In this document: piece after piece, positions 1 to 64,000 of the stretch
Layout of the letters: each line of letters opens with the position of its first letter
Numbering within the stretch: the first letter of the stretch is position 1
Assembly (NCBI RefSeq): GCF_051859145.1
Contig: NZ_JBHYGF010000001.1
Span: 4,032-68,031 of the forward strand
Direction of reading: 5' to 3'
DNA from: Dyadobacter sp.
GTDB lineage: Bacteria; Bacteroidota; Bacteroidia; Cytophagales; Spirosomataceae
Length of the DNA: 64,000 nt
Notes under the pieces: generated by a model
Told to the model about the DNA's origin: nothing
The model's database searches: none
What the model saw: only the letters and a program-made list of their open reading frames with translations
Translations under genes and position numbers: made by a program

Positions 1-1
1 G

Positions 2-277
2 TTTGTCAATGTCTGGCTGAAAACACAGCCTACGGCAAATGCATTGGTTGTTAAGGAATCGACACTTATTGAAGAGCAAGGCAATTTCTATGTCTACGTG
101 CAAACAGCGGGTGAATCTTTCCAAAAGCGCGAGGTGAAGACCGGCAAACGGGACGGTGAAAAAGTCCAGCTCCTTTCTGGCGTAAAGCCAGGTGAGCGGG
201 TTGTGACCAAAGGCGGCTACCAGATCCGGTTATCATCACTTTCAGGTGCCTTGCCAGCCCATGGGCATGAACATTAA
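2..277 (+). CDS. RND efflux periplasmic adaptor (CzcB/CusB-like), 5'-partial
   Basis: Frame is open from the window edge; C-terminal motif VEILSGV-like (VQLLSGVKPGERVVTKGGY) and His-rich tail PAHGHEH; lies directly upstream of an RND pump. Confidence 0.85.
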   Translation, partial: FVNVWLKTQPTANALVVKESTLIEEQGNFYVYVQTAGESFQKREVKTGKRDGEKVQLLSGVKPGERVVTKGGYQIRLSSLSGALPAHGHEH

Positions 278-289
278 GCCGGAAATATT

Positions 290-3200
290 ATGCTGAACAA
301 AATAATCCTTACAGCCCTGCAAAACCGGCTTGGTGTATTGGTTGGTGCTTTTTTGCTGCTGGTCGGCGGCTGGTATACGGCCACAACCACGGAAATCGAT
401 GTGTTTCCGGACCTAACAGCGCCAACTGTTGCCGTGCTCACAGAAGCGCATGGTATGGCACCCGAAGAAGTCGAGAGGCTGGTCACTTTTCCCATTGAAA
501 CTTCCGTGAACGGCGCTACCAGCGTCCGGCGCGTGCGGTCGTCTTCGTCTGCCGGAATCTCGATCGTATGGGTAGAATTTAACTGGGGGACTGATATCTT
601 CCGGGCCCGGCAAATTGTCAACGAAAAGCTTCAAACTATTGCCAGCCAGCTGCCGCAAGGGACAGGAGCGCCAACACTAGCGCCCCAATCTTCGATTATG
701 GGCGAGATTATGCTCATTGGCTTGACAGCCAAAAAGACGACAGCCATGGAGCTGCGCTCACTAGCCGACTGGACACTGCGCCCCAGGCTACTGGCGACAG
801 GAGGTGTCTCTCAGGTGGTGATCATCGGCGGCGATTACAAGCAGTACCAGCTGCTGTTAGACCCGTTGAAAATGAAGGCCCGCCAGGTGAGTTTGAACCA
901 GGTCATGGATGCAGCAACCAATGCAAGCCGAAATGCTGCCGGAGGTTTTCTTTCTCAATACAGTAATGAATACCTGGTGCGCGGAATGGGCAGGACAAAC
1001 GATACTATGCAGCTAGCCAGCGGGGTTGTCAAGACAAACCAGGGGCTTCCCGTGCTTTTATCTGACGTTGGTGACCTTACCGTCGGGGCTGCCCCCAAGA
1101 TCGGATCGGGATCTTTGAAAGGCGAGCCGGCCATTATCATGACCGTGATGAAGCAGCCCAATACCAACACTTTGGAGCTGACGGCACGCATCGATTCCGC
1201 AATCCAGGATTTGAAGAAGAACCTGCCTGCCGATGTAGAGATCAACACCCGGATTTTCCGGCAAGCTGATTTTATCACGGCGTCAATCGACAACATCCAG
1301 CGGACACTTTTGGAGGGCGCTATATTCGTGGTGATCATCCTTTTGCTATTTTTGATGAATGTGCGCATCACGGTGGTATCTTTGGTCGCGCTTCCTCTTT
1401 CCCTTCTGGTTTCCATTATCACGCTGCGCTGGCTAGGCTTTTCCATCAACACGATGACGCTTGGCGGCATGGCGATTGCGGTGGGTGATCTGGTAGATGA
1501 TGCCATCATTGATGTAGAAAATGTCTATCGAAGGCTCCGTGAAAATGTCCGCCTGCCAATTTCAGAGCGTGCGCCGGTGATTGACGTAATCTACCACGCT
1601 TCGGTTGAAATCCGTGCATCGGTGATCTCAGCAACATTTATTATTATCGCCGCTTTCCTTCCCTTGTTTTTCCTGGGTGGCATGGAAGGTAAACTACTCA
1701 TGCCGCTTGGCGTGTCTTTTGTTGTTTCGCTGCTTGCTTCACTTTTTATCGCCCTAACAGTCACCCCAGTTTTGTGCAGCTACTTACTGACCTCGGAGAA
1801 AATGCTCCAACGTCAATCGCACGATTCCTGGCTGGTGCAGCACCTGAACCGGTGGTACCAAAAAGCGCTTGACCACAGCTTGCCTTATGGGAAAGCCCTG
1901 TTAGGTTTTAGTGCCTTGCTGTTGATTGGCGCGTTGCTACTGCTTTCAACAATGGGTCGAAGCTTTTTGCCTGAATTCAATGAAGGATCTTTGGTTGTGA
2001 GCGCCGTGAGCTTGCCTGGAATCTCTCTGGAAGAATCTAACAAGATTGGATCATTGGTGGAAAAAACGCTGTTAACTGTCCCTGAGATCAGCATAACAAC
2101 CCGGAGAACGGGCAGGGCTGAACTCGACGAACATGCGCAAGGTGTTAATGCTGCTGAAATTGATGCGCCTTTTCTGCTCAAAGACCGTAGCCGGGAAGCC
2201 TTTATGGCCGATGTCAGAGAAAAGCTGGCGACCATTTCGGGTGTTAATATTACGATTGGTCAGCCACTTGGACACCGCATTGATCACATGCTTTCAGGAA
2301 CGAGGGCAAACCTGGCCATTAAAGTCTTTGGAACGGATCTGCCTCGCCTGTACAGCATCTCAAAAGAGATCAAAACGGCCATTGAAACCACGCCGGGGCT
2401 TGTCGATCTAAGCATTGAGCAGCAGGTCGATATCCCGCAGATCCAGATCAAACCTGACCGGCAAATGCTTGCCCGTTATGGGATCACGATGGGTGAATTC
2501 ACCGAATTTGTTGATGTGGCATTTGCGGGTGAAAAGGTGGCTGATGTTTTTGAAGAAAACCGCAGCTATGACCTGGTCGTCCGCTTTGACGAAAAAAGCC
2601 GTTCAAAAATAGAAGCATTGCAGAATGTAACGATTGACGGGGCCAACGGGCAAAAGATCCCGTTAGGCATGGTGGCAAAAGTGGTATCAACGAGCGGCCC
2701 TAACACGATCAACCGTGAGAATGTGCAGCGCCGGGTTGTGGTTTCTGCCAATGTTGCCGGCCGCGACCTTCGCAGTGTGGTGCAGGATGTGCAGAAAACA
2801 ATCAATTCCAATATCAAGCTACCCGAAGGCTACCGCCTGGAATATGGTGGACAGTTTGAAAGCGAAGCCGCTGCATCGACAACCATTGGCATTGCTTCCC
2901 TGCTTTCGCTTTTGATCATTTTTATGCTGCTGTTATCAGAGTTCCGCCAGGCGTCGCTTGCCGGGATTATTCTTTTGAACCTGCCGCTGGCATTGATCGG
3001 GGGCGTGATCAGTTTGGCGTTAAGTGGCAGTGTGATCAGTATACCTGCGTTGATTGGCTTTATTACGCTTTTCGGGATTGCAACGCGGAACGGGATCCTG
3101 TTGGTCTCGCATTACAGGACACTCGAATCCCAGGGCCACAACCTGCACGATACCGTTATTGCCGGGTCAGTGGACAGGCTAAGCCCCATCCTGATGACGG

Positions 3201-3391
3201 CTTTGACCGCCGGGCTTGCGCTGATCCCGCTGGCACTCGCTGGCGGCGAGCCAGGCAACGAAATCCAGAGCCCGATGGCCAAGGTGATTTTGGGCGGGCT
3301 TTTAAGCTCGACGCTTTTGAACCTGTTTATTGTGCCGGTGGTGTACCTGATGGTGCGCAAACGCCAAATCTTAAAGTCTTCAACGATATAG
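290..3391 (+). CDS. CusA/CzcA-family heavy-metal RND efflux transporter
   Basis: 1033 aa with DVFPDLT, GMAPEEVE, GDLVDDAIIDVEN, FLPEFNEG, GIATRNGILL and RLSPILMT motifs typical of HME-RND pumps. Confidence 0.95.
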   Translation: MLNKIILTALQNRLGVLVGAFLLLVGGWYTATTTEIDVFPDLTAPTVAVLTEAHGMAPEEVERLVTFPIETSVNGATSVRRVRSSSSAGISIVWVEFNWGTDIFRARQIVNEKLQTIASQLPQGTGAPTLAPQSSIMGEIMLIGLTAKKTTAMELRSLADWTLRPRLLATGGVSQVVIIGGDYKQYQLLLDPLKMKARQVSLNQVMDAATNASRNAAGGFLSQYSNEYLVRGMGRTNDTMQLASGVVKTNQGLPVLLSDVGDLTVGAAPKIGSGSLKGEPAIIMTVMKQPNTNTLELTARIDSAIQDLKKNLPADVEINTRIFRQADFITASIDNIQRTLLEGAIFVVIILLLFLMNVRITVVSLVALPLSLLVSIITLRWLGFSINTMTLGGMAIAVGDLVDDAIIDVENVYRRLRENVRLPISERAPVIDVIYHASVEIRASVISATFIIIAAFLPLFFLGGMEGKLLMPLGVSFVVSLLASLFIALTVTPVLCSYLLTSEKMLQRQSHDSWLVQHLNRWYQKALDHSLPYGKALLGFSALLLIGALLLLSTMGRSFLPEFNEGSLVVSAVSLPGISLEESNKIGSLVEKTLLTVPEISITTRRTGRAELDEHAQGVNAAEIDAPFLLKDRSREAFMADVREKLATISGVNITIGQPLGHRIDHMLSGTRANLAIKVFGTDLPRLYSISKEIKTAIETTPGLVDLSIEQQVDIPQIQIKPDRQMLARYGITMGEFTEFVDVAFAGEKVADVFEENRSYDLVVRFDEKSRSKIEALQNVTIDGANGQKIPLGMVAKVVSTSGPNTINRENVQRRVVVSANVAGRDLRSVVQDVQKTINSNIKLPEGYRLEYGGQFESEAAASTTIGIASLLSLLIIFMLLLSEFRQASLAGIILLNLPLALIGGVISLALSGSVISIPALIGFITLFGIATRNGILLVSHYRTLESQGHNLHDTVIAGSVDRLSPILMTALTAGLALIPLALAGGEPGNEIQSPMAKVILGGLLSSTLLNLFIVPVVYLMVRKRQILKSSTI

Positions 3392-3396
3392 ACGAT

Positions 3397-4587
3397 ATGA
3401 AACCATTAAGTTCTATTGTGCTGATCAGCATTTTCTTATCTGCGTCGCTGACGGCAGCCGCCCAGGGCAGTATTGAAACGGTACTACAATCTGTCGGCCA
3501 AAACAACAAAACCATCCTTGCCCAGCGTGACTATGAAGCTGCGCGCAAAATCGAAAGTAAAACAGGCCTTAACCCGGAAAATCCTTTTGTAGAATATGAC
3601 CGGCTTCCGGGACGCCCCGAGGGCGCAGGGGTGCAGCAGGAATTCAGCGTCACCCAGCAGCTGGACTTTCCAACGGCTTACGCCCGTAAGCGCAGGGTTG
3701 CCCGGCAGATCACGTCTCAAAGTGAAACAGATTCCAGGGTTGTTCGCCAGGATATTTTAGCTGATGCAAAAAAGGTCTGCGTTCAAATTATTTATCATAA
3801 CAAAAGGCAGGTCGAGTTGGCTAAAAGGGCCCAGAGGGCGCAGCGCTTGGTGGATGATATTGCCCAGAAACTAAAATTGAGCGCAGCCACTGCCCTGGAT
3901 TTAAACAAGGCCGCCTTGCAAAAGCTTGATGCTGAAAACCAGTTACGGCTCAATGGCAGCCTGCTTCGCCAGCAGCTACAAAAGTTAGCCGAGTTAAATG
4001 GGGGGAACCCCGTGCAGCTGCCGGACACGGTATATCCTGAGCTTCCAGAACTAGCGAGCCTGCCCGTATTGGACAGCCTGATCGAAGCTGCCGATCCAGG
4101 CCTTCTTTCTTTGAAACAGCAGATCCAAATCGATCAGGCCCGACTAGCGCTGAGCCGCTCGCTGACACTTCCCAAATTCCAGGTGGGTTATCATTACCAG
4201 AGCATTTTAGGCCAGCGCTACCAGGGTTTCCACTTCGGGCTGTCTCTTCCTTTATGGGGGCAGGCCAATACCGTAAAGCTTGGGCAGGCGAACCAGCTTT
4301 CGAGCGCTTCCCGTTTGTCGGCAGAGCGCGGCCAGCATTACTCCTGGATTGTACAGCTTTATGAGCTCTACCAGGTTCAAAAGCAAGGTCTTGACCAATA
4401 CCGCATCTCGCTTGAAGGGCTTGAAACGATTCCACTGCTGGATACGGCTTTAAAGTTATCACAGATCACGGCCATTGAATATGTGCTGGAAACAACATAC
4501 CTGTATGCTGCCAGTGATACTTTGGCCGAGCTTGAACGGGATTTACAACTGACGGCAACAGACTTGTACAAGTACCAACTAAACTAA
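3397..4587 (+). CDS. TolC-family outer membrane efflux protein
   Basis: Signal peptide, helical OEP-like repeats, GLSLPLW motif, position in an RND operon. Confidence 0.85.
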   Translation: MKPLSSIVLISIFLSASLTAAAQGSIETVLQSVGQNNKTILAQRDYEAARKIESKTGLNPENPFVEYDRLPGRPEGAGVQQEFSVTQQLDFPTAYARKRRVARQITSQSETDSRVVRQDILADAKKVCVQIIYHNKRQVELAKRAQRAQRLVDDIAQKLKLSAATALDLNKAALQKLDAENQLRLNGSLLRQQLQKLAELNGGNPVQLPDTVYPELPELASLPVLDSLIEAADPGLLSLKQQIQIDQARLALSRSLTLPKFQVGYHYQSILGQRYQGFHFGLSLPLWGQANTVKLGQANQLSSASRLSAERGQHYSWIVQLYELYQVQKQGLDQYRISLEGLETIPLLDTALKLSQITAIEYVLETTYLYAASDTLAELERDLQLTATDLYKYQLN

Positions 4588-4588
4588 T

Positions 4589-5812
4589 ATGTCCCTGCTT
4601 TCAAGTGTTACGGCACCTTTTGGCTCGCTAAAAAACCAGGTATTTGCCAAGATATACTTTGCCCAGACGATCAGCCTGTTGGGGGATGCCTTTACCTGGG
4701 TGGGCATCGCGCTGATATCCTATCAGTTTGGACAGGAGCATTCTGCAAAGGTCCTTTCGCTCGCGCTGACCATGCGGGTCACTGCCTTCATTTTGTTTTC
4801 TCCATTTGCAGGCGTGTTGGCAGATTTTGTGGACCGGAAAAAGGTGCTTTACGTGACCCACTTCGCACGGATGTGTATTGTTGGCTGCATGCCCTTCGTG
4901 CAAACCGAGTGGCAAATTTACCTGCTCGTTTTTCTTTTAAACGTCTTCAATGCTTTTTTCACACCTACCTATCGCTCAGTCATTGCCCAGGTTTTAAAAG
5001 CGGGCTATTACCGGGAAGGTATTGCTTTGTCCAGTGCAACTGATCAGCTTCTAAGTGTATTGGGGCCAGGCATAGCAGGGATACTGGCCGTGTGGCTTGG
5101 GGCCAGGGACATCTTTTTTGTGGATGCAGCAACCTTTATTGTGGCCGGTATTTTAATCATCCTTTTACCGGCTACTGCCATAGCCCACGTTCCCTCAGAA
5201 GCAAATGGGCAGAAAACAAGTGCCGCCCGGATCTGGAAGGATGTTATCAAAGGGACGACATTACTTTTCAAACCGGTCACTATCCGCTTTTCACTGCTGA
5301 TCGAATTTGTCTCAGCCATAGCCGGGGCTATGATCCTGGTCAATACGGTCGGGCACATTAAGGATGGGCTGGGGCTGGCCGACAACTATTATGGCTGGGT
5401 GATGTCCGCCTTTGGGATCGGGGCGACCATAGCCGCATTTCTCTCGGCCAGTATTGACAAGACGCCAAGCAAACGTAAGTCATTGACCATTGGTGTTTTC
5501 ATTCTGGCTGCGGCAGTAGCCTTCGCCAGCCTGGCATCGTTCCCGGTTTTACTTGTGCTCTGGCTACTAGCTGGCCTGGGGCAAAGCCTGGCCGAGATAC
5601 CCTCTGAGATCCTGATCGGGGAACAGATCCAATCAGAGCAGCAAGGAAAAGTATATGGGGCGCACTTTGCCTGGTCACATTTGTGGTGGGCGGTCGCTTA
5701 CCCGGTAGCAGGCTTTTTAGGTACAAAGTCCCCCGACCATGATTTTATGATCGGGGGACTTATCGCGCTGCTTTTAGCAGCCATCGTTACATTGTTTTTT
5801 CGTCCGAAATGA
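4589..5812 (+). CDS. MFS transporter, NreB/NrsD-like (putative Ni/Co export)
   Basis: About 12 hydrophobic segments, AGVLADFVDRKK MFS loop motif, AHFAWSHLWW resembling the NreB AQFALSH motif; starts 1 nt after tolC. Confidence 0.75.
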   Translation: MSLLSSVTAPFGSLKNQVFAKIYFAQTISLLGDAFTWVGIALISYQFGQEHSAKVLSLALTMRVTAFILFSPFAGVLADFVDRKKVLYVTHFARMCIVGCMPFVQTEWQIYLLVFLLNVFNAFFTPTYRSVIAQVLKAGYYREGIALSSATDQLLSVLGPGIAGILAVWLGARDIFFVDAATFIVAGILIILLPATAIAHVPSEANGQKTSAARIWKDVIKGTTLLFKPVTIRFSLLIEFVSAIAGAMILVNTVGHIKDGLGLADNYYGWVMSAFGIGATIAAFLSASIDKTPSKRKSLTIGVFILAAAVAFASLASFPVLLVLWLLAGLGQSLAEIPSEILIGEQIQSEQQGKVYGAHFAWSHLWWAVAYPVAGFLGTKSPDHDFMIGGLIALLLAAIVTLFFRPK

Positions 5813-5940
5813 AAAATTCACTGCTTTCGGGCCTGATGTCCAGGTTGTGAAACATAAAACCCCTTAACACATTATTGCTGTTGAAATGGTTATATACCCC
5901 ACGTGTAAATTGAGCCGTTTGTAAACTGGTAACCAACACC

Positions 5941-6285
5941 CTATCCATAATCTAGGTCGGCGACCGGATAGATAACTACTGCGCCTGCTTTTACAGCGAG
6001 TGCAAATAACTGGTCAGGATCTTCCACATGCAATCCGGTGCGCACAGGTGTGCCATGTAATTTTTTAGGGCTGAAATGACTATGTTCTTCTGACTCATCG
6101 GAAACCACAAACCCAGCGCCCATCATCTCCATTTCGACAACTACTGATCCATCCGGATCTATGTTGGATTTAAGGACAGTGGCACCGAATGCCTGCTGAT
6201 AGAATACAATGGCATCCCGACCATTTCTGACTGTCAGTGTGGGGGCAATAACTGACAGATGGGAATCATGTTAATCTGAATTCAT
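5941..6285 (-). pseudogene. VOC/PhnB-like glyoxalase pseudogene
   Basis: ATG at 6285 followed by in-frame TAA at codon 5 (6271-6273); the frame continues IAPTLTVRNGRDAIVFYQQAFGA and stops at DYG* before the usual G..DPFG..W end. Confidence 0.7.
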
Positions 6286-6577
6286 GATCTCTTGTTGCTT
6301 AAATAGTATGCTAGAAAGTTTGAAAAGAATAAACGTCATATATAAATCAGACAAGTGTATTCCGGGTCAATGCCGGACGACAAATTATTTTCATCTTGTA
6401 ACCGCTTGGAGCTGTTTAAAAATTCGGTGGTTTTTATGTACTCTCAAGGCCATATGATTTTCTTCCCATTTGGTTCCTAAAAGAGCTGTTTTCTACACTT
6501 TCAAATTACAGATTAGTGGTACACCAAAACAAATTACTGTATATTGCCAACTGGCACGTTAAACTGTACTATTTGGA

Positions 6578-7192
6578 ATGGTGATTGGATACATACGGGT
6601 TTCGAAGACTGAGCAGAACCAGGATCTGCAATTCGATTCTCTCAAGAAAGCAGGTTGCGAGAAGATTTATCATGAAAAGATATCTGGGGCATCTATGCAA
6701 AGGCCGGAATATATAAGGATGATTTCGGAGCTTCGAAAAGGGGATGTTATAGTTGTCTGGAGAATCGACCGGCTGGGTAGGACAACTTATGAGTTGATCA
6801 AGCTTATGGTTGAGTGGAAAGAAATGGGAGTGGACTTCCGGAGTATTTCCGAGGGGATTGACACTTCTACCAAAATGGGCCGTCTTTGGTATATGCTCAG
6901 TTCGGTGTTTGCGGAAAACGAAAGAGAGATATTGATGGAGCGGACTCTTGCTGGCATGGAGGCTGCTAGGGCACGCGGCAGAGTAGGAGGACGGCCAAAA
7001 GGATTGACCAAAAAGTCGAAGGAATTGGCGGGTTTAGCAGCAACTTTATATAATAGTAAAAAATACACGACAAACCAGATCTGCGAGCAGCTGAAAATTG
7101 GAAGTAAAGCAACGCTTTACAATTATCTGAGGCATGAAGGTATTGAGATCGAAGGTTGGTCTAGAATAAAATCAGAAGTCACTAATAGTTAA
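6578..7192 (+). CDS. Serine recombinase (resolvase/invertase) with C-terminal HTH
   Basis: GYIRVSK catalytic Ser motif, VWRIDRLGR, ERTLAGMEAARARGRVGGRP. Confidence 0.95.
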   Translation: MVIGYIRVSKTEQNQDLQFDSLKKAGCEKIYHEKISGASMQRPEYIRMISELRKGDVIVVWRIDRLGRTTYELIKLMVEWKEMGVDFRSISEGIDTSTKMGRLWYMLSSVFAENEREILMERTLAGMEAARARGRVGGRPKGLTKKSKELAGLAATLYNSKKYTTNQICEQLKIGSKATLYNYLRHEGIEIEGWSRIKSEVTNS

Positions 7193-7373
7193 AATTCTAT
7201 CGGTTGGCTTTTCCAGAAAGAGAAAATAAGGTTTAAGAAGCGGATTTCTTTTACAGCAGACCGATGAGTGTAGATGTGACGGCACCTTTAAATATCTAAC
7301 TGTAAAATCAGCTTAAATTGTAAAAACTAAGTTTTTTTACAGCTTACCGGCTTATAATTGCTAATAAATTTAA

Positions 7374-8765
7374 ATGGCTAAGTATCAACCTGAAAGAATA
7401 TATCATGGTATTGTGAAGACCTATTTTTCCCAGCCCGGGAAGGAATTTGGATATTTAATCAATTCTGAGCTTGGAGCAATTCGATTTTATAGTAATGGAT
7501 TTAAGCCGTTAAGGAATGAGATAAACATAGGTGAGGTTTTGCAGTTTAATTTAATAGGATCAAAGAACTACCCCGGCAAAGTAATAGCTACAAACATTAC
7601 CATTTTAAAGCCGTCACTACGAAGAGATATTCTGAAAATTAATAGGGTCGACAGTGAAGAAAGATTCACAGCTTTGTGTCTAATACTGGATAAGGGGAAG
7701 AATAGCAGTGAGTACATTGAAAATGCTTCCTTAGCTTATCAAATCTCAACTCCCCTCTATAAACTTCGGTTATGGATACGAAAGTATACACCAGAATTTG
7801 ATTTTGATCTTTTCAAAAAGTATCATTTTCGACTGCAAAGGCAGGAAGCGGAGGCGTTTAAGCAATACGTGAAGGAGACTATCAAGTCCACGAAACGAGG
7901 AGATTTTAGACGTCTGGCAAAAAGCAACCTGATACAGTCCGATGGAGAAATAAGGGTATTTGAAACATCATGGCGTGACATTGGTTTCGAAAACGGAAAA
8001 ATATTCATCGACGTTGGCACTACTGAAAGCCAATTGCTAAGTTTTCCATGGTATTTTTCAAAAGACGATTTCAATTTAATTGTGACCGGCTACATTACCA
8101 AACGTGATCTAAAAAGTATTAAATCCAGAGTAAATGGAAATAGTATTTTGAAAATTGAAGGTCTGGAGCAGTTACAGGATGCTATTAAAACTATTGGAAG
8201 AGCTCGTGCAAAAAAAACTATTGATGAGCTAATAAAAGAAGGCTGGGAGCCCAGGAAAATTAGGGAACATCCGGACTTCATTACACTGGGAAATGAAGAT
8301 CTTTTAAGATTATTTGGGAACCATGCCTGTATTGATTACCTACAAAAAATTCAATCAACCAGTCTGGATATGCCTTTAATTTATGTAGTTGAAAAAAAGC
8401 CGACTGAGCTTGGCGGGATTACTCATGAAAGCTCTTACCTTTTCTCCATCTTACTTCAAAATAATCGAGTTGCAATAATTTGGGAAAGTGTCAAACTTGA
8501 CAGAGCCACTCAGATTTTTGAATGTGAGCGAGAAGCCTATTTTAGGGTACTTAACGCAATTGACGATTTCCTATCTTCTTTTGAAACAAAAAAACGTTCG
8601 CTGCTTAGAGCAAATACAATAGAAGGTCGAACATTAAGAGAGAGCTTGTGTTATAAAGCATCTGTTGAGCATACGCAATATGTCTTTGAGAAATGGCTGC
8701 GCAATTTGCAAAATGTGGTTGGAGGGCTACCAGAGCCAAATCCAGTTCATTCATTAAAAGAATGA
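7374..8765 (+). CDS. Hypothetical protein with N-terminal cold-shock/OB-fold-like domain
   Basis: 463-aa ORF; N-terminus GIVKTY..GKEFGYL..IGEVLQFNL resembles the CSD beta-strand pattern; remainder not recognised. Confidence 0.6.
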   Translation: MAKYQPERIYHGIVKTYFSQPGKEFGYLINSELGAIRFYSNGFKPLRNEINIGEVLQFNLIGSKNYPGKVIATNITILKPSLRRDILKINRVDSEERFTALCLILDKGKNSSEYIENASLAYQISTPLYKLRLWIRKYTPEFDFDLFKKYHFRLQRQEAEAFKQYVKETIKSTKRGDFRRLAKSNLIQSDGEIRVFETSWRDIGFENGKIFIDVGTTESQLLSFPWYFSKDDFNLIVTGYITKRDLKSIKSRVNGNSILKIEGLEQLQDAIKTIGRARAKKTIDELIKEGWEPRKIREHPDFITLGNEDLLRLFGNHACIDYLQKIQSTSLDMPLIYVVEKKPTELGGITHESSYLFSILLQNNRVAIIWESVKLDRATQIFECEREAYFRVLNAIDDFLSSFETKKRSLLRANTIEGRTLRESLCYKASVEHTQYVFEKWLRNLQNVVGGLPEPNPVHSLKE

Positions 8766-8789
8766 AAATTGCTAGTTTACCGAATGATT

Positions 8790-9026
8790 TTAACCTTCCA
8801 GAATCTGCCTTTTAATAATTTCAATTCCTTCTTCCTTCGATACAATTGCGCCAAATTCTGATATGGAGACTGAATCCATATAAATTCCATTTGGATCATT
8901 CCATTGGAGCCAATTAATTATTTCTTCCCGACTCGATAGTTCTAAAAAATTATGAAGGTCGCCGGGTGGAAGGTCCATAATCTCGTGGTAGTCGAGGCCT
9001 AGTGAGAAGTAAGGATTCATTTTCAT
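8790..9026 (-). CDS. Small hypothetical protein
   Basis: 78-aa ORF with protein-like composition (WLQWNDPNGIY) filling the gap between genes. Confidence 0.55.
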   Translation of the reverse strand: MKMNPYFSLGLDYHEIMDLPPGDLHNFLELSSREEIINWLQWNDPNGIYMDSVSISEFGAIVSKEEGIEIIKRQILEG

Positions 9027-9151
9027 TAGTTCAAGCTCTAATAATAATATGTAAATATAATAAATTATAATATATTAAATTACAAAAATTTCATATATTA
9101 TGTTGATTTATGGTATCTTCATGATTACAATCTTCCAGGTTTATATAATAT

Positions 9152-9361
9152 ATGAACAGAATTAAAGAAATTTTAGAAATTCAAGGAAGGAAACAGACCT
9201 GGCTCGCAGGAAAAATTGGCAAAAGCTACGTAGTGGTAACAAACTATTGCAATAACAAAGCCCAACCGAGCGTGGAAGTGCTGAGAGATATTGCTGAGGT
9301 GTTGGACGTAGATATTCGTGAACTTTTGGTTTCAACAAAAATATATAGTAATCGTGGCTGA
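9152..9361 (+). CDS. XRE-family HTH regulator (controller-protein-like)
   Basis: MNRIKEIL..QTWLAGKIGKSYVVVTNYCNNKAQPSVEVL is an HTH_3 pattern; heads an RM-like operon. Confidence 0.9.
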   Translation: MNRIKEILEIQGRKQTWLAGKIGKSYVVVTNYCNNKAQPSVEVLRDIAEVLDVDIRELLVSTKIYSNRG

Positions 9362-9776
9362 TGTTCATTCGAAAGAGGTTAGAAGCTACAATATGTCTAG
9401 GATTCGGAGCAAGAATACAAAGCCTGAAGTGCTTGTTAGAAAGCGTTTATTTTCAAGGGGCTTCCGCTATCGACTTCATGATAAGAAATTTCCCGGTAAG
9501 CCTGATATCATTCTCACCCGATACAAGACTGTCATTTTCGTAAACGGTTGTTTTTGGCATGGCCATCAGGGTTGCAAATATTTTATCATCCCTAAGACCA
9601 GAACAGAATGGTGGACGTCTAAGATCTTGTCAACCAGCTTGAATGACTTAAAGGTCATGGAGCTGATAAGGCTTAAAGGGTGGCAGGTTCTTACAATTTG
9701 GGAATGTCAGCTTAAGAAAAACCTAATAGAAGAAACTATGGAAGAATTAGTTTCATCTATTAGGGAGAATATTTAG
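9354..9776 (+). CDS. vsr: Very short patch repair endonuclease
   Basis: GTG start at 9354 gives MADVHSKEVRSYNMSRIRSKNTKPE; PGKPDI, FVNGCFWHGH and WEC motifs. Confidence 0.95.
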   Translation: MADVHSKEVRSYNMSRIRSKNTKPEVLVRKRLFSRGFRYRLHDKKFPGKPDIILTRYKTVIFVNGCFWHGHQGCKYFIIPKTRTEWWTSKILSTSLNDLKVMELIRLKGWQVLTIWECQLKKNLIEETMEELVSSIRENI

Positions 9777-9840
9777 AAATATGTTATTAGCGAAGGATTT
9801 ATATAAAATATATATATTGTAATAAAATTTATTTTGATTA

Positions 9841-11460
9841 ATGCCTATTCCTATTATTGATTTATTTGCAGGGCCAGGGGGATTGGCAGAAGGGTTTAGT
9901 TCCCTGACCAATAATGTGGGAGACCGCGTTTTTAAAGTCAAGCTTTCTATTGAAAAGGACGCCGCAGCTCACAAAACGCTGACTTTACGCTCATTTGTCC
10001 GGCAATTTCCATTTAGAAAATTACCTGATGAGTATTATCGGTTTGTAGAAGGTGAGATTTCATTATCTGAATTATATCAGTTATTCCCTGATCAATATCA
10101 CCAGGCTGCTGATGAAGCGTGGCAGGCAACTCTAGGTGAAACATCTCCGCAGGAAGTCGACCAAAGAATAGCAACAGCACTTAGCAATGAAACGGACTGG
10201 GTACTGATTGGAGGTCCTCCATGTCAGGCCTACTCAAACGCCGGACGCTCCAGGGTAGGAGGGATATCTGAGGAAGACCATCGGGTCTATCTTTATAAGG
10301 AATATCTAAGAATAATTGCCAGACACCACCCAGCAGTTTTTGTAATGGAAAATGTAGAGGGGCTTTTGTCGGCAAAATTAAATGATGAGAAGATTTTTGG
10401 ATGGATACTCAGAGATCTTAGTGATCCGTCTTCCGTTTTTGGAGAACACAATTCTCCAGGATACCGCATTTACTCTCTTGTCAAGAACAAGGTTTCGAAA
10501 GATTCTGACTATCTGATAAGAGCGGAGGATTTTGGAATTCCTCAAAAGAGGCACCGTGTAATCCTTATAGGTGTCCGAGAAGATATATTAAAGCGCCCGG
10601 GTATTTTATCCAGATCCGAAAAGGTGGATCTGAAATCAGTTATAGGATTGTTGCCTAAAATCAGGAGTGGCATCAGCAGATCATTTTCTCACAGTGAAAT
10701 TGTAAGAAAGGACAACGGCCTACAAAGTAAAAAGCGATTCTATTCCCGGTTTGAAAACTCCTTCGAAGCCTGGCGGGAACAAATTGAGGATTTTAGTAAG
10801 GAATTACTTACAAAACTGGATTTAGCGGGTTTTTCGAACCAACATCCGGAAACAATGGGCTCCGAATTCTTACGAACGAACGATGCTCACATTGCTGGCA
10901 GTCACATTCTGTCTGAATGGTATACCGATAAAAACCTTACTGGTATAACTCATCATATTTCCAGAAGCCACCTTCTCCAGGACTTGAAGCGGTATCTTTT
11001 TGCAGCCTTATACACTACAAAGAATAACCGGTTTCCTAAACTCAACGATTATAAGCTATTTGATGAGGAGTTACTCCCTGATCACGGCAATGTGGAATCC
11101 GGAAAATTTACAGACAGGTTTCGCGTTCAACTCCCTGATTTTCCGGCAACAACTGTAACAAGCCATATCAGTAAAGATGGACACTACTTCATACATTATG
11201 ATCCTATTCAATGTAGAAGTTTGACGGTTAGGGAGGCAGCGAGAATCCAAACTTTTCCGGATAACTATATTTTTTGTGGAAACAGAACGGATCAGTACCA
11301 TCAGGTTGGTAATGCAGTTCCTCCATTTCTTGCATTTCAGATTGCTGATATCGTTAGTAAAGTTTTTTATGAAGAAGACGAAGGAAAGAAGATAAGTATT
11401 TTACCAAAAACTAAGTATTTGACTGTTAAAGGGAAACAAATAGAAATATTTTTATTTTGA
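9841..11460 (+). CDS. dcm: DNA cytosine-5 methyltransferase
   Basis: Motif I DLFAGPGG, catalytic GGPPCQ, MENV, PQKRHRV, motifs IX-X REAARIQTFP and QVGNAVP. Confidence 0.95.
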   Translation: MPIPIIDLFAGPGGLAEGFSSLTNNVGDRVFKVKLSIEKDAAAHKTLTLRSFVRQFPFRKLPDEYYRFVEGEISLSELYQLFPDQYHQAADEAWQATLGETSPQEVDQRIATALSNETDWVLIGGPPCQAYSNAGRSRVGGISEEDHRVYLYKEYLRIIARHHPAVFVMENVEGLLSAKLNDEKIFGWILRDLSDPSSVFGEHNSPGYRIYSLVKNKVSKDSDYLIRAEDFGIPQKRHRVILIGVREDILKRPGILSRSEKVDLKSVIGLLPKIRSGISRSFSHSEIVRKDNGLQSKKRFYSRFENSFEAWREQIEDFSKELLTKLDLAGFSNQHPETMGSEFLRTNDAHIAGSHILSEWYTDKNLTGITHHISRSHLLQDLKRYLFAALYTTKNNRFPKLNDYKLFDEELLPDHGNVESGKFTDRFRVQLPDFPATTVTSHISKDGHYFIHYDPIQCRSLTVREAARIQTFPDNYIFCGNRTDQYHQVGNAVPPFLAFQIADIVSKVFYEEDEGKKISILPKTKYLTVKGKQIEIFLF

Positions 11461-12968
11461 TGGACGAGAAATACGAAGATGCAATTCCCACGCCTGAATT
11501 TTTAATTAAATCGATTGCAGAACAAGGGTATTCACTTGAGACATCAATCAGTGACTTGATAGACAATTCCGTTTCTGCGAATGCAGACAAAATTGAAATT
11601 CTGATAGATCCGGACAGTTATCCTTTTACTCTGTTTCTTGTCGACAATGGAGATGGCATGAGTGAAAGTGTCTTGAAACAATGTATGCAATTTCCAAGCA
11701 CATCTCCAGAGAATAGCAGGGAAAAGAGCGATTTGGGCAGATTTGGCCTGGGGATGAAAACGGCCTCCTTTGCTCAGACCCGCAGATTTACAGTAATATC
11801 TAAGAAAAAGGGGGCAGAGAAGTATTGTGCACGTACATGGGATGTAGATTATCTTAAAAAAAAAGGCAGCTGGCGGATTTTGATTAATACCCAGGAGGAG
11901 ATATTAGAATACCTTAATAAATACCGTAGCTTGAGCAACGGATATTTTAATAAATTCGAAGATTTTGAAGCGAACACAATTATTGTCTGGCAGAAGCTGT
12001 ACAAGTTTGAAGACCATCTTGATGGTAATGACAGGACAAATGCACTAAAAACCCAAATAACAGAAATTACAACTGAGTATCTCGCTCTGGTTTTCCACAG
12101 ATTCATGGAAAGGAAAATCTGTCCATTAAAAATTCGTGTAAACAATAAATTAATTGAACCATTTAACCCGTTCCCTACCAATCAAACTGATTTGAGGCTT
12201 ATCGAGTCAAGGCAGAAAGTTTTTAAATCTGATATAATAAGTCTCGAGGGCTATGTGCTTCCGGTAAGAAGTATTGAAGAGAGCAAAGAAGTTCATAATA
12301 TCTGGACAACAAAAAGCAGGGGATTAATGGATATGGAAGGTCTGTACATTTACAGATCGGACCGGATCATTTTATTTGGGGGCTGGAACGGAATAATCCG
12401 GAAGTCTCCAAGACTACAGTTGGCACGTTTAAAGGTAGAAGTGGGAAATAAAATTGATGACTTACTCCATCTAAATGTGGCAAAGTCTCAGGTATCAATT
12501 CCATTCGATTTGAAAATGGGGTTTCTTAAATATATAGCAGAACTAAGGGAACAAGCAGAAAAGGAATACTATAACCGGGGAATCAGGAGAATTTCTTCTT
12601 CTAAATCGGATAGTGTGCCTCAATTATTTGAACGTCATGCAACAAACAGAGGAACACAGATTGAAATAAATAACAAGTTCCCTCTGGTTCAGTTAATCAG
12701 TAATTCAATGGATTATGAACAGCAAAAAGAGTTTAGACTACTTTTAAAGATGGTCAATAATCTGGTAAATAAACTTGGAAGAGCTAATGAAGATGACAAT
12801 AAAATAAATGTCAGCACTGATTCTGATGATGAATCGGACTTGTATAATACTATTCAGAAACTACTTATAAGTGGAACTAGCAGGGAAGTTATCAGACTGG
12901 CAATTCTTCCTGCACTTGGATACAGAATTGACAATATACCACCTCATATAAATCAGTTATTAAATTGA
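11457..12968 (+). CDS. GHKL (MORC/MutL-like) ATPase
   Basis: DLIDNSVSANA, DNGDGM and LGRFGLGMKTAS GHKL motifs; overlaps the dcm stop. Confidence 0.9.
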   Translation: MMDEKYEDAIPTPEFLIKSIAEQGYSLETSISDLIDNSVSANADKIEILIDPDSYPFTLFLVDNGDGMSESVLKQCMQFPSTSPENSREKSDLGRFGLGMKTASFAQTRRFTVISKKKGAEKYCARTWDVDYLKKKGSWRILINTQEEILEYLNKYRSLSNGYFNKFEDFEANTIIVWQKLYKFEDHLDGNDRTNALKTQITEITTEYLALVFHRFMERKICPLKIRVNNKLIEPFNPFPTNQTDLRLIESRQKVFKSDIISLEGYVLPVRSIEESKEVHNIWTTKSRGLMDMEGLYIYRSDRIILFGGWNGIIRKSPRLQLARLKVEVGNKIDDLLHLNVAKSQVSIPFDLKMGFLKYIAELREQAEKEYYNRGIRRISSSKSDSVPQLFERHATNRGTQIEINNKFPLVQLISNSMDYEQQKEFRLLLKMVNNLVNKLGRANEDDNKINVSTDSDDESDLYNTIQKLLISGTSREVIRLAILPALGYRIDNIPPHINQLLN

Positions 12969-12971
12969 AAA

Positions 12972-15900
12972 ATGACTAACTCTGAATGTATTGAATTTAT
13001 TAAATCATTTATCAAACAGAAGGCAATTGAAAGCGGGCGCGTCAATGAGCTATTTTTTGATAAGACAAAGCTTGAATTAATATCGGTTAAAGATATTTTT
13101 CCAGGATTATCATCCTTTGATGAAACTACGTTTTCACATCTCTATGACGTTTCTGTCAAAGAATATCAGTCCGTGTTTCCGATTGAAATTGATCCATCTA
13201 TTTCGCTGGTTAAAAAGGGTTTTGTAACCTGGTTAACTGAAAAAAGGAAGGAGGAGCTTGCAACTGATTACATTGACAGATACCTGAGATTTCTTTCCTT
13301 AAAAAAGGGGCGGTCAGAGAGAGTTGTAAACGAACTTGCATCATCAAGTGAAAAAATTCTGTCCAAGTTGGGCGATCCAAAGTCTAACACTCCGTTTTAT
13401 ACCAAAGGATTAGTTGTAGGCAGCGTTCAATCTGGTAAAACAGGGAACTTCAATGCAGTAATAAACCGATCGATTGATGCAGGTTATAGTCTGATCGTTA
13501 TATTATCAGGTATAATGGAAGATTTGCGAAGTCAGACCCAGTTGAGGATTAGTGAAGAAGTTATAGGTGAGGGAACTGATATTTCCAAAGGCAATATCGG
13601 TGATATCGGTGTTGCCCAAATACGGAAGTTCGGCGAGCGTGGAGATCAGAGTGTTGCGCAGGTATTTTCAATCACTTCATATAAATCGGATTTCAAAAGA
13701 ACCGTTAAGGATATTGATTTCTCATTAAATAAAAAGAATATTCTTGTATGTAAGAAAAACACCGGAGTACTCAAGAATTTACTTATATGGCTTAGTGATA
13801 GTTTAAATGAGAGAGAAAAACATGACATACCATTACTGATAGTTGATGATGAGGCAGACAATGCTTCATTAAATAATTTAGGCAAAAAAGGAGCCGAATA
13901 CGCCAGTGCAATCAATGGGCAAATCAGAGCTTTGCTGGAAATGTTCACAAAGAAGTCTTATCTGGGCTATACGGCTACTCCCTTTGCAAATGTTTTGCAG
14001 GACAGGCATAAGGCTAGTGATACTAAACTGGCAATAGCCTATAAAGTAAATGGCGTCAGCACTAAAAGGGACTTTGATATGGTCCCCACTATCTTTCCCG
14101 AAAATTTCATTGAGCTACTTAACCCGCCAAGTAACTACATAGGTGCTAAACAGATTTTTGAAACCGTTTTAGATGAATCGGTTAAAATTCCAATGGTTGA
14201 AGTGGTGAGAGATACCAATTTTTCCTTCCCATCCCGGGTTCCAAAAGAAGACGGTACAGAAAGAGCAGCAAATAGAAATGACAGTTATCCAGAGAGTCTT
14301 CCGTCTTCGCTTGAGGAAGCTACACACTGTTTTTTGTTGGGAATTGCCTTGCGGCTTAGCAGAACTGCTGACATGGCCGACTCAGGGCTTTTAAACCCAC
14401 ATCATACAATGCTTGTTCATATTTCTCGATTTATACCGTGGCAGAATAAAACCAAGGTGTTAATTGAAGAGCTTGTAAAGAAATTGGAAGAGGATATCAA
14501 CAATGATCTTCCAAATAATCGAAGACGAATTTATGGAACGCTGGAAAAAACCTGGAATAAGTATTTCGCAGCCATCGTGCATAATATCAGAACATATCTT
14601 CCGGAAGGTTATTCAGATGAATTTCTGGTGCCAAAGAGGTTTGATGATATAAAAAGCTATCTTATTGAAGCTGCAAAAGGTATTGAAGTAAAGGCGATTA
14701 ACAGTGAAACCGGTGATAAACTGCAGTATATCAAGGATAGTTCAGGAAATGGGAAAAAGTACATTGCTGTTGGAGGTAACCGGTTGTCCCGGGGCTTCAC
14801 CCTTGAGGGTTTAACAATTAACTATTTTATACGAAATACAAATTACTCTGACACCTTGCTTCAAATGGGACGGTGGTTTGGTTACAGACCAGGATATTTG
14901 GATTGCTGCAAGGTCTTTACTACGCCGGATGCTGTTCAAAAATTTGACTCAACAACCAGGGCGATTGAAGAATTAGAGGCAGAATTTGGGAAAATGAACA
15001 GGAATCATCTGACGCCGACAGAGTTTGTACTTAGAGTAAGGAAGCATCCGGGCACTTTAAAAATTACCCGTCCTGCGATTCTAAAAGACACCAAGGTAGT
15101 TAACTGGTCATATCAGGACCAGCTTGTACAAACAACACGTTTTAAGATCAATGATGCGAAACGCCTGGATAAATCATGGGAAGATTTTAAAGATTTCATT
15201 ATAAGTCATAATCCTTCTCTGACAGAGGATCAAAACTTCATTCGGGTTGATTTAGACGTTGATCAGGTAATTGAATTTCTGCGTTTGCCCAATACGTTTG
15301 AAGACTTTGAAATGCAATCAATTATCCGGTTTATTGAGTTATGTAGAGCGAAGGGTAAATTAAAGAAGTGGACGGTTGCTATCAAGGTGAAAGGTAGGGG
15401 AGAGTCATTGAAAAAGAGTGATACCGGCTTTCCTGCCGATATTGATATGTCTCAGAGGTCTGGTCCGGGAAAGGTAAAAAAGGAGACTGAATATTCATCC
15501 TACCTAAAAGGCCTTTTCTTGACTGACGGTATTTTTTCTTCTTCCGGCAAATCAGCAAATATTGTTGCGGCTGGCTCAGACTTTAATATTTTGTTATCCA
15601 AGGAACAAAGTAAGACGGCTGAAGCAAAGTTCCGCGCTGAGACAAAAGAGAAATTTAAAGAAAAAAAATCCGATAAAGATCCTGATAAAGTTACCGTTCC
15701 GGAAAGAGTATACCGCGAAGAAATGTCAGATGAAACAGCTTTGATCGTAGTCTATCTGATAGATTTAAAAAGCGTATTTCTGCAAGGTGAGCCAGAGCCA
15801 GACGTAGATTTTGGGAAGATGATCACAGATTACGGTATTAATACTGCTGTTCCATTAATCGGGTACGCAATTGGTTTTCCTAAAATCAGTCCAGATCCGG

Positions 15901-15986
15901 GCGGTGAATATGTACATGGAGATTATGAAATGGATGAAGAAGGCAGCGATGAGTGGGATGAATCTTTGGAAAGCACTGACGAATAG
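12972..15986 (+). CDS. Z1-domain SF2-helicase-like endonuclease subunit
   Basis: GSVQSGKT Walker A, DDEADNAS, GYTATPFAN, GGNRLSRGFTLEGL and QMGRWFGYR motifs. Confidence 0.9.
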   Translation: MTNSECIEFIKSFIKQKAIESGRVNELFFDKTKLELISVKDIFPGLSSFDETTFSHLYDVSVKEYQSVFPIEIDPSISLVKKGFVTWLTEKRKEELATDYIDRYLRFLSLKKGRSERVVNELASSSEKILSKLGDPKSNTPFYTKGLVVGSVQSGKTGNFNAVINRSIDAGYSLIVILSGIMEDLRSQTQLRISEEVIGEGTDISKGNIGDIGVAQIRKFGERGDQSVAQVFSITSYKSDFKRTVKDIDFSLNKKNILVCKKNTGVLKNLLIWLSDSLNEREKHDIPLLIVDDEADNASLNNLGKKGAEYASAINGQIRALLEMFTKKSYLGYTATPFANVLQDRHKASDTKLAIAYKVNGVSTKRDFDMVPTIFPENFIELLNPPSNYIGAKQIFETVLDESVKIPMVEVVRDTNFSFPSRVPKEDGTERAANRNDSYPESLPSSLEEATHCFLLGIALRLSRTADMADSGLLNPHHTMLVHISRFIPWQNKTKVLIEELVKKLEEDINNDLPNNRRRIYGTLEKTWNKYFAAIVHNIRTYLPEGYSDEFLVPKRFDDIKSYLIEAAKGIEVKAINSETGDKLQYIKDSSGNGKKYIAVGGNRLSRGFTLEGLTINYFIRNTNYSDTLLQMGRWFGYRPGYLDCCKVFTTPDAVQKFDSTTRAIEELEAEFGKMNRNHLTPTEFVLRVRKHPGTLKITRPAILKDTKVVNWSYQDQLVQTTRFKINDAKRLDKSWEDFKDFIISHNPSLTEDQNFIRVDLDVDQVIEFLRLPNTFEDFEMQSIIRFIELCRAKGKLKKWTVAIKVKGRGESLKKSDTGFPADIDMSQRSGPGKVKKETEYSSYLKGLFLTDGIFSSSGKSANIVAAGSDFNILLSKEQSKTAEAKFRAETKEKFKEKKSDKDPDKVTVPERVYREEMSDETALIVVYLIDLKSVFLQGEPEPDVDFGKMITDYGINTAVPLIGYAIGFPKISPDPGGEYVHGDYEMDEEGSDEWDESLESTDE

Positions 15987-15992
15987 CATCCC

Positions 15993-16970
15993 ATGGAAAT
16001 ACAGGATATAAGCCGAAAATGGCTTTTAATGAACCCTCCGAGCGGAAATGCATATGCATCTGTACGTATCGACAGTACATCCTTACCGGGAATGTTCCTT
16101 GGCTTGAATAGTGAGAGTAAAAGATGTCTTATTTTAAAGTTGCCCAAGGGGTATAATCCTGATTTTCAGTCGTCTGTCAAGCAGAACTTATCATTAAGTC
16201 TTTACGCTGAAAGTGGATGGGTTGTATTAACGCTGCTCGACGATAACTTTTATGACTTGTTTGACGATTTGATTTTCTCGATATATATTAAAATCCATTC
16301 AATGTCATCGGCTAGGATATATGTCACAGAATTGCTCAAAACGTATTACAAATGGAGTGAGTTTTTTAAGGATATGCATAACCAAAGCTTAGCAGACGAG
16401 ACAGTCAGGGGGCTATTTGGTGAGTTGACGGTTCTCAATGAAATGGTACTGGAATCTACATCTGCCGATATTAATGATGTTCTTAAATCCTGGAAAGGGC
16501 CATATGATACTAACCATGACTTTGTTAATGAAATCTGTGACAAAGAGGTTAAAACAAGACTTGAATCTGTTTTAAATATCAGAATAGCAAGTGAGCATCA
16601 ACTTCAGGCGGATATCGGCAAGAATCTTGAATTGGTTATTGTAACTCTGGTGTCAGATACGGTTAATGGACTGTCTTTACTCGACCTTGTCATAACAATC
16701 AGAGACATTGTAATGTCGAAACTTGGTGACTACACGATTGTTTTAAATGGCCTTTCACAAAAGGGCTTGAATGTCAGTTCTTTACAGGCCTATAAAGATT
16801 TGAGGTTTGTTCTTGTCAAAATCTCCAGCTATGACTGTTGTCAAGTTGAATTTCCCAAAATAGTCAGAAGTAATATCGCCGCGGCGGTAAGTTCTGTGTC
16901 ATATAAATTAAATGTAGAAGAGCTTACACCCTTTATCTTATCAGAAACGCTTTTTAATGGAAATAAATGA
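15993..16970 (+). CDS. PD-(D/E)XK motif protein (DUF4420-like)
   Basis: RGLFGEL, WKGP..HDF, EVKT and IASEHQL; canonical position after Z1. Confidence 0.85.
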   Translation: MEIQDISRKWLLMNPPSGNAYASVRIDSTSLPGMFLGLNSESKRCLILKLPKGYNPDFQSSVKQNLSLSLYAESGWVVLTLLDDNFYDLFDDLIFSIYIKIHSMSSARIYVTELLKTYYKWSEFFKDMHNQSLADETVRGLFGELTVLNEMVLESTSADINDVLKSWKGPYDTNHDFVNEICDKEVKTRLESVLNIRIASEHQLQADIGKNLELVIVTLVSDTVNGLSLLDLVITIRDIVMSKLGDYTIVLNGLSQKGLNVSSLQAYKDLRFVLVKISSYDCCQVEFPKIVRSNIAAAVSSVSYKLNVEELTPFILSETLFNGNK

Positions 16971-19344
16971 ATACCTGAAATACAGAGAGGATTTACTTGT
17001 TGATACAAAGGATGAAGATGGCTTTATCAGCGAATCCAGGTTCTTAGACCTGGTATTACCCTCTCTCAGTGATGCAAAACTTATTGATTCAGAAGATTAT
17101 ACAGATTGTTATCTGTATTTGAAACAGGATAATATAAAAATTAATGGATATCAGATTAATGAGTCAGAAGAACGACTTCAGATCTTCATAGTAAATGAAG
17201 AATCAATAGATCTGGGTAATACAGATGAAAATATACTCATATCTCAAAAGAGTTATTATGATTTTATTTTCGCAAAGGTGTTAAAATTTGTCCGGAAGGC
17301 CATTAAACGGCAATTAGATAACGAAATTCAGGATGCCCATCCGATTAAGCCACTGATCAATTTCATTGCGTCACCAACTTTGGGATTGGCACAAATTGAT
17401 GTTATTGAGCTGTTTCTTGTTTCAGCTACCGCCACTGTTGAAAAAAGAGGTGAAGCGCCCACACCTAAAATGTTAGATTTTGAAGATGAGGAAATACCTG
17501 TGGTTTTCTATGACCGGGAAAAAAATAGTTGCAAGAAAGATATTCACGTTTTCAAAAGGTTAATTGATTTAAATTTTCTTTACAACGTACTTATATCCCA
17601 GGGAAACAGGGAAGTTCTTGAGGTCGATTTCGAAAGACTTTTTCAGAAGGGTATCAATGCAATCAAGGCAGCTGATGAGGAGAACTTTGAATCTTACCTC
17701 TGTGTGTTACCAGCTAGTGTCCTTGCGGAGCTCTATAAGCGATATAGCACCCGGATGCTAGAAAAAAATGTCAGGTCTTTCCTTCAGTTTAAAGGTGTAA
17801 ACCAGGGAATCAGGGATACTATTCGTAAAAATCCCGAACATTTCATTGCATATAATAATGGTTTAACCATTACTGCAATTGGTGCAGAGATAGAGGAACT
17901 GGATGAGCGGACTGTTATCAAATCTCTTAAAGATTTTCAGATTGTTAATGGCGGGCAGACAACGGCCACTATATACTTTTCCCAGAAGGATGGCCTGGAC
18001 ATTAGTAAGGTGAAGGTCATGGCTAAAATCAACATTGCCAAAAACGCAAATGAGGAGGATCTGAATGAGCTCATAGGTAATATCAGCAGATACTCAAATG
18101 CACAATCAAAAGTTAGCAATGCTGATTTAAGGTCCCGCAATCAGCAGTTGATCAGACTAAAATCTATTTCTGAATCGACCCTAACGCCCTCGGGCAAGAA
18201 GTGGTTTTTTGAACGATTTAAAGGTGAGTTCAATACATTACTCAGAAAGGACCCGAAGGGAAAAACGAAGATCAATAATTTGTATCCTAAGGAGCGCCGG
18301 TTTACAAAGGAAGAACTAGCGAAATATTATATGTCCTGGGGACAAAGCCCTTACCTTGTAAAAAAAGGAGGGGACAAGATTTTCAGAACTTTTATCGAGG
18401 AGCTTTCACCGGAAAAAGCAAAGGAGCCAAATGTTAACAGAGATTTTTATGAACATGTCATAGCACGCCTCATTCTGTTTAAGGAGCTTGAAAAAATCTA
18501 TGGTGCCGGGAAGAATTCAATGGGCCAATTAAGATCAGCCGTTGTTCCCTACGCAATTTCCGTTCTGTATATAGCGACAACCGGTTCTAAATCAGTGAAC
18601 GATTTCGACTTGTTTAAAATTTGGCAGGCGGAGAAGCTCGACGACAAATTGAAAATGTTAATGACCGAGCTGATGCAGCTTGTAAATGAGCTTATTAAAA
18701 AATATTCTCTTAGTGAAGATTATGGCGAATATTCGAAACGAAAGGAGTTGTGGGACAGCATTGCTTTGTCTCGGGAGATCAAGCAATTTATAACTTCGTC
18801 ACAGTTCCTTGAGGTAACAAGGACCTATTCGATCTCACAGGAAGAACTGAAGAAACGCCTTTTAAAGAACCTGAAGGTCAAAGAGATAGATTTTGGCAAT
18901 TTGTACGATAATGCTAAAATCTTTTCCAGGGGAGCGGATTACTATAAAAAGCTTCTTATGCTATTGTTTGACAGGTTATCAGCGTCGCAAAAAAATAAGG
19001 TTGATCGATTGATCTATTGTATTAACCAGAAGGCTGATATTGACGAGGAACATTGTGAATTCGAAAGAGAGCTTATTCATAAAATCCGGGTTGAAAATCC
19101 TGATCTTTTTGACAGCATCCAATTTATGGAGAACGAGGTTTACGTGAAAGGGGTGGACAGCGTTGTGAAATTATACAATTCATGCATTGAGAATGGGTTA
19201 AACTTAACATCTGAATTTGAGAAACGCAGAGAAATCTCAAAGGCGAGAGGTCTAACAAAGTACTCTGTCTTCGACGATATTGCAAAGGGGCTATTACAAG
19301 GAAAATCTCCTTCAATAAAACAGATTTATTATACTAGTATTTGA
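16957..19344 (+). CDS. AIPR-family protein
   Basis: EKNVRSFLQ, FIAYNNGLTI, QIVNGGQTT, WFFERFKGEF; overlaps the upstream gene. Confidence 0.9.
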   Translation: MEINEYLKYREDLLVDTKDEDGFISESRFLDLVLPSLSDAKLIDSEDYTDCYLYLKQDNIKINGYQINESEERLQIFIVNEESIDLGNTDENILISQKSYYDFIFAKVLKFVRKAIKRQLDNEIQDAHPIKPLINFIASPTLGLAQIDVIELFLVSATATVEKRGEAPTPKMLDFEDEEIPVVFYDREKNSCKKDIHVFKRLIDLNFLYNVLISQGNREVLEVDFERLFQKGINAIKAADEENFESYLCVLPASVLAELYKRYSTRMLEKNVRSFLQFKGVNQGIRDTIRKNPEHFIAYNNGLTITAIGAEIEELDERTVIKSLKDFQIVNGGQTTATIYFSQKDGLDISKVKVMAKINIAKNANEEDLNELIGNISRYSNAQSKVSNADLRSRNQQLIRLKSISESTLTPSGKKWFFERFKGEFNTLLRKDPKGKTKINNLYPKERRFTKEELAKYYMSWGQSPYLVKKGGDKIFRTFIEELSPEKAKEPNVNRDFYEHVIARLILFKELEKIYGAGKNSMGQLRSAVVPYAISVLYIATTGSKSVNDFDLFKIWQAEKLDDKLKMLMTELMQLVNELIKKYSLSEDYGEYSKRKELWDSIALSREIKQFITSSQFLEVTRTYSISQEELKKRLLKNLKVKEIDFGNLYDNAKIFSRGADYYKKLLMLLFDRLSASQKNKVDRLIYCINQKADIDEEHCEFERELIHKIRVENPDLFDSIQFMENEVYVKGVDSVVKLYNSCIENGLNLTSEFEKRREISKARGLTKYSVFDDIAKGLLQGKSPSIKQIYYTSI

Positions 19345-19451
19345 AATCTTTTGTAGGCAACGTTGATAATAAATGGCATTGTGTAGTATGGCAGACATCC
19401 AACATCATTTTGGTGCGGCGATTCTACGATAATTAGTATTTTGATAAGTTA

Positions 19452-20468
19452 TTGGTTATGAAAGACTATCTTGCTCTCTTAGAGCAGCTTAAAAAAGAGA
19501 TTCGAGAAGCCCGGTTACGAGCGACGATTTCGGCTAACGTCGAAATGCTATCTCTCTATTGGAGAATTGGTAACATTATCTTACAGCAAGAAAAGCAAGA
19601 AGGGTGGGGACAGAAAGTTGTGTTACGATTGGTAACAGACCTGAAGGCGGAATTTCCAAATATGAAAAGCTTGTCGCCGCGTAACTTACGGTATATGAAG
19701 TCGTTCGCTGCGGCGTATCCTGATGAGTCAATTTTGCAAGTCACACTTGCAAAATTGACCTGGTACCATCATATTACCTTACTTAGTAAAGTAAAAGACC
19801 CAGACAAGCGCCTATTTTACATCACAGAAACAGCTCAGCAGGGCTGGTCTCGTGATGTTATGATCATGCAAATAGAATCCAATTATTCAGAACGTCATGG
19901 GAATACAGTATCAAACTTTGGGAGGGCACTTCCAGATCCTTTATCTGATCTAGCCCAACAGTCGATTAAGGATCCGTATTTGTTTGACTTTTTAACTTTG
20001 GCTGACGGTTATAAAGAACGTGATTTAGAAAACGGCCTGGTTGAACATATCACAAAATTTCTATTAGAGTTAGGCAAAGGGTTTGCTTTTGTCGGTCGGC
20101 AATATCCCATAGAGGTGTCTGATAGAGAATTTTTAATAGATCTGTTGTTTTACCATCTGAAACTCAGAGCTTATCTTGTCATCGAATTGAAAGCAGTTGA
20201 GTTTGAACCCGAATTTGTCGGAAAACTTAATTTTTACTTATCTGCTGTTGACGATCAGCTACGAACTGAACATGACAATCCAACAATTGGGCTTTTAATT
20301 TGTCGAAAGCGGGACAAACTGATGGCAGAGTACGCCTTACGCGATGTCAACAAGCCAATAGGAATCTCCGAATACAGAATATCTGAGGCGCTGCCTGATG
20401 ACCTTAAAAGCACACTCCCAACAATTGAAGAAATTGAAGAAAGATTGAAACAAGAAGGGAGTAGTTAA
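19452..20468 (+). CDS. YhcG/DUF1016 PD-(D/E)XK nuclease-domain protein
   Basis: LYWRIG, GWGQKVV..L..DL, KDPYLFDFL, IDLLFYH, IELK and DNPTIGLLIC. Confidence 0.92.
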   Translation: MVMKDYLALLEQLKKEIREARLRATISANVEMLSLYWRIGNIILQQEKQEGWGQKVVLRLVTDLKAEFPNMKSLSPRNLRYMKSFAAAYPDESILQVTLAKLTWYHHITLLSKVKDPDKRLFYITETAQQGWSRDVMIMQIESNYSERHGNTVSNFGRALPDPLSDLAQQSIKDPYLFDFLTLADGYKERDLENGLVEHITKFLLELGKGFAFVGRQYPIEVSDREFLIDLLFYHLKLRAYLVIELKAVEFEPEFVGKLNFYLSAVDDQLRTEHDNPTIGLLICRKRDKLMAEYALRDVNKPIGISEYRISEALPDDLKSTLPTIEEIEERLKQEGSS

Positions 20469-20980
20469 TACTCCGTATTTTTGATTCGGTAAATACTCAA
20501 TTCGGTACTTTCACGAATACTATCGGGATCGTGTTCAAAAGGTATTTCTTGTAATAGTTTTATATAGTCAGCTGGCAAATTGTGTTCATTTGCACCAGCT
20601 AAGATATGTGCTAGGTACCAATTATATGGCATAAGGTTTGGGTTAATTGATTCATAATCAGCATAGTATACTAACGCTGCGATCTCTGCTTTGTCTACAA
20701 GTACTTTTACTGATTTTTGGTTATATCCATTTCCCAAACCTTCAGCTTTGTCCAGCTCTTTTTTTTCAGAATCATCTATTTCAAATATCACACCCCAAAC
20801 TTCATCTGTTGTAATTCCTGTTTCAAAACAATCAGCCTTTGCTGATCCATCTTTTTTACTAATCTTTTGAAGTCGAAGTTGATGCCCCATAACTTTTCCA
20901 ATAGCAGAGAACTGAGCTGATGGGACACGATCTTTCAACCTATTCGTTGACATATTTGAGCCGTAAGAGAAAATTAACAT
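20465..20980 (-). CDS. Gamma-glutamylcyclotransferase (GGCT/AIG2-like) family protein
   Basis: FSYGSNM, VWGVIFEI, LDKAEG (catalytic Glu position), PYNWY..IL.GA.EH.LP.DY. Confidence 0.85.
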   Translation of the reverse strand: MLIFSYGSNMSTNRLKDRVPSAQFSAIGKVMGHQLRLQKISKKDGSAKADCFETGITTDEVWGVIFEIDDSEKKELDKAEGLGNGYNQKSVKVLVDKAEIAALVYYADYESINPNLMPYNWYLAHILAGANEHNLPADYIKLLQEIPFEHDPDSIRESTELSIYRIKNTEY

Positions 20981-21024
20981 GGATATGTATTTCGATAAAA
21001 TGGATTCTTCTGAATTACTAAATC

Positions 21025-21522
21025 TTAAGAAACTTGGAACATTTCAACACAATCACCCATTGGGAACACAAAAACTTTAATGCTGGGAGTGATTAGAGAT
21101 GGATTTCCGCCCAAAATGAGCAGTATAGGCTCCGGACAATTGTATTTTTTGTCTCTTGCAATACTTTTCATTTGTCTTCTATCCTGATAACTTGGAGTCG
21201 GTGTTGCAAACGGGTGAAAGTGCCATTCACCTAAATAATAAGTTTTCGATTCTTTAAATCTTCGATCTAAAATTGTTCGTAAACCGATGACTCCTCTTTC
21301 AAACCAGGTTTTGCCTGCTTTTGAATCTGGCGGTGGTCCCGTTATTGAAGATACCACTGCGCCTTTCAGACTTTCTGAATATCGACCTATCATTATTCCG
21401 CCAGTTTCTTTATTTCCGGCCTTAGTACATTGATATTGAAGATCGGTAATGATTGTTTGGGTCAGCATAACACCGAACCTTCGATCCGACGACAAAAATT
21501 CCATGCTAATTCCGGATAACAT
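21025..21522 (-). CDS. cap3: JAB/MPN isopeptidase, CBASS Cap3
   Basis: ETGGIMIG and GEWHFHP...PSYQD JAMM motif; overlaps cap2. Confidence 0.9.
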   Translation of the reverse strand: MLSGISMEFLSSDRRFGVMLTQTIITDLQYQCTKAGNKETGGIMIGRYSESLKGAVVSSITGPPPDSKAGKTWFERGVIGLRTILDRRFKESKTYYLGEWHFHPFATPTPSYQDRRQMKSIARDKKYNCPEPILLILGGNPSLITPSIKVFVFPMGDCVEMFQVS

Positions 21523-23287
21523 CTATTCCCTGAAACATATCACCATCTGGAGTATTAAGTACAATAAATGTGCTTGATGAGTCGCTGCCTACATAATATG
21601 CTTCAATTAATTTTATCGCCGCGGTGCTCATCATCCAGACATCATCCACCCTTGCTGGGAAAAGCGGATGCCAGCAGCCAATGCCCTCTCGTGGCAAGCT
21701 ACTGTCGCCTACAATTTCAATCTCCTGCTCTAACCACGGAGAAAATTCCTTTTTAAATTCAAATTCGAGATTCTCAGCCCCTTGATATTGATAATGAAAT
21801 AATCTTTTTGCGTTTAAACCCAGTGATATTGATACAAATTTTTTATCCGATCCACTTATGTGATTCGACAAATAATGGAGTGCTTGATCATTACCCGTTG
21901 CATCTATGATCAGATCAAACTGTTGTAAATAACTTTTGTCGGAGTCAAGTATCTGCTCGATATTACTTCTATTGAAACTTACTCTCGTTTCTGGGAATAT
22001 GTCATTCAATCTTTTTGATAGTTCCTGAGCCTTGCATTGGTCGAGTGATTTCAATGTCAATGTGTGCCGACTCATATTACCAAGTTCCAATTTATCCTTA
22101 TCCATGATTGTTAAGTTTCGGCAAGTGCCTCTAATAAGACATTCCCCTATCACTGACCCTACTGCTCCCGCTCCAATAAGCAGCACCTTGGCTTGGGACA
22201 ATTTGTCAGAATATTTCCCTCTTGCACTGATCGAGCCTATATTGCCATTTTGGGAATCCATCCACTCAATTTTTTTGTTTTTGTGAAACGCTCTGTTTGC
22301 TAATTCTTGAGCTTCTTGACCTGGTCGAAAACCTTTTAATGTACCTTTTACTGGGAGTGAGATTGGCTGCCAATGAATTTGAAAGGGTTCTTCTCCAATC
22401 TTCTCTGGAACAGGAAATCCTAAAATCAAACAGTCTGCGGATTGTCTATACCCTTTGATAAATATATCAGTTATTATTTTTTGAAAATCAACATTGTGTT
22501 CATTTCCAATGTGATAAAGCCTTTCCCAAGTTGCAGGGGCTTCCCACGGACATGATACTGGGATAAAGTCAATTAGTAACCAAACTATGTTTTTAGACTT
22601 AGCTTTATGATTATTAATTGAGTCGTTCCAAGTGTTGGAGTATAAGACCTTTCCGCAAAAATCTTTAAAGACGGTAATAAAGAAGCTGCTTTTTCCAGGA
22701 TGGATAATAGCTTCCGCTTGGCCTGACTTTTTGTTCGTTGATATTAACTTCGAATAAGTCGCTTCATCTTCAGAGTAATAATATTTATCAGTAAACGAAA
22801 GCGGAAAGGAAGGAAGTTCAAAAAGTTGGCCATTCAAAGATAGCTGATCATTTATTGCTGCTTCCAACCACATCTTACAGCGATAGACATGCCAAAAAAG
22901 ACGTTCACTTGCCTCTGTTGGTTCTGAATTAAACCCTCTAAGTGAAAAAGATCCGAATGTAGTATTCAAGCATAAATCTCCGCTTCTCCACTTATTTTGA
23001 GTTTGAATATTATTATGATTCTGATGTTGAAATGTTAAGGCAATACCTTTTTCTTTAGCGGGGTAAGTGTGAATCTTGCCCCACGGATAGTTTTCAGGTA
23101 TGGTTGCATACCATTCTGTTGAATCAGGTATACTGTATGTGTTTGCTCCAGCTGAAATGTTCAACCGGAATTTTAAGATCCAACCTGCGCCAATTTCATC
23201 CCACACTAAATCTTCTAACAATTCGTATCCGGTAATTTCCTCCAGGTTTCTTCTGGCAAGCAGCAAGTCTTTGGTTGGGGCTATCAT
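21506..23287 (-). CDS. cap2: E2-E1 (ThiF) fusion, CBASS Cap2
   Basis: N-terminal E2-like region with GDLCL; C-terminal ThiF IGAGAVGS, IDATG and GCWHPLFP. Confidence 0.9.
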   Translation of the reverse strand: MIAPTKDLLLARRNLEEITGYELLEDLVWDEIGAGWILKFRLNISAGANTYSIPDSTEWYATIPENYPWGKIHTYPAKEKGIALTFQHQNHNNIQTQNKWRSGDLCLNTTFGSFSLRGFNSEPTEASERLFWHVYRCKMWLEAAINDQLSLNGQLFELPSFPLSFTDKYYYSEDEATYSKLISTNKKSGQAEAIIHPGKSSFFITVFKDFCGKVLYSNTWNDSINNHKAKSKNIVWLLIDFIPVSCPWEAPATWERLYHIGNEHNVDFQKIITDIFIKGYRQSADCLILGFPVPEKIGEEPFQIHWQPISLPVKGTLKGFRPGQEAQELANRAFHKNKKIEWMDSQNGNIGSISARGKYSDKLSQAKVLLIGAGAVGSVIGECLIRGTCRNLTIMDKDKLELGNMSRHTLTLKSLDQCKAQELSKRLNDIFPETRVSFNRSNIEQILDSDKSYLQQFDLIIDATGNDQALHYLSNHISGSDKKFVSISLGLNAKRLFHYQYQGAENLEFEFKKEFSPWLEQEIEIVGDSSLPREGIGCWHPLFPARVDDVWMMSTAAIKLIEAYYVGSDSSSTFIVLNTPDGDMFQGIDVIRN

Positions 23288-24406
23288 TTATGCAAATCTC
23301 CCTCCGGATGGCTCAGTAGGTCCGCTTCTTTCAGAATATCCCCCCTTAACCGAAGGTTCTGGCGCATCTGGAAAGGCTTTCCCAAAAAGAATTTTCCAAT
23401 ATTTCACCTTATCATAGGTGGTAGTTGCATCCAACGCTAATCTTGCCGTTTGCGCTGCATCTTTCACATAATCATAAAAAGCGTTGAAATCTTCTACAGA
23501 TACTCGCTTCCAAACATTGTGATCGGGCACGCCTCTATCTGAAAGAACTGGGACAATTTCCAATGAACGATAGGCAGCATACTTAGAAATAATTTTTTCA
23601 AAAGTTTCTGTAATGCCTTGCGCTACGGATGTGATATGATCAGGACAACAATCTCCAATCATGTGTTCGATGGGATACCCTTTCGGGTACTTTAAGTCTG
23701 TTAGTTTCAATACCCGCCACCATTTGATCGCCTTTACGACATTAATGTAGTGCAGGTTTGTTGATTTGTTTTTTTCTCTGGTCCATCGGATCTGTTCCAA
23801 AGGATCAGTTTCTACCCATTCATTTGCCTCACGATCTGGTATCCAAAGAGGTTCTAACTTCCAATCAGCCTGTTTACGAATGGACTCTAACAAGAAAAGA
23901 CTTCGTTGTTGTCCCTCTTTTGGTTCAATGTAATTTTCGACAAGTTTCCACTCCATATCATCTTCGAGCATCAAATTGGTTATAACACTGGCTGATCGTA
24001 ACCTTGACTGTTCAGCCTCAGAAGGAGCTGAGGTAACAACGATATCCAAGTCAACATAAGACAGCTCAATCCCAATTGAACGCCCCTGTATTTCGTATTT
24101 TCCTTTGTAATGTTTTTCAACAAATGGTATAAATTTCTTTATCGCTTCCTTGGGGTTCGTATTGTGGCGATCAATCTTTGTTACAACAATTACGTCTACG
24201 TCAGCGCGCTTACCGTTATTTGGCCGAGTTGCAGTAGAGCGCCGGTAACTTCCTTGCAAAAATGTACTTACAATAATTTTAGATAATTCCGGATCAGCGG
24301 CAAGTCTCTCACGGAGCGTCTTATGGCCTGTTTTTAGATCATCAATCTGAGAAGATGTGAGCCTAATATTCTTCAGGAAGTCATTGAAATAGGATGGAAT
24401 TGGCAT
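23288..24406 (-). CDS. cdnD: cGAS/DncV-like nucleotidyltransferase, CdnD-like
   Basis: FLQGSYRRSTATRP...ADVDVIVV and GRSIGIELSYVDLDIV strongly recall Enterobacter CdnD; C-terminus GGRFA. Confidence 0.88.
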   Translation of the reverse strand: MPIPSYFNDFLKNIRLTSSQIDDLKTGHKTLRERLAADPELSKIIVSTFLQGSYRRSTATRPNNGKRADVDVIVVTKIDRHNTNPKEAIKKFIPFVEKHYKGKYEIQGRSIGIELSYVDLDIVVTSAPSEAEQSRLRSASVITNLMLEDDMEWKLVENYIEPKEGQQRSLFLLESIRKQADWKLEPLWIPDREANEWVETDPLEQIRWTREKNKSTNLHYINVVKAIKWWRVLKLTDLKYPKGYPIEHMIGDCCPDHITSVAQGITETFEKIISKYAAYRSLEIVPVLSDRGVPDHNVWKRVSVEDFNAFYDYVKDAAQTARLALDATTTYDKVKYWKILFGKAFPDAPEPSVKGGYSERSGPTEPSGGRFA

Positions 24407-24411
24407 AATAT

Positions 24412-25935
24412 TTAGTTAGGGAATGTTAAAACTGGTTGATAATCACCCGCTTTTGTAGCGGGAAAGTTAAATTCATACAAAACAATGTTGCCCAATACGG
24501 CTGCGTATTGACCGAAGTAGAATGCGAAAGCGTTGGGGGCAGCCATAAATACGTGAATCTTACCACTGCGCTCATGGATTGTTCTCATATTCTGAATTTG
24601 CCTTGCAATGGTCTGGGCTACATTCAGGACATGAGTCCCGTCTTTAAGTGCTAAATGTGAAGGTCCTGGGTTTATTTTTGCGTCGATTATTCGTCCCACT
24701 GTCGGCAATTGTTCGGATACAAAAGATTCTACATCTATCAGGACGTCATGAGTTATACTGATAGCGAGTGCGATTTCATTTGCACTTGCATTCATTTGTT
24801 TTTGATCAAAGAGCACAGTATCCGTAGCAAACTGTTCTTCAAAATGAGGCTCCCAGAGTATTTTTGAATTTTTTGTTTTTTGAATTATAGATGCTTCCAC
24901 ACCCAATTTTGGGTTTAGAGAGTAGCCAACCGCAAAAGCAAGTGAAAGGTGTGTGTCCAGAGAAAAAGTAATTTTCTTTTCTTTTCCTGTTACGGTTTGT
25001 ATGAACGTTCTAAGATCGGGCAAAACATGACTTTGCCAAAGAAGAGAATCTTTTATTTTCCGGTCATTATAATGATGAGCTAAGCATAAGCAATCGATAT
25101 TTTCCTTTTCAAAGTTTTCCGTTCCAGCTAAAAAAGTTCTAATCCCAACTCGGTGAAAGTATTCCGGCGATTGTGGCGCGAATAGCCCTTCCTCTTTACA
25201 CAGTTGCCGAAAACGGTTTAGTGTAAATTCATTGCGATTTTGACCATGAAGTCTGGTAATAAGACCATCGTATTTATTTGAAACCTGAGTTTCAGGTATA
25301 GGGTACAAACCAGCAAGTTGCAAGCTGGGATTTATTATATCTAAAATATTATGGATATCGGAAAAATTTGATTTTATCCGGAGGGAAGACAAACAGTTGT
25401 AGAGCTCTTCATCCTTGTCAAATCCGAGATGTTCTCGCCAAAGTTTTCGCACCTTTCCCATTTCACTGTCATCAGTCTTTCCCTGCATAAGAACATCTAA
25501 ACGTATTTTGTCACCCACACCTAAGAGTTTTCCGATTACGTTATTAGAATCAATGCCCCATGTATTTACCAAAATATATCTGGCTTTTTGCGACGGTAGG
25601 GTCTTCAATTGCTGATTTTTTAGCTTTTGAAGTAGAGAAATGGACGTCGCACCGATAAATGCAGGATCTATCAGGGCTTCAACACTAAAGAAGTTACTCT
25701 TATCTACATGATGCTTGACCTGATAAAAATCGACGTCGACAAGGTCGCCCGTACTTTTATCTAAGATTGGTGGATCATAATTCACAACAACATCGTCGAA
25801 GCCTGTAACATTATTTGCTTCCCATACGATAGAAGCAATATTATTATCAGGTACTAACATCCTTGCCGCCTGCCACCAAAAGATGCTCTCTTGATAAAAT
25901 ATCCCTTGGGTAATTGCAATTATAGAATTCGCCAT
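24412..25935 (-). CDS. cap4: Endonuclease-SAVED CBASS effector, Cap4-like
   Basis: N-terminal GFDDVVV...DFYQVK nuclease motif; C-terminal SAVED with DTHLSLAFAVG and HVFMAAPNAFAFYFGQ. Confidence 0.9.
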   Translation of the reverse strand: MANSIIAITQGIFYQESIFWWQAARMLVPDNNIASIVWEANNVTGFDDVVVNYDPPILDKSTGDLVDVDFYQVKHHVDKSNFFSVEALIDPAFIGATSISLLQKLKNQQLKTLPSQKARYILVNTWGIDSNNVIGKLLGVGDKIRLDVLMQGKTDDSEMGKVRKLWREHLGFDKDEELYNCLSSLRIKSNFSDIHNILDIINPSLQLAGLYPIPETQVSNKYDGLITRLHGQNRNEFTLNRFRQLCKEEGLFAPQSPEYFHRVGIRTFLAGTENFEKENIDCLCLAHHYNDRKIKDSLLWQSHVLPDLRTFIQTVTGKEKKITFSLDTHLSLAFAVGYSLNPKLGVEASIIQKTKNSKILWEPHFEEQFATDTVLFDQKQMNASANEIALAISITHDVLIDVESFVSEQLPTVGRIIDAKINPGPSHLALKDGTHVLNVAQTIARQIQNMRTIHERSGKIHVFMAAPNAFAFYFGQYAAVLGNIVLYEFNFPATKAGDYQPVLTFPN

Positions 25936-26063
25936 AATTAGTAAACTTTCAACAAACTGTATAGATACAACAAAAATTTCGTTATATATTCGTCATGAAT
26001 GGAACATATTGCTATAATAATAGGTTCATTATGACGATTATTTCGTATTAAAAAGTACATTTT

Positions 26064-27398
26064 ATGTTGATTCGTTTCATTGCCGAAAACTTTCTGTCCT
26101 TCAACGAACGTACCGAGTTCAACATGCTGACCGGAGACCTTAGGCGTTTACCTGATCATGTCTACCGTTCCAATAAAATAGATATACTAAGAAGTGCAGT
26201 TATCTATGGAGCGAATGGAGCGGGAAAATCAAATTTGATTAACGCTATTAAGATTCTAAGTGAGATTGTCTCAGATGGGGTATTGTCGATTTCTTCTGAC
26301 GATACGTGTTTTAGGTTATCCGATCAAGGCGACCGCCCTTCAATGCTGGAAATTCATTTCATAACGGAAGGAGTGGCGTACAGTTATAGCTTAGCGTTTA
26401 TTAAAGACTTGATAATTAGGGAATCGCTAAATTTATTGAATTTTGGCAAAAAGGAAGATAGTCTCATATTTGACAGGACTATTAACAAGCAGGGAAAAGT
26501 TAATATCAAACTTGCACCTAAATACCTTAAAACACGTAAGGATAAGCTTCTGATACAAATTTATGAAGAAGACGTACTTGATCCGGAGATGACGTTCATT
26601 ACTCTTGTAAAGGAAAAGAAATATCAAGAGATAACATCGGCTTATAATTGGTTGGAAAGCGGATTATTAATCATCTTTCCGGGAATGCAGTACGGCGGTC
26701 TGGTAAGTAATTTTATAAATGACGAGGAATTTAAGGTCTTTACCAATGAGATTATCTCAGGATTTGATACAGGCGTTGACCAAATTGATATTCAAACAAT
26801 AGATTTTGAAGCTTTTTTTGGTGAGGACAATGCACTAGAAAAGGAAAAGGTATTGAGATCGATCAAAACAGGTGAAACTGAACGGGTTGGAGATAATAGA
26901 AATGCCTTAGCGATGATGGAAAATGGTAAACCGGTGGTTAAAAAGGCGGTTTCTTATCATTCAAGTTCAGCAGGAACAAAGGTTAAATTTGAACTGTTTG
27001 AGGAGTCAGATGGCACTCTGCGGCTTCTAGATTTTATCCCATTCCTTTATATGTTGGAGAAATACCCTGTTACTGTAATCGTTGATGAGATTGATCAAAG
27101 TATTCATCCCGTTATGCTCAAAGAATTAGTAACGAAGATTCAGAATAATCCGAAAAAGGTAGGACAGTTGATTTTTACCACGCATGAAGCAAATCTTCTT
27201 GATACTGATTTATTTCGCCAGGATGAAATTTGGTTTGTCGAAAAAAATAAAACTGGAGCAAGCCATTTCTATCAATTGCTTGAATTTGACACTCGTTCCG
27301 ATCTGGATATTCGAAAGGGGTATTTATCTGGTAAATTTGGTGCAATCCCTTTTCTTGGCAACATTAAAGACTTGCATTGGGCATCCGGGAATAATTAA
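26064..27398 (+). CDS. AAA_21/ABC-type ATPase (AbiLi/RloA-like)
   Basis: FIAENFLSF, Walker A GANGAGKSN, ESDGTLRL signature, Walker B IVDEID, FTTH, terminal GKFGAIP. Confidence 0.88.
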   Translation: MLIRFIAENFLSFNERTEFNMLTGDLRRLPDHVYRSNKIDILRSAVIYGANGAGKSNLINAIKILSEIVSDGVLSISSDDTCFRLSDQGDRPSMLEIHFITEGVAYSYSLAFIKDLIIRESLNLLNFGKKEDSLIFDRTINKQGKVNIKLAPKYLKTRKDKLLIQIYEEDVLDPEMTFITLVKEKKYQEITSAYNWLESGLLIIFPGMQYGGLVSNFINDEEFKVFTNEIISGFDTGVDQIDIQTIDFEAFFGEDNALEKEKVLRSIKTGETERVGDNRNALAMMENGKPVVKKAVSYHSSSAGTKVKFELFEESDGTLRLLDFIPFLYMLEKYPVTVIVDEIDQSIHPVMLKELVTKIQNNPKKVGQLIFTTHEANLLDTDLFRQDEIWFVEKNKTGASHFYQLLEFDTRSDLDIRKGYLSGKFGAIPFLGNIKDLHWASGNN

Positions 27399-27431
27399 CA
27401 ACTGGGTAATCTTTGGCACCACTAAGTGCCT

Positions 27432-27875
27432 CTATGTAAAATAATTATATATATAAATATCTTTTTTATCGTTGTACGATGCTAATTGAGAGGCAACTAG
27501 CTCATCCCAAAATCTAGTTGCTTCCGTGCTTCGAAACTCAGGATCATCAACCATCTCTCCCGGCTTATTGGAGCTCGAAGTGACTGCTTTATTAAACATT
27601 TCCTGTACATACGTAATCATTCTGGCTCCAATGCGCTTGCCTTTAAGGTGTATATGATCGTTATGGGCTAATTCAATGATACGAATACTTTCATTTAGCT
27701 CAATAACAGTGAATTGATACGAGCCTGCTTTAAGATTTGAATCAAAAATCTCAAAACAATGTTTCGGCCATACCCCTTCATCTGTTCCAAGCAGTGGTTT
27801 TTCCTTTAAGGAATATTCTACGTTAAACTTGTATTCTTCTCCATCACGCCCGATCGTGTATATCTGAGATTCCAT
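27432..27875 (-). CDS. Hypothetical protein, possible GNAT fold
   Basis: 147 aa; HLKGKRIGARMI resembles GNAT motif A and EATRFWDEL resembles the A..F(Y/W) motif B. Confidence 0.45.
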   Translation of the reverse strand: MESQIYTIGRDGEEYKFNVEYSLKEKPLLGTDEGVWPKHCFEIFDSNLKAGSYQFTVIELNESIRIIELAHNDHIHLKGKRIGARMITYVQEMFNKAVTSSSNKPGEMVDDPEFRSTEATRFWDELVASQLASYNDKKDIYIYNYFT

Positions 27876-27926
27876 AAGCGGTTCCTTTAGGTAGTTGCGG
27901 ATTATTATTCATTTTCTTAAAATTCC

Positions 27927-27972
27927 AAAAGCCCTCCCCCTCACTGACGAGATATCAATGAGGGAGAGGGCT
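27927..27972 (-). terminator. Intrinsic terminator downstream of the tRNA-like gene
   Basis: GCCCTCTCCCTCA...TGAGGGGGAGGGC stem (one mismatch) followed by TTTT on the minus strand. Confidence 0.7.
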
Positions 27973-27983
27973 AACACTATTTG

Positions 27984-28069
27984 TGCGGAGGAAGAGGGAT
28001 TCGAACCCTCAGACCTTTAACAGTCTACGGTATTTCAAGCCGCTGCCTTACCATTCGAGCCATTCCCAA
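27984..28069 (-). pseudogene. Degenerate tRNA-Ser(TGA)-like gene
   Basis: Perfect T-arm GAGGG-TTCGAAT-CCCTC, long variable arm AGAC..GTCT, 3' TTCCTCCGCA end, CTTGAAA in the anticodon region; acceptor stem pairs only 5 of 7 and the anticodon stem is shifted. Confidence 0.75.
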
Positions 28070-28102
28070 TAGAATCTTGATGTTCAGTTGGCAACAGATA
28101 TC

Positions 28103-28110
28103 CAAAGTTA
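28103..28110 (-). promoter_or_regulatory. Bacteroidota -7 promoter element (TAACTTTG)
   Basis: Exact TAnnTTTG match about 33 nt upstream of the tRNA-like sequence; no clear -33 TTTG. Confidence 0.45.
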
Positions 28111-28336
28111 AGGTTTTACTAAATATTTTAATAATTCTCTACTTGAATGATGTTAGAATATAGTCGAATTTTAAACTGACTCACCAAATAATATTTTGTT
28201 GTATAACAGAGATTATGTTCATGGCAGAGGTCATTTCCGACCTGCGGTGCAAGGTGATCGGGTAAGAACCCAGGACATATAATAATCTACTTTACCAATA
28301 ATGTGATTTTACTACCTGGCGAATATTGACCAGGTC

Positions 28337-28364
28337 AAGCTGCTCCAATTTGGGAGCAGCTTTT
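28337..28364 (+). terminator. Hairpin terminator
   Basis: AAGCTGCTCC-aatttg-GGAGCAGCTT followed by TT; may also stop the convergent SRAP transcript. Confidence 0.6.
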
Positions 28365-28398
28365 CATAATTCCACAACGTTTCAACTGTTTAGATTTA

Positions 28399-29232
28399 CT
28401 AAAAAAGTGATGGCTGCGCTGGTGGAGTGGGATTGTCCAATGCAACCAGCTCATCGTAAATAAATGGAACAGTGGGATCTTCGGCTTTTAAAAAGTCTTT
28501 TTGAACGCTACATGCTTCCATTAAGTCCTGGGGGAGCTGGAAAGTTGCAAGCTCGGTAATCCGGTCTTCCGGCAAGTCGTCCATCATCCATTCCCACGAT
28601 AAATTGTCGGGCAGTATGGTTGGCATTCTCTTCTTGGAATTGTGGATTTTTGCCATTAGTGGATTTGCCTCGGTAGTTACCAGACTTACCGTTTCAACTG
28701 TTTCACCAGTATCCTGATCTGTCCATGGTTGCCAGATACCTGCAACGTAAAAGTAAGGTTGGTCCTTCACACCAATATAATGAGGATATTTATCGGCTGT
28801 TTTTTTCTTCTCGCCGGTGCGTTTATTGACTCCGTACTCATGTCTCCATTCATAGAAACCTGAGGATAAGATAAGGCATCTGCGCTCAAGGGCGGCTTCA
28901 CGGTAAATTTTATCAGGGAACAAAAGCTCTTCCCCCTTGGCATTCTGGGTATCGTAACCCTTCTGCCAGGTTCCATCTTTTTTCTTATAGCCTTTCCTGA
29001 ACTTTTCAACCTGAGAGCGGTTCTTTACGTATTTAGGTAAAAAACCCCATTCCATCTGGACAATATCAAAGTTGTCGCGTGTGTATCGCGGTTTTAAGAC
29101 AGCGATGTTTCCAAATTCGAATGCATGCGTAACATTGCGGTTTAGAAATTCGTAATCTTTAACAGCTTTTTCGAGTTGCATTAACTGTATGAATTCGGCT
29201 TTTGTCACTTTTTGACCATTGTAATAGCACAT
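28399..29232 (-). CDS. SOS response-associated peptidase (SRAP/YedK/HMCES family)
   Basis: N-terminal MC (catalytic Cys2), RCLILSSGFYEW, AGIW, IHNSKKRMP. Confidence 0.93.
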   Translation of the reverse strand: MCYYNGQKVTKAEFIQLMQLEKAVKDYEFLNRNVTHAFEFGNIAVLKPRYTRDNFDIVQMEWGFLPKYVKNRSQVEKFRKGYKKKDGTWQKGYDTQNAKGEELLFPDKIYREAALERRCLILSSGFYEWRHEYGVNKRTGEKKKTADKYPHYIGVKDQPYFYVAGIWQPWTDQDTGETVETVSLVTTEANPLMAKIHNSKKRMPTILPDNLSWEWMMDDLPEDRITELATFQLPQDLMEACSVQKDFLKAEDPTVPFIYDELVALDNPTPPAQPSLF

Positions 29233-29234
29233 GC

Positions 29235-29486
29235 TTACTGGGTTTTAGTGTTTTTAAAATGCTCAACAATTTTCGCGCCAATTGGGATTGCTTCCGGTTG
29301 TCTTCCTTCGGGGATTGACATCCAAACCTTACTGCCGTCAAAAACTCTTGATCTGCTGATCATCAATGATTTTCTTCCATCAGGAAAGTCCAGCTTGAAA
29401 ACAGTTCTACCTGCCATATCCATCACTTTGATGGCAACCATCATTCCTTCGAATTCTACCTCAAAGTCATCGGCCTGAAACAACAT
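29235..29486 (-). CDS. Small hypothetical protein coupled to SRAP
   Basis: 83 aa, stops 2 nt before the SRAP start; WMSIPEGRQ motif. Confidence 0.6.
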   Translation of the reverse strand: MLFQADDFEVEFEGMMVAIKVMDMAGRTVFKLDFPDGRKSLMISRSRVFDGSKVWMSIPEGRQPEAIPIGAKIVEHFKNTKTQ

Positions 29487-29597
29487 ATTTCAATTTTTTA
29501 AACTTAACATATAATTATATAGAGGATTATCTAATCAGTCAATGAGGCCAGTCGAGTTCCATGTGCATGATACCGGCAGTGCTAACCAGGTATACTA

Positions 29598-29774
29598 TTA
29601 CTTTCCTAAATAATCCCTCACTGCCTTTGCCGAACTCCCCACTTCTTTGACGGCTTCGGTTAATTTTTCTTTGGTGATACCCAGAGCCTGAGTCCAATAA
29701 GCAACTTCATAATCTTCGCTTAAATTAATACGGCTGCTGTCAGCAGGTCCTTGTTTGGTTTTGTCGTCTGCCAT
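29598..29774 (-). CDS. DUF3606-family small protein (missed by the ORF track)
   Basis: Manual translation MADDKTKQGPADSSRINLSEDYEVAYWTQALGITKEKLTEAVKEVGSSAKAVRDYLGK (58 aa). Confidence 0.85.
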   Translation of the reverse strand: MADDKTKQGPADSSRINLSEDYEVAYWTQALGITKEKLTEAVKEVGSSAKAVRDYLGK

Positions 29775-29884
29775 GTCTGTAATGGTTTGGTTGATACCAT
29801 TTTACATAAAAATCCATACCCGACAAGGCTGGCACGTGCTTTGATGTGTTTTGCTCACCTTTAAATGCTATTACATACAGAAAG

Positions 29885-32578
29885 ATGAGCCTTGTCAAAT
29901 ACAAAGAAAAACGGTCTACCCATAAAACCCCTGAACCGTTTGGCGGTAAGCCGGATAAAAATGTGCTTCGGTTTGTGATCCAAAAACACGCAGCATCACA
30001 TCTGCACTACGACTTCCGGCTGGAAATGGAAGGTGTTCTTAAAAGCTGGGCTGTCCCCAAGGGGCCGTCGATGGATCCGGAAGTAAAACGTTTGGCCATG
30101 ATGGTGGAAGACCACCCGTACGACTACCGGACTTTCGAAGGTTTCATACCCCAAGGGGAGTATGGGGGCGGCACCGTGATGGTTTGGGACGAAGGCATCT
30201 ACATGCCGGCAGAAGATCCAGGTAAAGACAAGAAGGCCAATGAGAAAAGCCTTTTGCACCAGCTTTACAGCGGCAAGATCAAGTTTGTGATGAGTGGGCA
30301 GAAGCTTCAAGGCCAGTTTGCATTGGTAAAAGCGCATGGGAGAGGGGAGAACGCCTGGCTACTGATGAAACTGGAAGACGAGTATGCGACAAAAGAAGAC
30401 ATTACACTGGAAGACAAATCTGTGATTTCAGGGCAGGATTTGGAGCAGATCGCCCAGACCGGCGAGAATATTTATGGGCAGCAGCCAAAAGAGAAAAGTA
30501 AACCTGCTTCAAAAAAGGTAGTTAAGAGAGCCCTTGAGAAACAAGTGGATCCGGATGATACCGATGTTCCTAAGGTCGAGCTGGATGTAAACGCTATTTT
30601 AAAGAAAGCCCCAAAAGGTAAGTTTGATACTAGTATCACGCCTATGCTGGCCACATTGGTGGACGCACCTTTCGATGATGCCGGTTGGCAATACGAGGTG
30701 AAGTGGGATGGCTACCGGGCACTTGCATTTATGAACAAGGGTGAGGCTGAGCTGAAATCACGCAATAACAAATCCTTTAACGATAAGTTTTACCCGGTCC
30801 TGGCGGCGATCAAAGCGTGGAACCTGAATGCGATCATAGATGGGGAGGTTGTGGTGGTCAATGATAAAGGGATTTCCAATTTCAACTCATTGCAAAACTG
30901 GCGAAGCGAAGCCGATGGAGAGCTGCTGTTTTATGTCTTTGATATCCTTTGGCTGGATGGTAAAAACCTGATGGGGCTTACGCAGAAGGAGCGGAGCGCG
31001 GTCCTTCTGACCCTGGTCCCGGAAAATGGCATCATCCGCAGCGGTTTCAGTGTAGAAGCAAGGGGTACCGAGTTTTTCGAAGTAGCAAAGGATATGGGGC
31101 TTGAAGGAATTATCGCCAAAAGATCCAGTAGCACTTATCTGACTGGTGACCGCTCGAAAGATTGGCTGAAAATCAAGGTGCAGAAACGCCAGGAAGTGAT
31201 CATTGCCGGTTATACCAAAAACGATGATTCACCCAAGTCCTTTAGTGCATTGCTCTTAGGGGCTTACAAAGATGGCCGCTTGCAATATGTCGGAAAGGTT
31301 GGAACCGGCTTTAACGACAAACAGCAAAAAGAAATGATCGCTCAGTTTAAACCCCTTATTATTGACAAAGCACCGTTTGAAGAAACGCCCGACTATAATA
31401 AACCGTCCCGCTTTCGGCGAAACCCGCCACACGCGATAGCGACCTGGCTGAAACCACAGTTGGTCTGTGAGATCAATTTTACCGAGATCACTGACGAAGG
31501 CGTGTTCCGGCATCCGTCCTTTCTGGCCATGCGGGAAGATAAAAATGCTAAAGACGTAACTATTGAAACGGCTTCCGATACAGAAGAAGTTGTTGAAAAA
31601 CCCAAAGACATAAATCTTAAAGATGTCGTCAAACCACCAGAAAAGCTGGACGGAAAAACGCTTCTTAACCCCAAGGAAAAAACACAGTGCAAAAAGCTTC
31701 AGGGGCACGAGCTCAAATTCACCAATCTGGATAAGATCTATTGGCCGGATGAGAAAATTACCAAGCGGGATATGCTAAATTACTATTATCAGGTTGCGCC
31801 GTTCATACTACCGTACCTGAAAGACAGGCCTGAATCGATGAACAGGCATCCGGGCGGGATCAAAGGGCCAAGTTTCTACCAGAAAGATGTTACTGGAAAA
31901 GTGCCTGAATGGATGAGCACGTACCGGTATCATAGCAATGATGAGCCCGAAGACAAGAATTATTTGGTAGCCAATGAGGAAGCAACATTGCTGTATATGG
32001 CCAATCTGGGCGCAATCGAAATTAACCCTTGGAGCTCGACAACTGAAAACCCGGACAATCCGACCTGGTGCATCATCGATCTGGATCCAGCTGATAAGAC
32101 AACCTTTGATCAGGTGATCCAGGCCGCGCAGGTCACAAAGAGTGTTTTAGATGAACTGGGCGTTCCCTCATACCCAAAGACGAGCGGTTCCACGGGCATC
32201 CATATCTATATTCCGTTTGGCGGCAAGTATACCTATGAGCAGTCCAAGGAATTTGCAAGAATCGTTGTGACCCTCGTGCATGACCAGATCCCGGAATTCA
32301 CCAGTCTGGAAAGGGCGATCAAATCCAGGAACGGGAAAATGTATCTGGACTTTCTTCAAAACCGTCCAGGGGCGACACTGGCTGCACCTTACTCGGTCCG
32401 GCCAAAGCCAGGCGCGACGGTATCAATGCCCCTTCACTGGGAAGAGGTAAAACCAGGGCTTAAAATGTCGGATTTTACGATCTTTAATGCGATGGAGCGG
32501 CTGAAAAAGCAAGGCGATCTTTTCAAGCCGGTATTGGGGGAAGGGATTGATTTGCACCAGATCGTGGGAGCGGACTAA
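29885..32578 (+). CDS. ligD: NHEJ DNA ligase D (phosphoesterase-ligase-polymerase)
   Basis: PE domain FVIQKHAASHLHYDFRLE, ligase EVKWDGYR and EGIIAK, polymerase DLDP and KTSGSTGIHIY; likely ATG at 29885. Confidence 0.95.
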   Translation: MSLVKYKEKRSTHKTPEPFGGKPDKNVLRFVIQKHAASHLHYDFRLEMEGVLKSWAVPKGPSMDPEVKRLAMMVEDHPYDYRTFEGFIPQGEYGGGTVMVWDEGIYMPAEDPGKDKKANEKSLLHQLYSGKIKFVMSGQKLQGQFALVKAHGRGENAWLLMKLEDEYATKEDITLEDKSVISGQDLEQIAQTGENIYGQQPKEKSKPASKKVVKRALEKQVDPDDTDVPKVELDVNAILKKAPKGKFDTSITPMLATLVDAPFDDAGWQYEVKWDGYRALAFMNKGEAELKSRNNKSFNDKFYPVLAAIKAWNLNAIIDGEVVVVNDKGISNFNSLQNWRSEADGELLFYVFDILWLDGKNLMGLTQKERSAVLLTLVPENGIIRSGFSVEARGTEFFEVAKDMGLEGIIAKRSSSTYLTGDRSKDWLKIKVQKRQEVIIAGYTKNDDSPKSFSALLLGAYKDGRLQYVGKVGTGFNDKQQKEMIAQFKPLIIDKAPFEETPDYNKPSRFRRNPPHAIATWLKPQLVCEINFTEITDEGVFRHPSFLAMREDKNAKDVTIETASDTEEVVEKPKDINLKDVVKPPEKLDGKTLLNPKEKTQCKKLQGHELKFTNLDKIYWPDEKITKRDMLNYYYQVAPFILPYLKDRPESMNRHPGGIKGPSFYQKDVTGKVPEWMSTYRYHSNDEPEDKNYLVANEEATLLYMANLGAIEINPWSSTTENPDNPTWCIIDLDPADKTTFDQVIQAAQVTKSVLDELGVPSYPKTSGSTGIHIYIPFGGKYTYEQSKEFARIVVTLVHDQIPEFTSLERAIKSRNGKMYLDFLQNRPGATLAAPYSVRPKPGATVSMPLHWEEVKPGLKMSDFTIFNAMERLKKQGDLFKPVLGEGIDLHQIVGAD

Positions 32579-32579
32579 T

Positions 32580-33356
32580 ATGAAAATCGCGACCTATAAC
32601 ATCAACGGGATCAATGGCCGGTTAGCCGTGCTGCTCAGATGGCTGGAAGAAGCGCGGCCTGACATTGTTTGTCTTCAGGAGTTGAAAGCGCCACAGGACA
32701 AATTTCCAAAGAAAGCACTGCTGGATGCAGGTTACAATGCCATTTGGCACGGGCAGAAGATGTGGAACGGCGTGGCTATCCTAGCAAAAGGCAAAGAATT
32801 GATAGAGGTCCGAAACGTTCTTCCGGGTGATGATCTTGATGATCACAGCCGCTATATAGAGGCGATTGTGGATCAAATGCTAATCTGCTGTCTTTACCTG
32901 CCGAACGGAAACCCGGCACCCGGACCGAAATTTGATTACAAGCTTGCCTGGTTTAAAAGGTTGAAAAAACATGCTAAATATTTGCTGTCAGAACAGGTAC
33001 CGGTCGTGCTGGCCGGGGATTATAATGTGATCCCAACCGAGCTGGACGTTTACAAGCCGGAACGCTGGGTGGATAACGCGCTTTATTTTCCGGAATCCCG
33101 CAAAGCATATAAGGAGCTTGTAAAACAGGGGTGGATTGATGCTATCCGGCACCTGCATCCAAACGAGCGGATCTATACTTTTTGGGATTACCTGCGAAAT
33201 GCATATGGTCGAAATGCCGGTCTGCGGCTGGATCATTTTCTACTGAGCCCCCAGATCTCTGGCAGACTTACAGCGGGTGGTGTTGACGCGCATGTCAGGG
33301 GATGGGAGAAATCCAGTGACCATGCACCGACCTGGATCGAAATCAAAGATTTATAA
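32580..33356 (+). CDS. xth: Exodeoxyribonuclease III (AP endonuclease)
   Basis: MKIATYNING, LQELK, YLPNG, GDYN, RLDHFL and SDHAP. Confidence 0.95.
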   Translation: MKIATYNINGINGRLAVLLRWLEEARPDIVCLQELKAPQDKFPKKALLDAGYNAIWHGQKMWNGVAILAKGKELIEVRNVLPGDDLDDHSRYIEAIVDQMLICCLYLPNGNPAPGPKFDYKLAWFKRLKKHAKYLLSEQVPVVLAGDYNVIPTELDVYKPERWVDNALYFPESRKAYKELVKQGWIDAIRHLHPNERIYTFWDYLRNAYGRNAGLRLDHFLLSPQISGRLTAGGVDAHVRGWEKSSDHAPTWIEIKDL

Positions 33357-33384
33357 ATTAAGTGTTTATCAAAATTTGAAAATT

Positions 33385-33567
33385 ATGCCCTGGTATCACG
33401 GCGATTTTCCGCCATCCTATAAAAACCAGCCAGTCAAATTAAGGGAAAAGGCGGTCGAAATTGCAAATGCTTTGCTGGAAGACGGGGCTGATGAAGGAGT
33501 CGCCATAGCTACTGGCCTGAAGCAAGCAAGATTATTTTTCAAGGCTAAGGAAAAAGAGAGACTCTGA
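33385..33567 (+). CDS. Small conserved hypothetical protein (DUF2188-associated type)
   Basis: MPW..DFP.SYKN....REKAVEIANALL.G..EG.AIA pattern; ATG at 33385. Confidence 0.7.
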   Translation: MPWYHGDFPPSYKNQPVKLREKAVEIANALLEDGADEGVAIATGLKQARLFFKAKEKERL

Positions 33568-33706
33568 TAAAGAACCCTTATAATGACCTTATCTTTGGAG
33601 AAGAAATCATTAAAATGGTCAAATGATTAAATTTCGACCATCAAGCAGGTTGTTTTCTGTAATTCAGCCGTAATATATATGCAGATGATTTTTGATGTAA
33701 ATAATT

Positions 33707-33997
33707 ATGAATAATCAAGATCAATATTTTAGGAAATTGCAACGGGATGGCATTTACCATTATGCCCATTTAATGGCTAATGGAACTCCACCGGTTTGCG
33801 AAGTCATAAATTCCCTAAACGCGGATCCAGTTATAGAACATCGTGAATACGATCTTTCGAAACCTGGCGACAGGATTGATTTAAAGGCATTTAGTGAAGA
33901 TTGGGATCCAATTTCGGTAGTGGAGTATAAAAAGGCATTTGGAGAAGCTACCTCGGGTGATTTTAAGGTATATATTGACGGCAAGTCGCAAGTCTAA
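33707..33997 (+). CDS. Hypothetical protein
   Basis: 96-aa ATG ORF in a gap; no recognised motif. Confidence 0.5.
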   Translation: MNNQDQYFRKLQRDGIYHYAHLMANGTPPVCEVINSLNADPVIEHREYDLSKPGDRIDLKAFSEDWDPISVVEYKKAFGEATSGDFKVYIDGKSQV

Positions 33998-34092
33998 GGT
34001 GTCGGTGATATGCTCAACCAAGAATAAAGTCAGAACTGGCAGAATTTCTCCCTGGATGTGGGTAGTGCAGGTTGCTATTGAATTTTTGCAAA

Positions 34093-34382
34093 TTACTTAA
34101 CAAAAAGCACTTGTTCCCCAGAAAAATTTGCTGTTTTGTAACTACATATTTTGATGATTTTATCAAATCGAAGACGGATATTAAGCCTGTCCTCCAATTT
34201 TCGTCCAGTCAGTAAAATGGAAATTTTAAGGCCGTCTTCGGTAATCTCGATCATTTCAACAGTATCCTGAGATAAGTAGATCGGGGCGTAATGAACCATT
34301 TGACCGTAATAAAGAAAATTATATTCCCCATAGATCATACAATGAACATCCCCTGTTGAAAGCTGGTCAATAAGCCCATAAA
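34093..34382 (-). pseudogene. 3' part of a hypothetical gene split by transposon insertion
   Basis: The ORF-track start lies inside the transposon IR; this part joins in frame to 42840-42872 once the transposon and one ATAAA copy are removed. Confidence 0.8.
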
Positions 34383-34420
34383 GGGGTTCCAATAGTTTTT
34401 GGACGAAATGTATCGGTAAG
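34383..34420 (+). repeat. Tn-A left inverted repeat
   Basis: GGGGTTCCAATAGTTTTTGGACGAAATGTATCGGTAAG; 36 of 38 match to the reverse complement of 42802-42839. Confidence 0.95.
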
Positions 34421-34498
34421 AGATTTCCAAGTGATGAGCTACTCTTTGGCTAACCTGGATGTGTTTTCCTATTAATGGTATTTTTTCCTATCAGTGAA

Positions 34499-34855
34499 TC
34501 AACTATTAAAGGATAATCTATTTCCAAAAGGGTCAATTACATCCATACATAAAGTTTTTGAACTCCAAGGTGTTTTGCCCAAGCCTGGTCTATTGAATTT
34601 GTATGGTTTAGCTAATAGTTGTTTGTGGTAATCTCTAAGATTTTCAAACTTATCAATGTAAGCTCTTGCGCCCGGTGAACAGTCGCCATGATGTTCTGTC
34701 AAATGAAGAATAATGCTGTCAAGTGAGATTTGCATATAAATAGGGGCATTGTCCGGCTTATCTTCCCAGTCAATTTTAAAGCCCAGTCATCCTATATAAA
34801 ATTCAACTGCCTTGTTATAATCGAAAATTCTAAAAATAGGTGTTATTGTGGCCAT
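34499..34855 (-). pseudogene. Glyoxalase/VOC-family gene with nonsense mutation
   Basis: MATITPIFRIFDYNKAVEFYIG*LGFKIDWE...DPFGNRLSF; in-frame TGA at 34787-34789 where Trp is expected. Confidence 0.85.
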
Positions 34856-34955
34856 GATTGATCTTTAAAAATGATTGCGCCTGGTATAAGGATTTGTTAA
34901 AATTAATTAATGAGGTTCGCTATATCGAGTTGAAATGGAAATAAAGCGAAAAACA

Positions 34956-34977
34956 TATTTAAGTATTTGCTTAAATA
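34956..34977 (+). promoter_or_regulatory. Putative ArsR operator 1
   Basis: TATTTAAG-TATTTG-CTTAAATA inverted repeat just upstream of a -7-like TACACTTG (34990-34997) and arsR. Confidence 0.75.
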
Positions 34978-35001
34978 AGAAATAACTATTACACTTGTGC
35001 T

Positions 35002-35382
35002 ATGGAAAGTAATGATACATGTATACGGGTACTGGCAGACCCTAATCAGATAAAAGAGTGTAAACAACTATTGCAAGCGAACCAGGTCATTTTTACCGGA
35101 TTAAGCAATATCCTGGCGCTTGCTGGAAATGAAGTAAGATTAAAAATACTTTTCCTTTTAGAGGAAGAAGGAGAGCTGTGCCCTTGTGACCTGGCTGATA
35201 TTCTAAGCATGAGCATTCCGGCCATTTCACAACATTTGCGAAAAATGAAAGACGGTAGAATTATTAAAGCCCGTAAGGTAGCTCAAACGATATTCTACTC
35301 TATTGAGCCTAAGCATTTGGAATTATTAAAGCCTTTATTTTCACATATAACAGAGTCAAGCAAAAAAGCAGAACAGATATGA
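35002..35382 (+). CDS. ArsR/SmtB-family metal-sensing repressor
   Basis: RLKILFLL..ELCPCDL..SIPAISQHLRKM, an alpha3N-type Cys site. Confidence 0.93.
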   Translation: MESNDTCIRVLADPNQIKECKQLLQANQVIFTGLSNILALAGNEVRLKILFLLEEEGELCPCDLADILSMSIPAISQHLRKMKDGRIIKARKVAQTIFYSIEPKHLELLKPLFSHITESSKKAEQI

Positions 35383-35996
35383 AAACAGAGAAATCAGGAT
35401 TAATGGGAGCGGGATTGTTATCGGCTGTAGCAGCATCGCTTTGTTGTATAACCCCTATTTTAGCCCTTGTTACAGGAGCTTCCGGGGTAGCTTCTACCTT
35501 CTCCTGGATGGAGCCTTTCAGACCTGTATTAATTGCCCTAACCCTGGCCGTGCTTGCTTTTGCATGGTACCGGAAATTGAAGCCTAAACCAATAAACGCC
35601 GTAGATTGTGCCTGTGAGGATGAAAAAAAACCTCCCTTCTTACAGTCTAAAAAGTTTCTTGGTATTGTTACGCTCTTTGCGGTGGCCATGCTTGCTTTTC
35701 CTTATTATGGCCATGTTTTCTATCCTTCCAAGGAGGTTCCGCAGGTGAGCACTTCGACTAATATAGTCCCCAAGAATTTTCAGCAAGTAAGTTTCAAAGT
35801 AAGGGGTATGACCTGCCAAAGTTGTGGAGAGCATATCGAGCATAGTGTTAATCAGCTGCCTGGGATAAATCACGTAAACGCTGATTTTAAAGAAGGTACC
35901 ACCGCTGTCCAATTTGACCCTGCTAAGACCAATAAAGAGCAGCTGGTACAGGCAATTAATTCGACAGGGTATAAGGTACAAACTGAAATTAAATAA
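35379..35996 (+). CDS. merTP: Mercuric transport protein, MerT-MerP fusion
   Basis: SLCCITP in TM1, three TM segments, C-terminal HMA GMTCQSC. Confidence 0.9.
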   Translation: MKTEKSGLMGAGLLSAVAASLCCITPILALVTGASGVASTFSWMEPFRPVLIALTLAVLAFAWYRKLKPKPINAVDCACEDEKKPPFLQSKKFLGIVTLFAVAMLAFPYYGHVFYPSKEVPQVSTSTNIVPKNFQQVSFKVRGMTCQSCGEHIEHSVNQLPGINHVNADFKEGTTAVQFDPAKTNKEQLVQAINSTGYKVQTEIK

Positions 35997-36011
35997 CTCT
36001 AAAAACGAAAA

Positions 36012-36349
36012 GTGATGATAAGTAAAGCAGTTTTAATAACGGTTGTTTCCGGATTATTCTTTGCCACCTCTCAAATGTGCGGTTGTGGATCATGTGAAGC
36101 AAAGGCATCAGAGACCCATGCCGATGTTCGTAAAACAGAAGTATTAGGGTTAAAGCTAACAGGTATAACTTGCGCAGGCTGCACAAGTCACGTATCCAAA
36201 GCTTTAAAAAGTCAACTGGGCGTACTGGAACAAACGGTGGAGTATCCGGGAGATATAGCTGTAGTAAAGTATGACCCGGAAAAAACGAGCCCGGAGCAAA
36301 TTATAAGTCGATAGAAAAGGCAGGCTATAAAGCTGTAACAGTTAAATAA
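36012..36349 (+). pseudogene. Secreted HMA-domain metal chaperone with a frameshifted C-terminus
   Basis: GITCAGC HMA motif; ORF stops at 36314 (IISR*) while the expected IEKAGYKAVTVK* is in another frame at 36311-36349. Confidence 0.65.
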
Positions 36350-36368
36350 ATCATCTTGAACTCCGATT

Positions 36369-38027
36369 ATGGAAAATAGAAAGATAGAAGTCGATATCAC
36401 AGGTATGACCTGCAGGCATTGTGCTGTAAGTATCGAGAGCCTTTTGAAAAATAAGGAAGGAATAACGATTGCCTCGGTAAACCACGAGTCCGGAAAAGGA
36501 GAAATTACCTTTGATGGGCAAATGACAACCGATGAAGACATTATCAGTACGATTAACAGTACGAAAAAGTATCAGGCTCGTGGTACAAGCTCGGTTCTTA
36601 ATGCTCCTGCAGAACCTACCTTTTATGACCTGATCATTATAGGAGGTGGTTCATCAGCTTTTTCGGCTGCAATTACAGCCCATGAGCTTGGTTTATCAAT
36701 TTTAATGGTAAACGCAGGATTGGCATTTGGTGGAACCTGTGTAAATGTGGGTTGCGTACCGTCTAAATTTCTTATTCGGGCGGGAGAAACGGCTTATCAT
36801 GCTTCTCATTCCAACTTTGAGGGAATCAGTCCTTACGGAGCAAGCATTGATTTTGCTAAAGTTATTCAAGAGAAAACGGAAATGGTATCCAGGATGCAGC
36901 AAAAGAAATACATGGATATCGTCAAAGACTTTGATAATTTCCGGATGGTCGAAGGATGGGCAGAATTCCTGGACACCAAAACCATTATCGTAAATGGAGA
37001 GACGAAATATTCAGCACTGAAATTTATCATTGCCACCGGCGCCACTACCAATATACCGAATATTGAAGGATTGCGGGAAGTAGGCTATTTGACGAATGTC
37101 ACCTTGTTTGACCTGGAAGAAAAGCCTGAAAGCTTAACTATCATGGGTGCGGGTTATATCGGTCTTGAAATTGCGATGGCTTATTCCCGGCTGGGAGTAA
37201 AGGTTCGAATCATCGAATTTACAGATAGAGTCCTACGCTCCCAAGCTCCTGATATTAGCCAGGAACTTCAAAAGCAGATGCATCTTGAGGGTATTGCGGT
37301 TCTACCAAACGTTAGAGCGCAAAAATTCGAAAAACAGGGATCTTCAACCTTAATTCATTGTAAAGACCCGGATGGAAAAGAAATTACCCTGGTTGAACCT
37401 GGCCATATTGTAGTTTCAACCGGTATCCGACCAAATATAAGCAAGTTAGGCTTAGATAGAATTGGCTTAGAAACCACTAAGAACGGACATATTGCAGTTA
37501 ATGAGTTGATGGAAACCAATGTCGCTAATATTTATGCTGTGGGGGATGTAATTAATACTCCCGCATATGTTTATACAGCAGCAGCAGAGGGCAAGATGGC
37601 TGTAGAAAATGCTTTTAAAGGTGCAGGAAGCAAGACCGACTATTCTTCCTTACCCTGGGTAGTATTTACCGACCCCCAAGTTGCAGGTGTTGGCCTTGAT
37701 GAAGTGGAAGCAGCGGCACTGGGGCTCCCTTTTGAAGTAAGTAAGATGCCACTAACGGAGGTTCCAAGAAGTCAGGCCGCCAAAGATACACGGGGTTTTA
37801 TAAAACTTATCAGGAACAAAGAAACAGATACACTGATCGGGGCACGGGTGGTAGCTCCCGAAGGCGGTGAGCTGATCATGGAGCTTACTTTAGCGGTCAA
37901 ATACGGTATCACGGTCAACGATCTGGCGAAAACCTTTCACCCTTATTTAACCCTTAGCGAGGGAATCAAACTTGCAGCTATCGCTTTTGGAAAAGATATT
38001 GCAACCCTTAGTTGCTGTGCTAGCTAA
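36369..38027 (+). CDS. merA: Mercuric reductase
   Basis: N-terminal GMTCRHC, GGTCVNVGCVPSK redox disulfide, HPYLT, C-terminal LSCCAS. Confidence 0.96.
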   Translation: MENRKIEVDITGMTCRHCAVSIESLLKNKEGITIASVNHESGKGEITFDGQMTTDEDIISTINSTKKYQARGTSSVLNAPAEPTFYDLIIIGGGSSAFSAAITAHELGLSILMVNAGLAFGGTCVNVGCVPSKFLIRAGETAYHASHSNFEGISPYGASIDFAKVIQEKTEMVSRMQQKKYMDIVKDFDNFRMVEGWAEFLDTKTIIVNGETKYSALKFIIATGATTNIPNIEGLREVGYLTNVTLFDLEEKPESLTIMGAGYIGLEIAMAYSRLGVKVRIIEFTDRVLRSQAPDISQELQKQMHLEGIAVLPNVRAQKFEKQGSSTLIHCKDPDGKEITLVEPGHIVVSTGIRPNISKLGLDRIGLETTKNGHIAVNELMETNVANIYAVGDVINTPAYVYTAAAEGKMAVENAFKGAGSKTDYSSLPWVVFTDPQVAGVGLDEVEAAALGLPFEVSKMPLTEVPRSQAAKDTRGFIKLIRNKETDTLIGARVVAPEGGELIMELTLAVKYGITVNDLAKTFHPYLTLSEGIKLAAIAFGKDIATLSCCAS

Positions 38028-38070
38028 ATATTATTTGCAGACCACCCCCTATAGCTGTTAAACTTGCCTT

Positions 38071-38475
38071 ATGGACATGCTACCTAAAGACTTAACACGA
38101 GACGTTAAAAATAGACTGAACACAATTAAAGGACAGGTGGAAGGCATTGTCAAAATGCTGGACGAGGGTAAAGACCCCCAGCAAATCTTAAATCAATTTA
38201 AAGCAGTTACGAAAGCCCTTGAAACAGCCCAAACTCTTCTTGTAGATGAAACCTTTCGAAAATCATTAGCTTCTAAGATTTCTGAAGTGATACAGGCCTG
38301 CCCCGGTAATTGTGGTCAGGAGCAAACGATAGAATCTTTGAGAGTTCAGTTTCCGACACTAGCTGAAGAGGAACTAACCCAAAAGATGAGGGAAATTCAA
38401 TCTGCTTACGAGCTGATGAATAAATTCAAAAAAGATTTGGAGACCTCCCCGGGTACCAACCGACCTTTGATGTAG
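38071..38475 (+). CDS. CsoR/RcnR-like metal-sensitive repressor (atypical)
   Basis: RLNTIKGQVEGIVKML..Q..AV..AL helical pattern with a C-terminal extension containing CPGNC. Confidence 0.75.
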   Translation: MDMLPKDLTRDVKNRLNTIKGQVEGIVKMLDEGKDPQQILNQFKAVTKALETAQTLLVDETFRKSLASKISEVIQACPGNCGQEQTIESLRVQFPTLAEEELTQKMREIQSAYELMNKFKKDLETSPGTNRPLM

Positions 38476-38490
38476 ATATTTAAATGCATT

Positions 38491-38760
38491 ATGAAAAGAA
38501 AGATAGAAGTATTTACAGCAGGTTGCCCGGTTTGCAAGCCGGTAGTAGAATTGGTTCAGTCGATGGCTTGCAGTAATTGCGAGGTAGAAGTATATGATTT
38601 ATCCAGGCAGACAGACCCGGAATTTTATACAGACAAGTTAAAGCAATATAAGGTAACTGTGCTTCCAACCGTTATTGTGAATGGTGAGAAGCTAGATATA
38701 GCTGAAGGCGGAATTACCAGGGAGCAATTAAGCCAGGCAGGAGTAGGACAATCAATATAA
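38491..38760 (+). CDS. Thioredoxin/glutaredoxin-like protein
   Basis: IEVFTAGCPVC, CSNC, VLPTVIVNG. Confidence 0.85.
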   Translation: MKRKIEVFTAGCPVCKPVVELVQSMACSNCEVEVYDLSRQTDPEFYTDKLKQYKVTVLPTVIVNGEKLDIAEGGITREQLSQAGVGQSI

Positions 38761-38766
38761 ATACAT

Positions 38767-39018
38767 ATGAAAAGAAAAGTTTTAGGATTAGTAACCGCTG
38801 TAATGTTTTTTACAGCAGGTTCAATGTATGCTTTTAGCCCCTTACAGGATAAATGCCCGGACAAAGGAACAGCTAAGTGTAAGCTGGTAAAGAACTGCCC
38901 GGATAAGGGTACTTCGAAGTGTAAGCTTGTAGATCAGAAGAAAGTAACTCTTCCTTCTTGCTGTCAAAAATCCCAAGAGACAGCTTCCGTTAAAAAAGCT
39001 TCTTCAAAGCTTAAATAA
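38767..39018 (+). CDS. Secreted Cys-rich small protein
   Basis: Signal peptide, tandem CPDKGT.KCKLV repeats, CC pair. Confidence 0.7.
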   Translation: MKRKVLGLVTAVMFFTAGSMYAFSPLQDKCPDKGTAKCKLVKNCPDKGTSKCKLVDQKKVTLPSCCQKSQETASVKKASSKLK

Positions 39019-39041
39019 GGGAGGCAAAACCCTTTTGAGAT

Positions 39042-39074
39042 ATAGCCCGGAAAAAACTTTTTTCGGGCTATTTT
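39042..39074 (+). terminator. Intrinsic terminator of the mer/csoR transcript
   Basis: TAGCCCGGAAAAAA-C-TTTTTTCGGGCTA stem followed by TTTT. Confidence 0.65.
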
Positions 39075-39246
39075 CATCATCAGTTGATGAGAGTAAAACG
39101 GTCGTTAAAGTATACCTATAGAAGGGAACCGGAAATTTTCAATAAAACCCTTTGAAAGGCAAAATTTAAAAGAATCGGCTCTTCTTCGTAAGTATAAAAT
39201 ATTAGTATATTTAATTAATATACCGTTAAGACGTTTTATTAAACTT

Positions 39247-39849
39247 ATGATGATCGGCTATGCCCGGGTTTCGACCCAAGACCAGAACCTAGACCTCCAG
39301 CTCGATGCCCTCAAAAAAGCAGGTTGCGAAAAGATTTATCAGGAGCAGTTGAGTGCATCAATTGAAGAACGCCCCAAATTATCAGAAATGGTTTCCAACT
39401 TAAGAAAGGGGGATACTGTTGTCGTATGGAAACTTGACCGTTTGGCCAGATCCCTAAAACACTTGCTTACGTTGGTATCGGATTTCAAAATAGCAGGCAT
39501 AGGATTTCTTAGCCTTCAAGACCAGATCAATACCACTACAGCCCAAGGCCGTTTGATTTTTAATATGTTCGCTTCGCTTTCTGAATTTGAAAGAGAAATA
39601 ATCAAAGAACGGACGCTTGCCGGACTAGCGGCAGCACGGAACCGTGGAAGGGTCGGTGGCAGAAAGAAAGGCCTGACCAAAGAGGCAAAGGTAAAAGCAG
39701 CTGCCGTAAAGCATTTGTACCTCGATGAAAAAAAATCCATAAATGAAATTTGTGAGGCAGTAAGCATCAGCAGGGCCACGGTTTACCACTACCTTGATTA
39801 TTTAAACGTAGACCGGGCCGTCAGAAAGCCCAAGGCAAAACAAGAATAA
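39247..39849 (+). CDS. tnpR: Tn3-family resolvase of Tn-A
   Basis: GYARVST, VWKLDRLARS, GRVGGR, C-terminal HTH; directly upstream of tnpA. Confidence 0.93.
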   Translation: MMIGYARVSTQDQNLDLQLDALKKAGCEKIYQEQLSASIEERPKLSEMVSNLRKGDTVVVWKLDRLARSLKHLLTLVSDFKIAGIGFLSLQDQINTTTAQGRLIFNMFASLSEFEREIIKERTLAGLAAARNRGRVGGRKKGLTKEAKVKAAAVKHLYLDEKKSINEICEAVSISRATVYHYLDYLNVDRAVRKPKAKQE

Positions 39850-39864
39850 TTAATCAATGATCCT

Positions 39865-42806
39865 ATGGCCGGCCAGTTCCTTACACATACAGAAAGAGAA
39901 CGCTATGAGTACGTGCCTTCTTCCATTTCTCCGGAAGATCTGAACCGGTACTTTTATTTATCAGATAGCGATATTGCCTTAATCAAAGAACAGCGGGGAA
40001 ATGAACAAAGGCTGGGCTTCGCTTGTCAGCTCTGTCTGATCCGCTTTATGGGCTTCCTTATTGATGAGTGGGAAAAGAGTATACCTAAACTTGTTTTGGA
40101 ATGTTTGTCCGGACAACTTCAGGCCCTGCCATCAGACCTGAAAAACTATAGTGCCAGGCGTAACACCCGTGCAGATCACCTCCAATCTATATTAAAACAC
40201 CTCCATTTTTCAAGATTTGCGCCTGGCTTCTGGAACGTTCGCTGGAACATGATAAGCCGACCCTGCTTTTGGATCTGGCCTGCGAGAAGCTTATCCAAAA
40301 CCGGATATTGAGGCCTGCGATCGGAACCCTTGAAAGAATGGTGGTCTCGGTACGTGCCCAGGCATATACCGAAACTTACAGGAGGCTATCCTTAATTTTA
40401 AACAATGAACTTAAAATACGGCTAGATGCCTTGCTCATTGTTGAAGAGGGAAATACTTTTACCCGTTTTGGCTGGCTAAAAGAATCTCCTAGTTCCAATA
40501 CACCGTCTACCTTAAACAATGCGTTGACGAAATATCAGTACCTTATTGATATCGGTATAACAGAATGGGATTTAACGGTACTAAACCCCAATCGTAAAAA
40601 GTTTCTTTCCCAAAAAGCCCGCAGGTCTACCAATCAGGAAATCCAGCGGATGAACCCTGAAAAAAGGTATCCGATACTTATTGCATTTCTTGCCTAGAAC
40701 CTCATCGACGTTACAGATTCGGTTTTAGATATGTTTGAAGCCTATCTCAATGACGTTTTTCATAAATGCAGAAGGTCACTTGAAATCTATCAACAAGAGA
40801 CCGTGAACGCCAAAGACAATGCGATGGCTACCCTAAGCTTCGTAGCGACAATGGTTGCCGACGAAAAAATCCCTCCGGAACAAATCAGGACAAAAGTATT
40901 TAGCAATATCTCAAAAACCGAGCTGAACGAAGCAATCTCGGTTACCAAAGAAATTTTAAAACCTGCCAGGAACAATTTCCTGTCCTTTCTAGACAACCAC
41001 TTCAATCGGCTCCGGCAGTTCAGCGGCAATTTCCTTAAAACGCTGACTTTCTTTTCTGGAATCCAGGACGATAACTTCTTGTATGCTATTGAGATTGTAT
41101 TAGGGCTTCAGAACGGTTCCCGTAAGAAAATCCCTGATGACGCCCCCTTAGATTTCATAACCCCCACGTGGTCAAAATATGTTTTTAACGAGGAAGGAGA
41201 AGGAATCAAACAATCATACGAATGGTGCGTGCTTTTTAAGCTAAAAGACAAACTCAACTCGGGCGACATCTTTGTTGCCAATTCCCGCAGGTATGCTGAT
41301 CTTGATGGGTACCTGATCCCAAAAGAACAATGGAAAATCAAGAAAGAGGAGATCTGCAGCCAGCTTTATATTTCACCAGATGCGTTGACGCATATAAACG
41401 GTAAAATCAAAGAACTCGAAGATTTGCTGCCTTTGGTAAATGACCTGTTGGTCGGAACCGATGAAGTACGCCTGGAAGATGGGATATTGGTAGTCCCCCG
41501 GTTGCAGGCACAGGAACTTCCGGATTCCGTATATGAACTTGAAAACGCTATTTCTTCCCGTTTGCCACTTGTAGACCTTCCAGAGATTTTGATGGAAGTC
41601 AATTCATGGACAAATTTTACAAATCACCTTACTTCGATACATGATGGAAAGTGTCCGGAAACTGGTCAGATCCACCGTGTTTATGCCTCGCTTTTAAGCA
41701 ATGCCTGTAACATACCTTGGGTGGATATGGCCCGGAGTGCCAACATCGAATACTATGATCTGTTATGGTCGATCCGAAGTTATCATAGAGAAGACACGTT
41801 AAAGCTTGCCAATAACCATTTAGTGAACTATCACCACAAACAATGGCTTTCTAATCTTTGGGGAGGCGGTACCCTTTCTTCTTCAGATGGACAGCGTTTC
41901 CCGGTAAGCGGTAAAATAAGAAATGCAAAAGCCCAACTGAAATATTTTGGGTATGGCAAGGGGGTCACGTTTTATACGCACACCGCTGACCAATACTCCC
42001 AGTTCGGAAGTAAAGTTATCGCCTCGACTGAAAGAGATGCTATGTATGTACTGGATGAAATCCTAAATAATGAAACTGAACTAAATATTTTGGAGCATAC
42101 TACAGATACATCCGGCTATACAGACTTGGTATTTGGGTTGTTCGATTTATTGGGAATGCAGTTTTCACCCAGGCTAAGGGATATCAAAGATCAAAAACTT
42201 TCTAAGATCAAAGGCAAGGATTTCGAATATCCCTCCTTGAAATTTACCGGTGTCATAAATCCAGATTATATCGCAGGCAGATGGGACGACTTATTGAGAT
42301 TGGCCGGTTCGATGAAATCGGGATATGTTACCTCTTCATTGTTTATTGGCAAGCTGCAGTCTTATCCAAGGCAAAACAATTTAACGTATGTCCTGCAGGA
42401 ATACGGCAGGCTTATTAAAACTATTTTCATTCTGAAATATCTGTTAAGCCAGACGTTGAGGCGAAAAATCAACACGCAACTGAATAAAGGCGAAGCACTT
42501 CATTCTCTCCGGAATTTCCTCTGGTTTGGAGGGGACGGCAAAATTAGGAAGAAACAAGAAGAACAACAGCAAGAACAGGCGTTATGCTTGAATGTAGCAA
42601 CCAATAGTGTTATACTTTGGAATACAATTTACATGCAGGAGGTCTTGAATGAATTACGGAAAGAAGGGTATATTGTAAACCAAGATGATATCGTTCATTT
42701 GTCCCCAGCAAGGTTCTCTCATATCAACAGGCTAGGAAAATACTTCTTTGATTTTGATGAAAATGGGTTGAATGGGAACTTAAGGCAATTAAGGGTAAAT
42801 GCTTAG
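39865..42806 (+). pseudogene. tnpA: Tn3-family transposase pseudogene
   Basis: Three ORF pieces colinear with the intact TnpA at 51468: frameshift or small deletion near 40215 and in-frame TAG at 40695-40697; SSSDGQRF and HTTDTSGY DDE motifs retained. Confidence 0.92.
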
Positions 42807-42839
42807 CGATACATTTCGTCCAAATACTATTGGAACCCC
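42802..42839 (-). repeat. Tn-A right inverted repeat
   Basis: Reverse complement GGGGTTCCAATAGTATTTGGACGAAATGTATCGCTAAG. Confidence 0.95.
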
Positions 42840-42872
42840 ATAAATGATCGTTTGAAGATTTAAGTCAACCAT
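42840..42872 (-). pseudogene. 5' part (11 codons) of the gene split by Tn-A
   Basis: ATG GTT GAC TTA AAT CTT CAA ACG ATC ATT TAT, starting 13 nt after the upstream gene stop. Confidence 0.75.
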
Positions 42873-42885
42873 TATTTATTGTTTT

Positions 42886-44043
42886 CTAATCAACCACCTT
42901 CCGGATCAGGGCGTATTCATCAGCCGCTAAAATATCCAACTTTCCGTCTGTGGACATTACGATCTGGTCTCGAAATTTTTTAACCCGCGAAAGCATGGGC
43001 TCGATGATCGTGTTGCTGTGACTGACAAAATCATAAAGGTCCTGATGGCTTGCTGGTAGCTTATAACCACGTGAACTGCTGGCAACGAGCACGCCGGCAT
43101 CGCGCAAAGGCGCTATCACTTTTGTCTGAAAGTAATGCAAGGAAACATTTTTTCCCCTTCTGGCCCCCACATGTTCCATCAGCTCGAAACTGGTAATATA
43201 CCTGGTGGGGTTGATGTGCCGGAAATGAAACAGCAAATAGCCCAGACAACTTACCTGGTCGATGCTTTGCAGTGCACGGTCAGAAGACTTCCGCTGTAGA
43301 AAACTGTTTGCCAGTTTTACACTCAGTTCCGCGAGCAGTGGATCATAGGCGGGGCCGGGCACTGGCGGGTTTGCCAGGTTGTGCTCAAAAGCATCTGGCC
43401 AGAACTTAATGGTTAACAGTTTTCTTTTAAGAACTTCTATGAACTCTGTTCGCTGATCAGTGATAACCGTTTCATCATAACACCTGGCAAGGCTACCTGC
43501 GATAAACCCTGCCGTTTGTACCAGTAAGCTATCCTGCAGCTGGGTAAAACCAAAAGCGGATTCATTAAAAAGGTTTGGGATGTGGCTCTGCTGAACATAA
43601 CCAATGAACCCTTTCAAAAAGCTTTCGTCAGCGGGCTGACTCGTGATCATTTCCAGGTCCGGGTAGATATTGAAAAGTTCGCGGTCGACCAGGCCATACA
43701 TGAATTTAAAAAGCGAACCTTTAAACCTGAGACCCTGGCCGCTTAACTGGCGCTTATCCAGGATCAAAGCAAATATCCTGAAATCAATTTCGTCAAGATC
43801 TTCCAATATCGCTTTCCGTCTGTTGTGATCGTTTCCGACCGCGTCAGAATCTATGCGGCCACCATTGAAATGGCGTTGGCTGACTGCATCCAGAATTGTT
43901 TGTAACTCTGGTGCACCCGGGTTTGCCGGGATAATTGCCGATACAATAAAATGAGTAGTAGCAGGTAATCCAGAAGGTGTCTTTTTAGAAAAATCCAGTG
44001 TGTTGTTTCCCCACTCGCTCAGATATGCGGTCTGTTGTTGCAT
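42886..44043 (-). CDS. DUF3800-like (RNase H-like) protein with probable C-terminal winged helix
   Basis: AYLSEWGNN..THFIVSAII and S..VQTAGFIAGSL resemble the DUF3800 YxDESG and xQxADxxAG motifs; C-terminal SSRGYKLP. Confidence 0.6.
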   Translation of the reverse strand: MQQQTAYLSEWGNNTLDFSKKTPSGLPATTHFIVSAIIPANPGAPELQTILDAVSQRHFNGGRIDSDAVGNDHNRRKAILEDLDEIDFRIFALILDKRQLSGQGLRFKGSLFKFMYGLVDRELFNIYPDLEMITSQPADESFLKGFIGYVQQSHIPNLFNESAFGFTQLQDSLLVQTAGFIAGSLARCYDETVITDQRTEFIEVLKRKLLTIKFWPDAFEHNLANPPVPGPAYDPLLAELSVKLANSFLQRKSSDRALQSIDQVSCLGYLLFHFRHINPTRYITSFELMEHVGARRGKNVSLHYFQTKVIAPLRDAGVLVASSSRGYKLPASHQDLYDFVSHSNTIIEPMLSRVKKFRDQIVMSTDGKLDILAADEYALIRKVVD

Positions 44044-44108
44044 GATACTCTATTGCAGTGACTTGGTCACCTTCTTGAATTCGCTTACCACCAAATACAT
44101 TTTCCTGA

Positions 44109-44585
44109 TCAATTACCAGTTTCTAACTCCGTTCTTGGCTTGCGGCCCCGTGGCTTACCGGTATATGGTGCTTTTGCAACGATCGTCTCAGGTGATATCG
44201 CCAAAGCGTAACCTGCTTTACCTTCATGGTCGAAGATCGAGGCAGTAAACGTATATTTGGTAGCGTTGTAATCAATGCCTCCTTTGGAAAGTATGAGCTC
44301 TAATGGAAGGGAATACCCGCGCCCGGTCCGGACAATAGAGAAAGCATTTTCCTGATCTGTGGGGATCAAATAAAGATTTTTGATCTTACGTTTCCCCTGA
44401 TCAGTCCCAACCTGAAATTTTGTACTATCGGGCTCAATCCCGAGTTCTTCAATCGAAGCTGCTGGGAATATGATTTTGCCTGCGTTGGAAATGTAGCCAG
44501 TCGGCAGCGCCTTTGCTTTGACTTTCTCTTTTGTTTTTGGCTGGTTTTCTTCTGGTAAGAAAAACCGGATGTCTTTTGATGCCAT
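44109..44585 (-). CDS. Hypothetical basic protein with AT-hook-like tail
   Basis: ATG at 44585 (MASKDIRFF); ends KPRGRKPR. Confidence 0.65.
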   Translation of the reverse strand: MASKDIRFFLPEENQPKTKEKVKAKALPTGYISNAGKIIFPAASIEELGIEPDSTKFQVGTDQGKRKIKNLYLIPTDQENAFSIVRTGRGYSLPLELILSKGGIDYNATKYTFTASIFDHEGKAGYALAISPETIVAKAPYTGKPRGRKPRTELETGN

Positions 44586-44722
44586 CTTGATTTGTATTTG
44601 TGAAATTTGACTTGCAATATATACCAATGTAAAATGTTTTCTTGCATATGCGTGAATGACACCATTTACTGAGGTGCCAACCTGCAACCAGTCTTACCTA
44701 CGCATAAGCTAAATTTTTATTG

Positions 44723-44749
44723 GAATAAGTGACACGATGTCACTTATTC
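44723..44749. repeat. Perfect inverted repeat, 12-bp arms with 3-bp spacer
   Basis: GAATAAGTGACA-CGA-TGTCACTTATTC. Confidence 0.85.
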
Positions 44750-45198
44750 GGTTGCCGTAAATCATACATGTAAATGGGAGTTAGAACTATAAGCTTTTTG
44801 AGTGTCACCTTCACTATCTCTGTCTGATCACACTGATCAACTAAGTAAGACTTCATCTGGTGGGAAGGTCTCGAACGAAATCCGTAGTGATTTGTTCGTA
44901 GCGGCTAACTTACAACTCAGATAACGTAACGTATACTATACGTCTACTTGTTAATCCACGGCACATTTATAACCAAGTACTACAATATATTGTAATGTTT
45001 GATTATTTTCATATTTTTAGCACTGTCCTGGTTGACAATCCGGCGTTGATAAACTCTTAAATTAATTTATCATAGATGTATTAGAAGATCGTAATTCTAT
45101 TGCTGGGTAGTAAGATGTTTAAGATTTATGAAGCCAGAGTAGGCAATATCTTTATTTAAAAAATATAAATTTGCATTTATAACATCTATAACTATCCT

Positions 45199-45630
45199 AT
45201 GAGAAAATACTTTTTAATGTTGTCGGCTTCCATTTTATTTCTTTCATGTTCTGATGATTCTGAAACTGTTACGCCTGAACTTGGCTCTATATTTAAAGTT
45301 GAATACATTCAGTCTGGAAGTTATGAAGACTATAAAAAAGAGATTGGGTTTAGCCAGCCCTTGTTTTATGAAGGTACAGCAGTTGAAACCGGTCCTATTT
45401 TAAGTGAAGCTGCGTTAATCAACGGAAAGTATGTGTTTGTGTCATCTAAAAAATTAGAACTGTTAAAAGTTACATTTAATACTGAACCCAAAGAAGACTC
45501 AGGTGAAATGGCAGAGTTTGTTATTAATGTTTATAAAGACGGTAAACGAATTGATAACAAATCTTTTAAAGTAGCAGGGAGCGGAGTTATGAATCATTCA
45601 TGGGAGTACAAAGGAGGTTTGATGCTATAG
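45199..45630 (+). CDS. Putative lipoprotein
   Basis: MRKYFLMLSASILFLSC lipobox followed by acidic SDD. Confidence 0.75.
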   Translation: MRKYFLMLSASILFLSCSDDSETVTPELGSIFKVEYIQSGSYEDYKKEIGFSQPLFYEGTAVETGPILSEAALINGKYVFVSSKKLELLKVTFNTEPKEDSGEMAEFVINVYKDGKRIDNKSFKVAGSGVMNHSWEYKGGLML

Positions 45631-45661
45631 TAAAATTCATCATAATTAATTAGGTTTTGAT

Positions 45662-45799
45662 ATGAGAGACTGGAATGAAATAATACAAAATGCAATCTTA
45701 ATAGCGATGGGATCTGCTGTTTTAGGTTTTATTGCTATGCTCATGAGAGATATTGTTCTTTCTTTTTTTAAGCGTTCTGCTAAAAAGGATCTAAAATGA
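45662..45799 (+). CDS. Small single-TM protein (missed by the ORF track)
   Basis: MRDWNEIIQNAILIAMGSAVLGFIAMLMRDIVLSFFKRSAKKDLK; ATGA overlap with the next gene. Confidence 0.5.
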   Translation: MRDWNEIIQNAILIAMGSAVLGFIAMLMRDIVLSFFKRSAKKDLK

Positions 45800-46203
45800 G
45801 TAACATAGACGAACTGGACTTAAATAAGCTTATTGCGAGTCTTCCTGAGGAAGAACAGAAAAAGATTAAAATTAAGCTTTTAAGGTCGCTTAGGGAATTC
45901 TACGCAAGTTTAGAAACTGAAAGTCCTACTGTCGAGAATAACGAATTACAAATTGAGGATATAGCTGTAAAAGCTCAAAAGGATCTTTCAGAGGTGCTTA
46001 AAGGTATTCGAGAGGATTTTGGTTGGACGGTATATGCGGCTTCTAAAAAGGCAAAAATTCGCCCTGAACAGGTTAGCTCGATAGAAGGTGATCCGAAGGT
46101 AAATAATAATTATACGTCCAAATTTCTGTTCAGATACTTAGCTGCTTTGGGTGTTCAGCTGACGGTAACAGATGTGTCTACAAAAAATGTCGATAGTATA
46201 TAA
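45796..46203 (+). CDS. HTH (XRE-like) DNA-binding protein
   Basis: LKGIREDFGWTVYAASKKAKIRPEQVSSIEG...LFRYLAALG. Confidence 0.7.
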   Translation: MSNIDELDLNKLIASLPEEEQKKIKIKLLRSLREFYASLETESPTVENNELQIEDIAVKAQKDLSEVLKGIREDFGWTVYAASKKAKIRPEQVSSIEGDPKVNNNYTSKFLFRYLAALGVQLTVTDVSTKNVDSI

Positions 46204-46262
46204 AAATATATATACATATATAGAAAAATGTATATCTTTAAGGGTTTTTTAGAATTATACTC

Positions 46263-46535
46263 ATGAAGGATATCACAAAAGTTTCACATTTGATAAGTCA
46301 CGGGAAGATCAATAATCTCAATGATCTTTACGAGCAGGTATCAAAAGCTGATATCGCGCGGGCTTTAAATCAAAATCCCACAAGCTTTACTAATTACAAG
46401 TCTAATAATCCTGAGTCTTTTAAACTTAGCGAGTTTATAGCCTTGTCTAAATTCTTAAATGTTAGCCTTGAATCTATTACCACGATTTTTGCAAACTCGA
46501 TTGATACCTATTCACAACTATCTGATAAGCAATGA
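46263..46535 (+). CDS. HTH (XRE-like) protein coupled to the putative rep gene
   Basis: SKADIARALNQNPTSFTN..PESFKLSEFIALSKFLNVS; ATGA overlap with 46532. Confidence 0.7.
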   Translation: MKDITKVSHLISHGKINNLNDLYEQVSKADIARALNQNPTSFTNYKSNNPESFKLSEFIALSKFLNVSLESITTIFANSIDTYSQLSDKQ

Positions 46536-47671
46536 ACGAACAATCTTTAGCTTTGACGCTGCCTCTTACTGATACTCGTGTCATAAGTAGAATCGACAGA
46601 GCAATAGCGGATAACCTTGATGCGCTTAAAAAGACCTACGGAAGGGATCATGAAATCGCCAGGGACTTTATCATATTTATTAGTACTAGTCTGAAAACTG
46701 ATATATTTGGATTCACAAGATTCACGATGTCAGACTTCATTAAAGTTGTCGGTCGAGATAGACGTGAGCTATCTTCAAAGCATTCTTATCTTACTGATAA
46801 GAGTGCGGAAATTATTGAATACAAAGGCCACCAGTTCATTTCTGTATTTGATTACGTATTGCACCTCTTACAGAGTCGAAATCTCATCTTTTCCAAAGCA
46901 TATTCCTACCTTAACCAAGGTAGGACAGTTGAAATGGAAGGTATCCAAATTATTAAACAATTAAAGATCACAACGGATACTAAAAATGGTAATAGCAAGG
47001 TCTATGATATCAGATTAAGTGAAGACTTTTTAAATGGATTTATAAGTAGATACTACACCTTCGAGGTAACGGGATATCCAAAAGTTGGAAAAGGGAAGGG
47101 GGGAGATGGCCGGAAGACATTGTACCTCATGCTATCCAAGGCAATGCATCAAAATATCAGTGATAGGGTAAAATATTCATGGTATTCTGTGGATTTTCTT
47201 TGTAAGATCTGCGATGTTCATTTTTCGGAACCTGCTGAACGTAAGCGCCTAATCACAAAGTATCTCAATAATTTGATTGAAAAGGGAGGATTGAAGATTG
47301 CCTATGAATTTGTGATAAAACACGGAAGTGATGATAAGCATATACGTGGGTTTTGGATTAAAGTGGACTTTATGCCAGAAGGTGTAGTCCAATTAAGAGA
47401 AACCAAGGCCGATCATCATTTTCATAGCATACTGTCCGCTGACTTAAAAACAGAATTCTCAAACCTTTATGGGAAAAGAGTCTTGAATTTCAACGAGGAC
47501 GAATCAGATCCTTTCCAAAGATGGGTAACAAATCCTCGTGCTGATTGGGCCATAAAAAGAAGTGTATTCATGAATTGTTATTTATTAGCTTATAAAAAGC
47601 ATATTTCCATTTGGGATGCTGACTTAAAAATGTCAAATACTTCAATTAAGGCTCATAGCATCTTAAATTAA
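46532..47671 (+). CDS. Putative plasmid replication initiator (family not recognised)
   Basis: 379 aa, basic and aromatic; assigned by context because it is immediately followed by iteron-like repeats, a DnaA box and an AT-rich tract. Confidence 0.6.
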   Translation: MNEQSLALTLPLTDTRVISRIDRAIADNLDALKKTYGRDHEIARDFIIFISTSLKTDIFGFTRFTMSDFIKVVGRDRRELSSKHSYLTDKSAEIIEYKGHQFISVFDYVLHLLQSRNLIFSKAYSYLNQGRTVEMEGIQIIKQLKITTDTKNGNSKVYDIRLSEDFLNGFISRYYTFEVTGYPKVGKGKGGDGRKTLYLMLSKAMHQNISDRVKYSWYSVDFLCKICDVHFSEPAERKRLITKYLNNLIEKGGLKIAYEFVIKHGSDDKHIRGFWIKVDFMPEGVVQLRETKADHHFHSILSADLKTEFSNLYGKRVLNFNEDESDPFQRWVTNPRADWAIKRSVFMNCYLLAYKKHISIWDADLKMSNTSIKAHSILN

Positions 47672-47690
47672 GTGCATCGTCATTCTTAGT

Positions 47691-47724
47691 AGGGAGATGT
47701 AACTAGTTTACACCTCCCTTTTTG
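47691..47724 (+). terminator. Intrinsic terminator after the putative rep gene
   Basis: AGGGAGATGTAA-CTAGT-TTACACCTCCCT followed by TTTT. Confidence 0.7.
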
Positions 47725-47785
47725 TTTAAAATGCCTTTACTCCTGGACTGAGGTCTGCATTCGCCTGAAATCGCGCTTTCGCCTT

Positions 47786-48071
47786 GGTTGTCGGGTATAC
47801 TACATGTAAGTGCTTATTTTTCGAAGTTATCCACAAAAAAGTGAAAATCGGTTGTCAGAAATACTACATGTAGAGTAAGTAGGTTGTCGGGAATGCTACG
47901 TGTAATCAATTTTGGCTGTCGAGAATACTACATGTAAATTTTGCCGGCTGTCGAGAATGCTACATGTAAGGTAAAATCGAAGATCCGTTGTCGAGAATAC
48001 TACATGTAAGAAACCTCAATTTATTGCGTTTCCAGCGAACTGAGAGGGGGGGGTGTCCAGAATACTACACC
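47786..48071 (+). repeat. Iteron-like array of 24-bp direct repeats (consensus GGTTGTCGRGAATACTACATGTAA)
   Basis: Copies start at 47786, 47850, 47882, 47914, 47946, 47986 and (partial) 48051; spacings 64, 32, 32, 32, 40, 65. Confidence 0.9.
47827..47835 (+). promoter_or_regulatory. DnaA box
   Basis: Exact TTATCCACA between repeats 1 and 2. Confidence 0.75.
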
Positions 48072-48310
48072 AATATTATATACCATTATAAAAATTATAA
48101 AAAGAAAGAAGAAAAGCGGTATTCGCTTTCGCTCATGATTTAATTATTTGAACAAATGGGAAAAAGAAATGTGAAACTTTTTGAACTAATAACATAGTTA
48201 GTTGATTTTTTTTCAGCAGCAAGACTTACCAAAGGAATATATTTTTTAAAAAGACTAAAATACACTAATACAATATATTGTATATTACATTTTATTGTAT
48301 TATATTTAAT
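48072..48310. other. AT-rich tract, putative DNA unwinding element
   Basis: Long A/T runs immediately after the repeat array. Confidence 0.5.
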
Positions 48311-48567
48311 TGAATTTTAAAACTTGTATCATGGAAAGGAAAATAGACGCCGGAGGCCGATGCATTTTTGTTTTAAGTTGGATATCAGCCGGATTTTTAA
48401 GTTGCATGTGGATCAGTTTGCTAATACTGGATCTGTCTTACAATCCTATGTTGTTTTTAAAGGCTCATATTGTCGCTCTGGTGACATTTGCAATCAAATA
48501 TGATATAGATTTCAACCTTAAACACGTAAAGCCCGGTGCAGCCGATAAAATAGGCTGTAAATATTAA
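48310..48567 (+). CDS. Possible small membrane protein
   Basis: 85-aa ORF with two hydrophobic stretches; no motif. Confidence 0.3.
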   Translation: MNFKTCIMERKIDAGGRCIFVLSWISAGFLSCMWISLLILDLSYNPMLFLKAHIVALVTFAIKYDIDFNLKHVKPGAADKIGCKY

Positions 48568-48708
48568 GATGATAATTGAGATCTCTGACTTTTAGAAATT
48601 TTTAATGCTAAGCAGATTTCAATAAAATATTTTTCTAAAGCATGATCCTTCTGTACGCAAATCTTAGCGTCATGTTTGGAGGGGTTTTAGACGGAAATGC
48701 AGTGTATA

Positions 48709-48843
48709 GGTTGTCCGAAATACTACATGTAAGCTTTTAAGAAGATGATGTCCATTGCTCCTAAGCGAGCACCGGCTCCTGATGTGATCCATATTAACCA
48801 CAATGTCAGAAGAAGAATGGGTTGTCCGAAATACTACATGTAA
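48709..48843 (+). repeat. Distal iteron-like copies
   Basis: GGTTGTCCGAAATACTACATGTAA identical at 48709-48732 and 48820-48843. Confidence 0.85.
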
Positions 48844-49025
48844 CCCGTTTTATAAGATGCTAACCTTTGATCCTGAGGTTTTCGTTACAAATGGGCGAAA
48901 ACATACGCTAAGAAACTAAGTTACTAGTTTATACCGCTGCCATTTAACATCTGAGCTTTACAGTCAATCCGTTATTATCTACAATTGTCAGCCGATTTTT
49001 GGGATCTTCAATATTTCAGAAAAAT

Positions 49026-49051
49026 CATATTTAAGCAAATACTTAAATATG
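49026..49051 (+). promoter_or_regulatory. Putative ArsR operator 2
   Basis: CATATTTAAG-CAAATA-CTTAAATATG; the core 22 bp is the exact reverse complement of operator 1; a perfect -7 TATATTTG follows at 49054-49061. Confidence 0.8.
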
Positions 49052-49080
49052 ATTATATTTGTCTAAAATCATAGGCAAAT

Positions 49081-49467
49081 ATGGAAAAAGAGTTAGATCA
49101 AGCCAATAGCTGTATCCGTTTGTTCGCTGATCAGGTGCAGATCCAGGTATGTAAGGAAATATTATTTGAAAATGAAGACGCTTTTACCCGATTATCTCAG
49201 GTCTATGCACTTGCTGGAAATGATGCCCGCCTAAAAATACTTTATCTTCTCCAGCAGCAGAATGAGCTTTGTCCTTGCGATTTAAGCGATATTTTGCATA
49301 TGACGGTTCCGGCTGTTTCTCAGCATCTTCGTAAATTAAAAGATGCCAGCTTAGTACGTACCCGAAAATCCGGACAAACCATCTTTTATTCGATCATACC
49401 TGATCAGGCAGATGTCATTAACCAATTATTTATGCATATTCCCAATCAAGAAAGTATAGCAGTATGA
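49081..49467 (+). CDS. ArsR/SmtB-family repressor (paralog of 35002)
   Basis: LAGNDARLKILYLL..ELCPCDL..TVPAVSQHLRKL. Confidence 0.93.
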   Translation: MEKELDQANSCIRLFADQVQIQVCKEILFENEDAFTRLSQVYALAGNDARLKILYLLQQQNELCPCDLSDILHMTVPAVSQHLRKLKDASLVRTRKSGQTIFYSIIPDQADVINQLFMHIPNQESIAV

Positions 49468-50051
49468 AAGCACCCAAAGTTACCGCTAATGCCGGTATTC
49501 TTACTGCATTGGCAAGTTCTGTTTGTTGTATCACACCGTTACTGGCCATGGTGGCCGGGACAAGCAGCCTGGCAACAACTTTTGATTGGATTGTGCCTGC
49601 TCGTCCTTATTTTATTGTTGGTACTGTATTGATTTTAGGTTTTGCCTGGTATCAGCAGTTAAAACCAGTTTCCGAAGCCTCATGTAATTGCGAACCTGAA
49701 AACAAACCATTTATGCAAACCAAAAAGTTTTTAAGCATGGTAACCCTTGCAGCAGTATTACTCATTACTTTCCCGAGTTATTCTGGACTAGTCTATCATC
49801 AGAAACAGGAAGTAAAACAACCCATTTCCAAGAAAGGGCAAACAGCCATTATAAAAATTAAAGGGATGACCTGTGAAGGGTGTGAACATCATGTCACACA
49901 GGAAGTCAATAAGTTAAAAGGCATACAGCAGGTTCAGGTGTCGTACAAAAAAGGCAATGCAACCGTTAAGTATGACAGTACAAAAACATCACTGGCAGCA
50001 ATTAAAAAAGCAGTCGATGCTACCGGATATAAAGTCGTTGAAACAAACTAG
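49464..50051 (+). CDS. merTP: Mercuric transport protein, MerT-MerP fusion
   Basis: SVCCITP and C-terminal GMTCEGC. Confidence 0.9.
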   Translation: MKAPKVTANAGILTALASSVCCITPLLAMVAGTSSLATTFDWIVPARPYFIVGTVLILGFAWYQQLKPVSEASCNCEPENKPFMQTKKFLSMVTLAAVLLITFPSYSGLVYHQKQEVKQPISKKGQTAIIKIKGMTCEGCEHHVTQEVNKLKGIQQVQVSYKKGNATVKYDSTKTSLAAIKKAVDATGYKVVETN

Positions 50052-50057
50052 GCAGTT

Positions 50058-50267
50058 ATGAATGTAATATTAGAATCTGTAATTTCCTGCCCGCACTGCA
50101 ATACCAAATACGCTGAAACGATGCCGGTTAATGCATGTATGTACTTTTACGAGTGCACAAATTGCAAGACATTGCTAAGGCCAGCTGCGGGTGATTGCTG
50201 TGTATTTTGCACCTATGGAACGGTGAAGTGCCCACCGATACAAATGAACAAGTCATGCTGTGCCTAA
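50058..50267 (+). CDS. GDCCVxC-domain Cys-rich protein
   Basis: CPHC, YFYECTNC, GDCCVFCTYG. Confidence 0.9.
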   Translation: MNVILESVISCPHCNTKYAETMPVNACMYFYECTNCKTLLRPAAGDCCVFCTYGTVKCPPIQMNKSCCA

Positions 50268-50285
50268 CAATATAATATCAATGCC

Positions 50286-50696
50286 ATGAAAATGATGAAA
50301 ACAATTCCGGCCCTTCCTGTTCAAAATATTGAAGAGTCCGTAAAATTTTATTCTGAAAAATTGGGTTTCACGGCACCATATTATGACGACGGCTTTGCCA
50401 AGGTAGTCCGCGATGAAATTGAGATCCATTTATGGGCATCTTCGGATGAGAGCTGGAAGAACAAGGGCTTAGCCTTGGTTGCAGATCCAATCTGCAGTGG
50501 GGCCGAGAGCTTTCTGGCAGGCACGGCCAGTTGCCGGATTGAAGTCCAAGGTATTGATGAGTTGTACGACGAATATAAAAAGCAAGGCGTTATATATGAC
50601 GCCGAAACTGTTGTGGAAGAGCAACCATGGGGAGACCGGGAATTTCCAGCACTTGACCTCCATCGTAATCTGTTAACTTTTTATGAGGAGATTTAG
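50286..50696 (+). CDS. VOC/bleomycin-resistance-like protein
   Basis: TIPALPVQNIEESVKFY..LGF, QPWGDREF..LDLHRNLLTF. Confidence 0.85.
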   Translation: MKMMKTIPALPVQNIEESVKFYSEKLGFTAPYYDDGFAKVVRDEIEIHLWASSDESWKNKGLALVADPICSGAESFLAGTASCRIEVQGIDELYDEYKKQGVIYDAETVVEEQPWGDREFPALDLHRNLLTFYEEI

Positions 50697-50733
50697 AAAA
50701 ACCCACGCCAACATTGAGCTTAAAGTAACGGGA

Positions 50734-51348
50734 TCAAACTGTATCTTTTGATCTTGATAGGTAGTTGTAAACAGTTCCATAGGCTATCCCTAGCTGTTTA
50801 GAAATCTTGTTCATTGATAACCCTGACTTTTGTAATTCAAAAATTTCATTTTGCCGATCTATTGATATAGTCGGCCGCGAAATACGTTTTCCTTGTGCTT
50901 TTGCCCTAGCCATACCCGCTTTTACCCTTTGACTGATCAGCGAACTTTCGAATTGAGCCAGGGAAGCCATCACATGAAATATCAGCTCACCGGTTGGTGT
51001 GGTGGTGTCAATATTTTCCTGATAGGATATAAAGTCGATACCCATGCTTTGAAATTCTTTCATTGCATTAACCAGTGCCTGGGTAGAACGTGCAAACCGA
51101 TCATACCGCCAAACCAAAACTACATCCAGTTTTCTCTTTTTGGCCGCGGCCATCATTAATTTATACTGGATCCTGTCCTGGGTTGTTCCGGATGCATAGT
51201 CTATAAATTCCCCAATGACATCAAAGTTACGCTTGGATGCGTATTCTCTTAACTGGGTTAACTGAGTTTCCGGATCCTGTCCTTTATCCTGGGTGGATAC
51301 CCTTGCATATAGTGCTACCCGTTTGGTTTGAATTACCTGGTTTTTCAT
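50734..51348 (-). CDS. tnpR: Serine resolvase of Tn-B
   Basis: LYARVST, VWRYDRFARS, SQRVKAGMARAK, C-terminal HTH; divergent from tnpA. Confidence 0.92.
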   Translation of the reverse strand: MKNQVIQTKRVALYARVSTQDKGQDPETQLTQLREYASKRNFDVIGEFIDYASGTTQDRIQYKLMMAAAKKRKLDVVLVWRYDRFARSTQALVNAMKEFQSMGIDFISYQENIDTTTPTGELIFHVMASLAQFESSLISQRVKAGMARAKAQGKRISRPTISIDRQNEIFELQKSGLSMNKISKQLGIAYGTVYNYLSRSKDTV

Positions 51349-51467
51349 TTAATTGCCTATCAAAAAGGAGTTCCTTTACAAAGATAGTTTTTGATATCAA
51401 AAAACAAGCTTTAAACCTATTTCAAGCGTGGTAGATTTTGATACCCTTTTTGATAACTGTTTTTCAT

Positions 51468-54455
51468 ATGGCATCACTATTTTTAAACCAGGCGCAGCGT
51501 GAACGCTACGAGCGGGTACCCATGGAAATATCTGAATATGATTTGATGCAATTTTTTCAGATTTCGCATCATGATAAAATTTTTCTTAAATCATTCAGAG
51601 GGGAACATAACCGGCTAGCGATTGCCCTTCAAACAGGTATTGTCCGCTTCATGGGTTTTCTTCCCGACAAATGGCAAGTACAGATTCCGGCAAATGTAGC
51701 TGCAATGGTATGTGATCATCTAAATATCAATATTGAACGATTAGCACTATACGGAAACAGGGATGCAACCAGAACAGAACACTTGAATCTGGTACTAAGA
51801 TATTTAAAGTTCCGCAGATGGCAACCCATGGATGAACTCTGGCTAGCGCCATGGCTTTTAAACAAAGGTATGGAGCATGATAATGAAGCCATATTGCTCG
51901 AACAAGTTTGTTTAAAGCTTGGACAGGAAAGAATTTTGAGACCATCGATTGGAACATTGGAACGAATTGTAGGGAGTCTGGATGAACAGCTGCACCAGGA
52001 AACATACCGCAGGTTCAGTTTGCTTTTGACCGAAGATATGAAATCCAGGCTGACTCAAATTTTAGAATTGGATATTCTCCGTGGTATTACTTTGCATCGA
52101 TGGCTTTGCCAGGTACCTACCAGTAATACCCCAAGATCAATCAATCAAACGCTGGAGAAGATAAACTTTTTGAAATCATTTAACGTCCATGAATGGGACT
52201 TGTCGGTCATAAGCCTAAACCGGAGAAAAAGATTAACACAAATAGCCAGGAATGTTTCAAACAAGTATTTACAAAGATTGAACGCTACCAGAAGGTACCC
52301 GATTTTAATCTGTTTTCTGTATGAAAGCCTGATGGATACAAATGATAAAGTGCTGGAAATGTTTGATGATTATTGGGAGCACATTGTTAATGGCTCAAAA
52401 AAGGAACTGGATATCTACCAGCAGTCCTTGTTCAAATCGCAGAACGAAGCAATGAAAACTTTGTCCCAGGCAGTCAGCATCATTGTTAACGATACTGTTA
52501 CAGACGACCAGTTACGGAGTTTAATTTTTGAGATATATCCAAAGGAAGTTCTCATGGAGGCATTACTTGTTACAAGGTCCGCACTACGTCCCATCAGGCA
52601 GACCCATTTATACTACCTCAATAATTATTATGGCAATTTGAAACAGTTTACACCGAACCTTCTCAAAACCTTTGATTTTCAAATTGCACATTCGAAAGAT
52701 GGTTTTCAGAAAGTTATCGAGATACTAACTGATTTACAATCTGGAAAGAAAAGGAAATTACCTGATGACACACCGGTCGATTTTATAACGCCTTCCTGGA
52801 ATAAACTGGTTTTTGAAAACGATCAGCAGCAGCCCGAAATTTTCCCACAACGCCAGCCTTACGAATTATGTGCCTTGGCTAACTTACGTGACCGGCTCCG
52901 TTCCGGGGATGTATTTATAAATATTTCCCGAAAATATGCTGACTTCAATTCGCTGCTTCTTTCAAAAACTCAATGGGAATTGCTACGGAAGGATTTTTGT
53001 AGTCAAATGTCAATGCCTTCTCTACCCACCGAGCGTATTGATCAGCGTTTACATGAACTGGAATCACTGTTAAAACCACTTGATGAACTGCTTAATGCCG
53101 GCGGAGAAATACGGCTTGAAGAAGGTGTATTGGTAGTGCCAGCACTTCCGGCAGAAAATATTCCCCTTTCAGCAAAAGCCCTTAGAGAGCAGATTAATCA
53201 GCGGCTCCCGAAAGTCAATATTACTGATATCATAAAAGAAGTAGATGCATGGATAAACTTTTCAGAACATCTTCACGGCCTGGAAAACGAACCGCGCAAC
53301 CCGGAGCACCAGTCCCTTTTATACGCTGCTGTGTTTGCTGCGGGTTGTAATTTACCCTTATCGGATCTAGCCAGGTCTTGTGAACTTGACTATCAATCAC
53401 TTTGGTGGACAAGCAATAACTATCTGTCAGAAGAAAATCTTAAAAAGGCAAATGATACTCTTGTTAATTTTCATTACCAGCAATGGCTAAGCGGTTATTG
53501 GGGAGGGGGTACACTTTCATCTTCAGACGGACAGCGCTTCCCGACCAGTGGAAAAATCCGTAATGCGAAAGCACTACCCAATTACTTTGGATACGGTAAA
53601 GGCATTACCTTTTATACGCATACTTCTGATCAGTATAGCCAGTATGGCAGCCGTAGCATCTCTTCAACTGAAAGGGATGCCACATATGTCTTGGATGAAA
53701 TTATTGGAAATGAAACCGATTTGCCCATTCTCGAACATACCACTGATACAGCTGGTTATTCAGATTTGATCTTTGCCTTGTTTGATTTGCTAGGAATGGA
53801 TTTTTGCCCAAGGATCCGGGACATAAAAGATCAGAGGTTGTGTAAAATAAAGGATAAGGAATGGGAATATCCTGCATTGAAATTTACCGGACGTGTTAAT
53901 CCGGAATATTTAAAACAACATTTTGACGAACTTTTAAAAGTCGCTGCCTCTATTAAATCGGGACGAGTGACTGCTTCATTATTGATTTCAAAACTCCAGT
54001 CTTATCCACGTCAAAACAACTTGATGTATGTTTTGCAAGCTTACGGCCAGCTGATTAAAACCAACTTTATCCTCAAATACCTGCTTAACCTGCCTTTACG
54101 CAGAAAGATAAATACACAGCTGATCAAAGGAGAACAGCTTCATAACCTAAGGCTTTACCTGTGGTTTGGCAGTGATGGGATTGTCCGCAGAAAACAAGAA
54201 GAGCAACAACAAAAAATTGTCAGGAGCCTGAATCTGATAACGAATATTATCCTGGTCTGGAACACAGTGTATCAGCAGGAAATTATCAAGCAATTACACC
54301 AGGAAGGATATGTTGTTGACGAAAATGACTTTGAGTTTATCTCCCCTGCACCCTTTGAGCATATCAACCGATTGGGCAAATATTCCTTTAATACAAATCC
54401 AGAGCTTGGAGACAACGGTTTACGACCATTAAGAAAGCCGAAACTAAGTAACTAG
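51468..54455 (+). CDS. tnpA: Tn3-family transposase, intact
   Basis: About 995 aa from ATG 51468; SSSDGQRF, HTTDTAGY, RKINTQLIKGEQLH, HINRLGKY. Confidence 0.95.
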   Translation: MASLFLNQAQRERYERVPMEISEYDLMQFFQISHHDKIFLKSFRGEHNRLAIALQTGIVRFMGFLPDKWQVQIPANVAAMVCDHLNINIERLALYGNRDATRTEHLNLVLRYLKFRRWQPMDELWLAPWLLNKGMEHDNEAILLEQVCLKLGQERILRPSIGTLERIVGSLDEQLHQETYRRFSLLLTEDMKSRLTQILELDILRGITLHRWLCQVPTSNTPRSINQTLEKINFLKSFNVHEWDLSVISLNRRKRLTQIARNVSNKYLQRLNATRRYPILICFLYESLMDTNDKVLEMFDDYWEHIVNGSKKELDIYQQSLFKSQNEAMKTLSQAVSIIVNDTVTDDQLRSLIFEIYPKEVLMEALLVTRSALRPIRQTHLYYLNNYYGNLKQFTPNLLKTFDFQIAHSKDGFQKVIEILTDLQSGKKRKLPDDTPVDFITPSWNKLVFENDQQQPEIFPQRQPYELCALANLRDRLRSGDVFINISRKYADFNSLLLSKTQWELLRKDFCSQMSMPSLPTERIDQRLHELESLLKPLDELLNAGGEIRLEEGVLVVPALPAENIPLSAKALREQINQRLPKVNITDIIKEVDAWINFSEHLHGLENEPRNPEHQSLLYAAVFAAGCNLPLSDLARSCELDYQSLWWTSNNYLSEENLKKANDTLVNFHYQQWLSGYWGGGTLSSSDGQRFPTSGKIRNAKALPNYFGYGKGITFYTHTSDQYSQYGSRSISSTERDATYVLDEIIGNETDLPILEHTTDTAGYSDLIFALFDLLGMDFCPRIRDIKDQRLCKIKDKEWEYPALKFTGRVNPEYLKQHFDELLKVAASIKSGRVTASLLISKLQSYPRQNNLMYVLQAYGQLIKTNFILKYLLNLPLRRKINTQLIKGEQLHNLRLYLWFGSDGIVRRKQEEQQQKIVRSLNLITNIILVWNTVYQQEIIKQLHQEGYVVDENDFEFISPAPFEHINRLGKYSFNTNPELGDNGLRPLRKPKLSN

Positions 54456-54603
54456 TTACTTAGCGTATGTTTTCGCCCATTTGTAACGAAAACCTCATCC
54501 TTAGCGAGAAACGTTTCATTGTTTTTACTTGAAAAATTTTAATCTGGTTATTGATCCGGCCAGCTGTTTCATTTTAATTTATCACCTATACTAATTTTAG
54601 GAC

Positions 54604-54783
54604 GGTTGTCGCAAATACTACATTTAATTCATTTTCAAAGTCTGATTTCTGGCGGATTTTGGAAGGTTGATACATGATGATTGCCGTGATATAGCTGTTT
54701 ATTGAGGTAAAACTTCATTTTTTTGCAGCACTTGGTTCGAAGCCCTGCAATGGGATACCCGTTGTCGGGAATACTACATGTAA
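54604..54783 (+). repeat. Iteron-like copies right of Tn-B
   Basis: GGTTGTCGCAAATACTACATTTAA (54604-54627) and CGTTGTCGGGAATACTACATGTAA (54760-54783). Confidence 0.85.
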
Positions 54784-55053
54784 CCTTTCTTAAAAGCCTA
54801 AGCTTTTGCTAATCAACTTCCCTAGCTCCCGGCCTGATCAGTGAATCAACGCCTAAGAAAATTCTTATCCTGGTCAAAGATCTTGTCAATTTTGCTTAGG
54901 TTTTCAGCTGGCCACACCTGGTGCCGGCGCAAAAAACACTAGCAAATTAAGTAGGGTATGGGAAATGATAAAGTGCCCCAAACCTGACAGGGTATTGGGG
55001 CGCGAAAAATTAAACCTCTTAAAATTTAACATTCGTAAGTCAAAATTAAGTCT

Positions 55054-55548
55054 TTATTTGACTATAAAAAAGGTCTTTTTAAAGGTCTTTGACTTCTTTG
55101 CATCGTCAGTACAGGTAATGCTTACTGATGTCTGCCCAAGGGTTATGGGAATGAATCGAATATATAATTTGTCTTTGGCAAAATTCGATGTTGTCACGTT
55201 GAGCCAGTCATTCGCTCTTATTTCTTGCGACCGGTACACCAAGCTAGCGTCAGTACCTTCATCGACTTGATAGGTTATTTTATAATTTACATTTTTGCTG
55301 AAAGTAAGCTGTTTTAAGTACAGTTCAAGGAAGGTAACTCTACTTTTGCTAATTGTGTCAGTTGGTATTACGACATAGCTTGTATCCCGGCCCAGTTTCG
55401 CATCCATTGCCCGAAAAGAAAAGTTGTATTCAGGAAAGCCTGGCGTTGCACCGTAATCTTCCATAGGCGTTAGGCTTAACTGTCCTTCGCATCCTGTCAG
55501 TATCGCTATTCCGAAGAATATTGCGAACATATATTTTAAATTTTTCAT
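55054..55548 (-). CDS. traQ: Conjugative transfer lipoprotein TraQ (DUF3872-like)
   Basis: Lipobox LTGC, last gene of the tra block. Confidence 0.65.
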   Translation of the reverse strand: MKNLKYMFAIFFGIAILTGCEGQLSLTPMEDYGATPGFPEYNFSFRAMDAKLGRDTSYVVIPTDTISKSRVTFLELYLKQLTFSKNVNYKITYQVDEGTDASLVYRSQEIRANDWLNVTTSNFAKDKLYIRFIPITLGQTSVSITCTDDAKKSKTFKKTFFIVK

Positions 55549-55568
55549 AGCTATAATTATTGTTTACA

Positions 55569-56147
55569 CTATCTATTGAAACGGTAACCGATTCCCAGCT
55601 GGGTGTGGAATATCTTTGTGCTTGACTTAGGGAGCCAGCGCTGTTTTGCCTGGATTGTGAAGTGTTCTATTTCAATTTCTATTCCGACCATTCCACCAAT
55701 CAGAAATTTATTCTTGTTGTTTATGTGGTAATTACCGGCTACGCTAACATTGTTATTAACACTTTCATAACCAGCAAGTAACTGTGGAATGGCATTGAGA
55801 TAAAAGACTCTTCTTTTGCTTTTGATAAGCTTGAAGCCATGTCCAAATTGAACACTGTAATGACGTACCGGGATTGTTCCTGTATTAAGTCCATCAGGGC
55901 TGAACACATACGTCTTCTGCAAGTAGTCTAAGTTCCACCTCCAAGAATTTTCAAATTTGTTGTATCTACCTGTGCCAAGTGATACCCAAAAACCTGAGTT
56001 GTCATTTTTAAGGTTATGATCAATGCCATCAACAGTACCAGCTGCAATGTCAAAGAATCTACTGCCTTTAACATGTACCTGAGAAAAAGCATAAGTAACC
56101 GAAAGGCACAAAAATAATATTGTGAGTTTTATCAATTTCATGATCAT
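55569..56147 (-). CDS. traO: Conjugative transfer protein TraO
   Basis: Signal peptide, beta-strand-rich, LAGYESVN, C-terminal GYRFN; follows traN. Confidence 0.8.
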   Translation of the reverse strand: MIMKLIKLTILFLCLSVTYAFSQVHVKGSRFFDIAAGTVDGIDHNLKNDNSGFWVSLGTGRYNKFENSWRWNLDYLQKTYVFSPDGLNTGTIPVRHYSVQFGHGFKLIKSKRRVFYLNAIPQLLAGYESVNNNVSVAGNYHINNKNKFLIGGMVGIEIEIEHFTIQAKQRWLPKSSTKIFHTQLGIGYRFNR

Positions 56148-57136
56148 AGATTTTTTACCTGAAGTAATGTCTGATTGTCCAACTGGAACTTTACATGGCG
56201 GCCACCGGCTTTTTCATAGACTTCAATTTCTAGTATTTTACCATCCGCGAGTGTGTAATAGGGGAATGAGATCACTTTATCAATGTCTGAGTAGCCGTTT
56301 AGCTGGTCAGGAGTAATTGGATAAGACATTAAAGTTTTAATTTCTTCCTCTTGTACAGCCATTCTCTTGACGTAGTTTTTATCTCTGACAAACACCTTGA
56401 TAAAATCAATTTTATAAGGCATATAGCTTTTGTTCCGGAGTTGAAGCTTCATGAACAGGACATTATTATTGTCTAGGTATAAACCCTTTACGAGAGCTTC
56501 AAAATTGTCCTTTTTGGCCCCCACATGCCGGATGAAATTCTTCTTATCTACAACTTTTTGAGAGGAAGCCTTCAATGCTTCTTCTACATAATTGCCTTCC
56601 GCAAGTACATAAGTGTTTGGAGAACTATTCGAACCAGCACCTATTCCTAATGCCTTCGTTGCTTCATAATCAGCGATTATATTGTTTGAAATGTTAATGT
56701 TGAACACCGCTGGGTTTTCATTGTAACGCACTAAAAAACTGTAAAGTCCTCCATCCTCTGTTAGAACAGTCATATTTGTTTCTTCCACAAAGCCCTTTAC
56801 ATCACTTTTAACACGAAGAACATTGAGCACAGCTTCCGGAACAGTAGCAATTACAACGTCACTTCCGGCATCGAAATCTTTTATTTTACTAGGAAACACT
56901 ATGTGAGTGGTCTTGTTAAATGATAGCTCGACAGGGTAGCTCCCTCTTACCGATGCTTTTGCAATCGGCAAGATGAAAGGGTGGGGGTCAATTACTATTG
57001 GTTTTAAGTTACTCTTTTTTGATAAACTGTTTGGTATCAGTGAATCTAGTGAATCGCTCACTATCTGCGCATTATCCTGAGCAATTACGCTTTTACTTAA
57101 AACTAGCATGAGTACAATTGAAAGTATTTTTTTCAT
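56144..57136 (-). CDS. traN: Conjugative transfer protein TraN (DUF4138)
   Basis: SFNKTTHIVFPSKI, ETNMTVLTEDG.LYSF, YEKAGGRH. Confidence 0.92.
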   Translation of the reverse strand: MKKILSIVLMLVLSKSVIAQDNAQIVSDSLDSLIPNSLSKKSNLKPIVIDPHPFILPIAKASVRGSYPVELSFNKTTHIVFPSKIKDFDAGSDVVIATVPEAVLNVLRVKSDVKGFVEETNMTVLTEDGGLYSFLVRYNENPAVFNINISNNIIADYEATKALGIGAGSNSSPNTYVLAEGNYVEEALKASSQKVVDKKNFIRHVGAKKDNFEALVKGLYLDNNNVLFMKLQLRNKSYMPYKIDFIKVFVRDKNYVKRMAVQEEEIKTLMSYPITPDQLNGYSDIDKVISFPYYTLADGKILEIEVYEKAGGRHVKFQLDNQTLLQVKNL

Positions 57137-57175
57137 GACTATTGATTTCTATTTTGCTAAATTTTTGATGTTTTT

Positions 57176-58612
57176 TTATTCAATGATCTCAGAATCAGTT
57201 TCTTCTTCTGTCTCAGATTCTTCGTTATTTTTACCCGCTCTTAACAGAATCTGGTAGTTGGGTCTTACCTGAGCCTTTGGCTGCTGCATCTTTCTTTGAA
57301 GCACATTTCTACCTGTTTGCATCACCATATTAACGCCCTGACTGGCGAGCTGACCTCCAACTTGTTGTGCGACCGACCCGCCCATTACATATGAAGGAGA
57401 CATCATCTGCGTCGAGCTTTGTGCAAGTGAGTTATTTACTTGTTGCTTAATTCTCATATCAGGAACGTACAAACCCTTGCGGCCATCCAAATCATAAGCT
57501 ACAAGGCTTACATTGTAGATGAAGTTATTCACTCTAATTGTGCTAACGGATATATCTATACGATCTCCGGTAATTCGGGCAATTCCGTATACCAAAGTAT
57601 TTTGTGGCAGGATTAGTGGTTCTCCTTCTATCATAATTTGGGTTTCATCCTGCATCCGGATAGAAACTGATGAACCATTTGTTACTGTAATCCCATCTCC
57701 GTCACCATGTACTACGGCCCGGATAGATCCTTTAACTTTTGATGGTCGATTGTTTTTCACCTTACTGCCGTTCAATCCGTAAAATCCATTCCCACCTTCT
57801 CTCCCATTTGTTCCGATTGAAGAAGTGTTAACTTCTACGCTATATTCATCACTGCTTTGAGAATTCTGTCCTTTATTTCTTCGAGGAGAATAATTTCTTG
57901 GAACTGCGTTTTGGGAAACATTCATAGGCCGCTGCACCGGCTGGTTTTGTTGGTTCATTTGCTTATCTAGCATGGCCAGCAGTTTGTCATTTGCTTTAAG
58001 TCGTTGTTCTTCTTCTCTGATCGCTCGTGCCTTCTCAGCTCTTTCTTCTCGCTCAGCAGCAGGATTATTATACATATTGTTAACTGTCCGGTTAACATCT
58101 CGATTGTAGGCATTTTGCTGCGCGATACTGCTTTGTCTCACCTTGTTTTTTCTTTGCTGGCTGGTCAATTTCATATCCTCTGAACTCAAAGTGCCAGTCC
58201 CTTTATTTGCTGCCCCAATTGATTTTGCAAAATTTTCGACATCACTTTTGGTATTCGGTTCCAATCCACTAACGTTATTATTATCACCTGCCATCATGCG
58301 GGAATTGATGTTCGCATTGTCATCTAGCGTTATTCCCAGGCCAGAAACCGGCTGCATATCTCCCGGTAAACTGGCTGCTGCATCATACTTCTGGTCTTTC
58401 TTCAACTCTTTAACTTTTGCATCCGGTATGGCCAGATCCAGACCTACTTCTTTGTTTACTTCTTGTTTAGGGCCTCCAATCCATCCTTGCTGGTTGCCGA
58501 CAATACCTATTCCAACTAGAAAAGGAAGGGGTAGGAGTATCATGAATAAGTGCTTCGATGGCTTCGAAAGAGCCTTAGCTTTTTCAGCCTTTATTTCGGT
58601 AGTTGCTGCCAT
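57176..58612 (-). CDS. traM: Conjugative transfer protein TraM
   Basis: N-terminal TM, coiled coil, C-terminal AVVHG..G.SV.IR and AYDLDGRKGLYVP. Confidence 0.92.
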   Translation of the reverse strand: MAATTEIKAEKAKALSKPSKHLFMILLPLPFLVGIGIVGNQQGWIGGPKQEVNKEVGLDLAIPDAKVKELKKDQKYDAAASLPGDMQPVSGLGITLDDNANINSRMMAGDNNNVSGLEPNTKSDVENFAKSIGAANKGTGTLSSEDMKLTSQQRKNKVRQSSIAQQNAYNRDVNRTVNNMYNNPAAEREERAEKARAIREEEQRLKANDKLLAMLDKQMNQQNQPVQRPMNVSQNAVPRNYSPRRNKGQNSQSSDEYSVEVNTSSIGTNGREGGNGFYGLNGSKVKNNRPSKVKGSIRAVVHGDGDGITVTNGSSVSIRMQDETQIMIEGEPLILPQNTLVYGIARITGDRIDISVSTIRVNNFIYNVSLVAYDLDGRKGLYVPDMRIKQQVNNSLAQSSTQMMSPSYVMGGSVAQQVGGQLASQGVNMVMQTGRNVLQRKMQQPKAQVRPNYQILLRAGKNNEESETEEETDSEIIE

Positions 58613-58613
58613 T

Positions 58614-58859
58614 TTAGTGTTTGATTATTACTGATAAAATAGAATATAAGAAGTAGCAGAAGGAGGTAACCCACAAGAAAATGACAATTCCACTTGTCGT
58701 TTTTTTTCCAATTATGTCCTGCCAAGAATTTAGCTTGTTTCCTGTTATCTGGAATTGGGCATCTATCTTTTCACGGATAGTCGAACCTAACTGATAACCA
58801 GATAGTTGTTTCTCGTCTGCCGGTTTTTTATCTTTTCTTTTAAAATTGTTGAGAATCAT
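58614..58859 (-). CDS. TraL-like small membrane protein
   Basis: 81 aa with a C-terminal TM segment, between traK and traM. Confidence 0.6.
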   Translation of the reverse strand: MILNNFKRKDKKPADEKQLSGYQLGSTIREKIDAQFQITGNKLNSWQDIIGKKTTSGIVIFLWVTSFCYFLYSILSVIIKH

Positions 58860-58893
58860 TGTTCAACCAGGGTTAATTTTTGAAGACATTTTT

Positions 58894-59520
58894 TTACCTG
58901 ACAGCTCCCACATTTTCTTCCTTAGGATCACTTCTGTGAGTAATTGTAAAGTTTCTTAAAAGGAAACCTTGGGGATTCACCTCTGATCGTGTAACGTCAA
59001 CCAAGGTTGCTTCTGAGGCCAATATGCGGGTACTTCTATTGGTTGCTCGTTCTTGGGTTATTTTAAAAATTGTCCTTACCGTGTAAGGATATTTTTTCAA
59101 GTCTACATCGACGCTTTCAACTGTAACTTTCTGATTTGTATTTGATTGAATCAACTTTTGATAAAATTGATCTTCCTTTAATCTGTCAAACGTTCGCTTT
59201 GCAGATTCGTCTGCTAGAAAGGAAGCTTTAACAAAATTCGCTTCAATTGACCTTGCGTCAGGCGGACAAGTGAAAAACAGCTCGTGAAAGCGAGTTACAT
59301 GGAATTTTGCTTCTGCAGGTCGGTTTTCTAATACATTTGCGCTAAACGCTTCTAGTGCAACACCTCTGTTAATCACATATATCCGATTACTTGAATCATG
59401 AACTTGTTTAAAAGCGAGCACTACCGAAACAATGCAAATTAATATGCAACCAACGATCACTGTAATTACCAGTAGTCTGTTCCGTTGATGCCCCTTCTCC
59501 ATATTTAATAGCTCATTCAT
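58894..59520 (-). CDS. traK: Conjugative transfer protein TraK (VirB8-like)
   Basis: RPAEAKFHVTRFHELFFT.PPD, RSEVNPQGFLL. Confidence 0.93.
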   Translation of the reverse strand: MNELLNMEKGHQRNRLLVITVIVGCILICIVSVVLAFKQVHDSSNRIYVINRGVALEAFSANVLENRPAEAKFHVTRFHELFFTCPPDARSIEANFVKASFLADESAKRTFDRLKEDQFYQKLIQSNTNQKVTVESVDVDLKKYPYTVRTIFKITQERATNRSTRILASEATLVDVTRSEVNPQGFLLRNFTITHRSDPKEENVGAVR

Positions 59521-59750
59521 TTTTTTATTTTTTTGATGTTTGGAATGATGATCTCAGTTCTATTTTTTGTCTCGTCGTACACCTGTATAGTGACACCTCG
59601 GTTATGCACATAGAACACTGCTGTTTCGTCTGCATAATATTTGTAGCACCAGGCTAAACATCCGATAGTCAAGGTGAAAGCAAGAATTGTAATAATTATC
59701 GCTTCCAGTTGCACTCGGAGATACGATTGGTATAATGATGGTTTTTTCAT
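59517..59750 (-). CDS. Small membrane protein between traJ and traK
   Basis: 77 aa, one TM segment, overlaps both neighbours. Confidence 0.6.
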   Translation of the reverse strand: MKKPSLYQSYLRVQLEAIIITILAFTLTIGCLAWCYKYYADETAVFYVHNRGVTIQVYDETKNRTEIIIPNIKKIKK

Positions 59751-60967
59751 TAGCTAACTGTTGCTGTTTTTGGTGCTGGCTTGGCCGAAAAAGATCCGGA
59801 TCTTCCTGATGGATAGCCGCCACCATTTTGGCTACCACTATCATTATTTTTTGATCCCATTATATTACCCATACCGCGTGATGCTCCTGCTTGCTGTACA
59901 ACTGATCCCATTGGTCCAGCTCCACCCATACTAGCAGCACCCATTGAACCACCGCCCATTCTCATACCTCCGAACCGTTTTGCAGCCATACCACCAGCAG
60001 CAGCTTTTCCCGTAAGTCCCTGAATCATCCCGGATGATCCACCGACAACCATTATCATGTTTGTAATGGATGGTATTTGTGTGTAGAGTACTAAAAGGAT
60101 AATAAGGACTCCGGTATAAACTAACCCAAAGGCAAATGGATCTTGTCCTGGAAGCGTGGAAGACATATCACCAGAAATCATCATTTCATCCAGAAACCCC
60201 ATGTTTAGAGTGACAGCGATATTTTGATATATTCCAGCCACCATCGGCAAAAGGGCATAGTTAATGTATTTGCCAAACCATTCAATTACGTTGTTGGATA
60301 AACCATCGAAAATGGCAAAAGCAATGGCTAATGGAGCAATAACTCTTAGTATTATACGATATATTGCTGAGATCAAATACAGGATTATGTATGCAATATC
60401 TCCCAGTAATGCGAGTATGGCTTGTGTGAAGTCATATAAAGCTGATTTGAAATCATCTGCCATTTTTCCAGTTGCAATATTAAAAGCCTTGCTGACTGAT
60501 TTAAACATATCGTCTTCTGGCTCCCCAAATTCCATGTTATATGCATCTTCATTTTCTTCTATTTGCTGCCACTTCTTTTTAACAGCTTGTTCCCTTTTTT
60601 TCTGTAATTCAGCAACTCTTTGCTTAACTGACTCACTGTCCGCTTGCGCAGCAACAGCAACTTTCTTAAACGTTGCATCTATTAGATTAGTAATCTCTGG
60701 AATCAAGCCTATTAAGATCATTAAGGCAAAGGGCCTGAGTAGGGGGATAAAATTGATTCCTTCGTTTCTTACAATCTGACCGGATATTTTTGAACCAATG
60801 TAAAATAGGCCAGCGATTCCGGCAATTCCCCTGGATGCGGCCATTAGCTCAGTACCAATAGCACTACCATAAGTATTGTCAGCTACCTGCTTCGTATACA
60901 TTAAATCTATTACTCTCAATAGATCGGCGCTGCCGAAACTGTCAGCTAGTAGCATAAATGTGCTCAT
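59750..60967 (-). CDS. traJ: Conjugative transfer protein TraJ (VirB6-like)
   Basis: INFIPLLRPF, APLAIAFAIFDG, WFGKYI; multiple TM segments and a Gly/Met-rich tail. Confidence 0.92.
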   Translation of the reverse strand: MSTFMLLADSFGSADLLRVIDLMYTKQVADNTYGSAIGTELMAASRGIAGIAGLFYIGSKISGQIVRNEGINFIPLLRPFALMILIGLIPEITNLIDATFKKVAVAAQADSESVKQRVAELQKKREQAVKKKWQQIEENEDAYNMEFGEPEDDMFKSVSKAFNIATGKMADDFKSALYDFTQAILALLGDIAYIILYLISAIYRIILRVIAPLAIAFAIFDGLSNNVIEWFGKYINYALLPMVAGIYQNIAVTLNMGFLDEMMISGDMSSTLPGQDPFAFGLVYTGVLIILLVLYTQIPSITNMIMVVGGSSGMIQGLTGKAAAGGMAAKRFGGMRMGGGSMGAASMGGAGPMGSVVQQAGASRGMGNIMGSKNNDSGSQNGGGYPSGRSGSFSAKPAPKTATVS

Positions 60968-61002
60968 ATGATCAATGTTAATTGTGTATGTTAGAGAAGG
61001 GG

Positions 61003-62184
61003 CTATTCTTTCTCTTTAATTTTTGTCGTGGACTGCCCTTTATATTTCTCTGCAATCGCGGCTTCGGCTGCGGTCATTTTCTCGTTCATTTCTTTTGTGT
61101 ACTGATCTCTGAGCGGAGCTACCGTTTCCTGCACAAGCATGTTGCGCTGCATATCAATTCCTTTCTCGTAAGCTTCCCAAAGTGGCCCGCATATTTCTTC
61201 CATTTGGTATTCCCAATCTGCCATAGCTTTCTTGAAATCATCTTTCCCTTTGTCTTCATATTGAGTAGTTACCGTTACTCCGGACGTTGAATCATAATGC
61301 ATGGTCGTCCCGAAAAATGTACCGTTTCCAGTTGGAGTAGGAACCATTGGACAGGCTCCCTCTCTCATTTTTATTGCATAGAAGCCGTTCTCAGTTGTTT
61401 TTGGTATTCGCATGTTTGCAAGTGATTGAGCCTCTAATTCGGCAATTTGAAGTTTATTATTAAACTCCTGATAAAGTTGCTGTTGAATCATGGCAGCCTC
61501 CTGAGCCATCTTTTTTTCAATGTCAAAATCGACTTCTTCATTATCATATTCGTTTCCGAATGTATAACCTGGGAACTCATCAACACCGGAAAAGCCACTT
61601 CCACCTTCTCCTGATACATTACTGGCAATCTTGTAAAGACGGGCAGTGGCACTTTTATCGTCCATACCGAATGCCCTTCGTTGTGAGATATAGTTTATCT
61701 TTCCGACGTATGACTTAATTTCCGAATTCAAGTTGCGCAGTCTTTCGGAAGCTTTGTTCACTCCCTCAAGTCTTGAACCATCATCCATCGTAGAGTTTTT
61801 CTGTTGCACCACTTCGGCCAAATCCTTAGTGATATTTGCTACTTCCTTAGAAAAACTTGTAAAGTCTTTCGATATCACGCTATATTCTGATGATAATATG
61901 TGCTTATCAGCAGCAAGCGCAGCTCCATAGTTATTGATCAGCTTTAACGTAGTCGTCGCTTCCTGAGCCAAGCTTACACCCCTTCCAACTTGACGTATGA
62001 ACTTACTGATTTGAACCAATTTCTTCACATTACCTACCAATTGTACAAAGCTGGGTTCTTGGAAGAACTTGATAATGGTTGTAATTACAGTGTGGATAGG
62101 ATCGTTCGTAATCATTTGTGAATACGCACCGCCCGATAAAGAGAAAAATAGTAATGCTGCAAAAACGTGTTTTTTAAGTTTCAT
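61003..62184 (-). CDS. DUF4141/TraI-like protein with a long C-terminal extension
   Basis: Signal peptide, QMITNDP, MDDGSRLE (M.D.ERL-like), located between traG and traJ. Confidence 0.65.
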   Translation of the reverse strand: MKLKKHVFAALLFFSLSGGAYSQMITNDPIHTVITTIIKFFQEPSFVQLVGNVKKLVQISKFIRQVGRGVSLAQEATTTLKLINNYGAALAADKHILSSEYSVISKDFTSFSKEVANITKDLAEVVQQKNSTMDDGSRLEGVNKASERLRNLNSEIKSYVGKINYISQRRAFGMDDKSATARLYKIASNVSGEGGSGFSGVDEFPGYTFGNEYDNEEVDFDIEKKMAQEAAMIQQQLYQEFNNKLQIAELEAQSLANMRIPKTTENGFYAIKMREGACPMVPTPTGNGTFFGTTMHYDSTSGVTVTTQYEDKGKDDFKKAMADWEYQMEEICGPLWEAYEKGIDMQRNMLVQETVAPLRDQYTKEMNEKMTAAEAAIAEKYKGQSTTKIKEKE

Positions 62185-62214
62185 GATTGCTATGATTTAA
62201 AGTGGAATTGACTT

Positions 62215-63999
62215 TTAGTTGTTGCTTGTTGCTAATTGCTTACGTGGCCGTTCTCCACCTGCCCAAGCAGTTGTAGCTCTGGTCATATCATTATGATAAA
62301 CCTCTTTGGCAAGTCTATGTATTTCTTCCACTTCATCTTTTCTAGTAGTAAAGGCAGCATACGCGGTTGGGCTTACTTCAATACCATACACTTTGGCGTA
62401 GTCCTTTAAAAGGATACACACTTCTCTGTAAGGTGGCCTTTTATGATCAATGGATCTGTTGACAGATTGTACAATGGAAGCCTGTTTTTCACTTAATCCG
62501 AGTAAGCCTTCAATCTCTTTAAATCTGTTTTCGTAATTTTTCTGATCTAAAAGGATTTTAATATCAGAGTTATTGATAATTGCATCTTTTACAACTTCAC
62601 TACCGATAAGATCATCAAGTTCCTGGGTAACAACTATCAAGGAACCATCATGCTTTCTAACTGTTTTAGATGCCCAACGCAGGAAGTTTGCAAATTTTTC
62701 TTTCGTCAAAGCTTTCCAGGCTTCTTCAATAATTAGAGCCTTAATTGTTCCCTTTACGTTGAATAACTTACGTACATAAGTATTCATAATCATGATTGTT
62801 GTCACCGGAAACAATACAGGATGGTCTTTAATGTTGTCCAACTCGTAGATCACAAAAGGGAGATCCATCAAATCAATGTTCTTCCTGGAATTGAGCAGGA
62901 AACCGTATTGCCCATCATCATAGTATGGCTTCAATACGTAAAGGAAATTTTTTAAGTCAAACTCGACATCTTCTCTGCCGCCGTTTTTATGGAATACTGC
63001 GGGAAACTCAACTTTTGTATAGTCGTAAAAAGTATCGAAACAAGGATAGTACTTCTCTCCAGATAATCTTTTAACTCTTAGGAACACATAATATGAGTGA
63101 ACAATATCTCTGATAGTTGTTAGTTCAGCATTTGTTACTCGCTCATTATCTGTTTTCCAAAGGCTTAATAGCAATTCAGACAGAGCGTCTTCATCTTCCT
63201 CTGATGGATTGAGTGTTTTAAAGAAGAATGGATTAAAGGCGATTGGATCATCTTGTGAATAGGTGATATATCTACCACCCATTGTTTCACATAATTTTTT
63301 GTAACTGTGCCCAACATCTACAATACTTACATGCATTTTGGCTGTAAGCATGTAATAGACCATGTTATTTGTGAAAAAGGATTTTCCTGATCCGGATGGA
63401 CCCACAATAAATGTATTTCTATTAGCGATCGCACCTTTCTTCAAAGGGGCATCATACAGATCAACCATTAATGGATAGCCAAACCTATCTGTCATTCGTA
63501 TCCCGGAGGGAGAATATCCAGCGTCATTGTAGTTTGTTTCCATCGCCAGTAAACTAACGGCTTCGTCAACAAATGATGTTAGCAAATTGTCTATTCCGAT
63601 TTCTGCAATGTTACCCGGTATGCAACTCCAATATATTGTAGATATGTCGTGTCTAGCTTGTCGTGGGGTGAACCCCAAGTTTGCAATAGAAGAAGCCGTA
63701 GTTGATTTATATGCTTCCGCAGTTTCTCTGTCATTTGCCCAAATCATGACATTAAAATGCGCCTTTACAGGAACCCTTCCATTTTTTTCCATTTCTAGAA
63801 GAAAATCATCTTTGTATGCCATTGATACCTGATTCCCTTTTTCCCACTCAGAAAAGGAGTTGTGTCTTTTAATTTCCTTCACAAGGTTTTTGTTGATACT
63901 CCCACGATCTTCAATCATTATTACTTGATTGAAGATATGATTGTAGGGCATTCCAATACCTAAGACTGCACCAGTGCTTACTGGTATTTGGTATCTATC
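62215..63999 (-). CDS. traG: Conjugative VirB4-like ATPase TraG, 5'-partial
   Basis: NRNTFIVGPSGSGKSF Walker A, IVDVGHSY, IIEEAWKAL, VTQELDD; frame open to the window edge. Confidence 0.95.
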   Translation of the reverse strand, partial: DRYQIPVSTGAVLGIGMPYNHIFNQVIMIEDRGSINKNLVKEIKRHNSFSEWEKGNQVSMAYKDDFLLEMEKNGRVPVKAHFNVMIWANDRETAEAYKSTTASSIANLGFTPRQARHDISTIYWSCIPGNIAEIGIDNLLTSFVDEAVSLLAMETNYNDAGYSPSGIRMTDRFGYPLMVDLYDAPLKKGAIANRNTFIVGPSGSGKSFFTNNMVYYMLTAKMHVSIVDVGHSYKKLCETMGGRYITYSQDDPIAFNPFFFKTLNPSEEDEDALSELLLSLWKTDNERVTNAELTTIRDIVHSYYVFLRVKRLSGEKYYPCFDTFYDYTKVEFPAVFHKNGGREDVEFDLKNFLYVLKPYYDDGQYGFLLNSRKNIDLMDLPFVIYELDNIKDHPVLFPVTTIMIMNTYVRKLFNVKGTIKALIIEEAWKALTKEKFANFLRWASKTVRKHDGSLIVVTQELDDLIGSEVVKDAIINNSDIKILLDQKNYENRFKEIEGLLGLSEKQASIVQSVNRSIDHKRPPYREVCILLKDYAKVYGIEVSPTAYAAFTTRKDEVEEIHRLAKEVYHNDMTRATTAWAGGERPRKQLATSNN

Positions 64000-64000
64000 A

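What the first reader, a model, noticed from the sequence alone, without database searches (positions are those of the whole stretch)
20465..20980. Gamma-glutamylcyclotransferase-like gene placed as a fifth gene of a type II CBASS operon
Seen: the GGCT-family ORF starts 44 nt after the cap3 stop on the same strand, with no evident terminator between, and keeps YGSN and the LDKAEG Glu. Established: Cap2 conjugates the CD-NTase C-terminus to targets and Cap3 removes it; the related GGACT enzymes cleave gamma-glutamyl-epsilon-lysine isopeptides; GGCT is not a standard CBASS ancillary gene to my knowledge. Inference: a possible new CBASS accessory gene acting on isopeptide adducts or glutathione/thiol state. 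It could also be a passenger.
Basis: partly seen in the sequence, partly recalled or inferred. Interest (0 to 1): 0.65.

Follow-up and report, generated by a model that had tools for sequence, protein, structure and literature searches.

The report
Incidental GGCT gene beside CBASS operon
A small gamma-glutamylcyclotransferase gene really does sit 44 bases behind a complete four-gene CBASS anti-phage operon, but neither its relatives nor the operon's closest relatives share this arrangement, so it is most likely an unrelated neighbour in a defence island rather than a new CBASS component.

Summary
On the minus strand, Cap4 (SAVED-nuclease), CD-NTase, Cap2 (E1-E2) and Cap3 (JAB) are followed after 44 nt, with no terminator-like structure, by a 171-aa ORF (20465-20980). 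That ORF is a well-formed C7orf24-type gamma-glutamylcyclotransferase: Pfam AIG2_2, YGSN motif, Glu80 aligned to human Glu98, AlphaFold model TM 0.80 to human GGCT.

- None of 98 loci carrying family members (1.48 Mb) holds a CD-NTase, Cap3 or Cap4. The single Cap2-profile hit is a lone ThiF-domain ORF.
- None of 84 related type II CBASS loci holds a GGCT. 53 of them have at least 600 nt beyond Cap3, and one more has 584 nt.
- In the three distinct loci with the closest operons and enough sequence (Cap2 45-64% identical), the conserved block is a divergent AAA_21 ATPase plus Cap4 to Cap3. It ends at Cap3.
- The GGCT is absent from all 34 congeneric genomes and has no relative above 53% identity.
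- GGCT chemistry needs a free alpha-amino gamma-glutamyl group. A CD-NTase C-terminal isopeptide has none.

Most likely it is a horizontally acquired passenger enzyme, perhaps transcribed by read-through. A weak residual lead remains: four of the six nearest metagenomic relatives lie beside other defence or toxin-antitoxin genes.

The parts
20465..20980 (-). Stand-alone gamma-glutamylcyclotransferase (C7orf24/GGCT type), 171 aa; the gene in question
   Evidence: Pfam AIG2_2 3e-16 and GGACT 2e-9. Human GGCT by sequence, E 7e-12. AF2 pLDDT 93.4. Foldseek 2RBH/3CRY TM 0.80, rmsd 1.8 A. No PADLOC or NCBIfam model matches.
20981..21024 (-). 44-nt spacer between cap3 stop and GGCT start; no terminator-like hairpin, no recognisable promoter
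   Evidence: (z = +1.06). No exact TAnnTTTG on the minus strand between 20981 and 22834.
21025..21522 (-). Cap3 (JAB/JAMM isopeptidase), last conserved gene of the CBASS block
   Evidence: Pfam Prok-JAB 4.5e-9. PADLOC JAB 9e-55. 53-59% identical in L100-L104.
21506..23287 (-). Cap2 (E1-E2 fusion)
   Evidence: PADLOC E1-E2 3.5e-183 and Pfam ThiF. Homologues carry Cap2_linker plus ThiF.
23288..24406 (-). CD-NTase (SMODS)
   Evidence: Pfam SMODS 3.9e-27. PADLOC cyclase 1.5e-158.
24412..25935 (-). Cap4-type effector (endonuclease N-terminus plus SAVED sensor)
   Evidence: Pfam SAVED 1.8e-29. PADLOC endonuclease effector 7e-161.
26064..27398 (+). AAA_21 / AbiLi-like ATPase, divergent from cap4; travels with this CBASS subclade
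   Evidence: Pfam AAA_21 8e-28 and PADLOC AbiLi 4.6e-79. 61-78% identical and in the same divergent position in L100, L101/L102 and L103.
19452..20468 (+). YhcG/DUF1016 PD-(D/E)xK nuclease (PADLOC candidate PDC-S02), convergent with GGCT, stops overlapping by 4 nt
   Evidence: Pfam YhcG_C 1e-65 and PADLOC PDC-S02 3e-147. No homologue in the 80 genome loci of the GGCT family searched with it.
20458..20474 (.). 6-bp hairpin at the convergent gene ends; terminator-like mainly for the + strand (YhcG)
   Evidence: Folding z = -3.08 on the + strand and -1.69 on the - strand.

Best explanation
The ORF is an intact, probably active gamma-glutamylcyclotransferase of the C7orf24/GGCT type. Such an enzyme lets the free alpha-amine of a gamma-glutamyl group attack its own gamma-amide, releasing 5-oxoproline and the amine or amino acid. 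It is a horizontally acquired accessory gene that happens to lie between two defence units (a YhcG nuclease and a type II CBASS) in a defence island, which an earlier unchecked note places on a plasmid. The CBASS module that moves between genomes is the divergent AAA_21 ATPase plus Cap4, CD-NTase, Cap2 and Cap3, and it ends at Cap3. The GGCT was joined to its 3' flank only in this lineage. Because the gap is 44 nt with no terminator, the gene is plausibly transcribed by read-through from the CBASS promoter, but it is not a functional part of CBASS signalling or of CD-NTase conjugation. Shown: identity, fold, catalytic motifs, spacing, and lack of linkage elsewhere. Inferred: enzymatic activity, read-through transcription, absence of a functional link.
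For: Identity and fold.
The GGCT family is not CBASS-linked. tblastn with the window's Cap4, CD-NTase, Cap2 and Cap3 finds nothing in 80 genome loci. Profile HMMs of the four CBASS proteins find nothing but one generic ThiF ORF in 98 family loci, 1.48 Mb. No neighbour is conserved. The immediate neighbours span 173 Pfam families in 139 proteins, and no SMODS, ThiF or JAB appears among the families listed, i.e. those shared by two or more neighbours.
CBASS relatives lack the gene. A GGCT family HMM finds 0 hits in 84 related type II CBASS loci and scores the window's own copy at 3.6e-68. 53 of those loci have at least 600 nt beyond Cap3, and the next gene there is heterogeneous: 30 on the same strand, 23 on the opposite strand, 69-1690 aa.
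The closest operons with flanking sequence (Cap2 64, 47 and 45% identical) show AAA_21, Cap4, CD-NTase, Cap2 and Cap3. Cap3 is then followed by DUF4145, an integrase or a small ORF. AAA_21 is conserved at 61-78% identity in them.
Accessory status: the gene is absent from 34 of 34 same-genus genomes and is single-copy in its own genome. It sits on a long branch with no relative above 53% identity.
No paper in the library links GGCT and CBASS.
Against: The tight same-strand spacing without a terminator is what an operon member would show. No orthologue closer than 53% exists, so a lineage-specific recruitment cannot be excluded by comparison. Four of the six nearest metagenomic relatives lie next to other defence or TA genes: an SMC-like ATPase of an RM-like operon, an AAA_13 ATPase, a TIR protein, a pPIWI-nuclease with SEFIR-TIR, and HipBA. 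This hints that the clade may not be a neutral passenger.
Confidence: 0.75

Rival explanations
1. Lineage-specific fifth CBASS gene. The GGCT was recruited in this plasmid lineage and modulates CBASS, for example by acting on a gamma-glutamyl-containing small molecule or adduct that controls Cap2/Cap3 priming, or on thiol/glutathione state.
For: 44-nt same-strand gap, no terminator, and the first hairpin lies only after the GGCT. The gene is intact with all catalytic motifs.
Against: 0 of 84 related CBASS loci and 0 of 98 family loci share the linkage. The block conserved among the nearest operons ends at Cap3. By established chemistry (Oakley et al. 2008, cited in PMC2588565), GGCT needs a free alpha-amino gamma-glutamyl substrate. 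The CD-NTase C-terminus (…GGRFA) joined to Lys offers none. A single occurrence is what chance juxtaposition in a defence island predicts.
Confidence: 0.07
2. Independent conflict-related gene. This GGCT clade is itself a defence-island resident, either a stand-alone or a 'satellite' enzyme that serves whichever system it lands next to. One possible role is removing gamma-glutamyl modifications that phage amidoligases install. It works in parallel with CBASS, not as part of it.
For: The nearest relatives sit directly beside diverse defence or TA genes. Two plasmid relatives lie by Shedu fragments, TA, IS and DUF5677 genes. A Chitinophagaceae clade is syntenic with GmrSD, SSB and DUF932. A phage GGCT family exists (PHROG 2520). 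Earlier unchecked notes of this scan report GGCT-fold genes in other defence contexts. The distribution is patchy and HGT-like.
Against: In 77 representative genomes the neighbours are mostly ordinary metabolic or regulatory genes. PADLOC hits at E <= 1e-10 number about 14-18 of 139 at +-1 (5 from one syntenic clade), about 8-10 of 128 at +-2, and about 6 of 91 in a distal control ring at +-8 (these are approximate tallies from family-level count tables). That leaves little or no enrichment once the clade is discounted. No PADLOC model matches the protein. The six nearest relatives are a small, non-random sample.
Confidence: 0.13
3. Non-functional remnant or mis-called ORF.
For: None beyond its isolation from close relatives.
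Against: The frame is full-length and all 26 invariant family positions are retained. The structure is predicted with confidence, pLDDT 93.4. It is the family's normal length, mostly 163-172 aa.
Confidence: 0.02

Closest known systems
Human gamma-glutamylcyclotransferase GGCT / C7orf24 (PDB 2PN7, 2RBH, 3CRY, 2I5T)
   Same: Same fold over the whole length: TM 0.80, rmsd 1.8 A, 29-30% identity. The YGSN(L) motif is present, the catalytic Glu is aligned (Glu80 to Glu98), and the C-terminal 'GA.E..LP.(D/E)Y' helix pair matches.
   Different: Bacterial, plasmid-borne, and not part of a known gamma-glutamyl cycle. It carries a family-specific invariant loop (K39, S41, D44, S46, K48) where human GGCT has a different, 4-residue-longer segment. 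The substrate is unknown.
GGACT (gamma-glutamylamine cyclotransferase, PDB 3JUB) and E. coli YtfP / AIG2-like proteins
   Same: Same superfamily. Pfam GGACT is also matched above its threshold.
   Different: Much weaker structural match: TM 0.47 for 3JUB and 0.42 for YtfP 1XHS. In any case that activity concerns the free dipeptide-like compound (my own knowledge, not tested here).
Type II CBASS (effector, CD-NTase, Cap2, Cap3)
   Same: The four upstream genes are a textbook example with a Cap4 SAVED-endonuclease effector.
   Different: The GGCT is not found in any of 84 related operons. Within this subclade the recurrent extra partner is instead the divergent AAA_21 ATPase.
Aig2-family GGCT paired with GCS2-like/amidoligase genes in Firmicutes and phages (Iyer, Burroughs & Aravind 2008, PMC2588565)
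   Same: It is the only published conserved gene neighbourhood for bacterial GGCT-fold enzymes that I found.
   Different: No amidoligase or GCS2-like gene lies near the window's GGCT. One relative (P0005, L088) follows an ATP-grasp, alpha-E, transglutaminase and proteasome-like operon.

Membership tests
GGCT / AIG2_2 (PF13772), C7orf24-type gamma-glutamylcyclotransferases | Profile match above the curated threshold | tested here: met
   60.1 bits against a cut-off of 27, E 3e-16.
GGCT / AIG2_2 (PF13772), C7orf24-type gamma-glutamylcyclotransferases | N-terminal YGS(L/N) substrate-binding motif | tested here: met
   F4-S-Y6-G7-S8-N9-M10. F4 and G7-M10 are invariant and Y6 is at least 90% conserved in 22 homologues. 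The motif aligns with human YGSNL.
GGCT / AIG2_2 (PF13772), C7orf24-type gamma-glutamylcyclotransferases | Catalytic glutamate (human Glu98) | tested here: met
   Glu80 in LDKAEGLG aligns with LDEQEGV of human GGCT and is invariant in the family.
GGCT / AIG2_2 (PF13772), C7orf24-type gamma-glutamylcyclotransferases | GGCT fold | tested here: met
   AF2 pLDDT 93.4 and pTM 0.87. TM 0.79-0.81 to 2RBH, 3CRY and 2I5T.
GGCT / AIG2_2 (PF13772), C7orf24-type gamma-glutamylcyclotransferases | Release of 5-oxoproline from gamma-glutamyl substrates | not testable with these tools
   Needs an enzyme assay.
GGACT subfamily (PF06094; gamma-glutamylamine cyclotransferase) | Best sequence and structural match is to GGACT-type proteins | tested here: not met
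   The Pfam GGACT score (38.5 bits) is lower than AIG2_2 (60.1 bits). Foldseek TM is 0.47 to 3JUB against 0.80 to GGCT.
CBASS ancillary (Cap) genes | Recurrent, conserved linkage to CD-NTase operons across unrelated genomes | tested here: not met
   0 of 98 GGCT-family loci have CBASS genes. 0 of 84 related type II CBASS loci have a GGCT. The closest operons end at Cap3.
CBASS ancillary (Cap) genes | Co-transcription with the operon | not testable with these tools
Only indirect evidence exists: a 44-nt gap with no terminator.
CBASS ancillary (Cap) genes | Effect on defence or on CD-NTase conjugation | not testable with these tools
   Needs phage assays and conjugate blots.
Type II CBASS (applies to the four upstream genes) | CD-NTase, E1-E2 Cap2, JAB Cap3 and a nucleotide-sensing effector in one operon | tested here: met
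Known anti-phage defence proteins (PADLOC-DB 2.0) | Match to any defence-system model | tested here: not met
   0 families for the GGCT protein at E <= 0.01.

The most novel reading that the evidence does not exclude
This GGCT clade is a mobile 'satellite' enzyme of defence islands. It lands at the ends of different immune operons (CBASS here; an SMC-like RM ATPase, AAA_13, TIR and pPIWI-nuclease systems elsewhere). There it would contribute gamma-glutamyl-bond chemistry to phage conflict, for instance by erasing gamma-glutamyl modifications made by phage amidoligases or by depleting a gamma-glutamyl metabolite during infection. In this plasmid it would be co-expressed with CBASS by read-through.
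Probability: 0.1. Interest if true: 0.6.

Novelty: new member of a known kind. Interest (0 to 1): 0.2.

Why it matters
If the GGCT were a true CBASS component, it would add a new chemistry to the still unclear Cap2/Cap3 priming step of bacterial cGAS-like immunity. The comparative evidence says it is not, so the locus should be annotated as a standard four-gene type II CBASS plus an adjacent divergent GGCT-family gene. This keeps a one-off juxtaposition from being propagated as a 'new Cap gene'. Two modest points survive. Bacterial C7orf24-type GGCTs are a large, patchy, functionally unassigned accessory family. The gene that actually co-travels with this CBASS subclade is an AbiLi-like AAA_21 ATPase.

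Tried and rejected
1. The first related-loci run, with a 22-sequence alignment, failed because it had no conserved 7-10 column stretch. It was redone with 6 sequences.
2. The sigma-70 promoter scan is of little use, because earlier notes place the genome in Bacteroidota. A search for the Bacteroidota -7 motif TAnnTTTG found none upstream of the GGCT, but also none at the CBASS promoter itself, so it is uninformative.
3. Base composition does not separate the GGCT from its neighbours: GC is 0.33-0.43 across 9000-30000.
4. Repeats flanking the GGCT that might mark a cassette were sought. Only short chance-level matches appeared.
5. Apparent N-terminal extensions of GGCT ORFs in L039, L075 and L076 are Arg/Pro-rich artefacts of start-codon choice in high-GC DNA. 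Only two rhizobial-type plasmid proteins (L189, L190) have a real N-terminal domain. It has no Pfam match and no homologue in the window.
6. The largest neighbour clusters among the 80 loci proved to be generic paralogue families such as histidine kinases and ABC ATPases, not partners.
8. My early guess of a cyanobacterial origin was dropped after the notes. The taxon was not verified independently.

Full report
**Anatomy.** On the minus strand of the window lie five consecutive ORFs:
- a 507-aa SAVED-domain endonuclease effector, Cap4 type (24412-25935)
- a 372-aa CD-NTase (23288-24406)
- a 593-aa E1-E2 fusion, Cap2 (21506-23287)
- a 165-aa JAB protein, Cap3 (21025-21522)
- after 44 nt, a 171-aa ORF (20465-20980)

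Pfam and PADLOC identify the first four without ambiguity: SMODS 3.9e-27, cyclase 1.5e-158, E1-E2 3.5e-183, JAB 9e-55, endonuclease-SAVED 7e-161. The fifth ORF matches Pfam AIG2_2 (3e-16, 60 bits against a cut-off of 27) and GGACT (2e-9). It matches no PADLOC or NCBIfam model. Its stop overlaps by 4 nt, convergently, the stop of a YhcG/DUF1016 PD-(D/E)xK nuclease gene, the PADLOC candidate PDC-S02 (19452-20468).

The surroundings form a defence island. They hold a resolvase, an Mza-like set of a C5 methyltransferase, GHKL ATPase, Z1, DUF4420 and AIPR (9841-19344), then YhcG, the GGCT, CBASS and an AbiLi-like AAA_21 ATPase. Earlier unchecked notes of this scan place the window on a Dyadobacter (Bacteroidota) conjugative plasmid. 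I did not verify the taxon.

The 44-nt gap, the strand, the YGSN motif (FSYGSNM, residues 4-10) and the LDKAEGLG glutamate are all there. The consensus scan finds no terminator-like hairpin in the gap. The junction RNA folds no better than shuffled sequence (z = +1.06). The first hairpin downstream is a 6-bp stem at 20458-20474, at the convergent gene ends. It is stronger on the plus strand (z = -3.08) than on the minus strand (z = -1.69). No promoter could be assigned. An exact Bacteroidota -7 motif is missing before the GGCT but also before cap4, so that test is uninformative.

**What the protein is.** It aligns over residues 2-147 with human GGCT/C7orf24 (E 7e-12), with Glu80 on the catalytic Glu98. 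An AlphaFold2 model built on 22 homologues is confident, with pLDDT 93.4 and pTM 0.87. It superposes on human GGCT structures at TM 0.80 and rmsd 1.8 A. GGACT (3JUB) reaches only TM 0.47 and ChaC2 about 0.6. It is therefore a GGCT-type enzyme, not a GGACT-type one.

The family is large. Most members are 163-172 aa. They share 26 invariant positions, including a family-specific K39, S41, D44, S46, K48 loop that human GGCT lacks.

**Is the family linked to CBASS? No.** I fetched 80 loci from representative genomes (40-51% identity, seven phyla) and 18 loci around the six nearest metagenomic relatives.
- tblastn with the window's Cap4, CD-NTase, Cap2, Cap3 and YhcG found nothing in the 80 genome loci.
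- Profile HMMs built from 84 CBASS operons found nothing in all 98 loci (1.48 Mb) except one generic 304-aa ThiF-domain ORF. The same HMMs recover the window's four genes at 4e-61 to 4e-218.
- All-against-all clustering of 889 neighbours within 6 kb shows no conserved partner. The largest clusters are histidine kinases and ABC ATPases.
- The immediate neighbours span 173 Pfam families in 139 proteins. No SMODS, ThiF or JAB is among the families shared by two or more neighbours, which are the only ones listed.

**Do related CBASS operons carry a GGCT? No.** The closest Cap2 relatives (67, 66, 64, 47, 45 and 45% identity) were traced to contigs, and three with usable contigs were examined.
- L100 (64%), L101/L102 (47%) and L103 (45%) each show the order Cap4, CD-NTase, Cap2, Cap3. 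Cap3 is followed respectively by an opposite-strand DUF4145 gene, an opposite-strand integrase, and a small ORF.
- A scan of metagenome contigs added 80 loci.
- A GGCT family HMM scores the window's copy at 3.6e-68 but finds no hit at E <= 1 in any of the 84 loci.
- 76 of the 84 have a recognisable Cap3. 53 have at least 600 nt beyond it, and L104 (Cap2 66%) has 584 nt. The next gene is heterogeneous: 30 on the same strand, 23 on the opposite strand, 69-1690 aa.
- The divergent AAA_21 ATPase upstream of cap4, in contrast, is conserved at 78, 66 and 61% identity in L100, L101/L102 and L103.

So the block that moves together is AAA_21 plus Cap4 to Cap3, and it ends at Cap3.

**Origin of the gene.** It is single-copy in its genome. 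It is absent from all 34 genomes of the same genus, and among 59 relatives there is only one distant hit, at 26% identity. In a 198-sequence tree it sits alone on a long branch (0.91) and not within the Bacteroidota clade of the family. The CBASS operon is also rare in the phylum, with Cap2 in 3 of 401 genomes. Both are horizontally acquired, but nothing indicates that they arrived together.

**Chemistry.** By established knowledge of the family (Oakley et al. 2008, cited in PMC2588565), GGCT-fold enzymes cyclise a gamma-glutamyl group that has a free alpha-amine. Cap2 joins the alpha-carboxylate of the CD-NTase C-terminus (here …GGRFA) to a lysine, and that bond offers no such group. The proposed action on CD-NTase adducts is therefore mechanistically unlikely. 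This is inference, not a test.

**A residual lead.** The nearest relatives often lie in conflict-type contexts:
- P0002 directly follows a ResIII, methyltransferase, UvrD and SMC-like ATPase operon.
- P0004 follows an AAA_13 ATPase.
- P0008 precedes a TIR protein and a DUF5677 gene by 45 nt.
- P0013 lies two genes from a pPIWI-associated nuclease and a SEFIR-TIR protein.
- P0022 abuts a HipBA pair.
- P0005 follows an ATP-grasp, alpha-E, transglutaminase and proteasome-like operon.
- Two plasmid relatives sit among Shedu fragments, TA and IS genes, and another DUF5677 gene.
- A Chitinophagaceae clade is syntenic with GmrSD, SSB and DUF932.

Earlier notes of this scan, which are unchecked AI leads, also report GGCT-fold genes in other defence contexts.

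A ring test on the 77 genome loci is not convincing, however. PADLOC matches at E <= 1e-10 number about 14-18 of 139 at +-1 (five from the one syntenic clade), about 8-10 of 128 at +-2, and about 6 of 91 in a control ring at +-8. These are approximate tallies from family-level count tables. I rate the 'defence-island satellite' reading at roughly 0.1.

**Literature.** No paper in the searched library contains both CBASS and gamma-glutamyl(-)cyclotransferase, or the enzyme name with 'anti-phage'. The only published neighbourhood found for bacterial Aig2/GGCT genes is with GCS2-like ligases in Firmicutes (PMC2588565). The DefensePredictor paper does not mention the fold.

**Verdict.** The most likely reading (0.75) is an intact GGCT-family accessory gene juxtaposed by chance with a standard type II CBASS in a defence island, possibly transcribed by read-through. 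Interest is low.

Noticed in passing
window 26064-27398 (+); L100 2902-4230, L101 2819-4156, L103 2754-4079: An AbiLi-like AAA_21 ATPase, divergent from cap4, is 61-78% identical in the three independent closest CBASS loci. That is better conserved than Cap2 (45-64%) or Cap4 (54-68%). It is absent from the 30 more distant CBASS loci that have at least 1500 nt upstream of Cap4. It appears to co-travel with this CBASS subclade. In L101 an RloB gene follows it; in the window no partner is recognisable.
   Followed up: partly
window 9841-19344 (+): Five-gene operon of a C5 DNA methyltransferase, GHKL ATPase (HATPase_c_3), Z1 domain protein (1004 aa), DUF4420 PD-(D/E)xK and AIPR. The composition is Mza-like, and the operon lies directly upstream of YhcG and the GGCT.
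   Followed up: no
window 19452-20468 (+) and 20458-20474: The YhcG/DUF1016 nuclease (PADLOC candidate PDC-S02, 3e-147) converges on the GGCT with stop codons overlapping by 4 nt. A 6-bp hairpin spans both stops and folds significantly only on the + strand (z = -3.08).
   Followed up: partly
GGCT protein residues 39-48 (window about 20837-20866, minus strand): The family-specific motif K39-x-S41-x-x-D44-x-S46-x-K48 is invariant in 22 homologues from several phyla. Human GGCT has a different, longer segment there. It may define the substrate of this bacterial subfamily.
   Followed up: no
L083 5480-8498; L090 2518-5238; L186 6001-7856; L188 6001-10148; L184 1754-3909: The nearest relatives of the GGCT lie on the same strand next to different defence or TA genes: an SMC_N/AAA_23 ATPase of an RM-like operon, an AAA_13 ATPase, a TIR_2 protein with DUF5677, a pPIWI-associated nuclease with SEFIR-TIR, and HipBA.
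   Followed up: partly
L088 3965-8516: One relative (P0005, 49% identical) directly follows a circularly permuted ATP-grasp, alpha-E, transglutaminase and proteasome-like operon. This is a predicted peptide-ligation system in which a gamma-glutamyl-cleaving enzyme could make biochemical sense.
   Followed up: no
L189 5017-6534; L190 5302-6510: On a Rhizobium and a Nitratireductor plasmid the GGCT domain is the C-terminus of 402-505-aa proteins. Their shared N-terminal domain (81% identical, with a CxxC…CxxC zinc-ribbon-like element) has no Pfam match. A DUF5677 gene is adjacent in L190, as it is near the stand-alone GGCT of L186.
   Followed up: partly
L017, L055, L063, L066, L074 (Chitinophagaceae and relatives): A conserved local order runs GmrSD-like nuclease (HEC-05), GGCT, SSB, DUF932. 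It resembles the leading or accessory region of an integrative conjugative element.
   Followed up: no
window 7374-8765 (+) and 27432-27875 (-): Two ORFs (463 aa and 147 aa) at the edges of the defence units have no Pfam match.
   Followed up: no

What the first reader, a model, noticed from the sequence alone, without database searches (positions are those of the whole stretch)
27927..28110. tRNA-Ser-like RNA with a broken 5' half but intact T-arm, variable arm, promoter element and terminator
Seen (minus strand): TTGGGAATGGCTCGAATGGTAAGGCAGCGGCTTGAAATACCGTAGACTGTTAAAGGTCTGAGGGTTCGAATCCCTCTTCCTCCGCA. The 3' half is canonical. The acceptor stem has two terminal mismatches, and the anticodon arm has a one-base register shift (GCGG-CTTGAAAT-ACCG against the usual GCGGT-CTTGAAA-ACCG). 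A TAACTTTG -7 element lies upstream and a strong terminator downstream. It sits at the edge of the defence island. Inference: either an att-like scar or decayed cargo tRNA, or a still-expressed tRNA mimic (for example a decoy for tRNA-targeting toxins or nucleases).
Basis: partly seen in the sequence, partly recalled or inferred. Interest (0 to 1): 0.62.

Follow-up and report, generated by a model that had tools for sequence, protein, structure and literature searches.

The report
Crippled serine-tRNA relic at island edge
A real but damaged copy of a serine transfer-RNA gene, still with its own promoter and terminator, sits in a 0.86-kb leftover block at the edge of a decaying anti-phage island on a Dyadobacter plasmid. 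It is most likely a recombination relic of the kind left where mobile islands dock at tRNA genes, not a new kind of RNA.

Summary
Window 27985-28069 (-) is a class-II, serine-type tRNA-like gene. ARAGORN calls it tRNA-Phe(GAA). Rfam tRNA gives 29.4 bits against a cut-off of 29, whereas normal tRNA-Ser(UGA) scores 58-59. A TAACTTTG element lies 33 nt upstream, a spacing typical of this genome's tRNA genes. A -35.9 kcal/mol hairpin follows.

The defects are real. Pairs 1-72 and 2-71 are broken. The anticodon loop reads UUGAAAU, closed by a C31.A39 mismatch. The D arm is not broken.

The gene is a singleton. I found no copy in 59 relatives, in two pattern scans of 185,579 species genomes, or in a related Dyadobacter plasmid. 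It is also a mosaic: the variable and T arms are Cytophagales-like, while the D arm and anticodon arm are of a rare type.

It lies between two breakpoints. On one side AbiLi has lost its RloB partner. On the other, 100% identity to another Dyadobacter species starts at 28217.

A related CBASS+AbiL island sits beside a tyrosine integrase and tRNA-His. Similar integrases sit 3' of tRNA-Ser(UGA) in 8 of 23 relatives' loci.

Best reading (0.55): a transcribable relic that no longer decodes, left from island docking or cargo. No integrase or second att copy remains.

The parts
28103..28110 (-). TAACTTTG, a Bacteroidota-type -7 promoter element, 33 nt upstream of the tRNA-like 5' end
   Evidence: Read directly. 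Spacing and motif match 19 of the 29 other tRNA genes in the same genome; the chance rate is about 3%.
27985..28069 (-). Class-II (serine-type) tRNA-like gene. The acceptor has only 5 pairs. The D arm is intact. The anticodon loop is UUGAAAU closed by C31.A39 (anticodon GAA). The variable arm, T arm and G73 are canonical. No CCA is encoded.
   Evidence: ARAGORN. Rfam 29.4 bits against 58-59 for normal tRNA-Ser. Alignment to host and relatives' tRNA-Ser(UGA).
27918..27972 (-). Intrinsic-terminator-like hairpin (19-bp stem in the fold) followed by UUUUGGAAUUUU
   Evidence: Inverted repeat I2. Fold energy -35.9 kcal/mol, z = -6.5. The simple consensus scan missed it because it has only 4 U in a row.
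27432..27875 (-). 147-aa gene of an unnamed family. In a relative this gene is followed by an overlapping DUF4238 gene. That partner is absent here.
   Evidence: No Pfam or PADLOC hit. 54 HMMER relatives. Contexts L098 and L100. The AlphaFold model is unusable, pLDDT 39.
26064..27398 (+). AbiLi-type AAA_21 ATPase without its RloB/AbiLii partner. Homology to related islands ends at about 27358.
   Evidence: PADLOC AbiLi 4.6e-79. Relatives always have an overlapping RloB or a 314-aa partner gene. blastn to L084 covers window 21101-27358 only.
21025..25935 (-). Type II CBASS operon (JAB, E1/E2-like ThiF, SMODS cyclase, SAVED-nuclease effector), the core of the defence island
   Evidence: Pfam and PADLOC. 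The same CBASS+AbiLi pairing is seen in L084 and L087.
28181..28217 (+). 36-nt intergenic repeat (ACCAAATAATATTTTGTTGTATAACAGnnnTTATGT) that ends exactly at the island/backbone breakpoint
   Evidence: Recurs at 89-97% identity in many Dyadobacter genomes and on own contigs C584 and C219. There is one copy in the window.
28217..29800 (.). Start of plasmid backbone (SRAP peptidase, then LigD and xth) shared at 100% identity with another Dyadobacter species (G031:C3)
   Evidence: A LigD/xth block is also present in the D. chenhuakuii plasmid NZ_CP099631.

Best explanation
This is a degenerate, mosaic descendant of a mobile-element-type tRNA-Ser(UGA) gene.

It is stranded in a block of about 860 bp (27360-28216) between two recombination breakpoints. 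This is the end of a plasmid-borne defence island where related islands carry their integrase next to the tRNA gene they dock at.

Shown:
- It is tRNA-derived and has a typical tRNA-gene promoter spacing and a strong terminator.
- It lacks acceptor pairs 1-72 and 2-71, and its anticodon register reads GAA instead of UGA.
- It has no counterpart in any relative searched.
- Its neighbours on both sides are truncated modules.

Inferred:
- It was once the tRNA gene at, or carried with, an integrative island, or a cargo tRNA of phage or mobile type. The integrase and the partner genes were later deleted.
- The RNA is probably still made. With a 5-pair acceptor stem lacking G1-C72 and G2-C71, it should be a poor substrate for end processing, for SerRS and for EF-Tu, so it no longer decodes and is selectively neutral.
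- At the DNA level its T-loop-to-3'-end segment could still serve as a weak landing site for islands that target tRNA-Ser.
For: 1. tRNA ancestry with past selection. The variable arm GACTGTTAAAGGTC is identical to that of a Dyadobacter tRNA-Ser(UGA) (L057), and the T arm matches at 16 of 17 positions. Differences from Cytophagales tRNA-Ser keep pairing: 5-68 A-U to G-C, a variable-stem U-A to A-U, 12-23 A-U to U.G, and 50-64 G.U to A-U (my reading).

2. Present defects. The Rfam score is half that of normal tRNA-Ser and excludes the outer acceptor. The cloverleaf (-19.3 kcal/mol) is less stable than the minimum-energy fold (-23.2), and the fold z-score is -0.1.

3. Singleton. No full-length match in 59 relatives, in 60 genomes of the genus, in two pattern scans of genome contigs, in one metagenome scan, or in plasmids and phages. 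A related Dyadobacter plasmid has no tRNA.

4. Mosaic. The D arm is absent from tRNAs of 400 Bacteroidota genomes. The C31.A39 anticodon arm is absent from 200 genomes of the class. That arm is present in 8 phage tRNA-Ser(UGA) genes and in L023.

5. Breakpoints. AbiLi lacks RloB and homology stops at 27358. The 147-aa gene lacks its usual downstream partner. Identity to G031 starts at 28217.

6. Island logic. L084 has CBASS-AbiLi-partner-integrase-tRNA-His in the same order and orientation. Integrases 50-59% identical to that one (six loci; two further loci match at 25-27%) lie just 3' of tRNA-Ser(UGA) in 8 of 23 loci of relatives. These islands are about 89-94 kb with a 22-nt att core, the last 22 nt of the tRNA.

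7. Partial or hybrid tRNA genes at island borders that tRNA finders call as tRNAs are a documented class (PMC9897764; PMC4383910 abstract).
Against: - No tyrosine integrase is on the 73-kb contig.
- No second copy of the 3' segment exists in the window or the genome.
- The terminator and 3' flank are not homologous to the integrase-proximal arm shared by the G006 and L084 islands.
- A 22-nt core crossover alone does not explain why the D and anticodon arms differ in origin from the variable arm.
- The promoter at the proper distance, the very strong terminator, and a clean 7-nt loop with U33 and A37 are more order than plain decay predicts.
- L023 shares the D arm and the C31.A39 arm, has a good acceptor stem and a non-serine anticodon (UAU). 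This hints at a real family of anticodon-switched serine-type tRNAs, of which this could be a working member.
- With only one sequence, selection cannot be measured.
Confidence: 0.55

Rival explanations
1. It is a working non-canonical tRNA. It has a serine-type body (long variable arm, G73) with anticodon GAA. SerRS would charge it regardless of anticodon, and it would put Ser at Phe codons. Alternatively it acts as a toxic or regulatory RNA of the defence island, like allo-tRNAs and other missense tRNAs on mobile elements. The weak acceptor stem would then be an attenuator. A 9-nt-loop frameshifting reading belongs under this heading too.
For: - The promoter spacing is typical of real tRNA genes and the terminator is strong.
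- The loop keeps U33 and A37. C31.A39 is tolerated in 8 phage tRNA-Ser(UGA) genes.
- L023 has the same D arm and anticodon stem, an acceptor with 6 of 7 pairs, 40.9 bits and anticodon UAU, and lies next to an excisionase-like gene and a transposase-like gene.
- Serine-type tRNAs with non-serine anticodons near toxin-antitoxin systems and transposons are described, and some insert Ser at Leu codons in E. coli (PMC5389517).
Against: - Pairs 1-72 and 2-71 are broken. By established knowledge, G2:C71 is a SerRS identity element in E. coli and a closed 1-72 pair is needed for EF-Tu.
- The score is half that of normal tRNA-Ser, and the cloverleaf is not the favoured fold.
- No homologue carries the same features anywhere searched.
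- No antisense or partner element lies nearby.
- The neighbours are truncated modules.
- Most allo-tRNA(UAU) variants tested were themselves inactive.
Confidence: 0.15
2. It is kept as DNA, not as RNA. It would be a plasmid-borne pseudo-attB, a landing pad at which integrative islands that target the 3' end of tRNA-Ser(UGA) insert. This would explain why defence cargo accumulates beside it.
For: - The att core of the Dyadobacter tRNA-Ser islands is the last 22 nt of the tRNA. The candidate's equivalent segment TTCGAATCCCTCTTCCTCCGC differs from it at 3 positions.
- 8 of 23 tRNA-Ser(UGA) loci are occupied by such integrases.
- The candidate sits exactly at the island's border with the right polarity.
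Against: - There is no integrase and no displaced 22-nt fragment at any other place on the contig, so there is no sign that the present island entered this way.
- The island arm next to the tRNA-like is unrelated to the known island arms.
- Three mismatches in a 22-nt core may abolish recombination.
Confidence: 0.12
3. It is an expressed tRNA mimic that acts as a decoy or sensor for tRNA-targeting nucleases or toxins of phages, plasmids or defence systems.
For: - It is probably transcribed.
- It lies in a defence island, next to an AbiLi-type ATPase whose wider relatives (AriA of PARIS in PADLOC) work with a tRNA-cleaving partner. That last point is my knowledge, not tested here.
Against: - No nuclease partner is present; RloB/AriB is missing.
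- The tRNA-like is not found beside AbiLi relatives (no tRNA-like in L084-L086, the only AbiLi loci scanned; gene tables) or beside relatives of the 147-aa gene.
- It is not conserved anywhere.
Confidence: 0.05

Closest known systems
tRNA genes and gene fragments at genomic-island junctions (regenerated target and displaced fragment; Islander database PMC4383910; mis-called tRNA fragments PMC9897764; Williams 2002 on integrase sublocations, cited from memory)
   Same: It lies at the border of an island, with the tRNA 3' end facing the cargo. A related island has integrase plus tRNA in that position. The composition is a mosaic, and tRNA finders give a low score and the wrong isotype.
   Different: No integrase and no direct repeat remain. 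The piece is a nearly full-length tRNA, not the 22-nt displaced fragment seen in Dyadobacter. Its 5' two-thirds are not those of any chromosomal tRNA-Ser found. It is on a plasmid.
Bacterial tRNA-Ser(UGA): the Cytophagales chromosomal type and the phage type with C31.A39
   Same: Class-II architecture, G73, 3-bp D stem, and a variable arm and T arm nearly identical to Dyadobacter tRNA-Ser(UGA). The anticodon stem GCGGC/ACCGU with C31.A39 matches that of phage tRNA-Ser(UGA) (for example L073).
   Different: The loop is UUGAAAU instead of UUUGAAU or CUUGAAA, so the anticodon reads GAA. Two terminal acceptor pairs are broken. The D-loop sequence is rare. The score is 29 bits against 58-59.
allo-tRNAs (Mukai et al. 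2017, PMC5389517)
   Same: Serine-type identity features with a non-serine anticodon (a Phe anticodon was seen once there). Association with mobile elements and toxin or defence genes. Many members carry stem-destabilising changes and are inactive in translation.
   Different: Allo-tRNAs are defined by 8/4 or 9/3 acceptor/T geometry and a long D stem with a tetraloop. This gene has 7/5 geometry (5 of the 7 acceptor positions paired) and an ordinary D arm, so it is not a member.
NBU2-type mobilisable elements of Bacteroides that integrate at the 3' end of tRNA-Ser genes (from memory, not tested)
   Same: Bacteroidota; a tyrosine integrase that targets the 3' end of tRNA-Ser.
   Different: No such element or integrase is present here, and relatedness of the Dyadobacter integrases to IntN2 was not examined.

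Membership tests
Canonical bacterial tRNA (Rfam RF00005) / tRNA-Ser | Covariance-model score in the range of genuine tRNAs | tested here: inconclusive
   29.4 bits against a cut-off of 29, as a local match to model positions 4-67 only. Genuine tRNA-Ser(UGA) scores 57.8-59 bits.
Canonical bacterial tRNA (Rfam RF00005) / tRNA-Ser | Seven-pair acceptor stem with closed 1-72 and 2-71 pairs | tested here: not met
   U1.C72 and U2.C71 are mismatched and G3.U70 is a wobble; only 5 pairs form. None of the 29 other tRNAs of the genome was called with such a stem (structures shown for three).
Canonical bacterial tRNA (Rfam RF00005) / tRNA-Ser | Serine anticodon in a 7-nt loop on a 5-pair stem | tested here: not met
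   In the canonical register the anticodon is GAA (Phe). UGA is present only one base out of register. The 31-39 pair is C.A, a variant also seen in 8 phage tRNA-Ser(UGA) genes.
Canonical bacterial tRNA (Rfam RF00005) / tRNA-Ser | Long variable arm, G73, and a T arm with GTTCGAATC | tested here: met
Canonical bacterial tRNA (Rfam RF00005) / tRNA-Ser | Mature, CCA-tailed, aminoacylated RNA | not testable with these tools
No CCA is encoded, which is also true of most host tRNA genes.
allo-tRNA (PMC5389517) | 8/4 or 9/3 acceptor/T-stem geometry | tested here: not met
   The T stem has 5 pairs (GAGGG/CCCUC). No 8- or 9-pair acceptor can be drawn (definition).
allo-tRNA (PMC5389517) | Long D stem with a tetraloop, as in tRNA-Sec | tested here: not met
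   The D stem has 3 pairs and the loop has 10 nt with GG (definition).
allo-tRNA (PMC5389517) | Serine identity (long V arm, G73 or U73) with a non-serine anticodon | tested here: met
tDNA junction of an integrative genomic island | Tyrosine integrase gene adjacent to the tRNA 3' end | tested here: not met
   No PF00589 match on contig C1. tblastn with eight integrases against the window found nothing.
tDNA junction of an integrative genomic island | Direct repeat of the tRNA 3' segment at the far end of the island | tested here: not met
   No second copy with up to 3 mismatches in the window. Nothing longer than 12 nt on the contig.
tDNA junction of an integrative genomic island | Position at the island border, with homologous islands docked at tRNA genes | tested here: met
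   The breakpoint is 148 nt away. L084 has CBASS-AbiLi-partner-integrase-tRNA-His. Integrases lie 3' of tRNA-Ser(UGA) in 8 of 23 loci, with 22-nt att repeats.
Missense tRNA paired with an adjacent antisense small RNA (earlier AI notes of this scan, unverified) | Neighbouring sequence complementary to an arm of the tRNA | tested here: not met
   No inverted repeat longer than 11 nt between the tRNA-like and 27300-28700.

The most novel reading that the evidence does not exclude
The gene and the metagenomic tRNA L023 could belong to an undescribed lineage of mobile, 7/5-geometry serine-type tRNAs. The lineage would derive from the C31.A39 form of tRNA-Ser(UGA), with anticodons switched to A/U-rich sense codons (GAA for Phe, UAU for Ile). 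The Dyadobacter copy would be a deliberately attenuated mistranslating or abortive-infection RNA, kept in a defence island with its own promoter and terminator.
Probability: 0.1. Interest if true: 0.7.

Novelty: new member of a known kind. Interest (0 to 1): 0.27.

Why it matters
It matters mainly for annotation. ARAGORN would list this as a second tRNA-Phe, and the tRNA model passes it at threshold, although it is almost certainly not a phenylalanine tRNA and probably not a working tRNA.

It also records how a plasmid defence island in Dyadobacter was assembled and is decaying. CBASS+AbiL modules travel on tRNA-docking integrative islands. Here the integrase end has collapsed to a tRNA relic, an AbiLi gene without its partner, and half of another two-gene module.

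If the minority reading were right, it would add a serine-type tRNA with a Phe anticodon, outside the allo-tRNA geometry, to the short list of natural missense tRNAs on mobile elements.

Tried and rejected
1. Second att copy or integrase. A 24-mer of the 3' end with up to 3 mismatches in the window, and blastn-short over the whole genome, found only the host tRNA-Ser(UGA) and chance 12-16-mers. PF00589 finds eight integrases in the genome, none on this contig.

2. Homologues. BLAST in 59 relatives and 60 genomes of the genus, two pattern scans of genome contigs, two of metagenome contigs, two of viral contigs, and the plasmid and phage collections. Only ordinary tRNA-Ser 3' halves turned up, plus L023 and L024, which were selected for the same D arm. 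The viral D-arm hit L025 lies inside a coding sequence.

3. D-arm pattern with up to 2 mismatches in 400 Bacteroidota genomes. The 16 hits outside the own genome are at about the control level, and none is in a tRNA.

4. Short secondary BLAST hits in relatives (G041, G042, G048, G049, G056) were checked as possible att remnants. All are ordinary tRNA-Ser isoacceptors.

5. Antisense partner, as in earlier AI notes of this scan: none.

6. The 36-nt repeat as a transposon end. There is only one copy in the window. In chromosomes it lies between convergent metabolic genes, so there is no evidence of mobility.

7. Linkage of the tRNA-like to AbiLi or to the 147-aa gene. Relatives of both show no such tRNA.

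8. Structure of the 147-aa protein. pLDDT is 39 and unusable, so no fold search was run.

9. Simple crossover models between a C31.A39-type and a canonical anticodon loop do not reproduce the observed loop. The anticodon arm is wholly of the C31.A39 type, and differs from it only by TTTGAAT becoming TTGAAAT.

11. The supplement of the allo-tRNA paper is not held.

Full report
**What is there**

On the minus strand at 27985-28069 lies an 85-nt tRNA-like gene. ARAGORN finds it as the only tRNA in the window and calls it tRNA-Phe(GAA) with a long variable arm. Rfam's tRNA model matches at 29.4 bits, just over the cut-off of 29. It does so only as a local match to model positions 4-67, leaving out the outer acceptor pairs.

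For comparison, genuine tRNA-Ser(UGA) genes score 57.8-59 bits. These include the host's own (contig C64), one from a relative, and one from a Paracoccus plasmid.

The host assembly has 616 contigs and is 94% complete. It holds 29 other tRNA genes, including a normal tRNA-Ser(UGA) and a normal tRNA-Phe(GAA).

**Anatomy**

- The acceptor is UUGGGAA/UUCCUCC. U1.C72 and U2.C71 do not pair, G3.U70 is a wobble, and pairs 4-7 are standard.
- The D arm has a 3-bp stem (GCU/GGC), as in bacterial serine tRNAs, and a GG-containing loop.
- The anticodon stem is GCGG/CCGU.
- Between its strands lie nine bases, CUUGAAAUA. ARAGORN takes the last reading. It keeps U33 and A37 and gives anticodon GAA.
- The variable arm, the T arm (GAGGG-UUCGAAU-CCCUC) and the discriminator G73 are canonical. 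No CCA is encoded.
- The cloverleaf is not the favoured fold: -19.3 against -23.2 kcal/mol, and the fold z-score is -0.1.

**Signals around it**

TAACTTTG (28103-28110) lies 33 nt upstream of the 5' end. In this genome 19 of the 29 other tRNA genes have TAnnTTTG 12-58 nt upstream. The motif occurs 0.3-0.5 times per kb per strand, so a chance hit in that span is about 3%.

Downstream, a hairpin with a 19-bp stem (-35.9 kcal/mol, z = -6.5) is followed by UUUUGGAAUUUU. The gene therefore looks transcribable.

**Ancestry**

tRNA-Ser(UGA) is almost invariant across Cytophagales. From the variable arm onward the candidate is close to it:
- The variable arm GACTGTTAAAGGTC is identical to that of one Dyadobacter species (L057).
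- The T arm matches at 16 of 17 positions.
- The 3' end TCCGC is as in G035.

Several differences keep pairing: 5-68 A-U to G-C, a variable-stem U-A to A-U, 12-23 A-U to U.G, and 50-64 G.U to A-U. So the sequence evolved for some time as a structured RNA.

The D arm and the anticodon arm are of another type.
- The D-arm 19-mer is not found in any tRNA of 400 Bacteroidota genomes.
- It is also absent from 185,579 species genomes in class-II spacing.
- In 241 million metagenome records it occurs in two tRNAs.
- One is L023, a class-II tRNA with the same xCGGC/ACCGx stem, C31.A39 and anticodon UAU. It has 6 of 7 acceptor pairs and scores 40.9 bits. It comes from a Bacteroidota- or Ignavibacteria-like contig and lies next to an excisionase-like gene and a transposase-like gene.
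- The other is L024, a class-I tRNA with anticodon UGC and no G3.U70.

The C31.A39 arrangement is absent from 200 genomes of the class. It is present in 8 phage tRNA-Ser(UGA) genes, for example GCGG-C-UUUGAAU-A-CCGC in L073.

Against that type, the candidate's loop differs only by UUUGAAU becoming UUGAAAU. That is one T fewer and one A more, or two substitutions, and it moves the anticodon from UGA to GAA. The gene is thus a mosaic: a mobile- or phage-type 5' two-thirds joined to a Cytophagales-type 3' third.

**It is a singleton**

I found no full-length relative in any of the following:
- 59 related genomes or 60 genomes of the genus;
- Genome contigs, by two patterns;
- Metagenome contigs, by the loop pattern;
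- the plasmid and phage collections.

A related Dyadobacter plasmid shares the LigD/xth block but has no tRNA at all.

**Surroundings**

To the left lie a type II CBASS operon (21025-25935) and an AbiLi-type ATPase (26064-27398). In every relative of this ATPase that I looked up, an overlapping RloB (AbiLii) or a 314-aa partner follows. Here none does. Nucleotide homology to the closest island (L084, 68.5%) covers window 21101-27358 only.

The 147-aa gene (27875-27432, convergent with AbiLi) has no Pfam or PADLOC match, but it has 54 HMMER relatives. In one relative an overlapping DUF4238 gene follows it, and in another an overlapping downstream gene follows. That partner is also missing here. 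So a deletion appears to have removed the ends of two convergent two-gene modules.

To the right, sequence 100% identical to another Dyadobacter species (G031:C3) starts at 28217 and runs on at 96% to at least 34000. Nothing from 14001-28216 is present in that genome, and its own left flank has no match here.

The tRNA-like, its promoter and terminator, and the 147-aa gene therefore form a block of about 860 bp between two breakpoints. The right breakpoint coincides with the end of a 36-nt intergenic repeat found in many Dyadobacter genomes.

**Why an island junction is the best frame**

In L084 the gene order is DUF4145, CBASS, AbiLi, 314-aa partner, tyrosine integrase, tRNA-His, then chromosomal genes. 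The tRNA and integrase are on the same strand, and the tRNA 3' end faces the island. The candidate has the same place and polarity relative to CBASS+AbiLi.

Integrases lie directly 3' of tRNA-Ser(UGA) in 8 of the 23 relatives' loci I held. Six of them are 50-59% identical to the L084 integrase over its full length, and two match at 25-27%.

In two genomes the islands can be delimited. They are about 94 kb (G006) and 89 kb (G017), bounded by a direct repeat of the last 22 nt of the tRNA. The regenerated tRNA there is followed by an island-borne terminator and then the integrase. That layout matches the candidate's (tRNA, terminator, next gene).

Hybrid or partial tRNA genes at such borders that tRNA finders report as tRNAs are a documented source of mis-annotation (PMC9897764; PMC4383910).

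**What does not fit**

- The contig has no integrase.
- There is no second copy of the 3' segment.
- The candidate's terminator is unrelated to the arm that the G006 and L084 islands share.
- A crossover in the 22-nt core does not explain the foreign D and anticodon arms.

The GGA-to-UUG difference at positions 1-3 has two possible explanations. One is a breakpoint at the very 5' end of the gene. The other is docking of an island whose core did not match the target's acceptor. I cannot tell which.

A pure 'decayed phage or mobile cargo tRNA' origin is equally compatible with the data. I treat both origins as one explanation: a recombination relic that no longer decodes.

**Function**

With a 5-pair acceptor stem lacking G1-C72 and G2-C71, I expect poor end maturation, poor serylation and poor EF-Tu binding. 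This follows from established knowledge of E. coli SerRS identity and of the initiator-like 1-72 mismatch, and was not tested here. The likely outcome is a transcribed but inert RNA.

The alternatives, with my odds:
- A working serine-type tRNA reading Phe codons, or a toxic or regulatory RNA in the manner of allo-tRNAs (PMC5389517): 0.15.
- A DNA-level landing pad for tRNA-Ser-targeting islands: 0.12.
- A decoy for tRNA-targeting nucleases: 0.05.

It is not an allo-tRNA by definition, because its geometry is 7/5 and its D arm is ordinary.

Earlier AI notes of this scan describe missense serine-type tRNAs paired with antisense small RNAs. I looked for such a partner and found none.

**Verdict**

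The finding is an ordinary kind of object with some unusual details: the mosaic body, the GAA register, and the kinship with L023. Interest is low to moderate.

Noticed in passing
L023 6293-6382 (-) (metagenome contig Ga0214472_10013993): A class-II, serine-type tRNA (G73, long variable arm, 40.9 bits) with anticodon UAU, C31.A39 and the same rare D arm as the candidate. It lies directly upstream of an HTH_17 excisionase-like gene and a weak DDE-transposase-like gene on a Bacteroidota- or Ignavibacteria-like chromosome fragment. It may be a mobile missense tRNA or another island-junction hybrid.
   Followed up: partly
L024 949-1023 (+) (WNFJ01234261.1): A class-I tRNA with anticodon UGC (Ala) but acceptor GACCGGG/CCCGGUC, so without the G3.U70 alanine identity pair. 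It has the same rare D arm and hairpins on both sides, like a stand-alone cassette (44.6 bits).
   Followed up: no
window 28181-28217 (+); also own contigs C584:37879-37917 and C219:2108-2143, and many Dyadobacter genomes: A 36-nt conserved intergenic repeat, ACCAAATAATATTTTGTTGTATAACAGnnnTTATGT, present at 1-3 copies per genome and often between convergent genes. Here it ends exactly at the breakpoint between island and shared plasmid backbone. Its function is unknown.
   Followed up: partly
window 26064-27398 (+): The AbiLi-type ATPase is intact (444 aa) but has lost its obligatory RloB/AbiLii partner, so the AbiL system of this island is probably dead.
   Followed up: yes
window 27432-27875 (-); L098 771-2175: The 147-aa protein belongs to an unnamed family of about 140-150 aa proteins (54 HMMER relatives). 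In L098 it forms an overlapping two-gene operon with a DUF4238 protein. Neither protein is in PADLOC. This is a candidate two-gene module of defence islands.
   Followed up: partly
L010, L011, L013, L019, L021, L022, L008, L014; G006:C1:2896913-2990697; G017:C47:288078-376902: tRNA-Ser(UGA) is a hot spot for integrative islands in Dyadobacter. A tyrosine integrase lies just 3' of it in 8 of 23 loci. The islands are about 89-94 kb, bounded by a 22-nt repeat of the tRNA 3' end. G024 has three further 15-nt repeats within 140 kb, which may mark tandem islands.
   Followed up: partly
L044 281-375 (Vibrio phage VspSw_1, MH925094.1 about 45255-45349): An unannotated tRNA-Ser(UGA)-like gene with a normal anticodon arm, T arm and CCA but an odd, long D region. 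ARAGORN does not call it. It is conserved in several T5-like Vibrio phages.
   Followed up: no
L084 9989-10063 and 8520-9740 (ERZ1029167 NODE_2579): A complete example of the mobile form of this island: DUF4145, type II CBASS, AbiLi plus a 314-aa partner (not RloB by Pfam), tyrosine integrase, tRNA-His. Its terminator after the tRNA resembles the one in the Dyadobacter tRNA-Ser islands.
   Followed up: partly

What the first reader, a model, noticed from the sequence alone, without database searches (positions are those of the whole stretch)
46263..48310. Candidate undescribed Bacteroidota plasmid replicon: unrecognised Rep with phased palindrome-cored iterons and a DnaA box
Seen: a 90-aa HTH gene overlaps a 379-aa gene I cannot place in any Rep family I recognise. 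A terminator follows, then 24-bp direct repeats (GGTTGTCGRGAATACTACATGTAA) at 47786, 47850, 47882, 47914, 47946, 47986 and 48051. Four consecutive copies are exactly 32 bp apart (about three helical turns). The one skipped 32-bp slot holds a perfect DnaA box (TTATCCACA, 47827). An AT-rich tract follows. Most copies contain the palindrome TACATGTA, which is unusual for iterons bound by monomeric Rep. Established: iterons + DnaA box + AT-rich region is the theta-replicon layout. Inference: this is oriV and the 379-aa protein is its initiator, possibly a new family.
Basis: partly seen in the sequence, partly recalled or inferred. Interest (0 to 1): 0.8.

Follow-up and report, generated by a model that had tools for sequence, protein, structure and literature searches.

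The report
Unannotated iteron replicon of Dyadobacter plasmid
This is very probably the replication origin and initiator gene of a large conjugative plasmid of the soil bacterium Dyadobacter; the mechanism is the familiar iteron type, but no database names the initiator family, and copies of its 24-base binding site are also scattered over the plasmid at the edges of swappable gene blocks.

Summary
Six good 24-bp repeats plus one degenerate copy lie at 47786-48074. Four are exactly 32 bp apart. The window's only perfect DnaA box fills the skipped slot, and an AT-rich tract follows (GC down to 11%).

The 379-aa protein has no Pfam, NCBIfam or PDB sequence match. Its confident AlphaFold model matches RepE/Rep-iteron structures in the top 41 PDB hits. 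Ten of 102 distant relatives hit Pfam Rep3_N.

Thirteen of 16 homolog loci carry their own phased repeat array beside the gene, and the repeat sequence drifts with the protein. The small upstream gene is not conserved between loci. Homologs sit on 40 circular Bacteroidota plasmids in PLSDB, all annotated "hypothetical protein".

I read this as an iteron-type theta replicon with a divergent, unmodelled RepE-like initiator (confidence 0.85). Nothing has been tested experimentally.

One thing is unexplained. About a dozen more perfect copies of the 24-mer are dispersed over the plasmid. They are co-oriented, always intergenic, and often lie at junctions where relatives carry different gene blocks. 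A few copies also occur in Dyadobacter genomes that lack the Rep family.

The parts
46263..46535 (+). 90-aa Cro/C1-type HTH gene, first gene of the rep operon; likely operon autoregulator (inferred)
   Evidence: Weak Pfam HTH_26 match, E 6.8e-4. It overlaps rep by 4 nt. It is conserved only in the closest relatives; the small upstream ORFs in other family loci are not homologous.
46532..47671 (+). 379-aa initiator (Rep), RepE-like double winged helix plus an extra C-terminal helical domain (about residues 292-370)
   Evidence: AF2 model pLDDT 84.5, pTM 0.85. The top 41 Foldseek PDB hits are RepE54/Rep-iteron complexes, followed by RctB. 10 of 102 relatives hit Pfam Rep3_N. The family profile's top PDB sequence hits are RepE WH2.
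47691..47728 (+). intrinsic terminator of the rep operon
   Evidence: RNA fold dG -13 kcal/mol, z -2.71, followed by UUUUUGUUU.
47786..47809 (+). iteron 1 (GGTTGTCGGGTATACTACATGTAA)
   Evidence: In G023, L042 and L029, homology with the window begins at or 12 bp before this iteron.
47827..47835 (+). DnaA box TTATCCACA in the skipped iteron slot
   Evidence: Only perfect box in 64 kb. Invariant in five orthologous origins.
47850..47969 (+). iterons 2-5, start-to-start exactly 32 bp (47850, 47882, 47914, 47946)
   Evidence: The iterons are conserved while the spacers drift in orthologous origins.
47986..48009 (+). iteron 6
48051..48074 (+). degenerate iteron 7, preceded by a conserved G-run (48046-48053)
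   Evidence: 17 of 19 positions match the reference. Conserved in all five orthologous origins.
48075..48138 (+). A/T-rich block ending in the conserved element CGGTATTCGCT..CGCTCATGA (48117-48138)
   Evidence: The element is present about 60-70 bp after the last iteron in both Dyadobacter Rep clades, which have 37-40% Rep identity and different iterons.
48139..48320 (.). AT-rich tract, candidate DNA-unwinding element; GC 11% at 48240-48319, with a 17-nt inverted repeat at 48266-48302
   Evidence: highest AT in any 80-bp window is 0.89, starting at 48236.
48310..48567 (+). small conserved ORF (78-85 aa, probable ATG at 48331, hydrophobic), function unknown; travels with the origin
   Evidence: Present after the array in G004, L042 and L029.
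48709..48843 (+). two further 24-mers (48709, 48820): first half of a looser second cluster
   Evidence: In G004 the four copies lie within 450 bp (60844, 60955, 61113, 61268).
54604..54783 (+). two further 24-mers (54604, 54760): second half of that cluster, separated here by a Tn3-family insertion (48875-54496)
   Evidence: The insertion has 38-bp IRs and a 5-bp ATCCT duplication, and the site is empty in G004.
44750..44773 (+). degenerate 24-mer (5 mismatches) preceded by a hairpin like the one before the array on contig C112

Best explanation
The locus is the replication module of a large conjugative plasmid of Dyadobacter (Cytophagales, Bacteroidota). It works as an iteron-type theta replicon.

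Proposed mechanism:
1. The 379-aa protein is the initiator. It has two winged-helix domains like RepE of plasmid F, plus an extra C-terminal helical domain.
2. Monomers bind the six to seven 24-bp iterons downstream of its own gene. The 32-bp (three-turn) phasing places them on one face of the helix.
3. Host DnaA binds the box between iterons 1 and 2.
4. The complex opens the adjacent AT-rich tract so that the host helicase can load.
5. The looser cluster of four iterons about 0.7 kb further on probably limits copy number by titration or handcuffing, as incA does in P1 and incC in F. The single dispersed copies may contribute too.
6. The 90-aa HTH protein probably represses the operon promoter.

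Shown here: the fold, the anatomy, the co-variation of gene and repeats, and the occurrence on plasmids. Inferred: binding, origin firing, DnaA dependence, copy-number control and the role of the HTH protein.
For: 1. Fold. The AF2 model is confident (pLDDT 84.5, pTM 0.85). The top 41 Foldseek PDB hits are all RepE54 or Rep-iteron/DUE complexes (probability 1.0 for most, TM on target 0.46-0.57), followed by RctB domains 2-3. The top viral-library hits are named replication proteins, including COG5527.
2. Sequence bridge. 10 of 102 distant family members hit Pfam Rep3_N, best E 6.7e-6. The family profile's seven best PDB sequence hits are all RepE, aligned over WH2.
3. Gene-repeat partnership. 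13 of 16 distinct homolog loci have their own phased direct-repeat array next to the gene. Twelve are downstream and one (B. fragilis) is upstream. Periods are 21-32 bp. The repeats share a core (TGTCGRGTAT / AGTATTGC) that drifts with protein divergence. The small upstream ORF is not homologous between loci, so the Rep is the constant partner.
4. Plasmid location. tblastn finds the family on 40 circular PLSDB plasmids, all Bacteroidota and all annotated 'hypothetical protein'. Four of the five inspected have no MOB-suite replicon type. No initiator is listed in PLSDB's (partial) gene table for the complete 94.6-kb D. chenhuakuii plasmid; its record starts with parA-like ATPase, small ORF, this gene, array.
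5. Origin anatomy. It is conserved in five orthologous origins: iterons conserved, spacers drifting, DnaA box invariant, AT block and the CGGTATTCGCT..CGCTCATGA element. That element is shared with a second Rep clade.
6. Copy numbers. Only the three genomes with a close Rep ortholog (at least 91% identity) carry 15-18 copies of the 24-mer, including phased arrays.
Against: - No experiment has been done. Binding, origin firing and plasmid state are inferred.
- Structural and profile matches are remote: Foldseek E about 1e-3 at 8-10% identity; profile E 0.015.
- Two close relatives lack an adjacent array within the DNA held: L017/L018 at 96% identity and D. frigoris L012 at 65%. In G023 the array lies 12.5 kb from the gene.
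- DnaA-like boxes are not clearly enriched in other clades' origins: 5 found against 2 expected.
- The 24-mer also occurs as 1-4 copies in 12 Dyadobacter genomes with no detectable family member. Something other than this Rep may therefore also use it.
- GC skew does not mark the site as an origin.
Confidence: 0.85

Rival explanations
1. The 24-mer is mainly the site of a different system that serves mobile elements of Dyadobacter, such as a site-specific recombinase or a backbone DNA-binding protein. In this reading the array next to rep is a special case, for example a recombination or multimer-resolution hot spot, or a regulatory array, and the true iterons or origin lie elsewhere.
For: - Perfect 24-mers occur in more than 25 unrelated flank contexts, always intergenic.
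- Homology breakpoints between related elements fall 0-12 bp from a 24-mer in four cases.
- At the same junction (after ssb-orf109) the inserted DNA is 4.4, 1.7 or 0.9 kb in three genomes.
- Copies persist in 12 genomes without the Rep family.
- In one shared 7.6-kb module with 13% nucleotide divergence, the three 24-mers carry 1 change in 72 nt.
Against: - The 5' half of the 24-mer is the same core found in the arrays next to Rep homologs of 24-40% identity, which ties the array to the Rep family.
- Helically phased arrays with a DnaA box and an AT-rich tract are origin anatomy, not recombination-site anatomy.
- No recombinase gene is consistently adjacent.
- The sites are more than 100 times denser on Rep-bearing plasmids than elsewhere.
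- Two module edges lie 130-300 bp from the sites, not at them.
Confidence: 0.07
2. The array is a partition centromere or operator array bound by the 90-aa HTH protein or a ParB-type protein, and the 379-aa protein has some other DNA-related role.
For: - Centromeres such as F sopC are arrays of phased direct repeats with a short palindrome.
- Each 24-mer contains the palindrome TACATGTA.
- A 43-bp-phased triplet exists on contig C112.
- A small DNA-binding gene precedes rep.
Against: - The small upstream ORF is not conserved across the family, whereas the array always is.
- The genes next to the 43-bp triplet are a LytTR two-component pair, not par genes.
- In clade 2 a separate parA plus RHH pair lies upstream of rep, so partition has its own proteins.
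- The 379-aa protein has the initiator fold.
Confidence: 0.04
3. The element is an integrative conjugative element. The Rep-like module is a relic, or serves only transient replication after excision.
For: - The window lies in a draft assembly, so circularity is unproven.
- Bacteroidota tra genes are typical of conjugative transposons.
- Parts of the backbone occur on contigs of 400 kb or more in other species.
Against: - No integrase was found near the backbone regions examined.
- Family members lie on 40 closed circular plasmids.
- The 168-kb G004 scaffold carries almost no core-like genes shared with G000's chromosome.
- The rep reading frame and the origin are intact and conserved across three species.
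Confidence: 0.04

Closest known systems
RepE / ori2 of plasmid F (Rep_3 family; also pi of R6K, RepA of pPS10 and pSC101, TrfA of RK2)
   Same: - Double winged-helix fold.
- Direct-repeat iterons next to the rep gene, a DnaA box, an AT-rich unwinding region, and a second iteron cluster nearby.
   Different: - Only 8-10% identity, and no Pfam hit for this protein.
- About 90 extra C-terminal residues.
- 24-bp iterons on a 32-bp (three-turn) register, against 19-22 bp on a 22-bp register.
- Each iteron holds an 8-bp palindrome.
- Additional single iterons are spread over more than 50 kb.
P1 plasmid replicon (RepA with incC origin iterons and incA control iterons)
   Same: Origin iterons plus a separate iteron cluster that, by analogy, would titrate or handcuff the initiator.
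   Different: - P1's control iterons directly follow repA.
- Here the second cluster lies beyond a small ORF, and further copies are dispersed singly.
- Sequence relation to P1 RepA was not tested here.
RctB of Vibrio cholerae chromosome 2
   Same: - A structural match follows RepE in the hit list (5tbf).
- Like this protein, it is an initiator larger than RepE.
- From my own knowledge, not checked here: it binds sites away from its origin, such as crtS.
   Different: - The match is weaker (E 0.03).
- RctB sites are methylated 11/12-mers and 39-mers.
- There is no evidence here for a remote trigger site.
pdif modules of Acinetobacter plasmids and integron cassettes
   Same: Short conserved sites bound exchangeable gene blocks on plasmids. 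As with attC sites, all sites point the same way.
   Different: - The 24-mer is not a XerC/D-type dyad or an attC hairpin.
- No dedicated recombinase was identified.
- Some module edges lie 130-300 bp from the site.
- The same sequence forms the origin array.

Membership tests
Rep_3 / RepE-like iteron initiators (Pfam PF01051 Rep3_N with Rep3_C) | Significant match to the family's sequence profile | tested here: not met
   No Pfam or NCBIfam hit for the 379-aa protein at E up to 1. The link is only indirect: 10 of 102 distant relatives hit Rep3_N, best E 6.7e-6, and the family profile matches RepE at E 0.015.
Rep_3 / RepE-like iteron initiators (Pfam PF01051 Rep3_N with Rep3_C) | Two tandem winged-helix domains (WH1-WH2) | tested here: met
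   The AF2 model is confident. Foldseek aligns about 275-290 columns to RepE54 chains with probability 1.0 for most and TM on target 0.46-0.57. All of the top 41 hits are RepE/Rep.
Rep_3 / RepE-like iteron initiators (Pfam PF01051 Rep3_N with Rep3_C) | Gene adjacent to tandem direct repeats (iterons) that co-vary with the protein | tested here: met
   13 of 16 distinct loci. Exceptions: L017/L018, L012/L013, and G023, where the array is 12.5 kb away.
Rep_3 / RepE-like iteron initiators (Pfam PF01051 Rep3_N with Rep3_C) | Specific binding of Rep to iterons and Rep-dependent origin firing | not testable with these tools
   Needs EMSA or footprinting and a replication assay.
Iteron-type theta origin (oriV) | Iteron array, DnaA box and AT-rich unwinding region in one block | tested here: met
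   The layout is conserved in five orthologous origins. The DnaA box is not general across other clades.
Iteron-type theta origin (oriV) | Located on an autonomously replicating circular molecule | tested here: inconclusive
   Family members lie on 40 circular PLSDB plasmids. The window's own element is in a draft assembly, and the read-depth test was unavailable.
ParABS / SopABC-type centromere | Array next to parA/parB genes and bound by the adjacent small DNA-binding protein | tested here: not met
   There is no par gene next to either array. The upstream small ORFs are not homologous across loci. Clade 2 has a separate parA-RHH pair.
Site-specific recombination cassette system (integron attC or pdif-like) | Sites lie exactly at cassette boundaries, with a cognate recombinase | tested here: inconclusive
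   Four breakpoints lie 0-12 bp from a site, but others lie 61-316 bp away. No consistently linked recombinase was found.

The most novel reading that the evidence does not exclude
The 24-mer has two roles. At the origin it is the iteron. Its dozen dispersed, co-oriented intergenic copies mark the points where cargo blocks are exchanged between related plasmids and chromosomes. Examples are a LytTR two-component/outer-membrane-protein block and a lexA-like/imuA/imuB/dnaE2 mutagenesis cassette. The sites are kept by selection even in genomes without the Rep. That would mean either that initiator-bound iterons drive modular recombination (through handcuffing or fork stalling), or that an unknown site-specific system shares the iteron sequence.
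Probability: 0.25. Interest if true: 0.8.

Novelty: new variant of a known kind. Interest (0 to 1): 0.55.

Why it matters
- **Annotation and typing.** The result names the likely initiator of a plasmid family that current tools leave blank: 'hypothetical protein' on 40 complete Bacteroidota plasmids, and no replicon type for four of the five inspected. A profile of this family would improve plasmid detection and typing in Bacteroidota.
- **Possible reach into the human gut.** The family appears to include ~98-kb Bacteroidales plasmids of the size and strain series of pMMCAT. The paper describing pMMCAT does not discuss replication. I did not confirm that these records are pMMCAT.
- **Genetic tools.** A defined minimal replicon of about 2.4 kb would be a starting point for shuttle vectors in Cytophagales, which have few genetic tools.
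- **Plasmid evolution.** If the dispersed, junction-associated iterons are functional, they would link replication control to modular plasmid evolution.

Tried and rejected
- **Promoter reading of the 24-mer.** Rejected. Many copies lie in convergent intergenic gaps, no common downstream gene exists, and the motif does not fit the Bacteroidota -33/-7 consensus.
- **RNA element.** No Rfam hit in the window or the related contigs.
- **SopABC-like centromere for the 43-bp triplet on C112.** Rejected. The neighbouring genes are a LytTR response regulator and a histidine kinase.
- **Tn3 inverted-repeat reading of the 24-mers flanking the mer transposon.** Rejected. All are in direct orientation, and the true 38-bp IRs were found.
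- **SOS-box reading (a lexA-like gene is nearby).** Rejected. The site lies at the 3' end of that gene.
- **GC skew as an origin marker.** Uninformative; it follows gene orientation.
- **DNA similarity to PLSDB plasmids.** No match.
- **Whole-record scans of the metagenome contigs behind L012, L014 and L017.** Not possible.
- **Literature.** No paper on pA27BH1 and nothing on Dyadobacter replicons.
Full report
**1. Observation**

- The 90-aa ORF (46263-46535) overlaps the 379-aa ORF (46532-47671) by ATGA.
- A hairpin at 47691-47719 (dG -13 kcal/mol, z -2.7) followed by a U-tract terminates the operon.
- Copies of GGTTGTCGRGAATACTACATGTAA start at 47786, 47850, 47882, 47914, 47946 and 47986. 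A degenerate copy starts at 48051. The spacings are 64, 32, 32, 32, 40 and 65 bp.
- Ten matches with up to 3 mismatches occur in the window, against none in 100 shuffles.
- TTATCCACA at 47827 sits in the skipped 32-bp slot. It is the only perfect DnaA box in the 64 kb.
- GC falls to 11-29% between 48080 and 48320.

**2. Context**

- The window is C1:4032-68031 of a 616-contig, 5.98-Mb draft genome.
- Contig C1 has 41% GC against 46% for the genome.
- Record titles of matching loci place the motif in the genus Dyadobacter.
- The window carries Bacteroidota-type transfer genes (TraJ, TraM, DUF4138/TraN-like and TraO), LigD, and two Tn3-family mercury transposons.
- Comparison with a 168-kb scaffold of another species (G004:C3, by its length the D. 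bucti scaffold) shows that G000 contigs C1, C546 and C112 are one element, 96-99% identical.
- That element also encodes a ParA-like ATPase, a coupling protein, a Toprim/DUF3991 protein, topoisomerase III and SSB.
- The parts of the G004 scaffold not shared with G000 have few or only distant counterparts in G000. This fits a plasmid but does not prove it.
- The second Tn3 element is an insertion at 48875-54496 with perfect 38-bp IRs and an ATCCT duplication; the site is empty in G004. Without it, four 24-mers form a loose cluster (G004: 60844, 60955, 61113, 61268) about 0.7 kb past the array, beyond a small conserved ORF.

**3. The protein**

- It has no Pfam, NCBIfam or PDB sequence match.
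- It has 15 relatives among 5.8 billion protein clusters.
- It has 126 relatives among 1.84 billion representative proteins.
- With a 16-sequence alignment, AlphaFold2 gives pLDDT 84.5 and pTM 0.85.
- Foldseek against the PDB returns RepE54 or Rep-iteron/DUE complexes as all of the top 41 hits. E starts at 7e-4, probability is 1.0 for most, TM on the target is 0.46-0.57, and identity is 8-10%. RctB domains 2-3 come next.
- In the viral library the best hits are named replication proteins, including COG5527.
- Ten of 102 distant family members hit Pfam Rep3_N on their own, best E 6.7e-6.
- A profile of the family finds RepE as its seven best PDB sequences, E 0.015-0.07, aligned over WH2.
- The protein is thus a remote, unmodelled branch of the RepE/Rep_3 double winged-helix initiators, with about 90 extra C-terminal residues.

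**4. Gene-repeat partnership**

Repeat arrays next to homologs:

| Locus | Repeat unit | Copies and phase |
|---|---|---|
| L014 | TGTCGAGTATTGCGATA | 17 copies, 21-25 bp |
| L015/L016 | GATGTCGGGTATTTCGA | 8 copies |
| L019 | 4 related copies | |
| G000:C400, a paralog in the same genome | CTGTCGAGTATTGCC | 12 copies, 21 bp |
| D. chenhuakuii plasmid | same type as C400 | about 12 copies |
| Pontibacter plasmid | TTCAAGTATTGCCAC | at least 10 copies |
| Pedobacter pA27BH1 | TAATAGTATTTCGACC | 8 copies |
| Mucilaginibacter plasmid | ATTATAGTATTTCGACC | about 6-10 copies |
| L020 | AATGTTCGGTAGTTCG | 8 copies, 21 bp |
| L021 | TTCCAGTATTGCAGCA | at least 12 copies |
| B. fragilis 98-kb plasmid | TCGGGACACTTTTACACAACT | 9 copies, upstream, 32 bp |

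- The 5' half of the window's 24-mer (TGTCGRG.AT) is the family-wide core. The 3' half, including the TACATGTA palindrome, is specific to this lineage.
- The small ORF in front of rep is not homologous between loci: an HTH here, an RHH after parA in clade 2, and unrelated proteins elsewhere. The Rep is therefore the constant partner of the arrays.
- Exceptions are L017/L018 (96% identity; homology to the window ends in the last codons of rep), D. frigoris L012/L013 (65%; one copy 1.3 kb away), and G023, where a 12.5-kb block separates rep from the array.

**5. Plasmid location**

- tblastn finds the family on 40 PLSDB records. All are Bacteroidota and all are annotated 'hypothetical protein'.
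- The five records inspected are circular, and four have no MOB-suite replicon type.
- No initiator is listed in PLSDB's (partial) gene table for the complete 94.6-kb D. chenhuakuii plasmid. Its record starts with a ParA-like ATPase, a 91-aa ORF, this gene and the array.
- Hits of about 98 kb in Bacteroides, Parabacteroides and Phocaeicola match the size and strain series of pMMCAT. The paper on that plasmid contains no mention of replication. I did not confirm that these records are pMMCAT.

**6. Origin anatomy across orthologs**

- An alignment of five orthologous origins (window, G004, G023, D. flavalbus L042, metagenome L029) shows conserved iterons and drifting spacers.
- The alignment also conserves an invariant DnaA box, a G-run, an A/T block, the element CGGTATTCGCT..CGCTCATGA, and an AT-rich inverted repeat before the small ORF.
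- The CGGTATTCGCT element also follows the last iteron in clade-2 origins (C400 and CP099631), although those Reps are only 37-40% identical and use different iterons.
- DnaA-like boxes are not clearly enriched in other clades' origins: 5 found against 2 expected.

**7. The dispersed copies (unexplained)**

- Beyond the origin region, G000 has seven copies on C112 and one each on C149 and C321. The C112 set includes a triplet 43 bp apart.
- In a scan of 60 genomes of the genus, the three with a close Rep carry 17, 18 and 15 copies. Five genomes that have only the clade-2 Rep carry 3-8. Twelve genomes with no family member, even by profile search, carry 1-4, some deep inside closed chromosomes. 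The reversed control pattern gives zero everywhere.
- All 83 catalogued sites are intergenic.
- More than 25 unrelated flank contexts hold a perfect or near-perfect 24-mer.
- Copies are co-oriented within an element: 16 on the plus strand and 1 on the minus strand of G004:C3.
- No common downstream gene was found and there is no Rfam hit.
- Homology breakpoints between related elements fall 0, 10, 12 and 9 bp from a 24-mer.
- At the junction after ssb-orf109 the inserted DNA is 4.4 kb in G000 (LytTR pair and an outer-membrane protein), 1.7 kb in G004 and 0.9 kb in G023.
- A 7.6-kb lexA-like/imuA/imuB/dnaE2 cassette has 24-mers near both ends. It is shared at 87% nucleotide identity with a 430-kb contig of a Rep-free species, and its three 24-mers carry 1 change in 72 nt. 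The cassette edges lie about 300 and 130 bp outside the sites.
- Iterons of other clades are not dispersed in this way.
- The most economical reading is that these are additional Rep sites used for titration, handcuffing or as a polar barrier, and that they also act as recombination hot spots. Their persistence without the Rep leaves room for a second, unidentified user of the site.

**8. Verdict**

The kind is well known.
- What is new:
  - The initiator family is unmodelled and unannotated across Bacteroidota plasmids.
  - It uses 24-bp iterons on a three-turn register.
  - Its iteron sequence is scattered over the plasmid at module junctions.
- Earlier notes from this scan describe comparable unmodelled RepE-fold initiators in other Bacteroidota, one of them with dispersed copies. 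I did not test those notes, and they lower the element of surprise.
- Nothing here is experimental. The decisive tests are a replication assay of the 46.2-48.6 kb fragment and binding or ChIP assays.

Noticed in passing
window 48875-54496: Second Tn3-family mercury transposon (arsR-merTP, tnpR, tnpA), precisely delimited: perfect 38-bp IRs (GAGGTTTTCGTTACAAATGGGCGAAAACATACGCTAAG) and a 5-bp ATCCT target duplication. The site is empty in G004:C3. It is inserted 31 bp after a 24-mer.
   Followed up: yes
window 34382-42834: The first Tn3-family mer transposon is absent from the otherwise collinear G004:C3.
   Followed up: partly
G000 contig C400 (locus L009) 813-3644: A second, smaller replicon of the same Rep family lies in the same genome: parA, a 91-aa RHH gene, rep (37% identical to the window's, with a masked stretch), then 12 iterons CTGTCGAGTATTGCC on a 21-bp register. 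All three genomes with the clade-1 Rep also carry a clade-2 Rep.
   Followed up: partly
G000 contig C112 31016-38159 (loci L004/L005): A lexA-like (HTH + S24 peptidase) / imuA / imuB / dnaE2 / 158-aa cassette has 24-mers near both ends. The same cassette occurs on the D. chenhuakuii plasmid without flanking 24-mers, and on a 430-kb contig of a Rep-free species with them.
   Followed up: partly
window 44720-44749 and C112:14995-15040: A conserved hairpin (AAGTGACACGNTGTCACTT) directly precedes a 24-mer at two unrelated places. It may be a shared terminator or part of a larger junction element.
   Followed up: no
locus L078 (B. fragilis NZ_CP069564.1) 2375-2869: A distant homolog (25% identity) on a 98-kb Bacteroidales plasmid is preceded by nine 21-nt repeats on a 32-bp register, next to parA and mobC/relaxase. 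This is a candidate replicon for the pMMCAT-size plasmids, whose replication is not described in the paper read.
   Followed up: partly
locus L017 5572-6436: In the metagenome relative with a 96%-identical Rep and no adjacent array, a perfect 24-mer lies 200 bp upstream of a serine-recombinase (resolvase) gene.
   Followed up: no
window 46180-46262; L017 9657; L012 9671-9709: The rep-operon promoter region is an AT-rich stretch with repeated ATATATAAAAATGTATA-like units (two exact copies in L012). In L017 it also holds a half-iteron, TGTCGAGAAT. These are candidate operators for the HTH protein and/or Rep.
   Followed up: no
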